Assembly: GCA_963575745.1 (NCBI GenBank) | Contig: CAUYUJ010000187.1 | Span: 1-64,000 of the forward strand | Source: Prorocentrum cordatum | Taxonomy: Eukaryota | Length of the DNA: 64,000 nt | Direction of reading: 5' to 3' | Shown: positions 1-64,000 of the stretch, in pieces | Layout of the letters: the number at the start of each line of letters is the position of its first letter | Position numbering within the stretch: the first letter of the stretch is position 1 | Program-made: the position numbers and the translations under genes | Notes under the pieces: generated by a model | What the model was told of the DNA's origin: nothing | The model's input: only the letters and a program-made list of their open reading frames with translations | Databases searched by the model: none

Positions 1-270
1 TTCTGCACTTAACTCGGGCTGTAGGGGGGCTGCAGGGCTGGTAATCACATGAGTCGATTCGAAGACATCAGACGCGTCCGCCTGTCGCATTGAGAGGTCT
101 GAACTCGGTCTGATCAGACGCGTCCGCTTGTCGCATTGAGAGGTAAAAAATATTCACTATGAGTCAGAATGTTGGTTGGTGCTCTCGGTTTTCTCAACTT
201 AAGTTGAGCTTGGGAGCTCTACGAGTTCCCCGGGGGTAACCAAGGTTGACGGTTTACCGCCGGCCCCCAG
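1..270 (+). mobile_element. 3' part of a non-autonomous Helitron2/Helentron-like element (family A), ending in sub-TIR + hairpin + CCCAG
   Basis: Near-identical to 1602-1838 and 5445-5712. Ends GAGCTCTACGAGTTCCCCGG(G)GGTAACCAAGGTTGACGGTTTACCGCCGGCCCCCAG|T. Confidence 0.7.
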
Positions 271-1838
271 TAATTCCGGCGCGCTGGAGAGCTAGTTGGC
301 TCGAAAAAAAAGAAGTGAACTTTTCACAACTTTTGGTCGGTTGAAAATTATGTTCTCAAAATTTGACAATTCGTTAGAGCTCTAGTATTTTTTCTCGTGA
401 TATTCGATCTTATTCCCGCTCGCCATCTTGATCTCAGCTCGATCGGGTACCTTTTACTGCCAAACAGCACACTGGCGGGAACGGCCGTTTCAGGAGAGTC
501 ATTTTGGATAATACGCGCTTCGGTATGTTGTCTTACCCTCCGGAGCTGTAGGGCTCTACGTACAACAGGTAAGCACAGCTATCGCACTCAGAATCAAATC
601 ATGAGAGGCGCGTTCGTCTATTACATCCAGAGGTCTGAACTCTCTCTGCCAGTCGAGCTTAATGTCCTCAAAACCTATTCGTATTCTTCGTAGTCAACTT
701 TATACCTTTGTCGTTGTTTGTTTTCTACTTATCTCGCGCGTAGAGGCAGCCTGCCTTGCTGGTCATCACCCTATCGCATCAGAATCTCGGCGCGTTCCCC
801 TGTTTGATCCCTTTCTGAAACCTCGGTCCTGCTAGCCGAAGCTAGGTCCGCAATCTATTTCGTATATATTCGATTGAACTTTATTCCGCGTTGTCGGTAT
901 TTTCTACTTAACTCAGCTGTTAGGGCACTACAGTGCTGGTAATCACATATCCTATCGCACTAGAATCGTGGGACGCGTTCGCCTGTACAATCGATAGGTC
1001 TGAACTCGGTCTGCTAGCCGAGCTAGATCCGCAAAACTATTCGTATTATTCGAGTGAACTTGATACGCGTGGTTGGTATTTTGTACTTAATTCGAGCTGC
1101 AGGGCAGCCACAGTGCTGGTAAGCACACCTATCGCACTCAGAATCATCAGGCGCGTTGCCTCTGGACTTCTGAGGTCTGAACTCGGTCTGCTAGCCGAGC
1201 TAGATGCGCAAACCTATTCGTATTATTTGAGTGATCTTGAGAAACGCTCTTGGTATTTTCTGTACTTAACTCGAGCTGCAGCTACAGAGCCTACAGTTAC
1301 AGAAATCGATTGGGAATTATCGGGCGCGTTTGTCTGTTGTATCGAGAGCTCTGAACTCGGCCTGCTGCCCGAGCTAGGTTCGCGAAACTATTCGTATTGC
1401 CCGAATCATCGTGAAAAGTGCTCTCAATTTTCTGCACTCAACTCGTGCTGGGGGAGGGCTACAGTGCTGTCACAGAAATCGATTCGCACACATCAGACGC
1501 GTTCGTTGGTCGATTCGAGAGCTCAGAACTTGGTTTGCTGCTCGAAACAGGTCTGCGAAACTATTATATTATTCGAGTCATCCTCAGAGATGCTGTCGGT
1601 GTTCTGCACTTAACTCGGGCTGTAGGGGGGCTGCAGGGCTGGTAATCACATGAGTCGATTCGCAGACATCAGACGCGTCCGGCTGTCGCATTCAGAGGTC
1701 TGAACTCGGTCTGATCAGACGCGTCCGCTTGTCGCATTCAGAGGTCAAAAAATATTCACTATAAGTCAGAATGTTGGTAGGTGCTCTCGATTTTCTAACC
1801 TTAAGTTGAGCTTGGAAGCTCTACGAGTTCGCCCGGCG

Positions 1839-2181
1839 ATCAGGATGGATGCGGGGTGGACACACAGGATACAAGTATGGGTTTCTGCTTCAGATCGGCT
1901 TAAACCATACTCAGGTGCAATCCCAGTGAGAGGGAATCGCTCCGGCGAAACCGTGGTCTCCCTTTCCCGCTGTGCAGAGGTTTTTGCTGATTTCTAGTGC
2001 CGTGCCCCTCGTTTTTGGAGGATGTGGCCCGAGGCCGCGTGGGCTCCTCGAAACAGTTTGAAGGCGGCCGATGTGAATTGTCGGCAGCCGAAGCGCTGCT
2101 TAGCGCTGCCCGTGTGCTTCTGCGGGACCGGTCCTCGCCCAGCTGCACCCAGCTGGGAACGCGAGTCCAAACAAACAAACA
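1839..2181 (+). mobile_element. Short 5'-truncated copy of the RTE-like LINE (3' end only) with (CAAA)n tail
   Basis: Aligns to 3757-4100 and ends CCCAGCTGCACCCAGCTGGG...CAAACAAACAAAC, directly before AACCAAGGTTGACGG. Confidence 0.85.
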
Positions 2182-2216
2182 AACCAAGGTTGACGGTTTA
2201 CCGCCGGCGCCCAGTA

Positions 2217-4100
2217 TACGGTCACGGTTCAGATTGGCTCGCGGATTGTACCTTTCAAGCGTGTTGAGAGTTTGAATGTGCTGGGATATCAGATTCCCAG
2301 AAGTTTCACTGCTATCCACACGGATGTGCAGGATCGCGTCCAGCAGGCCCGACGGGCGTTCTTTGCGCAGGTGCAGTATTTTACGTGCAGGGCGTTGCCT
2401 CTGGTGAAGAAGTTTCGTCGATATCAATCGACTGTGCCGAGCCGCCTTTTATATGCAGCAGAGGCCATCACGATTGACAGTGAGTGTGTGAGGGTTATTC
2501 ATGCGTTCGAGGGTATGTGTCTTCTGAGAATGTCAGGGAGGAGGAAGCCAGGAGATGTGGGGTGGGAGGTATGGCGGCCAGCTGCACTGACACGTGTCAG
2601 GACAACCTTCTGCGATGGGGGTTTCCCATCGGCTGTGCAGATGCTGTGCTGGAAGAGCTGGGGCATGATGCGCTCCACGAGGCAATATTTACTATCTTTG
2701 GAGGAGGACAGGACGGCAAGGACGGAGGTTGAGGTGGAGGGATCAACGACTCAACGTGCTAAACGTGTTCGCTTTACGGAGGGACGGGGGGAGGATATAC
2801 CTGCTGCGACTGTGATGGAGGCGGAGGGGAGGAGTACGGACATGGAGAGGAGGCTGGAGGATCTCTGCTCGCAGGTCGCCTGTTCCATTGCCCGCTCACA
2901 GCCGATGCCCTCTGGAGAGGGAGCTACCCACACTCTCAGAGACGAGCCGCTTGCCGTCTCAAAGGGGAGGAGGGCCTTTCGAGACTCCCGACGTGCGCTT
3001 ATGATGTACAATGTTGGCTGGGTCACGGCTCGCGACACAATAACAGAGGTTCTACGACAACACGGCAGCAGGGCCTTATCTAGTTCGGGCAAACGGCTTC
3101 GTGGAGGCCCTGTGTCTGTGGGCGGACGGTCTTGGCAGTTCCCATACATTCAGTTCTTTGGGGAAAAGTGGTGGGAGTCTGTACGGGGTGATTGGGTTCA
3201 ATTCTTGGAGGTATGGAAGCAACTCCTTATACAATACAACAAATCTAAGGTCTATGATTACTTTGTGGTGTCTTGGAAGGGCTCTCCTAATGGACCTCGA
3301 GGCTCCCCTGAGGCTCGTGAGAAGGCCGATACTGAGATGGTCGATACCGCGACCAACCCTCTGCACCCCAAGTATGACCCCAAAGAGTCCGCCAAGCTTG
3401 CAATACGTTATGCGATGATCCAGGAGCGTGCGACTGTGTGGGATATATCGTCAGAGGGTTTTGCTGCTGAGTTCAAGGGTGACTCACTACTTATCTGCTC
3501 CTGGCTCCAGGGTAAATGGAGATGTGAGAATCGTGGCTACTGCAAGAGGACAGCTGCCATGATTGATTGTACCTTTGAGCTCGCCGCGTGTTTCAATCTG
3601 AGGCCTGCTGCCTTGGGACGTGAGATATGGAGACACGAATTCAGGGAGGACAATACACGAGCGGATGAATTGACGCATGAGGCCAGATATGGCCGCACAT
3701 TCTACAGAACTCATCGTTATCTATATCCATTCGAAACTTATCTCGTACCGTTCGCTATCAGGGGAGGCTTTGATGGCGGGGTTGACCAGCAAGGATCAGG
3801 ATGTGGTTTCTGGCTTCAGATCGGCTTAATCAATACTCAGTGCAATCCCAGTGAGATAGGAATCGCTTCCGCGAGAACCGTGGGCCCCTTCCCTGCTGGG
3901 CATGAGTTTGCTGTTTCTAGTGCCGTGCCCCTCGTTTGGAGGGATGTGGCCGAGGCCGCGTGGCTCCTCGAAGGAGCTACAGTCACAGAATGTGAATTGT
4001 CGGCAGCCGAAGCGCTGCTTAGCGCTGCCCGTGTGCTTCTGCGGGACCGGTCCTCGCCCAGCTGCACCCAGCTGGGAACGCGAGTCCAAACAAACAAACA
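2217..4100 (+). mobile_element. 5'-truncated non-LTR retrotransposon (RTE-like) flanked by a 35-bp target-site duplication
   Basis: Direct repeat AACCAAGGTTGACGG(T/C)TTACCGCCGGCGCCCAGTA at 2182-2216 and 4101-4135; 3' stem-loop at 4057-4076 and (CAAA)n tail. Confidence 0.85.
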
Positions 4101-4158
4101 AACCAAGGTTGACGGCTTACCGCCGGCGCCCAGTAATTCCGGCGCGCTGGAGAGCTAG
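2272..4158 (+). CDS. C-terminal part of a LINE pol protein: post-RT thumb region plus RNase H-like domain in permuted motif order; RT core lost by 5' truncation
   Basis: DRVQQARRAFF...KKFRRYQSTVPSRLLYAAE resembles the RTE post-RT region. RNase HI-like motifs: KGDSLLI, HEFREDNTRAD, FDGG, TECELSAA. Confidence 0.7.
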   Translation: MNVLGYQIPRSFTAIHTDVQDRVQQARRAFFAQVQYFTCRALPLVKKFRRYQSTVPSRLLYAAEAITIDSECVRVIHAFEGMCLLRMSGRRKPGDVGWEVWRPAALTRVRTTFCDGGFPSAVQMLCWKSWGMMRSTRQYLLSLEEDRTARTEVEVEGSTTQRAKRVRFTEGRGEDIPAATVMEAEGRSTDMERRLEDLCSQVACSIARSQPMPSGEGATHTLRDEPLAVSKGRRAFRDSRRALMMYNVGWVTARDTITEVLRQHGSRALSSSGKRLRGGPVSVGGRSWQFPYIQFFGEKWWESVRGDWVQFLEVWKQLLIQYNKSKVYDYFVVSWKGSPNGPRGSPEAREKADTEMVDTATNPLHPKYDPKESAKLAIRYAMIQERATVWDISSEGFAAEFKGDSLLICSWLQGKWRCENRGYCKRTAAMIDCTFELAACFNLRPAALGREIWRHEFREDNTRADELTHEARYGRTFYRTHRYLYPFETYLVPFAIRGGFDGGVDQQGSGCGFWLQIGLINTQCNPSEIGIASARTVGPFPAGHEFAVSSAVPLVWRDVAEAAWLLEGATVTECELSAAEALLSAARVLLRDRSSPSCTQLGTRVQTNKQTKVDGLPPAPSNSGALES

Positions 4159-5712
4159 TTGGCTCGAAAAAAAAGAAGTGAACTTTTCACAACTTTTGGT
4201 CGGTTGAAAATTATGTTCTCAAAATTTGAACATTCGTTAGAACTCTAGTATTTTTTCCCGTGATATTCGATCTTATTCCCGCTCGCCATCTTGATCTCAG
4301 CTCGATCGGGTACCTTTTACTGCCAAAAAGCACACTGGCGGGATCGGCCGTTTCCAGTGATCTTGATACGCGTTGTCGGTATTTTGTACTTAAGTCGAGC
4401 TGTAGGACAGCCACAGAGCTGGTAAGCACAGCTATCGCACTCAGAATCATCAGGCGCATTCGCCTGTTGAGTTCGTAGGTCTGAACTCGGTCTGCTAGCC
4501 GAGCTAGGTCTAAAAACCTATTCGTATTATTCCAGTCAACTTGATACGCGTTGTCGGTATTTTCTACTTAACTCGAGCTATAGGGCAGCTACAGTGCTGG
4601 TAAGCACACATATCGCACTCAGAATGATCAGGCGCGTTCGGCTTTTGAATCCATAGGTCTGAACTCGGTCTGCTAGCCGAGCTAGGTCCGCAAACCTATT
4701 CGTATTATTCGAGTCAACTTGCTACGCGTTGTCGGTAGTTTCTACTTAACTCGAGCTGTAGGGCAGCTACAGTTCTGGTAAGCACACATATCGCACTCAG
4801 AATAATCAGGCGCGGTCGCCTGTCCAGTCCATAGGTCTGAACTCGGTCTGTTAGCCGAGCTAGGTCCGCAAACCTATTCGTATATTCGAGTCAACTTGAT
4901 ACGCGTGGTGGGTATTCTATACTCAATTCGAGCTACGGGGCAGCTACAGTGCTGGTAAGCGCCTATCGCACTCAGAACCATCAGGTGCGTTCGCCTCTTG
5001 ACTCCAGAGGTCCGAACTCGGTCTGCTAGCCGAGCTAGGTCCGCAAATCTATTCGTATTATTCGAGTCATCTTGATCAACGCTCTCGGTATTTTCTGTAC
5101 TTAACTCGAGCTGTAGGCAACTACAGAGCCTACAGTCACAGAAATCGATTGAGAATTATCGGGCGCGTTTGTCTGTTGTACCGAGAGCTCTCAACTCGGC
5201 CTGTTGCCCGAGCTAGGGTCGCGAAACTATTCGTATTGTCCGAATCATCGTGAAAAGTGCTCTCAATTTTCTGCACTCAACTCGTGCTGGGGGAGGGCTA
5301 CAGTGCTGCGGGTCATAGAAATCGATTTGCACACATCAGGCGCGTTCGTTGGTCGATTCGAGAGCTCAGAACTTGGTCTGCTGCTCGAAACAGGTCTACG
5401 AAACTATTATATTATTCGAGTCATCCTGAGAGATGCTGTCGGTTTTCTGCACTTACCTCGGGCTGTAGGGGGTTGCAGGGCTGGTAATCACATGAGTCGA
5501 TTCGCAGACATCAGACGTCCGCCTGTCGCATTGAGAGGTCTGAACTCGGTCTGATCAGACGCGTCCGCTTGTCGCATTCAGAGGTCAAAAAATATTGACT
5601 ATGAGTCAGAATGTTGGTAGGTGCTCTCGGTTTTCTCAACTTAAGTCGAGCTTGGAAGCTCTACGAGTTCCCCGGCGGTAACCAAGGTTGACGGTTTACC
5701 GCCGGCGCCCAG
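4134..5712 (+). mobile_element. Family A non-autonomous element body with an intact, uninterrupted 3' terminus
   Basis: ~178-bp repeats (GGTCTGAACTCGGTCTG at 4478, 4656, ~4834, ~5009). Hairpin arms CCGGCGGTAA (5672-5681) and TTACCGCCGG (5696-5705), then CGCCCAG|T. Confidence 0.75.
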
Positions 5713-6034
5713 TAATACGAATAGGTTTGCAAACCTAGCTCGGCTAGCAGACCGCGTTCAGACCTCTGGGTTCGACAGGCGAACGCGCCTGACTATTCTT
5801 AATTGATTAGCTGTGCTTACCAGCCCTGTAGCTGTCCTGAAGCTCGAGTTATCTTCAGAAAACCGTCATAAGCTGACCCCGAAACGGGCGATCCCGCCGT
5901 CAAAGGTATCCGATCGAGCTGAGATCAGGATGGCGAGCGGGAATAAGATCGAATATCACGGGAAAAATACTAGAGTTCTAACGAATGGTTCGATTTCGAG
6001 AACCGAATTTTCAAGCGACCAAAAGTCATCAAAA
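5713..6034 (-). mobile_element. Fragment of a reverse-oriented family A element (host of neighbouring insertions); continues at 7134-7180
   Basis: Reverse complement of the family A 5' region. Joining 6034 to 7134 restores the motif seen intact at 7021-7080. Confidence 0.7.
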
Positions 6035-7133
6035 CTGGGCGCCGGCGGTAAACCGTTAACCTTTCTCACCGCCGGGGAACTCGGCTTCCTGACAATATAT
6101 AATGTGGAAAAGAAGGTCAGAAAACGACTAGTTTTTCAGCCTAAGCGACTATAGACCTCTCAAGATGACTCTAGCAAAACAAACGAACAGTTTTCCAATC
6201 GAGCTCGAGTATGAAACCGAGTTCAGACCTCTGAATGCGAGAGGCGGACGCGTCTGTCTGCGGATCGATTCCTGTGATTATCAGCTCTGCAGCTCCCATA
6301 CAGTGCAGAAAACCGAGAGTATCTCTCAGGATGACTCGAATAATACAACAGTTTCGCGGATCTTGTTCGAGCAGCAGACCGAGTTCCGAGTCGGTTCGAC
6401 GAACAGACGCGCCTGATGTCTCGAAATCGATTTCTGTGACCAGCAGCACTGTAGCCCTCCCCAGCACGATTTAAGTACAGAAAACAGAGAGCACTTCTCA
6501 AGATGACTCGAACAATACCCGTAGGTTCGCGGACCTAGCTCGGGGAGCAGGCCGAGTTCAGAGCTCTTGATTCAACAGACGAACACGCCTGATAATTCTG
6601 AATCGATTTCTGTGATTATCAGCTCTGTGGCTGCCCTAGAGATCGAGTTAAGTACGAGAAACCGAAAGCGTCTGCTACAATGACTCGAATAATACGAACA
6701 GGTTTGCAACCCTAGCTCGGCTAGCAGACCGAGTTCAGACCTCTCGATTCAGCAGGCGAACGCGCCTGATCATTCTGAATGCATTAGCTGTGCTGAGCAG
6801 CTCTCTAGTTGTCCCGATGCTCGAGTTATCTTGAGAAACCCGACAGCGCGTATCAAGATGACTCGAAACGGCCGTTGCCGCCTGCCTGCTTTTTGGCCTT
6901 CAAAGTTACCCGATCGAGCTGAGATCAAGATGGCGAGCAGGAATAAGATCGAATATCATGGGAAAAAAAAACTAGAGCTTAAACGAATTATTGAATTTGG
7001 AGAACAAAATTTTGAACCGACCAAAAGTCAGCAAAAGGTCCGTCGAGATTTTTCTTGCCAACTAGCTCTCCAGCTCCCCGGAATTACTCTTAAGCTTCCA
7101 GTAATAACTTGCTAAGAGAAGCTCTCTGAGTTA
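6035..7133 (-). mobile_element. Complete non-autonomous Helitron2-like element (~1.1 kb) inserted at A|T with no TSD
   Basis: On the minus strand it starts TAACTCAGAGAGCTTC (13/15 complementary to the family 3' sub-TIR GAAGCTCTACGAGTT) and ends hairpin-CCCAG at 6035. Confidence 0.75.
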
Positions 7134-7451
7134 TCTCCGTCGAGATGTTTCTTGCCAACTACCTCTCCAGCGCCCCGGCATGGTAGCGTAATACTCTCTT
7201 GACAAGCTCAGGGTAGCCCGGGCGAAGCTCCTCTGGGGCTCTGGGGGGCTCCCCGGCAGCGCTTCCGAAGCTCTGCCAGGCAGCGCTTTCGAAGCTCTGT
7301 CTTAATATGAGCTCTCTGGGTGCAGTTTTACTATCAAAACACTTGGAGGAACAATCTCGATGCCGACGCGAAAAAAAACGATGCTTCGCTTTTCCAAGAA
7401 ATGCTTCCAGAAGCTTTCCCTTTCGACTCTGAGCATTCTTATGCGTGAAAG

Positions 7452-7505
7452 GAGCTCTACGAGGTTCCCGGCGGTGAGCAGGTTGACGGTCACCGCCGGC
7501 GCCAG
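7452..7505 (+). repeat. Helitron2-like 3' terminal motif (sub-TIR + hairpin + CCAG)
   Basis: GAGCTCTACGAGGTTCCCGGCGGTGAGCAGGTTGACGGTCACCGCCGGCGCCAG|T. The arm variant CCGGCGGTGA/TCACCGCCGG preserves pairing. Confidence 0.75.
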
Positions 7506-7799
7506 TTTGGGTCGCTTTGCGATTTTTTGAAAGATATTTGACAATTCATTTTGAGAAAGCAGATTTGTCGCACTTGTAGTGGGTTAAGATGCGTCTGCCA
7601 GTAAAATTTTTAGGTTGGTAGGTGCAGTATTTCTATCAAAACACTTGGGGGAACCAACGTTGGGTAAAAACAAAAAAAAAACGTAATTTTTCGAATTTTA
7701 GCACGTGCTCGTCCGGGCCCGAACCCTCCACCCCAGGCCGAGAGGCACCCCCTGGGCCGTACTGGACAGGGCAGATCATATTAGTTTAGATTCAATCCC

Positions 7800-9138
7800 T
7801 CAGAGTGCTTGCTGCAAACAGCGCAGTGATCCCGGAAACGGCAGGTTATACGCAAAGCACCCAGCGCCGGTCGGGAAGTCGCGCGCATGGGACGAGCGGG
7901 TGCAGGAGTGTCTGCGCGCAGAGCACGACGTGGTCCATGCATGAGCTGGCAACGCGATTGCGGGCGGAGGGCGACGAAGACGCGCCACCCTCGCGGCAGT
8001 GAAATGTTCAGCAACAGAAGCGGCTGCGATTGGAGGCCGATGCGCACAGGGCTGCGCTCGCGGCGCACCTGGGCATCGACATGAGCGGTGTTCAGCATGC
8101 TGGCGCGGAGGCGCGATCGCGGGACCACTCGGAGGAGATGCTCGGCGAGCTGGCGAGGCACGTGGAGAAGCACGGCCTTTTGCCGCAAGCGTGAGTCCGC
8201 GCTCGGAAAATGGGTTGATCACGTGAGTTCTGGGGAGGTGGTGCTGACCCCCGAGCAGCGCGCGCGGTTCGACGGCTCGTGGACCGGCGGGAGGAGAGGC
8301 GTGTGCGCGCCCGCGCGATGCTGGACCGCATGGAGGTGCTCGACGAGCTGCCGAAGCGAGGGGCAGATGACGAGGAGGAGGCAAAGCTCGCGCGTTGGAT
8401 CGACAATGTCTGCACTGGCCACCACGAGCTGGATAATGACAACAAGGAGAGATTCGATCGTTTGGTGGACAGGCGTGCGTGGCAGCGGCGGACGGCGCAG
8501 GAGCGCGTGCTCGAGGTGAAGGCGTTCGTGGAAAGGCACGGGCGAGGGCCGCAGCGCTTCGGCCACGGCGACGATCCGCGGGAGCATCTGCTCGCGCGTT
8601 GGGTGGAGCACGTCCGAGCGCGCGGCGTCGAGGGCCTGGGCGAGGGCTGGCGCGCGCAGCTGGAGGCGGCGATGGACGCGGATCTCATCCAGGCCCAGGC
8701 GCTCGAGGCGTGGTGCGAGAATAACCAGAGGATGCCGGTGGAGAAAGCGGAGGATGACGAGGAGCGCAAGCTGGCGAACTTCATCGCGCATCGCGAGCGT
8801 CGGGGCCGCGAGGCGTCGTTTAACGCGACCGACACCTTCGACGCGTTGCGGCAGAAGTACGCGCAGGCGGCCGCCGCGCGCCGCGATGTCGAGCGTAGGG
8901 GGGCGGAGGCGCGGGCGCTCGAGGGCGGCGGCAGGAGCTGCTGCAGCGCGCGGCGGAGGAGGAGGAGGCCTGCGAGGAGGAGGAGGAGGAGCAGGAGGAG
9001 GGGGAGGACCCGGCCGACTGCCTCGCGGAGGAGCGGCGCGCGGAGGTCACGCCGGATATATGTGCTAGGTTCCAGAGGGCAGACAGGGCGCTCGCTCGGC
9101 GGGTGAAGGCAGCGCTCGTGGGCGCCCTGTTGTCCTAG
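7800..9138 (+). pseudogene. Frameshifted N-terminal extension of RepHel with helicase-associated (HA)-like repeats
   Basis: Repeats such as ESALGKWVDHV, EEAKLARWIDNV, VKAFVERHGRGP...EHLLARWVEHVR and EERKLANFI. The frame from ~8934 runs into the 9139 ORF across a single TAG at 9136-9138. Confidence 0.55.
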
Positions 9139-12100
9139 GTGGACGCGCTGCAGGGCGTCCCGCTCGGGCTCGACGCCTTCGCTGCCCTGGCCAAAGACAG
9201 GCGGGTCCGCGAGGCCATGGATGCCCCGGCGGCCGAAGAGCCGCGCCGCGAGGCGCTCGGGGAGGAGGATAAGGAGGAGGAAGAACAGGAACAGGAGACA
9301 GAGGAGCAGGAAGAGGAGGAGCAGGAGCAGGAAGAGCAGGAGCAGGAGAGGGGCGACGAGGAGCGGAGGGAGCAGGAGAAGGGAGACGCAGTGATGGCGG
9401 ACGCAGGGGAAGAGCCGCAGGGCATGGCGGACGAGGAGGAGCTGCCCACGGGCATCGGCGAGGAGCACAAGGATTTCGTGCGGTACGTGCTGGGGACCTG
9501 CATGCTGTCGTCGGTGCCCGTCGCGCCCAGGTTCTTCGCGGGGGAGGCCCCGGACGCGGAGCTGCAGCGGCAGGTGGCGGAGCTGGAGCGGCTGCGGGAC
9601 GTCGCCCTGGGGCTCGACGCGGCCACGGCGCAGGACAGCGTGGCGCGGTCGCAGGCGATCCGGCGCCTGCGCCAGGCCGACCCCGAGCTGCTGCGCCGCA
9701 CGCCCGTGCCCAAGTCGGACGTGCGGGAGCCTTGGGAGCAGTGGCAGCGCCTGCTCCAACGGCTCGAGCAGGAGGGCGTGGAGCGCGAGGTCTGGGTCTG
9801 CTGCCGCCCCGAGCCGCTGCGCTGGCGCGCGCCGCTCCGCGACGATGGCAAGCCCGGGCCGGTCCGCGCGCCGCTGCTGCCGTCGCTGGACGCCGCCGAG
9901 GGAGAGGTCTGGAGGCCGGGGGAGGTGCGCGAGGCGACGCGGCAGGCGCGGTACGCAGAGCAGGCGCGGCGGGACGGCGCTGCTGGCGCCCCGGTGCACG
10001 GCAGCGTGCTCCTGCGCCTGGCCTCCGATTTCCTGTGCTACAAGTGCCAGCAGGATTTCGAGGGCGCGCGGGAGCTGACCGACGGAGAGGTTGATGGTTG
10101 GTGTAAGAGGTTGCATTTCGCGCCGAAGAAGCTGCCTAGCCAGGCGGTGAAGCGCGAGGCGGTGGAGGCGGAGCGCGCCCGCGCCAGGAAGCGCGCGCGG
10201 GCGGCCCAGTGCGCGGCGAGGGGGGAGAACGGATTCGCTGTGTTCCGTCGCCTCCTGCTGGAGGACGAGTGCTTCCGCCAGGACACTTGCGAAGCGAGCG
10301 TGCAGCTCGACCAGCGACACGCCCTGGAGCCCTGGTACCAGCGCGCGGGGCCCGACGGGAGCAGGCTGGCGCCGTGGCCGCGCGTCTTCGGTACCCCGAA
10401 ATCGTGGGCTGGCCATGGCGGCGCGTTCTTCTCTGAGGCCGTGGGGTCGGGCTTCGCCGCCGACGCGTTCCCCCAGGGGCGGCGCGGCTACTATACGGGC
10501 GATCCGGGCGACGTGTCCGCGGAGCTCTGGCTGTTGCGGGCCTGGTGCCGCGCGCGCGGCGGCGTCGCTCGCATGGGTGGCGCCCTGGCCGCGCGCTTGC
10601 AGCAGCTCGAGGGCGACCGCGACATCATGTGCAGGGTGGAGGCCGCCGAGTGCGCGCGGCAGGTCTCTTGTGCTGTCCCGCCCGTGTATTTGGCGGACCT
10701 GAAGCCGCAGGCGATCCCCGAGTGGCCCGTGTGGCAGCAGCTCCTCAAGCTGAAGCCTCAGGCGGCGCGGCAGGTGGCGACTTTCGTGCGCCAGGAGCGG
10801 GCGGGCGTGGGCTTCACGTGGAACCTCGCCGCGGGGCACTGGGACCTGGACCAGCAGCGCCTGCTCGCCGCGCTCGAGAGGGATCCCGCGTTGCTCGCCG
10901 CGGTGGAGAAGGGCGCCGCGGCTGCAGAGACGGACAAGGGCGTTCTGATTGCCCTCAACCAGTTCCGTGCCCGTCACGGCGGTGTCTGGCCGGACGCGTT
11001 CGCCGATCGGCGCGGGCAGCCCGATTTCAAGGAAGCGAAACTCGCGCGGGGTGTTGCAAGGGTGGCGAAGAAGTATTCGCAGGAATTCGTGCGCATCTGG
11101 TTGGACCGGACATGCCGCGAATGGCTGCGGCTGGCGGGGTGCGGGGATGAGGTGGTGGGAGGAGGGGCCGGCGGCGACGACTCTTCCGGGGGCGGCGGCG
11201 GCGGCGGCGGCGGGTCCTCTTCGGGCAGCGGTGCGGGCGGTGGACCAGCGTCGGGGTCGGGCTCTGGTGCGCAGGGGCCGGGCGACGGTGGCGCGGGCGG
11301 CGACGGCGAGGGGGGCGCGGGCGGGGGTGCGGGTCGGCTGCTCGGCGGCGGACCCAAGAGGCCAGCTCCCGAGGGGCCAGGGCCGCGGACTCGCGGGGCG
11401 GCGAGAAGGGACCGGGAGCGGTTGCAGCAGGAGCGGCTGCGGAAGGAAGAGGAGGAGCGCCTCGCAGGGAAGACAGTGAGGGCAGGGGACGTGGAGGTGA
11501 ACGTGGCTCTGGATGACCCTCACGTGAGCGAGGAGGGCACCTTGCCGGCCTGGCTCCTGGACCCCGCGCCGCTCGCCGCGGGCAGGTGCGTCGCGCGCGT
11601 CTGGCGCCCGTACAAGGGCGGATGCGTTCTCTGGCAGTGCAGCAGGAACCCGTGCAAGGGTCAGGGAGTGTTCTGTGGGAGCCACGGCAGTCCCGAGCAG
11701 CGACCCTTCGGGCTGTGGGACCCGGACAAGCGCCACAGCTCCCTGACGCGCGAGTGTCCGGAACGGTACGGCTTGGCCGTGAAGGAGGCGCGGTTGCGCG
11801 AGACGCAGGCCGGCGGCGCCCCGCCCGTGCCTACCCCGGCCATCGCTGCCGCTCGCAAGGCGCGCGTGCCCAGGCTCCAGCCGAAGTATGTGCCTCTGCC
11901 GCGTGACGAGCGCCACCCTCTGCGGGCGTTCAACGAGGCCCCGGAGGCTCTCCCGCCGTTCCCGTGCCGCCTTTGCGACCAGAACTTCGCCACGCATGCC
12001 GGCTTCATGACGCACGTGCAAAAAAAGCACCACGGGTGGCCGGAGTACAGGAAGCGCCTGTTCTACCTGGCCGAGCAGTGGCCGGAGAAGGACGGAGACG

Positions 12101-15100
12101 TGCGGCCCGTGAGGCCCCAGGAGTGGCGGCAGTGCGTGGAGGCCTTCTCTGAGCACCTCGTCACGGGGTCTCACGACTGGCCGGCCTGCGCAGCGCCCGC
12201 CGACGTCTCGGGGGGCGCCGCCGCCGCCGCTGCCGCGCCGGACGCGCCGCGCGCCTGGTGGAAGCCGCCAGGCGCGGACGGGGCCGTGCCGCCCGCGGGC
12301 GTGGACATGCCGCCCGTGGACTTGGACGCGCTGGGCGCTGCTCCGGCGGCGTCGGACGCCGAGGGGCCCGAGCCTGGGCAGAGTCGCCGCGCCGTGCGCT
12401 CGAGGGTCGCCTGCTGCGTCTGCGCTCGTCTCCACTGGGCGGACGAGCTGCAGCGCGTGCACTTCTGGCAGCAGCCGGACGGCGCCGGGGAGCGTTCGCT
12501 GCTCTGCGACGAGGTGCCGAAGCGGCCCGCGCGCGCCGAGCTCGAGGCGGCGAGGGGAGAGGCATCCGAGGCCGCAGGCGCGCAGGCTCAGGCCATGCGC
12601 CTGACGCAGCGGCAGCGCGCCCACGCGCTGCTGGACCCGGCACGGTACCACGCCCGGTGGCGCTTCGTGCGCGAGGGCCCCGACGGCGTCGAGCGCCCGG
12701 GCGGCATCCCCCTCGAGGAGCTGGAGGCGTCCGCAGTGCGCGACCCTGGCCCAGACGGGAAGCTGTGGCTCTTGCACAAGAAGTGCTTCACGATTGACAG
12801 GCGCCAGTCAGACGGAGTGCTCGTGGCCGACGCGAAGCAGAAGGTGCCCATCTGTGCAGGGTGTCACGGCGCGCTCACCAAGAGGTTGCCCACGATGCCG
12901 ACCTGCGCGCTGGCCAACGACCTCTGGATCGGGCGGCTGCCACTGCCGCTGCGGAATCTCACGCTGGGCGCGAAGCTTCTGCTGCCCATCGCGCGGGGCA
13001 TCGTGCGGCGGTTCAACTGCAAGGCCGATTCTGGCGAGTGGGCTCCAATCGACCAGAAGATCAAGGCGTACGTGGGGAACTTCGTGGCGTTCCCGCAGGC
13101 GGACGGCGGTCGGCAGGTGCTGTCGCTGCCGCCGCGGGAGAGCGACCTCGTCGAGTTCGTGCAGATTGTCTTCGCGGGGTCCGACCCCGCCACCCTGCAG
13201 AAGGCGCTATTGGAGGAGCTCGGCGTGCCCCTCGCCGATTTCAGGCGCGCTTACGAGTACCTCCGCGACACGAACGAGCAGTGCGCCGCGGTGCGGTGGG
13301 ACGAAGAGGCCGCGCGAAACTTTGCGGACCCCGGGGGCGACGGCGATGGCGACGGCTCCTCGCTCCTGGGCCTGCCTCGCTGTCTCGCGGCGTGCGTGGC
13401 CGCGGGGGGTAAGGGCGGCGACGCTCGCCAGGAGGGCCCGGCCGATGCCGTGCAGCCCGGCGCGGGCTCGGCCCCGCCGAAGCGGACGAGTGCAGGCGCT
13501 GCGAGCGCGGAGGGCGAAGCGAACGCGGCGGCTGACGGCGGGGGCGAGGCAGGGGGCTGGGGCGGGGACCCCACCGGTGAGGACGCTGCGGGCGCTGGCG
13601 GGGGGGACTCAGAGGGCGACGAGGGCAAGGCTGGTGAGGGAGGGGGCGGCGAGGGTGTCGAAGAGGGCGAGTACTGCGCCGCAGTCGCGGACTCCGACAT
13701 GCTGGCCGATCTGGACAAGCAGTGGCAGAACGTGCACCTCAGCCTCCAGAGGGCGGAGGTGATTGTGCGCGAGAAGCAGCGTGCGGAGGCACTAACGCGG
13801 CAGTGCGACGGCGTGGAGAATTTCCAGGACCGAGATTCCGACCGGCGCTTGGCGGAGGCTGCGAAAGAGGCCCACAAGGCTGCGAAATTGCTCACCAACT
13901 GCAAGAAGGAGGCACTCGCGAAGAAGCTGGAGCAGACGGAGCAGAAGATTCAGGCCACGCGGCCTCCTCCGGGAGTTGCCGGGAAGAGCGCGGCCGGTGG
14001 CGGCGGCGGCGGCGGCGCGCCGGACGGGGGCGCTGAGGGCGGGGGGGCGAGGCGTGCGGTCCGGGTCGTCGTGCCCACTGGAACCGAGCCTGTCAGCATG
14101 TTCTCCCCCGGCTTCTGGAGTGCTTTCGACCCCGTCGCGTTTCCGTGCGGCGACGGCGTCTTCGGACTCGAGAGGGAGGCGAAATTGACGTACGACGAGT
14201 GGTGCAGGTGCCTCATGGCTCGCGAGGAGCTCGAGTACGAGGTCGCCGACGACGTCTCGGCACCCGACGCTGCGCGGGCGCCCGCCGCGTCTGACTCGCC
14301 CGTGCCGCGCTGGCGTCGCCACGCTGACCTGCTCACGGCCCAGTATTGCCTCTGGCGCAGGAAGGCTATCATTAAGTCGGCCAGGTTATTCGTGCGCAAG
14401 CAGCGCCTGGGGGAGTACATCGCGGACCTCGCCGCACTGACGCCAGAGGAGCTGGCGCAGGTCGTGGCCGTGCTCGGCAGGGGGGCGGGCATCAAGGAGG
14501 CCCTGGGCCACGAGGGCGTGCCCCGGAACGTCAAGAGCGCGCTGCGCAGCATGCTGCTCAGCAACCGTGATGTTGTCGGCTCCGACGCGCACCGGACCAC
14601 GCTGCGGCACATCAGTACCAGCTACACCCGGCTCTTCGGTCCGCCCCTGGTGTTCACGACGCCGAACATCGCGGACACTCGGAACCTGATGGTGTCCCTG
14701 ATGTACGAGGGCGCCTCCGTGCAGCAATGGCGGCTGCTGGAGGAGACTGCTCCCGTGATGCCTTCGACGCGGGACATGCTGCGGCGGGTGGCCGCTGACC
14801 CGGTGTCGCAGGCCATGGTCACGAACCTCATGCTGGAACTGTTCCTGGAGCATGTCGTCGGCGTCACGCCGCAGCGCGGGGCCACGGGCGTCTCCGACGG
14901 CGTGGCCGCCACGGGGGCGTGTGGAGCGTTCGGGCTCGTCCGCGCGTTCTTCGGACCCGTGGAGTCGCAGGGGCGCGGCGGCATCCATCCGCACATCCAC
15001 TTGTGGCGCCTGCACCCGATGACTGGCGCGTTCCTCGCGAGGCTGCGCGCGGGGGACGTCGAAGGCCTCGAGGAGCGTTTGAGGAAGTGGAGGGAGGCCG

Positions 15101-18100
15101 TGCTCGCCGCGGTCGGCAGCGTGCAGTTCGACGCGGCGGAGGAGGTGGGCCGGCAGCTGGGCTTGGACGGGCCGGACCGGCTGCCGCCGCTTCCGCTCGG
15201 CCCGCGGGATCGACGACTCGCGTTCGCGGACGGGAAGCGAGAGGAGAGCGACCTCCAATTGAAGCACAATACCATCGCTGGCGCCTCGCGTCGCCAGCTC
15301 GGGAAGTTTTGCAAGACGGCGTACGAAGAGGGCCGTCGCTCCGTCCGTGCTGACAACAAATTGTCCACAGAAGAGCTGCGGAATCAGGTTGCGGCCATGA
15401 TGAACGTCGATCTTGTGGAGGAGCGGGCGACGCTGCAGCAGCAACAGCCCGCAATAGAGGGTCCGCTCCGGCAGCGCCCGTTCGCGCCGCTGGCAGATCC
15501 AGAGCCCGATCCCCATGAGCAGCGGGCACAGTACCCAGCGGTATTTGGCGAGCCTCTCACGGGTGCGCACGCGACGCTGCAGCCGCAGTACCGCCGCAAG
15601 CCTGCGTACCGCGTGCGCGCGGACGGCACCGCGGCGATGCACTTTGCGGAGGGCTCGAGGGAGGAGGCGCACAACTGGGCGCGCTGCTTCGCGCGGGACG
15701 CACGCAAGTGTATCATCCGGAGCCACCTTCACAGGTGCGGTCCCACTTGCTGGAAGCTCAAGACGAATGACGACGTGCCTCAGCACTGCAAGGTGTGCCG
15801 GCTCGGCTTCTACCACGAGTGCGAGACTGCGGTCTACAGCCACCCGTCCAGGAAGCTTCCGGCCGCCTCCTTCGTCTGGCGGCGCTTGCGCAAAGGAAAG
15901 GACTTGGTCTTGCCCGATGGGGCGCGGATCGAGTACGGCCCACCGCAGGAGGACCAGCGGAACCCGCCGGGCGAACGCCTGGTCCTCGACGAACAGTGCA
16001 CGTACGGCCCGTGGCCGCACCGCTGCAACCGGTACGGCAGAGCTGGTCGCGTCGACGTGGTGCGGTACCACCCGTACCATGGGAGCACGAACCCTGTGGG
16101 CCAGGTGTGTCTGCGGAGCAACCTGGACGTCCAGTGTCTGGACCGCGTGGTGCTCGACCTGCCTGGCGACGCCAGCGTCGGGGGTTCGCGCGACGGCGAC
16201 CCGGTCGTGCCGCCGCCTCCGGAGCTTGTTGCGTTCGCCGAGCTGGTCGCCAACGCGTCGGAAGCGCTGGCTGGCGTCGAGATTGGCGGCACCGGTGGCG
16301 ACGAGGGCACCGGGCAGAGCGGAGGTTCCACGGGTTCGGGGGTGTCGGCCGCAACGCAGGGCGGGGGCGGGGCGGGCCAGAGGGCGGCGCGCGCGGCTGC
16401 GGCGGGGGGGGGGCGCCTGCCCGTGGCCCGCCGCCTCGGCCTGCCCAGGGGGGGAGGCTTGCTCGGCGGGGCGCCGACCACGATGGACGATCCCGACGCG
16501 GAGATCTGGGACATGGGTGGGGGCGATGAAGATCCGTGCGAGTGCGATCTGGCCGATGCGTATGACCTGCGTCCGCCGTCTCCGCCGACGCCGGAACAGC
16601 GCGGCGTCGAGCAGGCAGTCGGGCTAGCAGAGCCACATGGCGAGGACACCGCGAGGTTCTGCGCGGCTGCGTGTTACGAAGGCAGCCGGCCCGGGTTCGT
16701 GTTCAAGAAGGGGGAGCAGGGCCTGGGCTACTACAGCGACCGTCGCGCGGAGCGCGAGTTGTCGGAGGCAGCCGTCCAGAGAGAGCCGAAGTCGCGGGCG
16801 CCAGGCCGCGCCGCGTCGAACGCGGCGGCGTCTGGCAGGCCTGCATCGAGCGCGCCCCCGTCGCCAGCCGCCGCCGCAGCTGCTGGCGCGAGCGGCAGCG
16901 GTCCGCTCGGCAGCCTGCAAGAGCACGTGCTGCACTCGCTGGAGGCCGTTTTCATGGATGCCATCAATATGGCCCACTACCAGACGGACTACACGACCAA
17001 GGCGGGGCCGATCGCGGGGGACCTCGGAGTGCTGCACGCGCAGAGCACCGGGTTGGAGTGGCTTCGACTCCAGCAGAAGGCCGAACGCGAGGCGGATGAG
17101 GCGGCGGAGGCGGAGGGCGAGGAGGACGTCGATGGGGCCCGGGCCGCTGCTGCCGCTCGTCGCAGCGGCTGGGGCGGAGTGCTCGACTCTGCCAGGCGAA
17201 CTGTCATCAAGCTCACGACCAGCTCGCACCGGTCGCTCCTGAAGAAGCTGCCCGAGATGATGTTTCAGATGCAGTATGGCCACGAGTGCTATTGCTCTCA
17301 TGACACCTGGACTCTGTATTGCAAGGGGATCGTGGCGCTGGCGTTCCAGGCAAGCTCCGCCGTTCATCAGAAAATGGACGACTTCTGGACCGACCCGCGC
17401 GCAGACCACATCGAGGTGGACCAGCCGGCCGCGGGAGAAGAGGACGGCGAGGGGGGGGGCGGTATCATGGATGCGCTGGGCGACGGGCGCGCAGCGCTGC
17501 ACGCCGAGGTCGTCGACGGCGTTGTCGGGGAGGGCGCGGCCGCCGGTACTGCTGGGGAGGGGAAGCCCGAGCAGGAGCAGCAGCAGGCGGTGGAATACAA
17601 GGCGCGGCTGGACCACGACATGAAGATGGACTGGCTGCATCGCGGCGACAGGGAGCCCCTGAAGTCCATGGGCATGTACCATTACGCCATGTACGTGTAC
17701 ACGGCGCAGGCCAACCCGCTCCACTTCGACCCGCAGGACTTCGAGACGTACGCGTTCGCGGACTCGCACCCGACTGCCGCCTTCCGAGTGCAGAGGCTCC
17801 GCGTCGGCGCGCCGTTCAGGGTGCCCAAGTTCTTCGGCTTCACGATGCCTTCGAAGGAGAAAGAGGCAGAGGTGAACGCGCTGTTCAAGTCTGTGATCTT
17901 TCGTCCGTTGCAGCCTGCTGAGAAGGGGGCTGCGGCCTGGGCGCCCTACAGGGCCGGTGTCGACGCGTCTGGGAAGCATAAGCCTGCCTGGGAGGAGTGG
18001 TGGGCCAATCAGTTGGCGTTGTCCAGGCAGTGCGAGGAGTGCGAGCGGCGAGCTGGAAAGTGGTTCACGATCGAGGACATCGATTTGAACCGGGGCTCAG

Positions 18101-20217
18101 AGGATGGCCCGGGCCATTTTGCACAGCGCCCCAGCGCCGCCGAGTTCATGGCACGCTGGACCGTCCAGGTCGCGACGAACCTCGACGTGGAGGCGGAGGC
18201 GAAGGGGCGGCCGCGAACCAAGGTCCGTCCGGAGGCCAAGGACTTCGAGCAGTCTGCTGAGCTGGAGGCAGTGGGGAATCGGCCTGCCGGGGAGGCAGAC
18301 GAGGAGGGGGCGGGCGCCGGCGGCGGAGCGCTGGACGGTTTTGTTCAGGAGGTGGACGAGGGCGAGGCGGACGAAGCGTGGGCGGCGCACCGACAGATGC
18401 CCGCGCACGCCTTGAAGGATAGCGAGGTGCCCGCGGTGGCCCAGTTGGAGCTTATTCGTGGGTCGGCACAAAGCTTGGTCTATAAGAATATCTTTCTTGA
18501 CGGCTATGCGAAAGACCATAAGCCGCAGCCTGCTGTCGCGAGTACTGGAATGCAGACCGGCTTCCGCGGTCTCGAGTTGGACGACTCCCAGTTCGAGGAG
18601 GGCAAGGCACAGCAGAAGGAGGCGTTCCGATACAGGAAAAAGGGAGCAGAGGGCTTGCCTGGGGATGGCGACGGGCGGAGCGGCCTCGCGGGTTCGGCGC
18701 CTGCCGTGCTCGTGCCTGGTCGGCCGCCGGCGCCCGCGGTTGCCGGCGACGAGAAGCGGCCGCCGCGGGCGCGCGACATCGCGGAGAGGCTGTTTGACGA
18801 GTGGGCGAACAGGGCGGAGAACCCCGTGACGTTCAATCCGGAGCAGAAGGCGGTGGTCGCCCTGCTCGTGGGCCAGGTGGAGGCCATCGTGGCATACCAT
18901 CAAGATCTGGACAGCGGAAAAAGCCCTAAGCCGGTGGAGCAGATGGCTCTCCTGTTGCACGGGGAGGGCGGGACGGGGAAGACGGAGGTGGTAAAACTGC
19001 TGCGACGTCTGCTCAACGAGGTGTTCGGCGCGGGATCGGAGATCGCCGTGGCCTCGTCGAACAGCGCTGCGCGCGTCATCGGGGGGGAGACGATCCACAG
19101 CGGCTTCGGGCTGAGCGGCCAACAGGCCATGGACATCAGAACGCTGTCTAGACAGAAGGTCGATGACATCGTGGACCGCATGAACGACCTCAAGGCCGTC
19201 ATCGTGGAGGAGGTGTCCATGGTGCCGCCCCAGCTTCTCGGCGCTGCATCGTTTCGCATGTGCAAAGCCCGTAAGGCTCAGTATAATTGCGATGTGAACC
19301 TGTACATGGCGCGGGGCCACATGTTCGGGAAGGTTCCGATTGTCATGTTCCTGGGGGATTTTTATCAGTTGGGGCCGGTGAGCGGCAAGGGCAGAAGGTC
19401 TTCCTTGCTGCAGCCCGAGTCGCCCGAGGCGCCGGTTCACGTCCGCAATGGGCAGTCCATGTTCCTGGACGGGCTCACCCACGCGATGTTTCTGTACGAG
19501 ACGCACCGCTTCAAGGACCGTCTCGTTACTCCGCACGCGCCCTGCCCTTTCATGCCCGGCTTCTTGAAGACCATGAGGCAGGGCAAAAAGTTTACGGCCG
19601 AGCAGAAAAGGATGGTGCAAAAGTGGGTGGTCCGACCTGGTAAGAACGATAAGCGGTTGCAGGACCCCCATGTCAAGGACGGTTTCGAGATGGGCATCGC
19701 CTGGGAGGCCGTGCACAGGCAGATGCAGTATCGGGCCGTGCGAGAGGCCAGGGATAGAGGGCAGATGCTGCTGTACGTGCAGGCCGTGGACCTGCCTCCA
19801 AGGCCATTCGGTGCGGAGCATCACAAGGCCATGCTTCAGGTGCCGAACGTGAACAACACTGGTCACCTCATCGGCATGTGCCCGCTGTACATCGGCATGC
19901 GTGTGCGGTTGAACGTGAAGTTGTCGGCGAAGCACCAGATCGTCCAGGACGCCGTGGGGGAAGTCGTGGACGTGAGGTTCCATCCGCGAGAGTTCGAGAC
20001 GCCAGACGCGGATTGGCGCGAAAAGAAGCTTCACGACGCCCACCGGATCGGTTATTATCGATGCAAATGTTTGCCGCGCGGTGTCCTCGTCAGGTTTGAT
20101 GGCCTCGAGAAGGACTTTGGGTTCGGAAAAGGGGTTGTGCAGATCGCGCCGCACAGGGCGTCCTGGGAGTGGAACCATCACTACGAGACGAGGGCGAGCG
20201 AAAGCTTCGGAAGGTGA
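9139..20217 (+). CDS. Helitron RepHel: C3H and C2H2 zinc fingers, DUF6570-like region, HUH (Y2) Rep and PIF1-family helicase motifs I-IV
   Basis: CRLC..H..H (~11965-12033); PTCALANDLWIG (~12900); GSDAHR...GPPLVFTTPN (14578-14667); VESQGRGGIHPHIHLW (14959-15006); HYQTDYTTK (16975-17001); GEGGTGKT (18961-18984); IVEEVSM (19201); GDFYQL (19354). Confidence 0.92.
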   Translation: MDALQGVPLGLDAFAALAKDRRVREAMDAPAAEEPRREALGEEDKEEEEQEQETEEQEEEEQEQEEQEQERGDEERREQEKGDAVMADAGEEPQGMADEEELPTGIGEEHKDFVRYVLGTCMLSSVPVAPRFFAGEAPDAELQRQVAELERLRDVALGLDAATAQDSVARSQAIRRLRQADPELLRRTPVPKSDVREPWEQWQRLLQRLEQEGVEREVWVCCRPEPLRWRAPLRDDGKPGPVRAPLLPSLDAAEGEVWRPGEVREATRQARYAEQARRDGAAGAPVHGSVLLRLASDFLCYKCQQDFEGARELTDGEVDGWCKRLHFAPKKLPSQAVKREAVEAERARARKRARAAQCAARGENGFAVFRRLLLEDECFRQDTCEASVQLDQRHALEPWYQRAGPDGSRLAPWPRVFGTPKSWAGHGGAFFSEAVGSGFAADAFPQGRRGYYTGDPGDVSAELWLLRAWCRARGGVARMGGALAARLQQLEGDRDIMCRVEAAECARQVSCAVPPVYLADLKPQAIPEWPVWQQLLKLKPQAARQVATFVRQERAGVGFTWNLAAGHWDLDQQRLLAALERDPALLAAVEKGAAAAETDKGVLIALNQFRARHGGVWPDAFADRRGQPDFKEAKLARGVARVAKKYSQEFVRIWLDRTCREWLRLAGCGDEVVGGGAGGDDSSGGGGGGGGGSSSGSGAGGGPASGSGSGAQGPGDGGAGGDGEGGAGGGAGRLLGGGPKRPAPEGPGPRTRGAARRDRERLQQERLRKEEEERLAGKTVRAGDVEVNVALDDPHVSEEGTLPAWLLDPAPLAAGRCVARVWRPYKGGCVLWQCSRNPCKGQGVFCGSHGSPEQRPFGLWDPDKRHSSLTRECPERYGLAVKEARLRETQAGGAPPVPTPAIAAARKARVPRLQPKYVPLPRDERHPLRAFNEAPEALPPFPCRLCDQNFATHAGFMTHVQKKHHGWPEYRKRLFYLAEQWPEKDGDVRPVRPQEWRQCVEAFSEHLVTGSHDWPACAAPADVSGGAAAAAAAPDAPRAWWKPPGADGAVPPAGVDMPPVDLDALGAAPAASDAEGPEPGQSRRAVRSRVACCVCARLHWADELQRVHFWQQPDGAGERSLLCDEVPKRPARAELEAARGEASEAAGAQAQAMRLTQRQRAHALLDPARYHARWRFVREGPDGVERPGGIPLEELEASAVRDPGPDGKLWLLHKKCFTIDRRQSDGVLVADAKQKVPICAGCHGALTKRLPTMPTCALANDLWIGRLPLPLRNLTLGAKLLLPIARGIVRRFNCKADSGEWAPIDQKIKAYVGNFVAFPQADGGRQVLSLPPRESDLVEFVQIVFAGSDPATLQKALLEELGVPLADFRRAYEYLRDTNEQCAAVRWDEEAARNFADPGGDGDGDGSSLLGLPRCLAACVAAGGKGGDARQEGPADAVQPGAGSAPPKRTSAGAASAEGEANAAADGGGEAGGWGGDPTGEDAAGAGGGDSEGDEGKAGEGGGGEGVEEGEYCAAVADSDMLADLDKQWQNVHLSLQRAEVIVREKQRAEALTRQCDGVENFQDRDSDRRLAEAAKEAHKAAKLLTNCKKEALAKKLEQTEQKIQATRPPPGVAGKSAAGGGGGGGAPDGGAEGGGARRAVRVVVPTGTEPVSMFSPGFWSAFDPVAFPCGDGVFGLEREAKLTYDEWCRCLMAREELEYEVADDVSAPDAARAPAASDSPVPRWRRHADLLTAQYCLWRRKAIIKSARLFVRKQRLGEYIADLAALTPEELAQVVAVLGRGAGIKEALGHEGVPRNVKSALRSMLLSNRDVVGSDAHRTTLRHISTSYTRLFGPPLVFTTPNIADTRNLMVSLMYEGASVQQWRLLEETAPVMPSTRDMLRRVAADPVSQAMVTNLMLELFLEHVVGVTPQRGATGVSDGVAATGACGAFGLVRAFFGPVESQGRGGIHPHIHLWRLHPMTGAFLARLRAGDVEGLEERLRKWREAVLAAVGSVQFDAAEEVGRQLGLDGPDRLPPLPLGPRDRRLAFADGKREESDLQLKHNTIAGASRRQLGKFCKTAYEEGRRSVRADNKLSTEELRNQVAAMMNVDLVEERATLQQQQPAIEGPLRQRPFAPLADPEPDPHEQRAQYPAVFGEPLTGAHATLQPQYRRKPAYRVRADGTAAMHFAEGSREEAHNWARCFARDARKCIIRSHLHRCGPTCWKLKTNDDVPQHCKVCRLGFYHECETAVYSHPSRKLPAASFVWRRLRKGKDLVLPDGARIEYGPPQEDQRNPPGERLVLDEQCTYGPWPHRCNRYGRAGRVDVVRYHPYHGSTNPVGQVCLRSNLDVQCLDRVVLDLPGDASVGGSRDGDPVVPPPPELVAFAELVANASEALAGVEIGGTGGDEGTGQSGGSTGSGVSAATQGGGGAGQRAARAAAAGGGRLPVARRLGLPRGGGLLGGAPTTMDDPDAEIWDMGGGDEDPCECDLADAYDLRPPSPPTPEQRGVEQAVGLAEPHGEDTARFCAAACYEGSRPGFVFKKGEQGLGYYSDRRAERELSEAAVQREPKSRAPGRAASNAAASGRPASSAPPSPAAAAAAGASGSGPLGSLQEHVLHSLEAVFMDAINMAHYQTDYTTKAGPIAGDLGVLHAQSTGLEWLRLQQKAEREADEAAEAEGEEDVDGARAAAAARRSGWGGVLDSARRTVIKLTTSSHRSLLKKLPEMMFQMQYGHECYCSHDTWTLYCKGIVALAFQASSAVHQKMDDFWTDPRADHIEVDQPAAGEEDGEGGGGIMDALGDGRAALHAEVVDGVVGEGAAAGTAGEGKPEQEQQQAVEYKARLDHDMKMDWLHRGDREPLKSMGMYHYAMYVYTAQANPLHFDPQDFETYAFADSHPTAAFRVQRLRVGAPFRVPKFFGFTMPSKEKEAEVNALFKSVIFRPLQPAEKGAAAWAPYRAGVDASGKHKPAWEEWWANQLALSRQCEECERRAGKWFTIEDIDLNRGSEDGPGHFAQRPSAAEFMARWTVQVATNLDVEAEAKGRPRTKVRPEAKDFEQSAELEAVGNRPAGEADEEGAGAGGGALDGFVQEVDEGEADEAWAAHRQMPAHALKDSEVPAVAQLELIRGSAQSLVYKNIFLDGYAKDHKPQPAVASTGMQTGFRGLELDDSQFEEGKAQQKEAFRYRKKGAEGLPGDGDGRSGLAGSAPAVLVPGRPPAPAVAGDEKRPPRARDIAERLFDEWANRAENPVTFNPEQKAVVALLVGQVEAIVAYHQDLDSGKSPKPVEQMALLLHGEGGTGKTEVVKLLRRLLNEVFGAGSEIAVASSNSAARVIGGETIHSGFGLSGQQAMDIRTLSRQKVDDIVDRMNDLKAVIVEEVSMVPPQLLGAASFRMCKARKAQYNCDVNLYMARGHMFGKVPIVMFLGDFYQLGPVSGKGRRSSLLQPESPEAPVHVRNGQSMFLDGLTHAMFLYETHRFKDRLVTPHAPCPFMPGFLKTMRQGKKFTAEQKRMVQKWVVRPGKNDKRLQDPHVKDGFEMGIAWEAVHRQMQYRAVREARDRGQMLLYVQAVDLPPRPFGAEHHKAMLQVPNVNNTGHLIGMCPLYIGMRVRLNVKLSAKHQIVQDAVGEVVDVRFHPREFETPDADWREKKLHDAHRIGYYRCKCLPRGVLVRFDGLEKDFGFGKGVVQIAPHRASWEWNHHYETRASESFGR

Positions 20218-23200
20218 AGGTTACGAGGTACCAGATCCCGTTGCTGCCAGAGAAAGTTCGCACCGTGCAGACTGCGCAGGGCATGGGCATGGATGCGGCC
20301 ACCATGGTGCTCCAGAAGCCCATGAACATGGGCGCCGATGACTGGTGGCTGCACCTGTACGTCATGCTCAGTCGCGTTCGCGTGGCCCACCGCGTGCTCG
20401 TCTACAACCTGCCGCCCTGGGACATTCTGGAGCGGGGCCCGCCCCAGTACGTCCGCGACGGTGTCCAACGCTTTGAAAAAAAGATGCTCGAGAGTTTCGA
20501 AATCGCCAAGCAGAAGGCGCAGGAGTACGGCTGGGACGTGGGGGATGGGCCCGCCGCGCGGAGGGCCCTGGAGTCGAGCTCGGCGCCCGCGCCGCCGGTG
20601 GTGCCACGGGCGTCGCCGCTGGGCCCGTCTCGGGCCGCGGGGACCTCAGCGGGCGTCGGTGAGGCGGACGACGACGACGACGAAGCGGCCGGATCAGTTC
20701 CTTCGGACGGGGAGGCGGCCCCTGCGGCGTCTGTGCATACGCCTCTGCCCTCGCACGCGCTGCGCTTGGGTCAGGCTCTGACGGTGCCACCGGCATACAT
20801 TGCGCCGGACGCAGGGCTTGCGGGGCCGGGCAGGGGCCGCGGCCGCGGCGGTGACGCGACGGGGACCGGAGATGCGGCGGCGGCATCGTCGACGGGGAGC
20901 GCTGTTTCGCGGGGGCGACGGCGCGCGGGTGGCGGCCGCGGTGTCGGTAGGGGCACCGTAGTGCCGAGGGATCTTTGGGGGGACATGTTTCGCACGGCGG
21001 CGACTGTTGGCGATGGTGCAGAGCCGCCAGAGCTGCGCCCGCTGGACCGGGATCTGTGCATGGCAGCTTACGGCGTGTCCCAGGAGGAGGTGACCAGGGA
21101 GCTGCAGTGGCACTGCGGCCGCGGCTCTGGCGTGGGCATCGCAAACCTCGGCAATACTTGCTTCGTGAGCGCAGTCGCGCAGGTGCTGCTACGCCTGGCT
21201 CCCTTCCGTCGGCTTCTCTACGTTCACGACCAGCGGTGCCCTCTGGGTGCGGCATCTTGCGCGGCGTGCGCGCTCGGAGCTCAGGCCACGGCTCTCTCTG
21301 TCCAGGGCGGGGGGGTCGACACCGACGCGCCGCTGGCTGCCGCCGCGCGCGCGGGGCTTTTTGGTGAGCGAGAATTCACAGAATACGATCAGCAAGGGAG
21401 ACCGAAGCAATGCGACGCGTCAGAGTTCTTCTTGGCCGCCCTCCATGCCGTTACCGAGGTCGAACACCCTGTTTGTACCGCAAGGGGGGCTCACGGGCAG
21501 CGCAGTGTGCTCCAGCAGCACGTCTGCGGCATTGCGTTTCGGCAGCGGAGGCGATGCGCCGCGTGCACAGCAAGTTCGGACAAGGGGGAAATTAAGACGT
21601 TTCTGAAGGTGGTGCCTTCCGAATTGCTCGGCCCCGACCACCGGGGGCCGTGCGATCTGGAGGACTTGATCCGGCTGGGATTAAGGCATGTCGGTGAGCC
21701 AGGGCCAGGATGTCCGGCGCACGCTCACCTCGATGATGCTCAGAGGGCGGCGGCCGGGGTCTGTCAAGGCATCAGGGTATATACAGGCAATCGCTGGGAG
21801 CGGTCGCCGCCGGTGCTCTTCGTGATCGTGGAGCGGGTGATAGGCCAGTGGTACGACAGACGCCCTGTGCGCTTTCCTCAGATTCTGCGGCCTGTGGATT
21901 CCCAGTGCCAGTACGATTTCTCGGGGGTCGTGGTGCACCAGGGCGAAAGCGCGACAAGCGGACACTATTATGCGTATGCATCCGTGGGCGTGAACGAATA
22001 CGTCAAATTCGACGACAGTGCTGTCCAGCTCCACACTTGGGCGCAGATCGCCGGAAACCACCAGGTGCACATTGGCGCCTATGTGTTTGCGTATGTGCGC
22101 AGGGCGGGTCCGCGGGGCGGAGGCGGCGGGCGCGCGGCGGCGGGGTCTGCGGGGGGCGCCAGCGGCAGCGCTGGTGCGGGACCGTCTGGTGCGCCGCCGG
22201 CTCCGCCGACTGCGCCTCTCGGGCATGCAGGCGGTCGCGCGGCGGGGTCTGCGGGGAGCGGCAGCGGCGGCGGCGGCGCTGCTTCCAGCGCCGCTGCCAA
22301 ACCGTCTGCGCCGCCGAGTGCGCCCGCCGGGCAGCAGGCGTCGGGCGGCGAGCCAACGGGCAAGCGGCGTCGGGCGGGTGGCGGGGATCCTGGCGCTGGC
22401 GACGGGGACCCCAGCGCTTCGGGGCAGCCGCAGCCGCCATCGCGCAGGGGCAAGAAGCGCGGGCTGTCCCCGCCAGCTCCGGGCCGCGCGGGCGACGAGG
22501 ACGACGACGCTGGCAGGGCCGCTGGCGTTCCGTCCGCGGACCCTGTGCCTGCTGGAGTCCAGCCAGGCGCGGGGGCGTCGCTCGCGGGGGACGAATGGCG
22601 GCGCTTTACGCCAGAAAACATTGACCCCGCGAAGTGCATGGCTCGGACGTGGGGGAACGGAGCTGGTGGGCAATGCCGGAGCGCGCAAAAGCAGGGATGC
22701 GGGGATCTGTGCGGGCTGCATTTCAAGCAGCAGCACAAAGATGGTTGGCATGGGCGTGTGGACGGGCCCATCCCGGAGGGAAAGTTGCAGGTGTTCAAGG
22801 AGAAGAACGCAGGGAAGGCCCCGCGTGCGGCGCCCGCGGCTGAGGCTGGCGCGGTGCCCGGCAGCGATGGCGTCGCCGCGAGGGCGCCGACAGGGGGCGG
22901 CGAGGGTGCTGGAGGGGCTAGCGCAACCAATGCGGCTTCGGAGCCATCCTCGGGCGGCGAGCGCGGGGGGCGTGGCGGGCGCGCGACGGCGAGGGAAATC
23001 GCCGCCGCTGCCGCGGAGGAGCGCGCGCGGCAGGAGGATCCTGAAGAACGGCGGACGCGCTTGGGCATCGCCGAGCACAACAAGCGGCAGGAGTTGCTCG
23101 GCCAGGTCGCTGGAGCCTTCCGATTGCGCCAGGAGGACGTGCCCGTCAGCATCGGCAGGTGGATTGACGAGAAGCTGCGACAGATGTTGCGCCGCCTGCG

Positions 23201-23264
23201 CCCGGAAAGAGATGACGTGGTGAGCGAGCCAACGATTGCGGCGCTGTCGGAGGAGGCTCTCTGA
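20169..23264 (+). CDS. Frameshifted continuation of RepHel: PIF1 motifs V-VI, ubiquitin-specific protease (peptidase C19) domain and second C3H finger
   Basis: RYQIPL..TVQTAQG (20262) and YVMLSRV (20358); Cys box [10 protein letters not shown] (21135-21164); QCDASEFF; His box [22 protein letters not shown] (~22005); CMARTW..GGQC..LCGLH (22635-22721). Confidence 0.88.
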
Positions 23265-23289
23265 GTGCTGCGCCTCGACGGCGGCTCTC

Positions 23290-25450
23290 TGAGTGTGTGC
23301 CTGTGTGTCTGTGTGTCTGTGAGTCTGTGTGTCTGTGTGTCTGTGTGTCTGTGTGTCTGTGTCTGCATGTCTGTGTATTTGAGTTTCTGTGTGTCTGTGT
23401 GTCTGTGTGTCTGTGTGTCTGTGTGTCTGTGTGTCTGCGTGTCTGCGTGTGTGTGTGTGTGGCTGTGTGTCTGTGTGTCTGTGGTCTGTGTGTCTGTGTG
23501 TCTGTGTATCTGTGTCTCTGTTTGTCTGTGTGTCCGTGTCTGTGAGTCTGTATGTCTGTGTGTCTGTGCGTTTGTGTGTCTGTGTGTCCGTGTATCTCTG
23601 TGCGTGTGTGTCCGCGTGTCTCTCTGTCTGTGTGTCTGTGTGTCTGTGTGTCCGTGTGTGCGTTTCCTCGTCTGTTTGAGCCCCTGGCGCTCCGCGAGGG
23701 CGGAGTGGCTGGAGTGGAGGGAGGGCTGGCCCCGAAATTGGGCGGTGCCTCCCCCCTCTGGAGCGCCAGCGGGAGTGGCGGGGGGCGGGGTGCGTAGAGG
23801 GCCGCATGGGGGTCGCGGGGGAGGGAGGGGTGTCTGTGTGGCTGTGTGTCTGTGTGTTTGAGTGTTCTTGTGTCTGTGTCTTTGTGTCTGTGTGCCGGTG
23901 TGTCAGTGTGCCTGTGTGTCTGTGCGCCTGTGTGTATGTGTGTCGGTGCGTCTGTGTGTCTGTGTGTCTGCGTGTCTGCGTGTCTGTGTTTCTGTGTGTA
24001 TATGTGTCTGTGTGTGCGTGTGCTTGTGTGTCTGTGTGTCCGTGTGTCTGTGTGACTGTGTGCTTGTGTGCCTGTGTGTCTTTGTGTCTGTGTGTCTGTG
24101 TGTCTGTGTGTCTGTGTTTCTGTGTGTCTGTGTGTCCGTGTTTCTGTGTGTCTGTGTGTCTGTGTGTCTGTGTCTCTGTGTGTCAGCGTGTCTGTGTGTC
24201 TGTGTCTGGCATGTGTGTGCGCTGGTGTGCGTTTGCGTGTGTGTGTGTGTGTGCGTGTGCGTGTGTCTGTGGCTGCGTGAGTGTTTGCGTGCGTGTGTGT
24301 GTGTGTGTGCGGGTGTTCGCGTGTGGGCGTGAGCATCCTTGTGCGGGAGTGGCCGCCGCTGCCGACGGTTCTGGGGGGCCAGCGCGACCTTGGCGGCGCT
24401 GGCCTCGTCGGTGGGCGGTGGAGGCTGGGCGACTTCGAGGATTGCGTGTACGTGTGTCTGTGTTCCTTCTTGTTAATGTGTCTGTGTGTCTGTCTGTGTC
24501 TTTTGTGAGTATGTGTGTCTGTGTGTCGTGTGCCTTTGTGTCTCTGTGTCTGTGTAGCTGTGTGTCTGTGTGTCTGTGTGTCTGTGTGTCAGCGTGTCAG
24601 TGTGGCAGTGGCAGTGTGTCACTGTGTCAGTGTTTGTCAGTGTGTCTGTGTGTCTGTGTGTCTGTGTGTCTGTGTGTCTGTGTCTCTGTGTGACCGTGTG
24701 TCTGTGTGTCTGTGTGTATGTGTGTGTGTGTCCGTGTGTATGCGTGTCTGTGTGTCTGTGTGTCTGTGTGTCTGTGTCTGCGTCTCTGTGTGTCTGTGTG
24801 TCTGTGTGTCTGTGCGTCTGTGTGTCTTTGTGTGTTTTTGTGTCTGTGTGTCTGTGTGTGTGTGTACCTGTGTGTCTGTGCGTCTATGTGTCTCTGTGTC
24901 TGTGAGTGAGTGTGTCTGTGTGTCAGTGTGTCAGTGTGTCTGTGTGTGTCTCTGTGTCTGTGTGTGTGTCTGTGCGTCTGTGTTTCTGTGTGTCTGTGTG
25001 TCTGTGTGTCTCTGTGTCTGTGCGCGTGTGTATGCGTGTGAGTGTGTGGGTGTGTGTCTGCCTGTGTGCGCGCGCGGCGCTGGGGCCCCCGCGCTTTGCC
25101 CCAGTGGCGCTCCGCGAGGGCGGAGTGGCTGGAGTGCAGGGAGGTCCGGCCGCAAAATGGGGCGGTGCCTCCCCCCTCCAGAGCGCCGGCGGGGAGGCCG
25201 GGGGCGCGTGGTGTGTGCTTGTGTGATTTGGGTGCGTGTTCGTCTCCGTAGGTGTGTATGTGAGATGTTGTGTGTTTGTGTGTGTGTGTGTGTGCGCGTT
25301 CGCGCGTGTGTTTCGACCTCTACGCGTGGATGTGTGCGTGTGTGTGCGTGTGTGTGTGCGTGTGTGCTGAGCATGCTGGCGTGCGTTTGTGTCCTCGTGT
25401 TGTATGTGTGTGGCCGTGCGTGCGTGCTGATGTGCGTGTGCTCGTTTGTG
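23290..25450. repeat. (GTGTCTGT)n/(GT)n microsatellite field within the Helitron 3' region
   Basis: Directly visible 8-bp periodicity, interrupted by GC-rich islands. Confidence 0.95.
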
Positions 25451-26049
25451 TGAGCGCCTCTTTGCTATCCGGGTTTTGGACGCTTCCAAGTTTGAAAAAT
25501 ATTTGAAAATTCATTTTAAGAAAGCAGATTTCTCGCATGTTAAGACGCGTTTGCCAGTAAACGTTTCAAGCCTGTAGCTGAAAAGAGCTCTACGAGGGTC
25601 CCGGCGGTAATCTGGTTGATGATCTACCTCCGGTTCCCATTGGACGCTACCAAGTGGACGCTACCAAGTTCCGGGAGAGCTCGCTGAGAGCTCAAGGGTG
25701 AATCCGGACGGTGGTGGTGCCGGCCAGGAGCTCTAGTTTTTAATTCTAAAAATTCGAATTGTAACTTTTGAACAGACACTTGGGAAGATATATGTATTAA
25801 GAATACCACACGCAGAATGAAGACGAAGTGCTTGCTAGGGGGTATCTTCTTGTATATATAAAAATAATGATAATAACTTATTAATAATAATAAGTATAAT
25901 GAAATAAATGAAGAGACCTTTCTGCCCATCCTGTATTTTTTTGATTTTTTTTTCAGGGTTCTGCTGGATTCCGCACCCGCTAATGAAATCTGATTGGAGA
26001 GAGAATGAGGAGGCGAAGGAGACATATGAAGAGATGAAGACGGATAAGG

Positions 26050-27112
26050 AATGACGAGGCGGAGGAGGACGAGCGTGCTCTCTCGCGTCGGCGACCGCAT
26101 CGAGTTATGCAGAGTCTCCAGCCCTGGTTCACTGTGTTCGAGGTCTCGCAGGGCACCCCACTGGGAGCAGAGTATGTGCTCGACTGGAGTTAGGTTGGAA
26201 GACCTTCTCAGTGGACACGCTACAGCAGCTAAATTCACCCAAGATATTTGAATTCTGCTTGATAAAAGATGCTATCTCAGGCACTCACTGGAAGGAGGAG
26301 GAGGAGAACAAAACGAAGGCTCAACAACAACGTGAAAACGATCGTGCTGCGAAAAGGATTGCTTTGCTGTATCAGGATGAGATTAACTGGAGGATCAACC
26401 CTGGATCTCTGGCCTTAGAAATGAGGGGGGATAGCCTGTGTGTAAGACGTTGGCCGACGGGCAAAAACAGATGCTTGAATGAAATTTGCAGCCAAACAAT
26501 AGCTGCCATGCAACATACTCCGTATTCCGTGTGTAAGCAGTTCCAGATCTACAGTCCTGAGGCGGGCCGTGATTTTTGGAAATGGGTCTATCGGGAGGGG
26601 AACGCAGAGGCGGACCACGAGACATATGTGGCCAGAGAAGGGCAGACTACATCAGATGTGCGGTGGGATCTCGATACACTTTCTTCAATTCGTTCGGGTC
26701 AATATAGTGTACACGCGGTGAGAGGCTCTTTTGATGGTGGCAGATGTGAGTTAGGCACATCGTGCGGTTGTGTGATTGATACCTTTATCTCTGCTAATTT
26801 GCGTCCTGCTTCCCTCCCCCCTGGCCTTCCTCCCAAGCGTTGGCAGCTCGGAGTCGCCAAGCGTGCTTTTTTGCTCCCCTCCCACTGTGCTGTCACCCAG
26901 GCGGAGCTTGCTGCATCTGAGAGTTTATTGTCGGGAGTTGTGGATTCGTGCGCACACATTTGTAGATAGCACACGTCTTTTACAGCTTCGCTGCATAATC
27001 TTGCCGCTTTTATCTTTCAGCTTTGCTGCCTCTGTACAGCTTCGCTGTTAGTATTCTCTGTGTCCTGGCCTGCTCCCTTGGGAGCTCGAATCGGCCAACG
27101 CAGACACCGCAG
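26050..27112 (+). mobile_element. 5'-truncated LINE of a second, related family, abutting the right half of the Helitron 3' hairpin
   Basis: Its 3' end joins ACCAGGTTGACGGTTCACCGCCGGCGCCAG (27113-27142). Its ORF shares motifs with 2272-4158. The 5' boundary is approximate. Confidence 0.65.
26211..26969 (+). CDS. LINE C-terminal RNase H-like domain (permuted motif order), partial
   Basis: MRGDSLCV, WVYREGNAEAD, RGSFDGG and TQAELAA occur in the same order as in 2272-4158. Confidence 0.65.
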   Translation: MDTLQQLNSPKIFEFCLIKDAISGTHWKEEEENKTKAQQQRENDRAAKRIALLYQDEINWRINPGSLALEMRGDSLCVRRWPTGKNRCLNEICSQTIAAMQHTPYSVCKQFQIYSPEAGRDFWKWVYREGNAEADHETYVAREGQTTSDVRWDLDTLSSIRSGQYSVHAVRGSFDGGRCELGTSCGCVIDTFISANLRPASLPPGLPPKRWQLGVAKRAFLLPSHCAVTQAELAASESLLSGVVDSCAHICR

Positions 27113-27641
27113 ACCAGGTTGACGGTTCACCGCCGGCGCCAGTGAGGCCGAGCTCAAACCCAAAAAATACCTCGTAGAGCTCTTCGGCAACGATGAGCTA
27201 GAGGAATTCGGGCGCAGGATGCAGCTAGTGTCTCGTAGAGCTTCCCTAAGAGGGTTAGCGGCGAAGCTGGAAGAGTAGCTCGTAGAGCTCTTCGGCATCG
27301 ATGAGCTAGAGGAATTCCGGCGCGGGGTTCAGCTAGTTGGCCGACCCGGCCCGGGCGGGCAATGTGGTGACCTGGGGTCGGTTTTTCGGAGATTCTGAGA
27401 GATTTTGGAATTAGTTTTGAGAATCCAGATTTTTATTCTCTGCAGTCGATCATGACGCGCTCGATGGTGCCATTCTTAGGGCTCTAGCTGCATAATTTCC
27501 ATCAAAAGACTAGGAGGAACCGACGTTCGTAAAACCCAAAAACAACATTTCTTCAGTTTTTAATTCATATTCACGAACGTTTTCGTCTGTTATCTGGGAA
27601 CTGACTTGGTCTCTTCTGAGCTCTACGAGGGTCCCGGCGGT

Positions 27642-29587
<1,946 letters not shown>

Positions 29588-31614
29588 AACCTGGTTGACG
29601 GTTTACCGCCTTGCTCCCAGTAGTTCCGGCGCGCTGGGGGGTTAGTTAGCAAAACAAATTTCGACGGAAGTTTTGGGAATTTTGGACTTGTTTAAATCAG
29701 ATGTCTCGAAATCCAACAGGTCGTTAGAGCCCTAGTATTTTTCCCGTGATCTTTGATCTTTTTTTCCCGCTCGTCATCTTAATCTCAGCTCGATCGGGTG
29801 CGGGATCGGCTGTTTCGAGTCATCTTGACAGGTGCTGTCGGTTTTCTGAACTTAACTCGAGCTGTAGGACCGCTACAGAGCTGGTGTGCACACCTAATCG
29901 ATCCTGCATGATCTGGCGCGTTTGTCTCTAGTATCTTGAGGTCCGAAATCGGTCTGCTACTCGAGCTAGGTCCGCGAAACTATTCGTACTCTATTTTTTT
30001 GCATGATGATGCGTTTCTTGATTTTGCTCGAGCTGCAGATGAGCTACAGGGCTCTCTGGCACATCAATCGGAAGGGAATCATCAGGCGCGACAGTCTGCA
30101 GTATCTACACGCCTGATCTCGGTCTGCTATCAGCGCTGGGGCTGAAAGACTTTTCGTGCGCTGCTATTTTTTTTGATGGTGTGTGGTTTTCTTGACTTAA
30201 CTCTAGCTGCAGATGAGCTACCGAGCTGCTAAGCACAGAAGCCGGAAGGGAATCATCAGGCGCGCTAGTTCAAAGTATCTAGACGCCTGATCTCTGTCTG
30301 CTGTCAGCGCTGGGACTGAAACACTACTTGTACTCTGCATTTTTTTGGAGATGGTGATGGTTTTCTTGGCCTAACTCGTTTGCAGATGTGCTGCAAAGAT
30401 GTTCGGCGCAGCAATGGAAAGAAATCAGGCGCGATTGTCTGCAGTATCTAGACGCCCGATCTCGGTCTGCTATCAGCGCTGGGGCTGAACAACTATTCGT
30501 ACTCTTGCTATTTTTTCGAGATGGTGATGCTTTCCTTGACTAACTCGAGCTGCAAATGAGCTACAGAGCTGTTCGGCACAGCAATGGAAAGGAAATAATC
30601 AGGCGCGCTAGTTCAAAGTATCTAGAGGCCTGAAATCAGTCTACTATCAGCGCTGGGGCCGAATAATTATTCGTACTCTGTAATTTTTTTAGAGAGTGAT
30701 GAAGTGTCCAGACGCCTGAACTCGGTCTGGTGTGTCTATTATTTCTTTCCAGAGGTATTTTTCCCTCGCTCCTCCTTCTCCTCCGCGTCCTCCTTCATGA
30801 GACCGCGCCCTCGCACTCGCAATGCGAGATTGCCGCGCTCGCGTTGCACGAGGAAGCTCTACGAGTTCCCGGCGGTAACCAAGGTTGACGGTTTACCGCC
30901 GGCTCCCAGTTGGCCAACCCGGCCGGGGCGGACAATGTGGTGACCTGGGGTCGGTTTTTCGAAGATTCTGAGAGATTCTGAAATTCGTTTTGGAAATCCG
31001 AATTTTGATTCTCTGCAGTCGATCATGGCGCGCTCGATGGTGCAATCCTCAGGGCTCTAGCAGCGTTATTTCGATCAAAAGACTAGGACGAACCGACGTT
31101 ATATAAACCCGAAACAAATATTTCTTCCGTTTTCAAGCTTATATTGACGAACGTTTCTCTCCTGTTATCTGGGAATTGGTTCGGTCCCTGCAGCGCTCTA
31201 CGAGGGTCCCGGCGGTAACCTGGTTGACGGTTTACCGCCAGCTCCCAGTTGCCGGCTAAAACGACCCGACATCATGCCATGATCCCCCATGATCTCCCAT
31301 GATCTTCCATGATCTCTCATGATCTCTCATGAGCACTGTGTGAGCTCGTGTGTACGCTCCAGCAAGGCAAAATTTGGGATCTCTGCTACATGAGTGTAGC
31401 TCAAGCGTGTTGCTTGTGCGCTCCGACGGGGATCCCACGCGTCGAAGGGGAGTAATTCTCCGCCGGGTGCGCTTCTGAGGGGCTGAGTTGCATCACCTTA
31501 CGCTCTTGCGCTTTAGTGCTGCTCCTCGCTGCTCATGCTGGTGCTGCTTCAGAGCCCGATCCCACTCCCGATCGCTCTCCTCGGGCCCTTAAGGCACCCT
31601 GTAGAACCACCTCG

Positions 31615-31743
31615 CGACGACGACCGACGACGACGACAACGACGACTACGACGACGACGACGACGACGACGACTACGACGGCAACGACGACGACGGAGCG
31701 ACGACGACGACGCACGCGACTACGACGACGACGACGACGACGA
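31615..31743. repeat. (ACG)n microsatellite
   Basis: Directly visible. Confidence 0.95.
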
Positions 31744-31942
31744 GGTCCCCACCCTCCTCACTATATCATGTCGTTGGGGGTTCTCCGAGGCCCAGTCAGC
31801 AAATGGTAACCCTACAAGGATCTCCTTGGGGGCTCACTCGAGGGGTTATATTACAGGCTATATAGGTTAGTGGCTCCCCATTTCCTCGAGGGCTCCTGAG
31901 GCGGCCCCCCGCCCGTATGCATTGCGGCGCAGTTAATTAAGG

Positions 31943-33971
31943 ATGCCAGTGACGCGTAGACGCACCGTACCCCCTGAGTTGTCAGCAGTTGATGGATACC
32001 GACGTTCGGAATCCGATGTGCAGAGTGCCGAGGAGGCAGCTGAGCTAGCTGCGCGAAAAGAGGAGGCAGGGAATTGTTTGATCGAGCACCTTCTGGGACT
32101 GTATGCTTCAGGGTACATGACAGCAAAAATCCTTTGCATATTTTGCAGTTGGGCAAAGGAGGCAGGTGCGGCAGATGATTGGTCGCAAGTCGCTCTCAAG
32201 CCAAGTACCCCGACAGGCCATTTCCAACGTAAGATAGACAAGTTTTTCGATGAGCAAAACAATGTGAAGCCTTTGACGTTGTCAGTCCCTGTAATGAGAT
32301 TTCAAGGCCACAGAGAGTGTAGAGACACCCCGTTCAAGGCACCTCACGAAGTATTGGCTGCTGAGGCCGACCCCGAGGGCTTACAGCAACTACAGGATGC
32401 CCCGCTTGAGCTCGACTGGGCATCCGAATACAAGAAGAACCAAGTTGTCATCGACGCCAAGGGGACTCATGACGTAATCACTCCATCCGTTCTCTACGTA
32501 GACGGAATACGGTACACCAAAGCTATTTCAGTGGGCCGCTCAGACACATGCGTTGCATTCTTTGCATACTCTGCAGTATTCCAGCGTAGGCACCTGCTCG
32601 GACTTCTTCGGAAGTCCGAGCTGTGCAAATGTGGGTGCAGGGGGTGGTGCACGATGTATCCAATAATGCAATGTTTAGCGTGGTCGTATCGTGCAGGAGG
32701 TCAGGGTCGGCGTCCAGATAAGTTCTACGATGGTCTCGCGTTTCCTGAGGGATCACCATGGGAAAAGCTCGAGGCCGATAGCCCTCAACTGTCCCCTCGG
32801 CTGGCACTGGTGCAAGTTAAGGGGGACTGGAGCGAGGTTTGCTCGTCGTTCGCTTTTCCCAGCTGGGCTTCAAAGTATTCTCCATGCATGTTTTGCTGCG
32901 CCCGCAAAGAAAACTCACACGATTACAGTGGCGTAAGTTTGCTTGGGCACGAATGGGGCGTCAAACAAGGGGACGTATACGATAGGACGTGCAGCGATTG
33001 TGAACACAAAGTCGAAATACATACACCAGAAGAGATGTCTATTATACTTGATGCCCTATTTCAGGATAAGGTCTAATCGAATCGGTGGTAGAGCGTTGGA
33101 GAAAGATTTGCCAATGTTTAAGTTGTGCAAGGACGACCGCTTGGAACCTTCGGAGTGTCTCTTGGATGTACGCGCACTCAAACCGTGTGATCTCCCGATC
33201 ACGCTCACGTTTTGGAGACGGCACGCGATCGGGGTTGCTTGCGCGGATGCCACGCACCATCGCAACCCATTGGTCGACAGGGACATCGTGGGGGACATGC
33301 AGGGGGTTTTGCGCGTGGACTTGCTTCACGCGGTCTGTTTGGGCGTGATGGCACACCTGGTCCATAACATACTTTGGCGGATTCTAGAACTAAGCCCTTG
33401 GATCATCGTCGGGGCACAAGAAGTTGTCAGGGAGCAGGGGTGCAGACATCTAAAAAACCATTTGTTTTCGTGGTATGTGTCGGAGGGCATCGACGTAACA
33501 TGCAGGCTAGGCACGCTAACATTGAAGATGCTGGGTTCCACGGCAGATGGTAACCTGACCACCAAAGCAGCCGGGACTGCACCGTTAGTTAAATGGTATG
33601 TTGCGCTGTGTCGCGAGTTTCCCCTCATGCGCGATGCTGGCAACCTGAGATCGGCATGCTAGCCCCTGTTGCCGTATATGGCTTTGATCAGCGAGGCTGG
33701 GCCACATATCCGCAGAGGGATTAATAAACGCTTGGAGCTCGCGTGTATAGACCAAATCCCCAAACGCCACCTCTGGGGGCACCTCGTCCTCGATTCATTT
33801 CAAAAAGGGATCCCGAGGATGTACAGCTGCCTGTTAGATGAGTCTTTGAACGCCGTGGTTTCACGCATCGCCCAGGCGTGCCATCGGGCGAGATGGGAGT
33901 ACCAGGTGATCTCTCGCTTGCAAGTGTTGCGGTTGCTAGACAAAATCGTATTGGGCCAACGTGTAAGATGA
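31943..33971 (+). pseudogene. Decayed DNA transposase-like gene (CMC/EnSpm/Plavaka-like)
   Basis: LYVDG (~32492), CKCGCRGWCT, VKGDW (~32816), PCMFC and VDLLHAVCLGV (~33315). Frameshift near 33070 and stop at 33660-33662. Confidence 0.55.
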
Positions 33972-34053
33972 TTTCGAAAAAAGTTTGCTGTCTCAGTTCC
34001 GTCCGGTGTAATGACACGATCGTCTGCAAATGGATCGCGCCGTGAGCGTTGTC

Positions 34054-34075
34054 ACCGTAGCCGTTTTGGCTCAAG
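34054..34075 (+). other. Relic dinoflagellate spliced leader (DinoSL)
   Basis: ACCGTAGCCGTTTTGGCTCAAG versus consensus DCCGTAGCCATTTTGGCTCAAG, 21/22 identical. Confidence 0.85.
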
Positions 34076-34111
34076 CATGTGGCCTCCTCCTTGCACATGT
34101 GTTATATACAT

Positions 34112-34490
34112 ATATGCCGACTCCTGACGTATCAGTTGCTAGGGGGCAAGTCCCGCCCCCATGGGTTCCAGAGTTCACGAAACAACTCGACTCGCAATAC
34201 TTGCCCGCCAAGTTCAATTCAGTTGGTGGCATGCTGTATGATGTGTATATCGTTCTGTTGCGTATCTCAGAATCTATAATACGGGACCTGCAGGTGCTGG
34301 AGATTTGTCCGTATGGATCTGCTGAGTTCTCCCATGCTGCTCGGTTCAAAGATTTGCAGTGTGTGGAGTATAGTATGGTTAACCTTTGCTATCCTGTCGG
34401 CTTGTTCTGGACTGGTATTATGACCCGGGGGCTGCGGACCGATGGCATGTTGATAATGTCGCCGCAGCGCGCCACATGGAAACCATCGGC

Positions 34491-34573
<83 letters not shown>

Positions 34574-34749
34574 CAATCGAGCAAGGCAGAGACGATGGTG
34601 AAGGAGTAATCTCCTGTGCCGACGCGTTGGCAATGCTTCAAGACGTTGCGAATCATCGTGATGTAGAGTGGATGCTGGAAAAACCGTGTGGTTTCTTGTT
34701 CTTCAGCTACAACTCACAGAGGATTTTGCTGTCTGATCAGAAAGCTTAG
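34112..34749 (+). pseudogene. Possible degenerate C5 cytosine-methyltransferase-like ORF interrupted by (TA)n
   Basis: VLEICPYGSAEFS, LIMSPQRATW and WMLEKP loosely recall motifs I, IV and VI in the correct order; catalytic residues are not intact. Confidence 0.3.
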
Positions 34750-35236
34750 AGGATTCTAGTGTGGCGCTACGGCGCAGAGAGCTACAGGATGTGCAGTCCG
34801 AAGGTTCATGCTGTGCTTTTGAAGTGCATGGAGGCCCAACCGATCTATGACCCCGAGGCCGAAAATCACAGGGTTATCGGGTGTGTGGGATATCGGCTTC
34901 GGGCTCGTCGCGGATCGGCGTCGGGGATGTCTTGACTACCGTCATCGTCGACGCGACGGTGGGCGGGAGGGCGGGGGCAAGAGGCGGCGCAATAACACAT
35001 GAGGGTCATGATGATGAGGTTGAGGAGGACGACGAGGATGATCAGGAGGGGGAGGACGAGGAGGATCTCGAGAAGGCTCGAGGAAGGACGGGGGATAGGG
35101 AGAAGGGAGAACGCAGGAGAGGGGGGGAGGATGAGGGCGAGGACGAGGAGTCCTTCCCTGGGCAGGGGAGGTGTGAGAGCGGCGGCGTCGGGCTGTCGGG
35201 GCAGGCAGCCGTTGCGCAGCCATCGTCGGCGTCGGT

Positions 35237-35278
<42 letters not shown>

Positions 35279-35611
35279 TCCTCGGGGTACGTCTTCCCTT
35301 CGCACTCCGCATCCCCTCCTCCTCCTCCTCGATCCTTTTACGATTACGCAGTATGGATGCTACTTTCCTATCCCTCCGACCCTGGGCAACCGTGGCCCCG
35401 CTTCCCCCGCGCAGGATGCAATTGTGTTGTTTAGATATATCGTATGCGTTTGGTTAGGTCGGGACGTCCCTGGTCATTCGGCACGATGTCGGATTGGCGT
35501 GTTCACTGCCCCCGTCGCTCGAAACGGCGTTCTCGCCCCACCGCGGGCGGACATTTCTGGGATCGATCGATCGCGAAGATCGCCGCGGAGGAGAGGAGGA
35601 GAGGAGGGGGG

Positions 35612-35711
35612 NNNNNNNNNNNNNNNNNNNNNNNNNNNNNNNNNNNNNNNNNNNNNNNNNNNNNNNNNNNNNNNNNNNNNNNNNNNNNNNNNNNNNNNNN
35701 NNNNNNNNNNN
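35612..35711. other. Assembly gap (100 N)
   Basis: Run of N; continuity across it is unverified. Confidence 1.
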
Positions 35712-36214
35712 GTGGTGGTGGTGGTGGTGGTGGTGGTGGTGGTGGTGGTGGTGGTGGTGGTGGTGGTGGTGGTGGTGGTGGTGATGATGATGATGATGAT
35801 GAGGAGGAGGACAAACAGCAGAGCAAGAGGATGGGGGAGAAGTGTGAAACAAATGAGGGGGAGGAGGATGACACGGAAGAGGCGAAGGAGGGGAACTGCA
35901 CCATTTTCTTGGTGCCGCATTTACAAGGTCGCTATGGCGCACCGCGGTGCACGAGGCACCGCCGCCCACGAACGTGCCCGCTGCAATGTACAACCGATCC
36001 GCGGACGTAGACAAACACGCGCGTCGAACGCACCACCAGGAACAAACTTACATCGCAAACGGTGAACGCGCGCACGCAATTAGAAAGCAACGCGTCTCGT
36101 CCACGCACGATGTCCGACGTTTGCCGATAACGTGTGCGCGCGCCTGTCGTAACAATGCGAAATCGCGGGGACTCTCGCCATTTTTTTTTTTTTTCTTTTC
36201 TTTCTCTCTCTTCC

Positions 36215-39200
36215 AGCCCTCCTTGGTTGGGTATTCGTTTTGAATAGAGCAGTGTGGTCGCGTCCTTCCTCCTCCCGCCTCCCGCCTCTTTCCTGCCTCT
36301 TTCTGTCTTGCCTGCGGGGGGCTGCGATCTGTGAAACTGTCGCCACTTTCGAGGCCTGCTGGGGGGTCCTGCATAGAGGGTAACCGCGGCTGATTCAAAT
36401 TAGACCTCGCCATCCCTGGGGGGCTGCGATCCGTGAAACTGTCGCCACTTTCGAGGCCTGCTGGGGGGTAATCGCGGCGGATTCAAATTAGACCTCGCCA
36501 TCCCTGGGGGGCTGCGATCTGTGAAACTGTCACCACTTTCGAGGCCTGCTGGGGGGTCCTGCGTAGAGGGTAATCGCGGCGGATTCAAATTAGACCTCGC
36601 CATCCCTGGGGGGCTGCGATCTGTGAAACTGTCGCCACTTTCGAGGCCTGCTGGGGGGTCCTGCCTAGAGGGTAATCGCGGCGGATTCAAATTAGACCTC
36701 GCCATCCCTGGGGGGCTGCGATCTGTGAAACTGTCGCCACTTTCGAGGCCTGCTGGGGGGTCCTGCATAGAGGGTAATCGCGGCGGTTTCAAATTAGACC
36801 TCGCCATCCCTGGGGGGCTGCGATCTGTGAAACTGTCGCCACTTTCGAGGCCTGCTGGGGGGTCCTGCATAGAGGGTAATCGCGGCGGATTCTAATTAGA
36901 CCTCGCCATCCCTGGGGGGCTGCGATCTGTGAAACTGTCGCCACTTTCGAGGCCTGCTGGGGGGTCCTGCATAGAGGGTAATCGCGGCGGATTCAAATTA
37001 GACCTCGCCATCCCTGGGGGGCTGCGATCTGTGAAACTGTCGCCACTTTCGAGGCCTGCTGGGGGGTCTTGCATAGAGGGTAATCGCGGCGGATTCAAAT
37101 TAGACCTCGCCATCCCTGGTGGGCTGCGATCTGTGAAACAGTCGCCACTTTCGAGGCCTGCTGGGGGGCCCAGTAGCAGGGGGGGGGCCAACAGTGACGC
37201 AACGCAGATGTCAAATTAGCCCTCACATCCCTGGGGGGCTGCGATCTGTGAAACTGTCGCCACTTTTGAGGCCTGCTGGGGGGCCCAGCACAGTGGGTAC
37301 TCACCGCAGACTCAAATGGGACCTCGCCATCCCTGGGGGGCTGCGATCTGTGAAACTGTCGCCACTTTCGAGGCCTGCTGGGGGGCCGAGCACAGTGGCG
37401 CCAGGCGCGGACCAAAATTAGACCTGGGAATCCCTGGGGGGCTGCGATTTGTGAAACTGTCGCCACTTTCGAGGCCTGCTGGGGGGGGGGCCAGCACAGT
37501 GACGCCACGCGCGGACCCAAATTAGACCTCGCCATCCCTGGGGGGGCTGCGATCTGTGAAACTGTCGCCACTTTCGAGGCCTGCTGGGGGGCCCCAGCAC
37601 AGTGACGCCACGGGCGGACCCAAATTAGACCTCGCCATCCCTGGGGGGCTGCGATCTGTGAAACTTTCGCCGCTTTCGAGGCCTGCTGGGGGGCCCAGCA
37701 CAGTGACGCCACGGGCGGACCCAAATTAGACCTCGCCATCCCTGGGGGGCGGCGATCTGTGAAACTGTCGCCAATGTCGCCACTTTCGAGGCCTGCTGGG
37801 GGGCCCAGCACAGTGACGCCACGGGCGGACCCAAATTAGACCTCGCCATCCCTGGGGGGCTGCGATCTGAGATCCCCGCTTTCGAAGTGGCTAGGGTTGC
37901 TCAGGGATTGTAACGAATCAGCTTTATCTAGTCCTTGTCCTGTAACCAGTGTCCTGTGAGTCTCCCGAATTCCGTCTGGAGGCATATGTAACCCTCGCTC
38001 CGTCATCGCCCCCCTTTATAAAGTGTCCTAAACTATTTGCGCCCCGCGTTTGCGGAGGGGTTGGGTACGTCGCCAGGGTTAATTTTTTCCCAACCTCCCT
38101 CCTTGGTTTGGGTATTCGTTTTTGAAATAGAGCATGCACGGTCGCGTCTCTTCCTCTCCCGGCCTACCGCCTCTTTCGGTCTCTTTCTGTCTTTGCCTGT
38201 GTCGGGAGGCTGCGATCTGTGAAAAACTGTCTGTTCTTTCGAGGCCTTGCTGGGGGGTCCTTGAGTAGAGGGTAATGCGGCGGATTTTCAAAAGTAGACC
38301 CTGCCAATCCTTGGGGGGCTGCGATCTTGTGAAACGGTCGCCACTTTCGGGCCTCCTTTGTGGGGGGTCCTTGCATAGAGGGTAAATCGCGGCGGATTAA
38401 AAATTTGACTCCGCCATCCCTGGGGGGGGGGGGCTGCGATTCTGTGAAACTGTTCGCCACTTTCGAGGCCTCGGGGGGGGTCTGCATAGTGGGTAGCCTT
38501 CGCGGCGGATTCAAATGGGACCTCGCCATCCCTGGGGGGCTGCGATCTGTGAAACTGTCGCCACTTTCGAGGCCTGCTGGGGGGCCCAGCACAGTGTGCA
38601 CCCGCGGCGGATTCAAATGGGACCTCTCCATCCCTGGGGGGCTGCGATCTGTGAAACTGTCGCCACTTTCGAGGCCTGCTGGGGGGCCCAGCACAGTGAG
38701 GGCCACGCGCAGATTCAAATTAGACCTCGCCATCCCTGGGGGGCTGCGATCTGCGAAACTGTCGCCATTTTCGAGGCCTGCTGGGGGGCCCAGCACAGTG
38801 AGGGCCACGCGCGGATTCAAATTAGACCTCGCCATCCCTGGGGGGCTGCGATCTGCGAAACTGTCGCCATTTTCGAGGCCTGCTGGGGGGCCCAGCACAG
38901 TGAGGGCCACGCGCGGATTCAAATTAGACCTCGCCATCCCTGGGGGGCTGCGATCTGCGAAACTGTCGCCATTTTCGAGGCCTGCTGGGGGGCCCAGCAC
39001 AGTGAGGGCCACGCGCAGATTCAAATTAGACCTCGCCATCCCTGGGGGGCTGCGATCTGCGAAACTGCGCCATTTTCGAGGCCTGCTGGGGGGCCCAGCA
39101 CAGTGAGGGCCACGCGCGGATTCAAATTAGACCTCGCCATCCCTGGGGGGGTGCGATCTGCGAAACTGCCGCCATCGAGGCCTGCTTCGATTCAAAGGAC

Positions 39201-39587
39201 CTCGCCATCCCTGCTGCGATCTGGAACCTGTCGCGAGCAGCAGTGAGGGCCACACGGGCCAGATCTGCAAATCGAGGCCTGCTGGGGGGCCCAGCCAGTG
39301 AGGGCCACGGGCAGATTCCACCTCGCCGTCCCTGCGGGGCTGCGATCTGTGAACCTGTCGCCACTTTCGAGGCCTGCTGTGATCCCCGTTTTCGAAGTGG
39401 CTAGGAGTGCTCAGGAATTGTAAATCATCAGCTTTATCAAGCCCTTTTCCTGTAGCCAGTGTCCTGCGAGTCTCCCGAATTCCGTCTGCAGACATATGTA
39501 ACCCTCGCTCCGTCATCGCCCCCTTATAAAGTATCCTAAACTATTTGCGCCCCGCTTTTGCGCAGGGGTTGGGTACGTCGCCAGGGT
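36215..39587. repeat. Two head-to-tail copies (~36215-38079 and ~38090-39587) of an element with internal ~102-bp tandem repeats
   Basis: GACCTCGCCATCCCT at 36491, 36593 and 36695 (period 102). Shared leader (36215-36300 ~ 38095-38200) and shared tail (37871-38079 ~ 39380-39587). Confidence 0.88.
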
Positions 39588-39739
39588 AATTATATATATA
39601 TATATAAATTAGAATCGAACGTACCGCAACAATGAAAACATCGCACATTTCATGTGGGATGCGGCTGAAACAACCATTACTTCCGATCTATAACAATTTA
39701 GGTCTTAAGTTCCGGGCCACCTATAGTTCGGGGTGGACC

Positions 39740-40050
39740 TCTGGGTTTGGATTTTGGCATGCGCGCGCAACGACGCGCGCGAGTGCACTTCGTCAATTTT
39801 TTTTGCAAGGGATTTGCGAAAAAGTGTTATATTAGAATACAACAAATCGCCGCATAGTTTTTTTGGTCTAAAAAAAGGGGCCCTCAGGGGGGGGGGAACC
39901 CGGTTGGCCTGGGACATTGTGATGTCATTTTTAGGATGGCCATGTGGTCATAATCATATGTGATTTACATACCCGAAAGGGGGGCCGATAATGCCGGGGG
40001 GGGGGGGGGGGGGTAGATCCGATTCTTTTCTTAGAAAGGAGAATCTATGT
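39740..40050 (+). repeat. Dispersed repeat, copy 1 (copy 2 at ~52030-52315)
   Basis: Shared GCGCGCGC(A/G)ACGACGCGCGC...TGCACTTCG...CAAGGGATT and TTAGAAAGGAGAAT. Confidence 0.6.
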
Positions 40051-40075
40051 GGGGCCATATATATATGTATGTATA

Positions 40076-40130
<55 letters not shown>

Positions 40131-41399
40131 CACTCTTCGCGTTGTAATATTTATAGGTGAAGCGATCTATGTTTGCAATCTATGTTGATCGATCTACTTG
40201 CTGCAGTCATTGTGGTGCAGTCTGTGTTAGGCAATATGTGTGGAGCAATCTGGGTGGTGCAATAGATGTGATGCGATCTATGCGGCGCAACCTGTGTAGA
40301 GCAGTGTATGTCGCGCAATCTATGTGGTGTGATTCGTGATGTTCAATCTATGTGGTGTGATCTAGGTTGTGTAATCTATTTGGTGCGATCAATGTGCAAA
40401 GAACGCCCCTCCCCGCCGAGCGGCTGGGTGACGCTGGCCACAGCGCCTTCCAGCCTTCACCACATGTCCACATCATGCTATCGCGAATGGCCTGCCTTTT
40501 CTTGCGCTTGGCGGTGCTCCTTCGCTCACCGCATTCGCACGGCCACTGCAACGGCTTCCAGGGGCAGAGGAACTGACTTTTGGAGGAGCGGTACCTCCAA
40601 TTGCTTGCACCCAGATTTCGTTAGGGACTGCATGGGTAACGCGACTCAAGGATTTAAGCGGGTGTTCACACATTGCATATAACACGCAGCTTCAAACGTG
40701 ATCTGCTTCGTGCCTGGTGCGTTCGAGCATCGGGTATGCAAGCAAACATGCATCATAAAACAAGGCCAGGCACCGCTGAACAAGCACGGGGGTCTGCACG
40801 CAGCCACGCAAACAATCACACTGCAAACCCGTCGCGGCAATAAGCAACCAAAATGTAGGCGCAACGTAATACGACTTCAGGTGTGCATCCACAGAAGACG
40901 GCACATGTACGCAACCTCGAGGCGGCTGCCGCGAACCCACTCGCCAAGACTGGTCGAGACCTCCTGCTGGCAAGCCTATCAACCCATCCCGTCACCGTGC
41001 CTGGGTTATCGGTCAGAGGCCCCAAGGATGCTTGTGAGGATCTCTTGGGAGACCTCTCGGAAGCCTCTTGGAGGCGTTTTTTTGGGGCGTCTCGGGGTCT
41101 CGGGGGCTTCTTGGGGTCTGACTTGGGCGTCCTGGGGCTTCTTGGGGGCTTCGTGAGGGCACTTCGGGGGCCTCTGGGGTGATCTTGGGCCAACTTGGGC
41201 GGAGGGCCCAGATGTCGGTTCGTGTACTCCCTTTCGGGTCCCTCTCTGGGCTAAGGCGGTGCGCGGCAAAATCAGAAAACAGCCGATGGATTTTGACGAT
41301 TTGGGCCTCCTGGGCCGCCTCCAGGACGTCCAGGACGGCCCCGGAGGCGCCGGTGAGGGCTCCAGGGCGGTCCTCGGGGCCATGTTTGCCCATGTTGGA

Positions 41400-42320
41400 C
41401 ACGCATGTCCCGAGCCACGTGCTCGTGGTTTCTGGGAAAGTCACGCGAGCATTGTGGAAGTCGACTAGTTGAGAGGAAGCATGCTGCCGAGTACTTTCCA
41501 GATGTCTCAAGAATGTTTCAAGCATGTTCCAAACATGTACAACCATGTGCAAGACATGTTTGGGACATGTTTCCTGCAGTTCGAGTGCATTCAAAATTCA
41601 ATGATAGGACTGTTAGGGTGTCCACTGTTGTGGCATCCGCGAGAAGAGTCACGCGAGCCAGTCCCACGAGCGCCCTGGAGCGCCAGAGAGCGACCGGAAT
41701 GCCGGGCGCTGGGCCCCTGAAAGAGCACCTGCAAGGTGGATCGAGAGAGCTCGAAGGGGGCCGAAGACGCTACAGTTTGCGCCTCGTGGCACAGTTTTGT
41801 GGAAGTCGATTAATGGAGAGGAATCATGCTGCCAAATATTTTCCAGATGTCTAAAACATGTTTCAAACATGCTTGAAAACACAAAACATGTTGAACACAT
41901 GTCTAGGACATTTTTCTTGCATTCTGAAAACATTCAAAATTCAATGATAGGGCTGTTAGGGTGTCCAGTGTCGTGGCATCCACGAGGAGAGTCACACGAG
42001 CCAGTCCCACGAGCGCCCTGGAGCGCGGGATAGCGACCGGAATGCCGGGCGGTGGGCCCCTGAAAGAGCGCTTGCAAGGTCTGATCCAGAGAGCTCGAAG
42101 GGGGCTGAAGACGCTCCAGCTTGTGCCTCGGGGCATGGAAGCGGGTTCATCCTTGTGGAATTCGATCAGTGGAGGGGAAGCAGGCTGCCAAACATTTTCC
42201 AGTTGTCTAAAGCATGTTTCAAGCATGCTTTAAACATATACAAACATGCTTGAAGCATTTTTAGAACATGTTTTACACGCTGTAGAACATTAGAGAGTGT
42301 CCATTGTCATGGCATCCACA
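41400..42320. repeat. Diverged ~345-bp tandem repeat (about 2.5 copies) rich in ACATGT/CATG
   Basis: TCAATGATAGG.CTGTTAGGGTGTCCA at ~41598 and 41941. Confidence 0.75.
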
Positions 42321-43897
42321 AGTTTATACATGGGCACTAGCACTATATAGAAAGCTATGGGATTTGTTGTTTGTCCCCTCCCTCAGTTCGCTCTGCACTC
42401 TGTACATAAGATTGCATGTCAAGCCCTGCTTAGTCTATAGTCAGCTCTGCTCTGTATTCTATGATGTGTACATGCTCTCTCGTCTGTGCGATCTACTATC
42501 GCATTGTGGCCTATCTCCTTGTATAGATCTCCTAATATCTCTTCTCTCTATGTGTATGTATGTATATAAGCAGAAATGGTCGTTGTCACAAGTGCTCTCC
42601 CTCTTTCTATCTTCCGTCTCTCTCTCTCTCTCCCTGTCTCTCTCTCTCTCTCTCTCTCCTTCTCTCCCTGTATCTCTCTCGCTCTCTGTCGCCCTCTCTC
42701 TCTCTCTCTCTCTCCCCCTTCACTTCTGCTACTGACTTGTGGATGATTCAAAAGTCGCTCTGCCGCCTACTTTCCAACTTCTGTTGGAGAGGCTTCCGCC
42801 TTTCCACCGACCCCAGGGAGATGTGCGGTTTCCGAGTTCTCCCCGTCGTGCTGTCTGTGTGTAGCTGCTGCTGATCCGGCCTCATCTTTCTCCGCGTCTG
42901 CCGCGGGCTTCTTGGGGGCCTCTTCGAGGCCAACGTGGGGGACCACTTGCAGCTTTCTCAGGGCTCCTGGGCCTTTGAGGACCCCCTGGCGACGTCTTGG
43001 AGGCCCCTTGGGGGCATGTTGGGGCTCTTGGGATCTTGTGTAGGAGGCTTCCGGGGTAGTTGCGAGTTCCCCCTCTCTCAGCATTTGTGGTAGTCTTGGA
43101 GGCCTCTTGGGCCGCCTTCGGGCCCTAGGGAGCTGGTGCGCCATGGCCACTGGGTCGCCCAGTAGACGGAGGAATTTGCTGAGTGATGGGTGCCTGCAGA
43201 GGCGCTGGCCTCGATGCCTCCGATTGCGCAGCCTTCTGTTCCTGTGTGTTCGCAAGTTTTTTCGGACACGCGTGGTGTTGATGCAGACGAGCTGGCGCAG
43301 GAAGCAACCGCGGCAGCTGAGGCTCCCGTGGCCTGCTACCTGGCGCGGCATCGGGGCCTACTTCATGTGTGTTCACGAGTTTTTTTCGGACACGTGGTGT
43401 TGATGCAGAGCAGCTGGCAGAGGGCGCCACCCTGGTAAGCGTGGCCCGGCGCGGCATCGGAACTTACCGCTGGTGGAGGAGGGCGTGGGGGATGAGAGAG
43501 GGCAGTTGACATCTCTGGATGCTCCGTCTCACCGTGCGCCGTGGCCATGGGGTCGTTCAGCCGACGCCAGAAATTGCTGAGTAATAAGTGCGCGCAGAGG
43601 CGTTGGCCTCGATGCATCCGATTGCGCAGCCATCTGTTCGTGTGCGTTCGCGAGTTTCTTCGGTCACGCGTGGTGTTGATGCAGGCGAGCTGGTGCAGGA
43701 ATTAACCGCGGCAGCTGCGGCTCCCGTGGCCTGCCGAGGAATACCCTGCGCGGCGTCGCGACCTACCGCGGGGGGGGGGCGAGGAGGCGGAGGTGGAGGG
43801 TAACGCGAGTATGAGGAGGGGGTGTAGTAGGTATGATGCGCGGCGACTCTGCGCGCGAGGCGCGGAAGCATGACGGCGCAGCGTCTCGAATTTCGAC

Positions 43898-45068
43898 GGT
43901 GCCTGGACCTCGGGTTCGGCGAGTGTGGCTCTGTGCGCTCGTTGGCCGACGTTATCCTGCGTGGAGTTCGCTTTCGACAAGTGTTACAGGTTTTACTGCC
44001 GTTAGCAGTCTTGTCGGTGATGAGGTTGCCCCTCTTCACTCTTGCGCCGGCACGATGTTTTGGCATTTGTGTCGCTTACTTTATGGATGCCGTCTGGGTG
44101 TGCCTGTCATTCTAGTTCGTCTCTGACGATGCTGTTTGCTTGACTCACACCGAGCGATCGACCTCTGCGTGTTTATGGTCGCGCCGCCGCGCCATTTTGC
44201 TGCGCTTGCTTGCTGGTCGCTACCGGGATTTCCAACGCCACCGGGTTTGGGAGTATCGGTTCTGGCTCCTTCTGAGTGGCTGCCCGTTCGCTCGCTTCGC
44301 TTGCCTTGCTTTTCCTGCTGCCTAGTCGCGGCCCGACTCGTGTTCGGACGGCATTCGGCCCGCCTCGCGAGCCTGTTGACCAAAAGTATCCCCACCAGCA
44401 TGGCGTTCAGGTGATCTTGATTTCATGCAAGGATTCACGCAGGGAGTGGCGCTGCGTCGCATTCGTTGAGGTCAGGTGCCCCCTGGCCTGCTCCTGGCTG
44501 GTGTCGGCCCCTACTGGTGACCGGAAGGTTCGAGTGGGTCTGTCGCTACACTGCCTACTTTACGGTACCTGGACCTCGGGTTCGGCGAGTGTGGCTCTGT
44601 ACGCTCGTTGGCCGACGTTATCGTGCGTGGAGTTCGCTTTCGACAAGTGATACAGGTTTTACTGCCGTTTGCAGTCTTGTCGGTGATGAGGTTGCCCCTC
44701 TTCACTCTTGCGCCGGCACGATGTTTTGGCATTTGTGTCGCCTACTTTACGGATGTCGTCTGGGTGTGCCTGTCGGTTTATTTCGTCTCTGACGGTGCTG
44801 TTTGCCTGACTCACACCGAGCGATCGACCTCTGCGTGTTTATGGTCGCGCCGCCGCGCCATTTTGGCTGCGTTTGCTTGCTGGTCGCCACCGGTATTTCC
44901 AACGCCACCGGGTTTGGGAGTATCGGTTCTGGCTCTCCTTCTGAGTGGCTGCCCGCTCGCTCGCTTCGCTTGCCTTTCTTTTCCTGCTGCCTAGTCGCGA
45001 CCCGACTAGTGTTCGGACGGCTTTCGACCCGCCTCGCGAGCCTGTTGACCGAAAGTATCTCCACCAGC
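43898..45068. repeat. Direct duplication of ~500 bp (43898-44400 and ~44563-45068)
   Basis: Both copies start GGT(G/A)CCTGGACCTCGGGTTCGGCGAGTGTGG and end AAAGTATC.CCACCAGC. Confidence 0.85.
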
Positions 45069-47118
45069 CTCCTGTTTGCCTCTCTCCTGATCGTCCTTGT
45101 TATTTTCATTCGCCGTTCTCTGCTTTTGCGCTGATTTAGGCCGTTGTTAGTTTGCAATTCCTTGGGCGCCGCCCGACATTGATTGCTTCGCCGCGGTCGC
45201 GATCAAAAAAATATCCCCACCAATCCATCCATAACCGGTGCCCAGGCGGGTTGCCTTGATCAGGAACGTGTAGGAACATACCTTGCAACAAGTGTTGGAT
45301 CAGGCTGATGAGACGCATATTGAAGCCGAACGCAAGGAGGATGATGAGACGATGAGGAGGACGAGGAGTGGGACGAGGACGAAAATAATGCAGAAGAAAA
45401 TGACGAACAGGGGAACGAGGAGGACGATGTGGGCGAGAAAACGACGAAAACGAGGAGGAAGAGGATCGCTCAGAGTCTGGCAACTTTTTTGGGGTCTACT
45501 GGAGGCTCTCTGAGGGTCCTGTTGGGACTCTCGCGGCCCTCCTGGGGCCCTTTTGGGGCTACTGTTCAGGGCCTGCGGGTCCTCTTGGGGCTCTTCTGGG
45601 GAGTCTCGGGGCTCTCTTGGGGCCCTCTTGGGGGTCTGAGGAATCTTGAAGGGCCTCTTGGGGCCATCATGTAGGGCGGCGGTCCGAAGAGGGGGCCGCT
45701 TCATGATAGTGATGGTGATCGTATCGAAGCCCTACATTTCGCGACTATTTCGGCTATGGCGGCATGGGCGCCGGATGGGGCATGGGTCGGAGCCATACTG
45801 ACGGTCATCGGGTATTATCCGTCGACTTGGTTGTCATTGCTCTGCACTTGGTCCTGATCTCAGAACTTGTACTGGGTGGTCGTCGTTCCGTTGAAGTTGA
45901 TCACTGCCGTGACCTGCGTCTGTCGTGGCCGCTCTGCTGCTTGGCAGCCTGGCCACGAACGCGGCTCACTTCAACGTCACACTTAGGGCTCCCGGCGCTC
46001 GCGTTTTCTCGCAGCTATCGGGCAGCGGGCCCTTGAGGTGCAGGAGTTACGCTGTTTCCGGAGCCCGTGCCGGAGAAAAGAGCTCGCCCAAGTGCTCCTC
46101 AGTCGACGGCTGACAGCAGCGAGACCGCGGTGCCCAGAGGTCGACCAGGGACGCAGCTTCCGCCGACGGCAGTGTGGAGCAAGCGGGAACAGGGGAGATT
46201 GAGCTCCTTTCCGATCAGGTCGCCAGCGAAGGTAGCTTTGGCATTGATGTGTCGGGCTTCTACGACACTGCCCTGGTGGCGGTGAAGGCGCGGACAGATG
46301 ACATTGCAAAGAACGGCGGCTCGAGGCTGCTGCAGCGAGCCAGCGATCCTTCCCCCCCTCCGTCACCCCAACACACTGCGTATGTTTACGGGGCGTGCAG
46401 GCGTGTATGGACGGTGCTCCGAGCAAATTGTGCCTGGTGCTGGCTTGCTTCGTGGCCCAAAGAGGCCCGTGAAGCTGCGCTTTGAACTCTACAGGGCAGG
46501 GGCCTTCACCAAGCGCGCTCCACTACTCGCGCTTGCCTACTCGATGTAATATATCGTGAATCCCCCGCGGCGGATCGAGGCCATTTGCGAGTAGTCACTT
46601 TGCGAGTCGTGGAACGCTCCCGCGTAGGCCTGGCCTGCCGCCCCAGCATACCCCTCCTCCCCCCCCCTCATGACCGCCCCTCCGCCCCTCCCCGCCCCCT
46701 CCCTCCCGCTGGCCCCCATGGGGTGTCTCCCTCGGACGAGGGTCACCAGCGGGAGGAGGCACTCGACGATCACGACGGCGGCGGCGGCGGCGCCGACGAG
46801 GGGTGGCGCCGGTGGCGATGGCGGGCGACCATGGCGACGACAGCGGCGACGGGCGGCGCCCGCCTCGGCGCGCGGCGCTCGCAGCGGTCGCTGGGCGCGG
46901 CGCCCGCAGCGGTCACGGGGCCGCGGCGCGCGGGGCGGGCCCGCGCGCGCGGGCCGCCCGGCGGGCGGTGGCCCTCGCGCGCCTCGGGCCGCTGGAGGCT
47001 CCGCGCCCTCGTCGTGCCCTTCGCCGCGGCCGCTGCCCCCCCGCGCCGCCGCCGCCGCCGTCGTCTTCGTTGTCGTCATCGTCGTCTTCGCCTTCGTCGT
47101 CGTCATCGTCGTTGCAGT

Positions 47119-47153
<35 letters not shown>

Positions 47154-47441
47154 GCGTCGCCGTCGCCGTCGCCGTCGCCGCCGTCATCCGTGTTGTAGTT
47201 TTGTTGTTCTAGCTGTGTTTTCGGAGTCTTGGGAGAGCCTGGCTGAGTTTTCAAAGACGCCTACGGCGAACTATCGCCGCCCCCTGCCTTGCTGGAAACA
47301 CCCATGTTGCCAAACGTAGGTCCAATGGACCATGTGTTCCCCGAGCTGTTGTGGGACCCCTTGGGGGGACATTCTGGGGAGGAAGAGAGAGGAGGATGAG
47401 AAGGAGATGGAGCAGAAGCAATAGGACAAATATGAGAAGGA

Positions 47442-49762
<2,321 letters not shown>

Positions 49763-52700
49763 GAGGAGGAGGATGGCGATGCCACGAACTCAGCTCAAAG
49801 TTTGGCCAACTCAAACAAGGAGGACGAGGAAGAAGGAGGAGGAGGAGGAGGAGGAGGAGGAGGAGGAGGGGCAGGGGGAGGCCTCTTGGGCCTTTTTGGG
49901 GCCTCCTGGGGGCCTTCGAGGGGCCCTCTGAGAACCTTTGAAGGGCGTCTGGTGGCCTGCCTCTTGGGAGCTTCTGGGGGCCTCCGGGGAGCTTAGTCGC
50001 CTTCGGAAACCGTCTTGGGGTCCATCTTGTGCGCCCTCTTGCGGCGATTTAGGGTCGTCTTTAAGTCAGTGGGGCCGTCTTGAGGCCGTATTTGGGACGT
50101 CTTGGGCCTTCTAGGCTTATCTTGGGGCCATTCTGTGGCTTCTGGGGCCGCCTCGGGGCTATCTTGCAGGCCTCTGAGGTTGTCTTGGATTCTCTGAAGC
50201 CCGAAACAACGAGAACGCGAAAGCTGAGTCGTCTTAGTGGCATCTTGGGCTCTTCAGGGGCCATTTTGACCATATTGGTCAACATGGCCCGTGCTGGGGG
50301 TATCTGAGACCGTCTTGGACCGTCTTGAGTCATTTGGTGGCATCTGAGGCCGTCTTGGTCCGGGTTGGAGGTCATGTCGCGGACCCTGTTGGGCGCTTGC
50401 CGGGCCATAGAAGATGTTCTTGTGCACGTTCGGGGTCTTTTTGTGTGGCTGGCGGGTGTGCAGGATGCCATCGGAAGGCCTTTGGAAGGGTTCAAACGGT
50501 TATCATGTAGCACGCCATCAGCCTTTTTTGTAGGCAGCATGGGGGCTGCCGATGGCGGAAAGAGCGATCACGCGATTCCGTTCTTGGTGGGGCGTCAGCC
50601 CAGGGGATGGGGTCCGGGGGGGGATCAGGTTTAATAACCCCTCTTTGGGCCCAAGACGGCCCCAGAGGCGCTGAAAACTGCCTCATATACCTCCGAGACG
50701 GCCCACGAGAGGCCCAAGAGCGTTCCAAGACGGGCCACGAGCGCTCCAAGGGAGCCCAAGACCACCCGGGAGCGTTCGATGATTTCCACGTTTGCTTCAA
50801 GGTGGTCCAAGAGGGCCCCAAGGCGGCCCAAAAGGCCCTCAACCGAGAAGGCCTCGGGAGTGTAAGCGCACTGATTTTCCACTGGTTTTTGAACGTTTTT
50901 GCGGATCTCGTTTTTTTGGGGGCCACGAGCGGCCCACACACGACTCCAAGAAGGCTCGGAGACGCAAAATAACAGGCTCCCAAGAGCCCGCAGCGACGTG
51001 ACAAGCTCGAATCACCGCGGTTCCTAATAACGAGCGCTGACGTAAAAAGCTCCTAGGAGAAGGAGCACCAGGAGCATGAGCAGGAGAACGAGGAGGAGGA
51101 GGAGGAGGAGGAGGAGGAGGAGGAGGAGGGAAGAGGCGGAGGAGGAGGATGATGATGATGATGAGGAGGAGGAGGTGGAGGCGGAGGCGGAGGAGGAGGA
51201 GGAGGAACGTGAGGAGGAGAGATGATGAGGAAGAGCATAAGGAGGAGCAGGAGGAACAATGATTTTCCATTGGTTTTTGAAAGTCGTTACGGCTCCCGCT
51301 GCTTCGGGCCAATAACGGCCTTTTCTTCTTCCTCCTCCTCTTCCTCCTCCTCCTCGATCTTTTCCCGAACCCTATACTTCATCTACACCTTCACCTACGT
51401 CCACAGCCACGCCCGAGACCTTCACTTCAATCTTCCCCCAAGCCTTACGCTTTCGCTTGCATCTTCACCGACATCCTTATCTGGACCCTACATCTTCACC
51501 TACATCTCCACGGCCCCAAGACGACCCAAGAGGGCCCCGAGGCGGCCCGAGAGGGTCCCTAGAGGCTCCCAAGAGAGCTCCAAGAGGGCCGCGAGAGGTT
51601 CCCACGAGGGCCTACCAGGCCCCCAAGAGCGCCCCAAAGACGGCGGGAGCCCTCCAAGACGCCCCAAACCGTCTCCGAGTAGTCTTCGCAACTATTTGCT
51701 ATGTCGATCTCTTCTTATGCTAAATGGCATGAAGATTCCAGGCATGAAGATGCAATGTGATTTTCTGGCCGGCCTGGCAGCTAGCGCTGCACCAGGAAAG
51801 ACACGTCATGGTTTGTGATTTTCTGGTTGGCCCGGCAGCTAGCGGATGGAACGATATGCCTTGCTCTTTGATTTTCTGGCTGGCCCATCAGCTCGAGGCG
51901 CCAGAACAATTGCCACCGCCGCCTGCGCCATCATCGCTCCAGCTGTGCCGCGCGAGCATGCCGTGGTTAAACCCTGTGTTTTTGTTTTTTTTTGGAATCT
52001 CGATTTTGGAATCCTTCCGAAACCGAAGGTCTTTGAAGGATTTCGGTATGCGCGCGCGACGACGCGCGCCTTTGCACTTCGCCTTTTTTTTTCAAGGGAT
52101 TCTTGACAATTTGTGATTGTTGATAAACGAGTGTGCGTAGTAATTTTTGCAGAGGATGGCAGGGGGAACCCATACTGGTTTGGCTGGGGTAGTATGAATT
52201 CACAGGTAGGATAGACATTGTCACAATCTTTTGTGTTTTACACCGGTTCCTGTGGGGTCTTTAACCCTGGGGGGGAGGGGGGTAGAACCTTTTCTTGTTT
52301 TAGAAAGGAGAATACAGGCGGTGTAACCTATATCGTACAGTATGTCGGATGGAAGCTGTGTGGTGCAAGCGATCTGTGCACCCTGAGAGGCGAGCCAGCG
52401 TGCGAGACGGCGACGAGTTGGCGTCGGCAGCGAATGGGCGAAGAACTCGACAAGCCAGCCAGCGCATGGGGCGGTTACGGGTCCGCGATGGTGAGCGACA
52501 GGCGAAACCTGGACATGCCAGGTAGAGGAGGAGTTGAGCGATGGGCGGCGATTCGGCGAAAACTTCGAAGTGCTTCTCAGCGTTGCGAAATGGGGACGAG
52601 GCGGCGACGGGCGACGACAGGGCGAAGCCCCAGAAGTGCTGGCCAGCGCATCAGGCATCGACGAGGCAGAGGAGGGGCCGTGCGACGAAGAGCTTTGTTT

Positions 52701-53281
52701 CAGAGTGAGGGACGGGAGATGATGGGGGACGAGGAAGGTAACCAGTGTCAACCTGAGATCCATCAGCGATGTTGCATGAAACCCTGCATCCAAGCTCCCC
52801 CCTCATAGGCTCCTACGAGGATCTATTTCCACTGCGAAAAGAGCCCCTGTGGAAGACAACCGTTTGAAAGTTTTCAATCGTGTCACAGCACCTTTCGTGG
52901 GATACCAAGGGCGCGAATAAACGTTAATGTTGCGGCCGGACGATCCCTTATCGTGCCAGAACACCTTTTTCTGGGACGTCAGCAGTGCGACTCAACGTGA
53001 GTGTCGCGCCCTGGCCATCCCAAATCGCCCCCAAACATTAATTTTGGGACATCAATTATGAGAGTCCTTGAGATTTTTGTGGACTGTTGACACGAGTGTG
53101 CGCGGCGCTTTGCGAGAACCGCATTTTGAAGATGAGCCGCCCTCCATCCGTGAATCGCTTGCAGACTTCTGATACGATTGTGCGCGGCGCTGTGGCGTAA
53201 AACACATGTTGAAAACGACCCAAACTTGACCCATTTCGGGGTGCGACAAGGGAAAGTGGTTTACAAATGAGATGGACGGAT

Positions 53282-53832
<551 letters not shown>

Positions 53833-55593
53833 CGTCTTCTACCCTTCCCCGTTTCCCTCGCTCTCCTTTCCCCCCCGCCTCTTCCTGCACGAACGGTAGC
53901 TGGCTCGCCGCGCGACCAGGCCGCTGCAGCGGGCCCCCCAGCGGGGATGGGCACCATCAAGGAGGTGCAGCGCAAGCTCGACCTGAGCCTGGAGGACGCT
54001 CTTCGTGGCGTTGTTCTTACGCCCCTTCTCGACGACCTCCCATGCAGCCGCTGCTCCATCCCTTTTCCTCACACGTAACTCCCCCCCGCCGTGCCCGCAG
54101 ACGTTTCGGCAGGGCGGGCTGGGCGTTTGGCGTGAGATTTCCGCACTATTTATGTTCCTGAAGCGTTGAAAGTGGAATTGTTACACGGATGGATGGGCCG
54201 GCGGTTTTCAAACTCGGCTCCCGCGTTAGCGCCGCGCGCGTTTGCCCTAAAGCTGGCAGCGGCGTCGAGAATGTCGCACAGGTCGATTTCCAAATGGTGC
54301 TTTGTCCTCGGCGCCGCGCACTTTGTTTTCGCAGCAGTTTCAACGATGGAGCACCTGCCGTCTTCAAAGTAGCGCTCTCGCCATATGACCGCGCGTATTC
54401 GTCTTACAAGCAGACAGCAACCTCTAGGACTTGGGTGGTGGTGTCGTTTTCACGCCTGACGCTCTAGAATTAGGACCGTACATATTCGTCTTAAACGCTT
54501 GCAGTCGCTTTATGGATGGAGGGCGGTGTCTTTATCGAACTTGGGCCCCCGCCTCCGCCGCACGTTCTTCTTTAAAGCCTGAAGCAGTCGCATTGGTGGA
54601 TGACGGTTCCGTTTCACAGTGAAGTTGTCGTTTGTTATTTGTTCGAATATAATTCGTTTTTTTCTTGAAGTGCATGGCCATATTTGCAAATGGGTCCAGC
54701 AGTTACACAAATGGGACTGTCCTTTGAAAACCGGGATTTCGCAGCCAAGCTTTTAATAGCTGCGCGGTCATAACTTTTCGCGCTCTTTCTGAATATGTGC
54801 AAGGATACAGTGCAGTTCCTTTTCAAAACGCGGCTGTCACCTGATGGCAGGCCATCTGTGTGCTGGTTTTTCATTGGGGCGCTTTTCGTGGTGGGAGGGA
54901 AGGCTTATGGAACCCCCATTAACATGAGAATCGTTACAGGAGGGTGTGTTGCAGCATTGTTGACTCATCTTTTGTTTACTCAGGTCCCCCACCTCTTCCT
55001 CCCCCTTCGTGCTGCTTCGCCTCCTCCACCTCCCCGTCCCATTCCTCCACTCTATTCCACCTGCCCCACCCCGTCTGCCCCGTTCCCCTTCAGCTTTCCT
55101 CTCCGTCTCCCCCTCCTCAGCCTCACTGTGTTCGCCCAGCCTCCTCTCATTGCCAGTAGGGGCAGGGGGATCTGGACGAGTGGGACTGGAGGGTCGGTGG
55201 AGGGGTGGAAGCCTTGAGCAAGGCGCTCAACGAAGCCAACGAGCAGCAGCCCCCAGACAGCTTCGGCATGGTCATGGTGTTGGCGGGCACGGCGCTTCTC
55301 TTCTTGATGGCGCTGTGGCGAAAATGGTGGAAGGGTTGGACATGCCACGTCTCCATCGTGTGCTGCGAGGGCGGTGACGAGGTCACGAATATCGGCATAG
55401 CGGAGGTGGAGGGCTACCCCGTTCTGATGCCCTGCGACGCTTTCGATCTCCTGGGGTCTGGTGGAGATCCGATCGTGTGTGGGCTTTTGATCTACGAGAT
55501 CATGTACACCACGCTTTTGATCTACAATATCATGTACACCACGTTTCTCAGTTGTGTGTTTCTCCAAAGTAGGATTGCTTAGCCTCACGGTTC

Positions 55594-58560
55594 GTGATGA
55601 AGAATGAGTATGTCCAGAAGCTCCATACTACGGGTACTGCGGCCACTTGTGCGAACGGCACAAGTGTGGGCCCTTTTACTGATATGGTGGTCGGGCCTTC
55701 CAGCGATCCCCTATACGGGGGTGGCGGCAAGGGAGGCTCGAAGAGAACGGCACGCCGATCGGATCAAGCGACTGTTCTCCAGGGGTTGGTGAAGGCGGTC
55801 AGCGCGATCCATCAGCACATAGGTTTGAAGCAGGATACCCCAGCTTCAGCCTGGCTGGGGCCTGGCACGACGAAGCAGTTTTTCACGAAGCCCAAGCCGA
55901 AGAAGAAGAAGGTGAAGAACACCGACATCCAGATCGTCGAGCGCCGGCGGAGTCTCATTGGGTATGTGGACGCTGCATCAGGTGCTCAGGGGCAGGCCAT
56001 CACGACTACGGTGGTCTGCAACAAGCTTCGGGAGCTCATCGCGACCTTCAGCACGGCCAAGGCCGACAGCCCGCTGGAGGACACGACGACGACGACCCCG
56101 ACGACACCATCAGAGCGACTGGTTGGTGAGCCCTGGGGGACCGCGGTCATCGTAGCCGCGGGCCAGGCTCGCACCAAGCTGGAGACGAACACCGAGCCGC
56201 TGGTTATCTTATCCACGTCCGGCGCGGAGTTCACAGCGGCGGAGCAGATCCGCAGAGCTGTCGGCAACAGGACGAATGTCACGCATGTGGTCTTGGACCC
56301 CGCAGGTGAAGATTATGTACTCCACGGCCTGAAAAGGGCCCAAGAAGATGATCCCGCATCGTCTACCACGGCTCGGGCTCTCCGAAGCTCGCTGGATTAG
56401 ACGCGGCCATCAAGGATGACGAAGTGGTGCAGCATGAGAAATTGACCCTGGTGAGTTATCGTATCGTTGTGGTGCAGGAGCTGACGGACGAGACCTTGTA
56501 CCACCAGGTCTACAACCAACCCCAGGCCCTCCCCGCGGTGGTGTTGGGAGAAGCTGCGGCTGCGCAGATTGTGCGCGCGCGGGGCCATCGCATACGAAGC
56601 GGAGACAACGTGTGTGGTGACGATCCCCAAGAATTTCGAGCCCAAGTTGAGCGAGATTGTTCCACCGCTGGGTTGTTTTGTTATGACGCAGGCTTCCCCC
56701 GCAGCGCCGAAGTGGTACACCCAGAAGGAAGAGGAGACGCCGAAGGATTACCTCAAGAGGGTTTGTGGTTTGTTGAAAGATAAGCGTAATCAACTTGTCT
56801 ATCGGCCCTTTGAGAAAGCGAAGCTGGGGGCCATGGCCCAGATCAGCGCCCCAGGGATGCTCGAGCTCATCAAGTACTACGCCGCGCACGCCCTGCCGAC
56901 CTGGACGACCCCCCAGCGCGTGGCGGACTGGGCGACGGAGAGAGGGTTTCTGCGAGTGCAGGAGCCAACGAGAGCTGGGCCGAGGGCCTGGCTTTTCTTT
57001 TCTGAGCCGCCGCAGGGAGTTGCGGCGACGAATTTTGCTTTCAAACGTGGCGTGCTGATCGCGAAGGCGGTGGGGCATCAGGCACCAGCACGGCAGAAGC
57101 CAAAAGAAGGTCAGACATCCACGACGCGTAGTGCATGGGGCGCTGCCAAGCCGAGGGTGCAGAACATCGATGAGGGGCCAGTGGAAGTACCGGCGTCGGC
57201 GGCCACGAAGACGGGGGCCACGACGAAGGAGGCTACTGGAGGAGCGGCTTCAACGAAGGAGGAGACCAAGGTCGAGACCAAGGAGGAGCCCAAGGCGGAG
57301 TCGCGCTCCAAGTTGCAGAGAGGTGAGGGCGGCAAGGCAGTGGGCAAGCGCGTCGCGCCGTTCGCGAAGTGGTTCAAAATTGTACAGTGTGCTGGTGAGG
57401 GCGATTGTTTCTATATTGCAGCAGGTCGTGGCCTGCGTCATGTATCACCGAGTGGGCGCACTCCGCCCGTCAATGCCTTCGAGCCGAAGGGGCCGATCCA
57501 GGGGTATCTCCGCGCGTTGGTGCACAGAGCTGGATTGAAGACGGTATTTGGGGCGACGAAGCTCCAGGCCGAACATCGTGGTGCGACTGGAAATCCTGCT
57601 GGAGCCCTGGCTGTGCGTCTGCTGGCCCACGAGGCGAATGCGGGCATCTATGTGTGGGCGAAGGATGCTAATGGGAGCTGGATTTTGTATAGACGAGAGC
57701 CGAGTACAGAGCCGGAGAAGAAGGATATTTGGGTGACACTCGAGGAGCAGCGCTACCAATGGCTGGAATACCCGCGCGGAGACCAAGACCTACCTGAGTA
57801 TCAGAACACGTTGCGCCTGTGGTGTGACCGAGCCTTCCCGTATCCCCAGCATGGACTTCAGGGAAGTGGTGAGGAGGGTGGCGAAGATATGCTATCACTA
57901 TTTAGTCTTCGGTGTACGCCGACGACGCGCTCGGGTGCTATTGCGAGTGTCCTGGGTTTGGACGAGCGTGTGGACGAAATGCAGAGTATTCTTGGCTTGG
58001 AGTCTGGAGGAGCGGAGGCCCTTAAGGCCGAGGCCTCGGGGGGCTCAGACGAAGCCTTCGAGCAGTTCTGGACGTGGCAGACTGGTGAGTATTATAAGTG
58101 TGACAAGTGCGGATGGACACCATTTACTTCCGATGTCGTGATGGTGGGGAAGCGCAAGTACAATTCTTTGCCGAGCGTGCAGGGGGGCAGACATTGGAGA
58201 AAGTGTCAAGGCAAGCCTGCACCGAATATTGGGAAGTTAGTGCATTCTCAGATTTCCCAGTTCCTCGCCAACTCCGCCAGGATCCGCGAGAACATGCGTC
58301 AGCGTGTCTTCGCGAAGCGCCTGATGTGGGAGGCGAATCTACCGATGCGTATTCAAGAAGCAGCTTGTGAATCTAATCCGCGGGCGGTGTTGTCTATCCC
58401 CAGTGCCGAGAAGAATTTGACGGCCTACACGTGCACGCGGTGTGGTGTCCGGCGCCCGCTTGGGCAGGCGCCTTGGAACATATGCAGTGGGGGGCAGAAT
58501 AAGGTAACGCGGAAGCAGTTCTTGACGAGTACAGTTGGTCTATCGGTACTTCGAGGTTGA
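55594..58560 (+). pseudogene. Decayed upstream coding region of a LINE with an OTU-like protease domain and zinc-finger-like motifs
   Basis: Broken ORFs 55594-56400 and 56569-58560; AGEGDCFYIA (~57391-57420); WVTLEEQRYQWL; YKCDKCGW, HWRKC and YTCTRCG. Lies directly upstream of the APE-RT region. Confidence 0.55.
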
Positions 58561-58898
58561 GCAGAGGCGCGTCCTGCGCAAGAAAGCGAACTTCGGGCCC
58601 GACCAGCGAGAGAAGATAAATAATTACTGGGCCGAGTAATCAAAGCGGCCCGAGCACAAAGACAAGAAGAGGGTCCAGAGCAATAAGCTGGACAAGGAGG
58701 CTGCAGAAGGGCCCTGAGCGCGAGCGCTATCTCTTGCAGAAGCGCCAGCGTGGGAAGGAGGCCTGGAAGCGGAAGTTAGCGGCGCGTTCGGCGTCGGCTT
58801 CGGCGACAGCGTCAGCGTGCAGTCCCGCGTGCTGAAGGTGCCCCGACCCCCGCGACCCGCTCCGCGGGGGTGGGGAGGCGCCGGTGGGGGGCGGCCAT

Positions 58899-61800
58899 AT
58901 GAAGATGGCCACTATCAACGTGACAGTCCTGAACGCCGCCAGGCTGGAGGAGCTGCTCACGCACGAGGATTTGAAGGAGGTGGAATTCCTGGTCCTGCAG
59001 GAGGTGCGCCTGCGTGCGGAGCACCCGCGATGGGTGTCGGCAGCAGCGCAGAGGCTGGGATGGCGATGTGCCGTCAGTCTCCCGCCTGGCAAGAACGCGA
59101 AGCCCATTGCGATGCAAGGGGTTGCGTCTCTGTTTTGGCGACCCCGAGTTGGTGGAGTTAAAGTTTTCCGATCTTCGGGCCACAGATGCATGGGTGTGCG
59201 AGGGGCTTTTGGTACAGTTGTATCAGCATGCGGTCCTGCCTCGGTTGCGAGCACGGAGTGGATGGGCGAAGTGTTTGACTGAATTAAAGCTACCGCTGCT
59301 GGGAAGCCTTGGATTGTATTTGGAGATCTCAATTGGAGGCAGTCTTACCAGCAGTGTGTGCCTATTGACGCGACTGTATGCCAGAAGACCGCTCCGACGA
59401 CATTGGCGGGAACCTCTCCCACCAGGATCAGTGCGTCGGGAGTGGCTGTCCAGCATGCGTCAACGGTGTTTTTGCAGGGTATCCCGTGCCACGGCCTGGT
59501 CTTGTGCACTACTTCCTGGAGTGCGATGACGGGGCCCACAACGAGACTGAAGCGTGCATCAATCTCCGAGCTGGATCAGAGCACGATGGTGTTCCCTCGA
59601 GATATTAATGCTATACATATGGGCGTGGACAAAGTGCTACCTATGCTGGGCGCCGCTTATACTATGACGCAGCGCTGGGGGCACTGGCACGCACGGGCCA
59701 AAAGTGTGATACAGCTTGGTGTTGCGGCTGGTTTCCTTTTGCAGAGTGGAAGTGCTGAGCGTCCCAAGGGATCGAGCCCTGTGCAGAGGCCAGTGGCATC
59801 TATTCCCAAGCGACGGCCGAATGAACCCATCATCCTGTCGAGGCTGAAGAAGTTGGCCCGAAGCATCACCGAACCATTGGAGCGCAGCCCACCGGCAGGA
59901 CGACTGGATGGGCATCAGCTGGACGTCTTCATTGATGTCTTTTTATGACATAATTGACCAAGGATGTGCTGGACTACCGAGTCTGGGCCGAGCCCACGAT
60001 CGAGTCTCGAATGCAATTGCTGAGCTGGAGCGCCGTCTGCGGGCGGAGGACAGTTCATCCTGGAAGCAGATCTTTACTAAAGAAGCTATCGACCCTGAGT
60101 GGTGGAGAGCAGCGAGGTCGGTCATGCGCGACCCGACGGAGCGTCCTGCCTTCACCGCCAACGGCATGACAGAGGAGTGGCGCAATATTTGGCGCCCAGA
60201 GAGTTTCGATGGTACGGCGTGTGCGGCATCATGGTTATCTCATGCCCAGCATATGCGTCGACCGTTTCCTCAGAGTAAGGCCCGTGCCGGGTGGGTGCCG
60301 AGCTGGAAGCAGTTTCTGCGGGCCATCGCTCGTGGGAAGGGAAGTGCTGGCTACGACGGGTGGGCCGCCCGCGAGCTGAAGATGATGTCCTCGACTTTTG
60401 TTTCCGTGGTGCAGGACCTGTGCGACCTGGCTGGACGCGACCAAGTACCTTGAAGCCAACGGCATGTCTCAGGCCGTGGCGGTATCGGAGCGGCCAGACG
60501 ACATCGTCAACCTGCAGAAGTTATTGTTTTCTTGGAGAGTGGTCGGTATTCCGAAGAAGTGTGGAGCGTCGCGGCCGGTTGGCATGGCGAATGTACGCTT
60601 GAGAAGCTGGCTGACAGCGTGTGAAGAAGCTTTTCCCGCCCCGCAGACAGCTCAGTTTGCTTGTAAAGCGGAGACCTCAGTGTGCCATGCTGTGTGCAGC
60701 TGGCTGAGAGCGTGGGTGACTGCGCAAGCGGGCATGGAGCGTGACCTCAGCAAGTGCTACGACCAGGTGCCCCACGAAGTAGGGATAACCTCGCTCCATG
60801 CCGCAGCAGTGCCCTCGGACCTGGTGGCAGTGTCTTTCGCGGCGTGGTCGGGGCCGCGACGTTGCCAAGTGGCTGGGCCACTATCGCAAGAAGTGGTCTG
60901 GCCCTCCCGAAGCTTAGCTCGGGGGGACTCCTGCGTGCCCAAGGTCCTCTGCTGGGTGCTGGCGCCCTGGGAGGTCGAGGGCGAGCAGTTCCTGTTCACG
61001 GGCGACCGCTCGCTGGTGTGCTGGAGCGACCAGCAGCTCATCGACGACATCGCCGCGACCGACCGCTTCGACGCCGAGACGGGGGCCGTGTAGAACCGAA
61101 GTAAGCGCCAGGAGTGGCGCCGCGGCGAGTTCCGCCGCATCGAGCACATCGGGGTCGAGGCGGTCCCAGATGACCCCACGGCCCCCGTCACCCCACCAGG
61201 AGGATGGAAGAAGGTGTACGCAGCCATCGCTGCATTGCAACAGTTACCTGGGAGTTCACGGACACGACTACGAGCTGCTGGTTCATCTGTTGTACCGCGG
61301 TGGCTTTGGTGTTGCCCAGTATCCACGCTCCCGCCTGCGGATGTGGTGGCGAAGCTTATGCGTTCTATACTGCGGACGGAATGTCCCTGGTGGTGCCGTG
61401 GACGCTTTTGGTCTTTGCATATTCAGTACCATCCAGTGTAGTCTAATGTCTTCACGACAGTGTGCCGTTTGACTGGCTGGGAGTTGGACTACAACCCCTG
61501 GGTCGAGCACAGCCTACAGTCCTTCCTCGAGGCGATAGTATTGGTTTTCGTGCAGTGCGATGTGGAGAAAGGAGTCAGATTCCAGCTGGACCCAGAGGAG
61601 TCGGACCCGAGGACGAAGCGTATTTTTCAAGGCCGTCAAGGCTTCTGGAGTTCTGAAGGTGAGCGAGTATTTCATGTATTGCGAGTTGTGTGCCGTTTGC
61701 GTGCGTTGACGGCGGCGACCCCAACTCGGCGTGATTTCTTTGGTATGAGTGATGTTGATGTGGAGGCCCTTTCGGGCAAAGCGTGGAAGACGTTCAGAGA

Positions 61801-62098
61801 CGCCCTCTCGCCGACGGGCTGGCAGGATGTTATGATTAACATGTGTGGAGCGGCCAGCTCCCACGCGCGCGGAGGGAATCACGACTTCGACTGTGGCCCG
61901 TACTGCCCGTGCTGTGGTGAGGCCAATTGGCCCTCGGTCCGTCGCTGTGTGGCGGAGTGTGCCGCCTTCGCGGATTTCAGAGGCCTGCTCGCCGACTTCT
62001 ACGACGTGCCTGCGACCTGGTGGACCTCCCAGCCGAAAGTGACGTCGAGCTCGGGGTGGATCACCTACTCAGCGCGTCGAGTCGCTGAGCGGAGATAA
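58899..62098 (+). pseudogene. Decayed non-LTR retrotransposon pol: APE endonuclease, reverse transcriptase and C-terminal cysteine motif
   Basis: ATINV..LN, LVLQEVR and GDLNW (APE); SAGYDGW, IPKK..SRPV, DLSKCYDQV, LARGDS and FTGDR (RT, YxDD degenerate); CPCCG..C. Several stops and frameshifts. Confidence 0.85.
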
Positions 62099-62409
62099 GA
62101 GTTAATGGTGATGCAAGTCCGCATGGGCTTGTTCTACGTGTCCACTGGTTCGGGAATGAGAAACAACAAGCCTTATGTACGAGGGGGGCTGTCTGCGTGA
62201 GAGTATCGTTTATTGCAGAATATAGTTGTGCTAAATCATGCCTGTCAGAAGAAGACTTGATCTTGATCTGACTGGGAGTGTCAGAGCTGCTCATGAATTT
62301 CCACATCTTGATCTTTATTGATATTCCGATGTCTTGGTAAGATGCAGTTATGATTATCTGTGTTATTTGACGTATATCCAGGTTCAAACTCAAGTTCGGT
62401 TGTTCCTGA

Positions 62410-64000
62410 AGTGCACGCGCGGCGCCGGCTTCGGCGTCAGCGTCAGCGTCCAGTCCCTCGTGCTGAAGGCGCCCCAGCCCCCGCGACCCGCTCCGGGGGT
62501 GGGGGGGCGCCGGTGGTGAGCGGCCAGGTGAAGATGGCCACTATCAACGTGGCGGTCCTGAACGCCGCCAGGCTGGAGGAGCTGCTCACGCACGACGAAG
62601 TGAAGGAGGTGGACTTCCTGGCCCTGCAGGAGGTGCGCCTGCATGCGGAGCGCCCGCGGTGGGTGTCAGCAGCAGCGCAGAGACTGGGATGGCGATGTGC
62701 CGTCAGTGTCCCGCCTGGCAAGAATGCGAAGTCAGTTACGATGCAAGGGGGTGCGGCTCTGTTTTGGTGACCCCGAGTTGGTGGATTTTAAGTATTCCGA
62801 TCTGCGAGCCACAGATACATGGGTGTGCGAGGAGCTTTTGGCACGGTCGTATCAGCATCAGGGCCTGCCTCGGTTGCGAGCACGGAGTGGATGGATGCAG
62901 TTTTTGACGTGATTAAAGTTTTTGCTGCTCGAACGCCCTCGGTTGTACTGGGAGATCTCAACTGGAGGCAGTCTTGCCAGCAGTGTGTGCCCATTGGTGC
63001 GACTGTATGCGAGATGACAGCTGCGACGACACCGGCGGGAACAACTTCTACCAGGATCAGTGCGTCGGGAGTGGCTGTTCAGCATATGTCAACGTATTTT
63101 GTGCAGGGTATCCCGTACCATGGCTTGGTTTTGCGTACCACTTCTTGGAGTGCGATGACGGGGCCCACGACGAGACTCAAGCGTACATCGATCTTCGAGC
63201 TGGACCAGGGCACGATGGTGCTCCCGCAGGATATTGATGCAATACATATGGACGTGGACAAAGTACTACCTATGCTGGTCACGGCTCATACTATGACGCA
63301 GCGCTGAGAGCGCTGGCATGCACGGGCCAACCGTGTGATGGAACTGGGGGTTGAGGCTGGCCTTCTCTTGCGGAGTGGGAGGGCTGAGCGACCCAAGGGG
63401 TCACGCCCTGCTGAGAGGCCAGTAGCATCTACCCCAGAGCGACGGCCGAACGGACCCATCATCCTGGCGAGGTTGAAGAAGTTGGCCCGAAGTATTACCG
63501 AACAGCTGAAGCGCAGCCCACCGACAGCTCGACTGGATGGGCACCAGCTTGACGTTTTCATCGATTTCTGTTTAGGGCATGTTATTGACGACTGGTGCGC
63601 AGGATTGCCGAGTCTTAGCCGAGCCCACGATCGAGTACCCGACGCAATTGCTAAGCTGGAGCGCCGCCTGCGCGCGGAGGAAAGTTCATCATGGAAGCAG
63701 ATGTATGCCGAAGAAGCTCTCGATTCGGAGTGGTGGGGGGCAGCGAGTTCGGTCATGCGCGACCCGACGGAGTGCCCCGCCTTCACGGCCAACGACATGA
63801 CAGAGAAGTGGCGCAATATTTGGCGCCCAGAGAATTTCGACGGCACGCCGTGTGCGGCATCGTGGTTGTCTCATGCTCAGCGTATGCGCCGACCATTTCC
63901 CCAGAGTCGGGCCCGTGGCGGGCGGGTGCCGAGCTGGAAGCAGCTTCTACGGGCCATTGCTCGTGGGAAGGGAGGTGCTGGCTACGACGGGTGGACCGCC
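62410..64000 (+). pseudogene. Second decayed copy of the same APE-RT LINE, running off the window edge
   Basis: Colinear with ~58780-60369 (KMATINV, LQEVRL, GDLNW, AGYDGW) but with different stop codons. Confidence 0.85.

What the first reader, a model, noticed from the sequence alone, without database searches (positions are those of the whole stretch)
21100..22100. Helitron RepHel fused to an intact-looking ubiquitin-specific protease (USP/C19)
Seen: Cys box NLGNTCF, QxDAxEF, CxxC pairs, His box [11 protein letters not shown] and KFDD lie in the same ORF as PIF1 motifs V-VI, with no sign of introns. Known: some Helitron/Helentron proteins carry OTU proteases or APE endonucleases; a USP fusion is not one I recognise as standard. 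Inference: it may protect RepHel or its covalent protein-DNA intermediates from ubiquitin-dependent removal, or process the polyprotein.
Basis: partly seen in the sequence, partly recalled or inferred. Interest (0 to 1): 0.7.

Follow-up and report, generated by a model that had tools for sequence, protein, structure and literature searches.

The report
Helitron-type transposase with built-in USP deubiquitinase
A 15-kb rolling-circle (Helitron-type) jumping gene, probably in a dinoflagellate, encodes one giant protein ending in an intact-looking ubiquitin-removing enzyme of the USP type; all its close relatives in plankton sequence data share this, but a 2024 survey already listed the domain pairing.

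Summary
Window 21132-22091 matches Pfam UCH/peptidase C19 (E 2.2e-20). The Cys box, His box and Asp pair are in place, and the model has a USP fold (best match USP36). The domain lies in one 1054-aa ORF with helicase motifs V-VI.

The USP is the C-terminal part of a giant Helitron-like polyprotein of about 4,700 aa: DUF6570, Rep (HUH, two Tyr), PIF1 helicase, USP, then a small Cys3-His module. In this copy a 1-nt deletion near 20185 splits the protein; contigs of other runs carry the missing base.

It is not a one-off capture:
- All 7 long helicase relatives (36-53% identical) carry UCH in the same protein.
- The catalytic Cys and His are kept in every relative that covers them.
- USP divergence tracks helicase divergence (rho 0.97, n=9).

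DUF6570 without an endonuclease places the element in the HLE2 (Helitron2-like) group.

Novelty is limited. The HELIANO paper (2024) lists UCH among domains of HLE2 elements of lungfish and axolotl, there as a separate ORF. OTU and VTD deubiquitinases in Helentrons are also known. What I did not find in print is the in-frame fusion, the giant size, the Cys module and the protist host.

Function is inferred: a cis-acting deubiquitinase that shields the transposase.

The parts
7800..23290 (+). GC-rich block (66-81% GC in 200-nt steps) taken as the element; flanks are 45-55% GC. The true termini are not resolved.
   Evidence: No terminal inverted repeat was found.
9139..20217 (+). Frame 1 of the polyprotein (3692 aa from stop to stop; first ATG at 9217): N-terminal region, DUF6570, Rep, and most of the PIF1 helicase.
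   Evidence: Colinear with relatives from about 9742 onward.
11587..11685 (+). N-terminal Cys-rich stretch whose pattern resembles the C-terminal module. Followed by a C2H2-like finger at 11959-12030.
   Evidence: Read from the sequence; coordinates. No Pfam match.
12892..13311 (+). DUF6570 domain (HLE2 marker according to HELIANO).
   Evidence: E 3.8e-16, 60.2 bits against a cut-off of 24.3, residues 1252-1391.
14437..15006 (+). Rep N-terminal part (Helitron_like_N), ending in the HUH motif HPHIH (14986-15006).
   Evidence: E 4.5e-10, 40.5 bits against a cut-off of 28.9. Motif coordinates.
16414..16518 (+). Short motif RLPV..R..GGGLLGG..TMDDPDAEIW inside a disordered Rep linker. It resembles a ubiquitin tail (LxGG).
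   Evidence: shared with P0175/P0166, and looser forms in P0223 and P0188.
16975..17001 (+). Two-tyrosine Rep motif HYQTDYTTK, about 660 aa after the HUH motif.
   Evidence: The same motif (HYMGDYSTK) is in P0049.
18946..20549 (+). PIF1-type helicase: Walker A at 18961-18984, motif II at 19198-19221, motifs V/VI at 20262-20294. It spans the frame change.
   Evidence: PIF1 E 1.3e-14, 54.8 bits against a cut-off of 25.9.
20182..20186 (+). Site of a 1-nt deletion that shifts the reading frame from frame 1 to frame 3 in this copy.
   Evidence: P0005 residues 559 and 562 flank the site.: an extra A behind 20185 in contigs of X1, X2 and X16.: all relatives with a segment on each side of the site cross here.
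20100..23264 (+). Frame 3 of the polyprotein (1054 aa): helicase C-terminus, low-complexity linker, USP, Cys module, helical tail, and stop at 23262-23264.
21132..22091 (+). USP / peptidase C19 domain: oxyanion Asn 21144-21146, catalytic Cys354 21159-21161, His622 21963-21965, Asp638-Asp639 22011-22016.
22596..22787 (+). Conserved Cys3-His module (WRRFTP..C..ARTW..G.GGQC..C..H..GWHG.V.G.IP..KL). Probably zinc-binding. No known family.
   Evidence: three invariant Cys; pLDDT 84.6. No Pfam or PDB sequence match. Weak A20-finger resemblance.
23294..25060 (+). (TGTGTGTC)n microsatellite that abuts the 3' side, 30 nt after the stop codon. It may hide the 3' terminus.

Best explanation
Window 7800-23290 is one copy of a giant Helitron-like element of the HLE2 (Helitron2-like) group, with no AP endonuclease. 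Its single polyprotein of about 4,700 aa runs: N-terminal region, DUF6570, HUH/Tyr-Tyr Rep, PIF1 helicase, linker, USP-type cysteine deubiquitinase, Cys3-His module.

Shown here:
- The USP is an integral, inherited part of the transposase in this whole clade.
- It keeps its full catalytic set.
- It is modelled with the USP fold.

Inferred:
- It is an active deubiquitinase (or Ubl protease).
- Because it is tethered in cis, it most likely strips ubiquitin from the transposase itself, perhaps while the transposase is covalently joined to DNA through its tyrosine. That would save it from proteasomal or DNA-protein-crosslink proteolysis.
- This is the same service that OTU and VTD domains are thought to give to other HLE2 elements.

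The window's own copy carries a 1-nt deletion in the helicase, so it cannot make the full protein. In-frame copies exist elsewhere.
For: **Domains.** Pfam finds UCH, DUF6570, Helitron_like_N and PIF1, all above their curated cut-offs.

**Fold.** The model has pLDDT 86.3 and pTM 0.86. The top Foldseek hits are all USPs, led by USP36 8bs3_A at E 1.7e-21, TM 0.69/0.76.

**Catalytic residues** (29 relatives asked, one dropped):
- Cys in 24 of 24 relatives that cover the column
- His in 27 of 27
- the invariant Asp in 27 of 27

**The fusion is clade-wide.**
- 7 of 7 long helicase relatives (2786-6084 aa, E<=1e-75) carry PF00443 with PF14214.
- P0175 (3740 aa), P0188 (4575 aa) and P0223 (4888 aa) are single proteins with DUF6570, Rep, PIF1 and UCH.
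- All are colinear with the window.
- USP identity tracks helicase identity: Spearman 0.97, n=9.
- All 33 element-linked USPs fall on one side of a branch with support 99, away from 92 cellular-type USPs (FastTree).

**A DUB sits at this position in other lineages too.**
- A distant relative, P0227, has an OTU after the helicase.
- P0209 has EN, then USP, then the Cys module.

**Other copies are in frame.** An extra A behind 20185 appears in contigs of three runs.

**Literature.** Helitron VTD domains cleave ubiquitin in vitro, and protection from degradation is the authors' proposal (PMC9741609, passages read).
Against: - No activity, substrate or ubiquitin binding was tested.
- The USP is the least conserved catalytic part: 26-44% identity against 34-64% for the helicase, a mean ratio of 0.73. 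That could mean relaxed constraint.
- dN/dS for the USP could not be measured. Only 7 variant sites in it were listed, 2 of them synonymous.
- RNA-library contigs cover parts of the stretch, but contigs cannot prove transcription.
- Element termini, and therefore mobility of this copy, are not shown.
- Cis action on the transposase is inference from the architecture alone.
Confidence: 0.6

Rival explanations
1. The USP is active but works on host targets, not on the transposase. For example, it could remove ubiquitin from histones, PCNA/RPA or damage-signalling factors, so that nicking and rolling-circle copying go unnoticed.
For: The closest cellular relatives by sequence and fold are USP36-type enzymes and plant UBP23/25-like enzymes. 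That these are nuclear is my recollection, not a tool result. A conserved Cys module with a weak likeness to ubiquitin-binding A20 fingers follows the USP.
Against: A strict in-frame fusion in all 7 long relatives is not needed for a diffusible effector. No substrate evidence of any kind exists.
Confidence: 0.2
2. The USP is a processing protease. Like the USP-fold papain-like proteases of some RNA viruses, it would cut the 4,700-aa polyprotein at LxGG-like sites.
For: The protein is very large and has long disordered linkers. The motif RLPV.R..LLGG followed by TMDDPDA lies in a disordered linker and is shared with P0175/P0166, with looser forms in P0223 and P0188.
Against: [LIVM]xGG motifs are not enriched: 8 found against 7.5 +/- 2.7 in shuffles. 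The motif was not picked up by my simple pattern searches in the other six relatives examined. It sits between the HUH and Tyr motifs of Rep, where a cut would split the nuclease. That cellular-type USPs need the ubiquitin fold, not a bare peptide, is recalled.
Confidence: 0.07
3. The USP is a captured host gene fragment carried as a passenger, with no role in transposition and slowly decaying.
For: Helitron-like elements capture genes often (PMC11417382, section 22). The USP evolves faster than Rep and Hel.
Against: The catalytic residues are kept in every relative down to 26% identity. The position and frame are the same in 7 of 7 long relatives. There is no stop codon in 1054 aa. All element-linked USPs fall on one side of a supported branch.
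Confidence: 0.05

Closest known systems
UCH-bearing HLE2 elements, subgroups c and d of HELIANO (Nucleic Acids Res 2024, PMC11417382; sections 22 and 23, passages and one row of Table S11 read)
   Same: A Helitron-like element of the HLE2 group. It has DUF6570 and a Pfam UCH (PF00443) domain at a conserved position relative to RepHel.
   Different: - Those elements come mostly from lungfish and axolotl.
- The paper names only four domains as sharing the RepHel ORF and says the other 17, which by implication include UCH, lie in different ORFs.
- Here the USP is fused in frame to the helicase, the protein is 2.8-6.1 thousand aa long, a Cys3-His module follows the USP, and the host is a marine protist.
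- I could not compare sequences, because none of theirs is held here.
Helentron VTD and OTU deubiquitinase domains (Erven et al., Nat Commun 2022, PMC9741609; passages read)
   Same: A cysteine deubiquitinase domain inside the open reading frame of an HLE2-type rolling-circle transposase. VTD activity on ubiquitin and NEDD8 was shown there. One distant relative found here (P0227) has an OTU at the same C-terminal position.
   Different: It is a different protease class (USP/C19, not VTD/C76 or OTU). The window element has no AP endonuclease. No activity data exist for it.
Cellular USP36-type enzymes and plant UBP23/25-like USPs
   Same: These are the best sequence and fold matches: 8bs3 at E 2.3e-10 and 1.7e-21. 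They share the same Cys box NLGNTCF, a CxxC after it, and the His box GHY.
   Different: Identity is only about 21-26%. The element USPs form their own branch. They have QCDA where cellular USPs have QEDA. They are fused to a transposase.
Helitron2-like RepHel of Symbiodinium microadriaticum (Heringer and Kuhn, Mol Biol Evol 2022, PMC8788227; one passage read)
   Same: A dinoflagellate HLE2-type RepHel without an AP endonuclease.
   Different: The passage I read mentions no protease domain, and a term search of the paper for ubiquitin, OTU and protease found none. I did not compare sequences.

Membership tests
Peptidase C19 / USP (Pfam UCH, PF00443) | Profile match above the curated cut-off over the whole domain | tested here: met
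   73.8 bits against a cut-off of 23.9, profile positions 1-253 of 254.
Peptidase C19 / USP (Pfam UCH, PF00443) | Cys box with the catalytic Cys and the oxyanion Asn | tested here: met
   N349 and C354 align to NLGNTCF of USP36. The Cys is kept in 24 of 24 relatives that cover the column.
Peptidase C19 / USP (Pfam UCH, PF00443) | His box with the catalytic His, and the Asp/Asn that orients it | tested here: met
   H622 in SGHYY and D638-D639 in KFDD align to USP36. His is kept in 27 of 27 and the second Asp in 27 of 27. The first position is D or N in the relatives aligned, except Ser in P0210. Which of the two Asp is the catalytic one is recalled, not tested.
Peptidase C19 / USP (Pfam UCH, PF00443) | USP catalytic-core fold | tested here: met
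   Model pLDDT 86.3. 449 PDB chains match at E<=0.001, and all listed hits are USPs, TM 0.60-0.69 by query length.
Peptidase C19 / USP (Pfam UCH, PF00443) | Isopeptidase activity on ubiquitin or a ubiquitin-like modifier | not testable with these tools
   Needs a bench assay.
Helitron-like element, HLE2 group (Helitron2 / Helentron) | Rep with an HUH motif and a two-tyrosine motif | tested here: met
   Helitron_like_N scores 40.5 bits against a cut-off of 28.9. HPHIH at 14986-15006 and YQTDYTTK at 16975-17001.
Helitron-like element, HLE2 group (Helitron2 / Helentron) | PIF1-type helicase C-terminal to Rep in the same protein | tested here: met
   PIF1 scores 54.8 bits against a cut-off of 25.9. 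Relatives are continuous from Rep to helicase.
Helitron-like element, HLE2 group (Helitron2 / Helentron) | DUF6570, proposed by HELIANO as the marker of HLE2 against HLE1 | tested here: met
   60.2 bits against a cut-off of 24.3; PMC11417382 section 23.
Helitron-like element, HLE2 group (Helitron2 / Helentron) | Defined termini, subterminal hairpin and target site; several copies sharing the same ends | tested here: inconclusive
   Only one copy is in the window. There are no terminal inverted repeats, and the 3' side runs into a microsatellite. Many near-identical short contigs in run X1 (947 at 99% or more) suggest multiple copies but do not show the ends.
Helentron (strict sense) | AP endonuclease (Exo_endo_phos) after the helicase | tested here: not met
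   No such match in either frame at E<=0.1. It is present in the distant USP-bearing relatives P0209 and P0210.
HELIANO HLE2 subgroups c/d (UCH-bearing) | RepHel groups with those subgroups in a tree | not testable with these tools
   Their sequences are not held here. Supplement file 1 of the paper gave only the Pfam row for UCH.
A20-type zinc finger (for the Cys3-His module) | Cys4 knuckle fold and spacing | tested here: inconclusive
   Foldseek ranks 1 and 4 are A20 fingers, but at E 2.4 and 6.7. VIA gives Z 2.1 for A20 ZF7 3vux_E, 33 residues aligned. The spacing C-x11-C-x2-H fits only the second half of the A20 pattern, which I recall from memory.

The most novel reading that the evidence does not exclude
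HLE2 rolling-circle transposases need a deubiquitinase tethered in cis. The USP plus a ubiquitin-binding Cys3-His finger would form a self-cleaning cassette that keeps the transposase, covalently linked to DNA through tyrosine, from being ubiquitylated and destroyed by the host's DNA-protein-crosslink repair. On this reading USP, OTU and VTD domains at the same C-terminal position are three independent solutions to the same host defence.
Probability: 0.25. Interest if true: 0.7.

Novelty: new variant of a known kind. Interest (0 to 1): 0.45.

Why it matters
Three unrelated deubiquitinase classes are now seen fused to the same group of rolling-circle transposases: OTU and VTD (known) and USP (listed in 2024, characterised here). 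This repeated recruitment argues that ubiquitin tagging is a real host barrier to this kind of transposition.

The clade offers a clean test case. It has a recognisable catalytic triad to mutate, many diverged natural variants, and possibly a partner ubiquitin-binding finger.

It also shows that plankton metagenomes hold a clade of very large Helitron-like transposases (2.8-6.1 thousand aa) that surveys of animals, plants and fungi have not covered.

Tried and rejected
- **Own genome:** none is held, so I could not do genome-wide copy counts, termini or codon-level dN/dS.
- **dN/dS:** I scored the 40 listed variant sites of the laid contigs. 24 are at codon position 3, and 19 are synonymous against 21 not. 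Only 7 lie in the USP, too few to use, and 118 further sites were not shown.
- **Metagenome loci:** the first query alignment was too diverse. A second query gave 7 loci at 29-62% identity, too distant for dS. Viral contigs gave none.
- **Polyprotein cleavage sites:** no enrichment.
- **Termini:** no terminal inverted repeats.
- **Cys module:** no Pfam match, no PDB sequence match, and no Foldseek hit at E<=0.001. VIA found only 2 chains at Z>=2. The Atlas feature search gave only unnamed virus clusters at 0.83-0.90 and DUF5763 at 0.76, which is a lead only.
- **N-terminal region and Rep insert:** the 776 aa at the N-terminus and the 656-aa insert between the HUH and Tyr motifs have no significant Pfam match.
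- **Source names of relatives:** all are metagenomic apart from three mislabelled 'bacterial MAG' entries, so no host taxa could be read.
- **Programmed frameshift:** rejected, because other copies simply carry the extra base.
- **Run depths and habitats** are not used as evidence.
Full report
**What is at the coordinates.**

A stop-free frame runs from 20100 to 23264 on the + strand (1054 aa). Its residues 345-664 (window 21132-22091) match Pfam UCH, PF00443, at E 2.2e-20 (73.8 bits, cut-off 23.9), covering profile positions 1-253 of 254.
- NLGNTCF at 21144-21164
- QCDASEF at 21408-21428
- two CAAC motifs
- SGHYY, with His622 at 21963-21965
- KFDD at 22005-22016

A sequence search of the PDB returned 49 distinct sequences at E<=0.01, all of them USPs. 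USP36 (8bs3) was best at 2.3e-10, and its Cys box and His box align with the window's. An AlphaFold model built on 29 aligned sequences has pLDDT 86.3 and pTM 0.86. Foldseek finds 449 PDB chains at E<=0.001, and the listed ones are all USP catalytic domains, led by USP36 (E 1.7e-21, TM 0.69/0.76).

**The surroundings.**

The USP lies in a GC-rich block (66-81% GC) from about 7800 to 23290, within flanks of 45-55% GC. Upstream, a second frame (9139-20217, 3692 aa) carries three domains, all above their cut-offs:
- DUF6570 at residues 1252-1391
- Helitron_like_N at residues 1767-1953, ending in HPHIH
- PIF1 at residues 3270-3424

A two-tyrosine motif, YQTDYTTK, lies at 16975-17001.

The helicase continues into the USP frame, with [11 protein letters not shown] at 20262-20294. 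The two frames meet at 20182-20186. Relative P0005 aligns up to its residue 559 with frame 1 and from residue 562 with frame 3, leaving 5 nt where 6 are expected. Every long relative with a reported segment on each side of the site switches frame at the same place. When Logan contigs of four public runs were laid on 19900-22200, an extra A behind 20185 appeared in three of them:
- X1: depth 75 of 372, in 3 contigs
- X2: 595 of 595
- the RNA-library run X16: 11.7 of 16.2, with a C in the other 4.5

So this copy has a 1-nt deletion, and in-frame copies exist. It is not a programmed shift. Read through, the product is one polyprotein of about 4,700 aa. No intron is needed anywhere.

**Is the fusion a one-off?**

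No. The evidence:
- A search with the helicase alone, among proteins of 2030-6461 aa, returned 9 hits. The 7 with E<=1e-75 (36-53% identity, 2786-6084 aa) all carry PF00443 together with PF14214. Six of them also have PF20209 and five PF05970 in the precomputed lists.
- The two remote hits lack UCH. One has an OTU instead, and one is fungal with no protease.
- My own Pfam scans confirm single proteins with DUF6570, Helitron_like_N, PIF1 and UCH in that order: P0175 (3740 aa), P0188 (4575 aa) and P0223 (4888 aa).
- A full scan of 1.84 billion representative proteins with the USP domain gave 874 hits at E<=0.001 and 10 at E<=1e-30. Among the listed hits and those, 9 also contain the helicase tail and 10 contain the module that follows the USP.
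- In a FastTree of 143 USP domains, all 33 rows linked to a helicase tail or to that module lie on one side of a branch with support 99, together with 18 unlabelled fragments. The other 92 rows are cellular-type USPs.
- Across nine relatives, USP identity to the window rises with helicase identity (Spearman 0.97, p 2e-5). The rows are not independent. The USP is on average 0.73 times as conserved as the helicase.

**Is it likely to be active?**

I aligned the window with 28 element-linked relatives. I had asked for 29, but P0224 was dropped because phmmer found no domain in it. The result:
- The catalytic Cys is present in all 24 relatives that cover the column. Four are N-terminal fragments.
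- The His is present in 27 of 27. One relative is cut by a contig end.
- The Asp after the D/N position is present in 27 of 27.

The clade has its own signature, QCDA, where cellular USPs have QEDA. Among the 40 variant sites listed by read laying, 24 are third codon positions, which fits purifying selection on the ORF as a whole. Only 7 of these sites fall in the USP, so its own dN/dS stays open. Contigs from two RNA libraries cover parts of the helicase and USP. Contigs cannot prove transcription.

**What kind of element is it?**

DUF6570 is proposed as the marker of the HLE2 group (PMC11417382, section 23). No AP endonuclease is found, so the element is Helitron2-like and not a Helentron in the strict sense.

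Distant USP-bearing relatives do have the endonuclease. In P0209 the order is PIF1, Exo_endo_phos, UCH, Cys module. Another distant relative, P0227, ends in an OTU at the place where this clade has the USP.

The termini could not be defined. There is only one copy in the window and no terminal inverted repeat, and a (TGTGTGTC)n array starts 30 nt after the stop codon.

The host is probably a dinoflagellate. A spliced-leader relic with one mismatch in 21 lies at 34055-34075, and none of 100 shuffles gave any match. The motif itself is recalled from memory. Earlier notes of this scan say the same, and one names Prorocentrum cordatum (I did not check the species).

**The module after the USP.**

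Residues 833-896 of the USP frame (window 22596-22787) are conserved in 12 relatives, with three invariant Cys and a His or Cys three residues after the last. The module has no Pfam match and no PDB sequence match. It folds with pLDDT 84.6.

Only weak structural likeness was found. A20-type zinc fingers appear at Foldseek ranks 1 and 4 (E 2.4 and 6.7), and A20 ZF7 bound to ubiquitin appears at VIA Z 2.1. That A20 fingers bind ubiquitin is recalled. This is a lead only.

**How it most likely works.**

- Shown: the architecture, its inheritance through the clade, the catalytic residues and the fold.
- Inferred: the domain is an active deubiquitinase. Because it is always fused in cis, it most likely removes ubiquitin from the transposase itself, possibly while Rep is covalently joined to DNA, and so avoids degradation.

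This is the role Erven et al. propose for the VTD domains of Helitrons, whose activity they showed in vitro (PMC9741609, passages read).

The rivals are:
- action on host nuclear targets
- polyprotein processing. LxGG motifs are not enriched, 8 against 7.5 +/- 2.7 in shuffles. One RLLGG-like motif in a disordered Rep linker is shared by some lineages.
- a functionless passenger, which the conservation argues against.

**Comparison with what is known.**

- I ran four full-text searches. HELIANO (Nucleic Acids Res 2024) lists UCH among 20 extra domains stably included in Helitron-like elements. It is found almost only in HLE2 and is enriched in subgroups c and d, which come mostly from lungfish and axolotl. 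The paper states that, apart from four named domains, the others lie in ORFs separate from RepHel. Figures 7 and 8 are not held, and the supplement gave only the Pfam row for UCH, so details there may bear on this.
- OTU and VTD domains in Helentrons are established.
- A term search of the Heringer and Kuhn paper on a Symbiodinium Helitron2-like RepHel found no mention of ubiquitin, OTU or protease.
- Those four searches, and the papers I opened, gave no description of an in-frame RepHel-USP polyprotein, of the Cys module, or of such elements in dinoflagellates.
- The scan's own notes hold no look-alike.

**Verdict.**

This is a real, clade-wide, probably functional USP fused to a giant HLE2 transposase. 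The domain pairing itself is already in print. I rate it a new variant of a known kind, of moderate interest.

Noticed in passing
window 16414-16518: A short conserved motif (RLPV..R..LLGG..TMDDPDA.IW) sits inside an otherwise variable, disordered linker between the HUH and Tyr motifs of Rep. It is shared with P0175/P0166, and looser forms occur in P0223 and P0188. Its LLGG resembles a ubiquitin C-terminus.
   Followed up: partly
window 14986-17001: The HUH motif and the two-tyrosine motif of Rep are about 660 aa apart. The insert between them is Cys-rich and then disordered, with no Pfam match. From memory, this is far more than in the studied Helitron transposase.
   Followed up: partly
window 22596-22787 and 11587-11685: A conserved Cys3-His module follows the USP, and a similar Cys pattern occurs near the N-terminus of the same polyprotein. 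It belongs to no known family. There is a weak likeness to A20-type zinc fingers and to small proteins of giant viruses (feature search only).
   Followed up: partly
window 23294-25060; 23675-23784 and 25095-25204: A 1.8-kb (TGTGTGTC)n array starts 30 nt after the element's stop codon. Within and just beyond the array lie two copies of a 110-nt GC-rich unit, 85% alike.
   Followed up: partly
window 34055-34075 (+): A 21-nt match to the dinoflagellate spliced leader with one mismatch (0 of 100 shuffles matched). It looks like a relic of a retroposed transcript.
   Followed up: no
window 47557-49761: Very long trinucleotide arrays: (ATG)n of about 162 copies, then (AGT)n of about 557 copies. They account for the GC skew of 0.69 in this stretch.
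   Followed up: no
window 35612-35711: A run of 100 N (assembly gap).
   Followed up: no
proteins P0006 and P0210 (metagenome relatives): Each carries a second, weaker USP-like stretch upstream of the main USP. In P0006 the Cys-box position lacks the catalytic Cys. This may be a tandem active/inactive pair, like the inactive VTD copies described for Helitrons.
   Followed up: no
proteins P0113, P0191 and P0192: Members of this eukaryotic transposon clade are deposited as hypothetical proteins of 'Actinomycetales bacterium' or 'bacterium' MAGs. This is most likely binning contamination.
   Followed up: no
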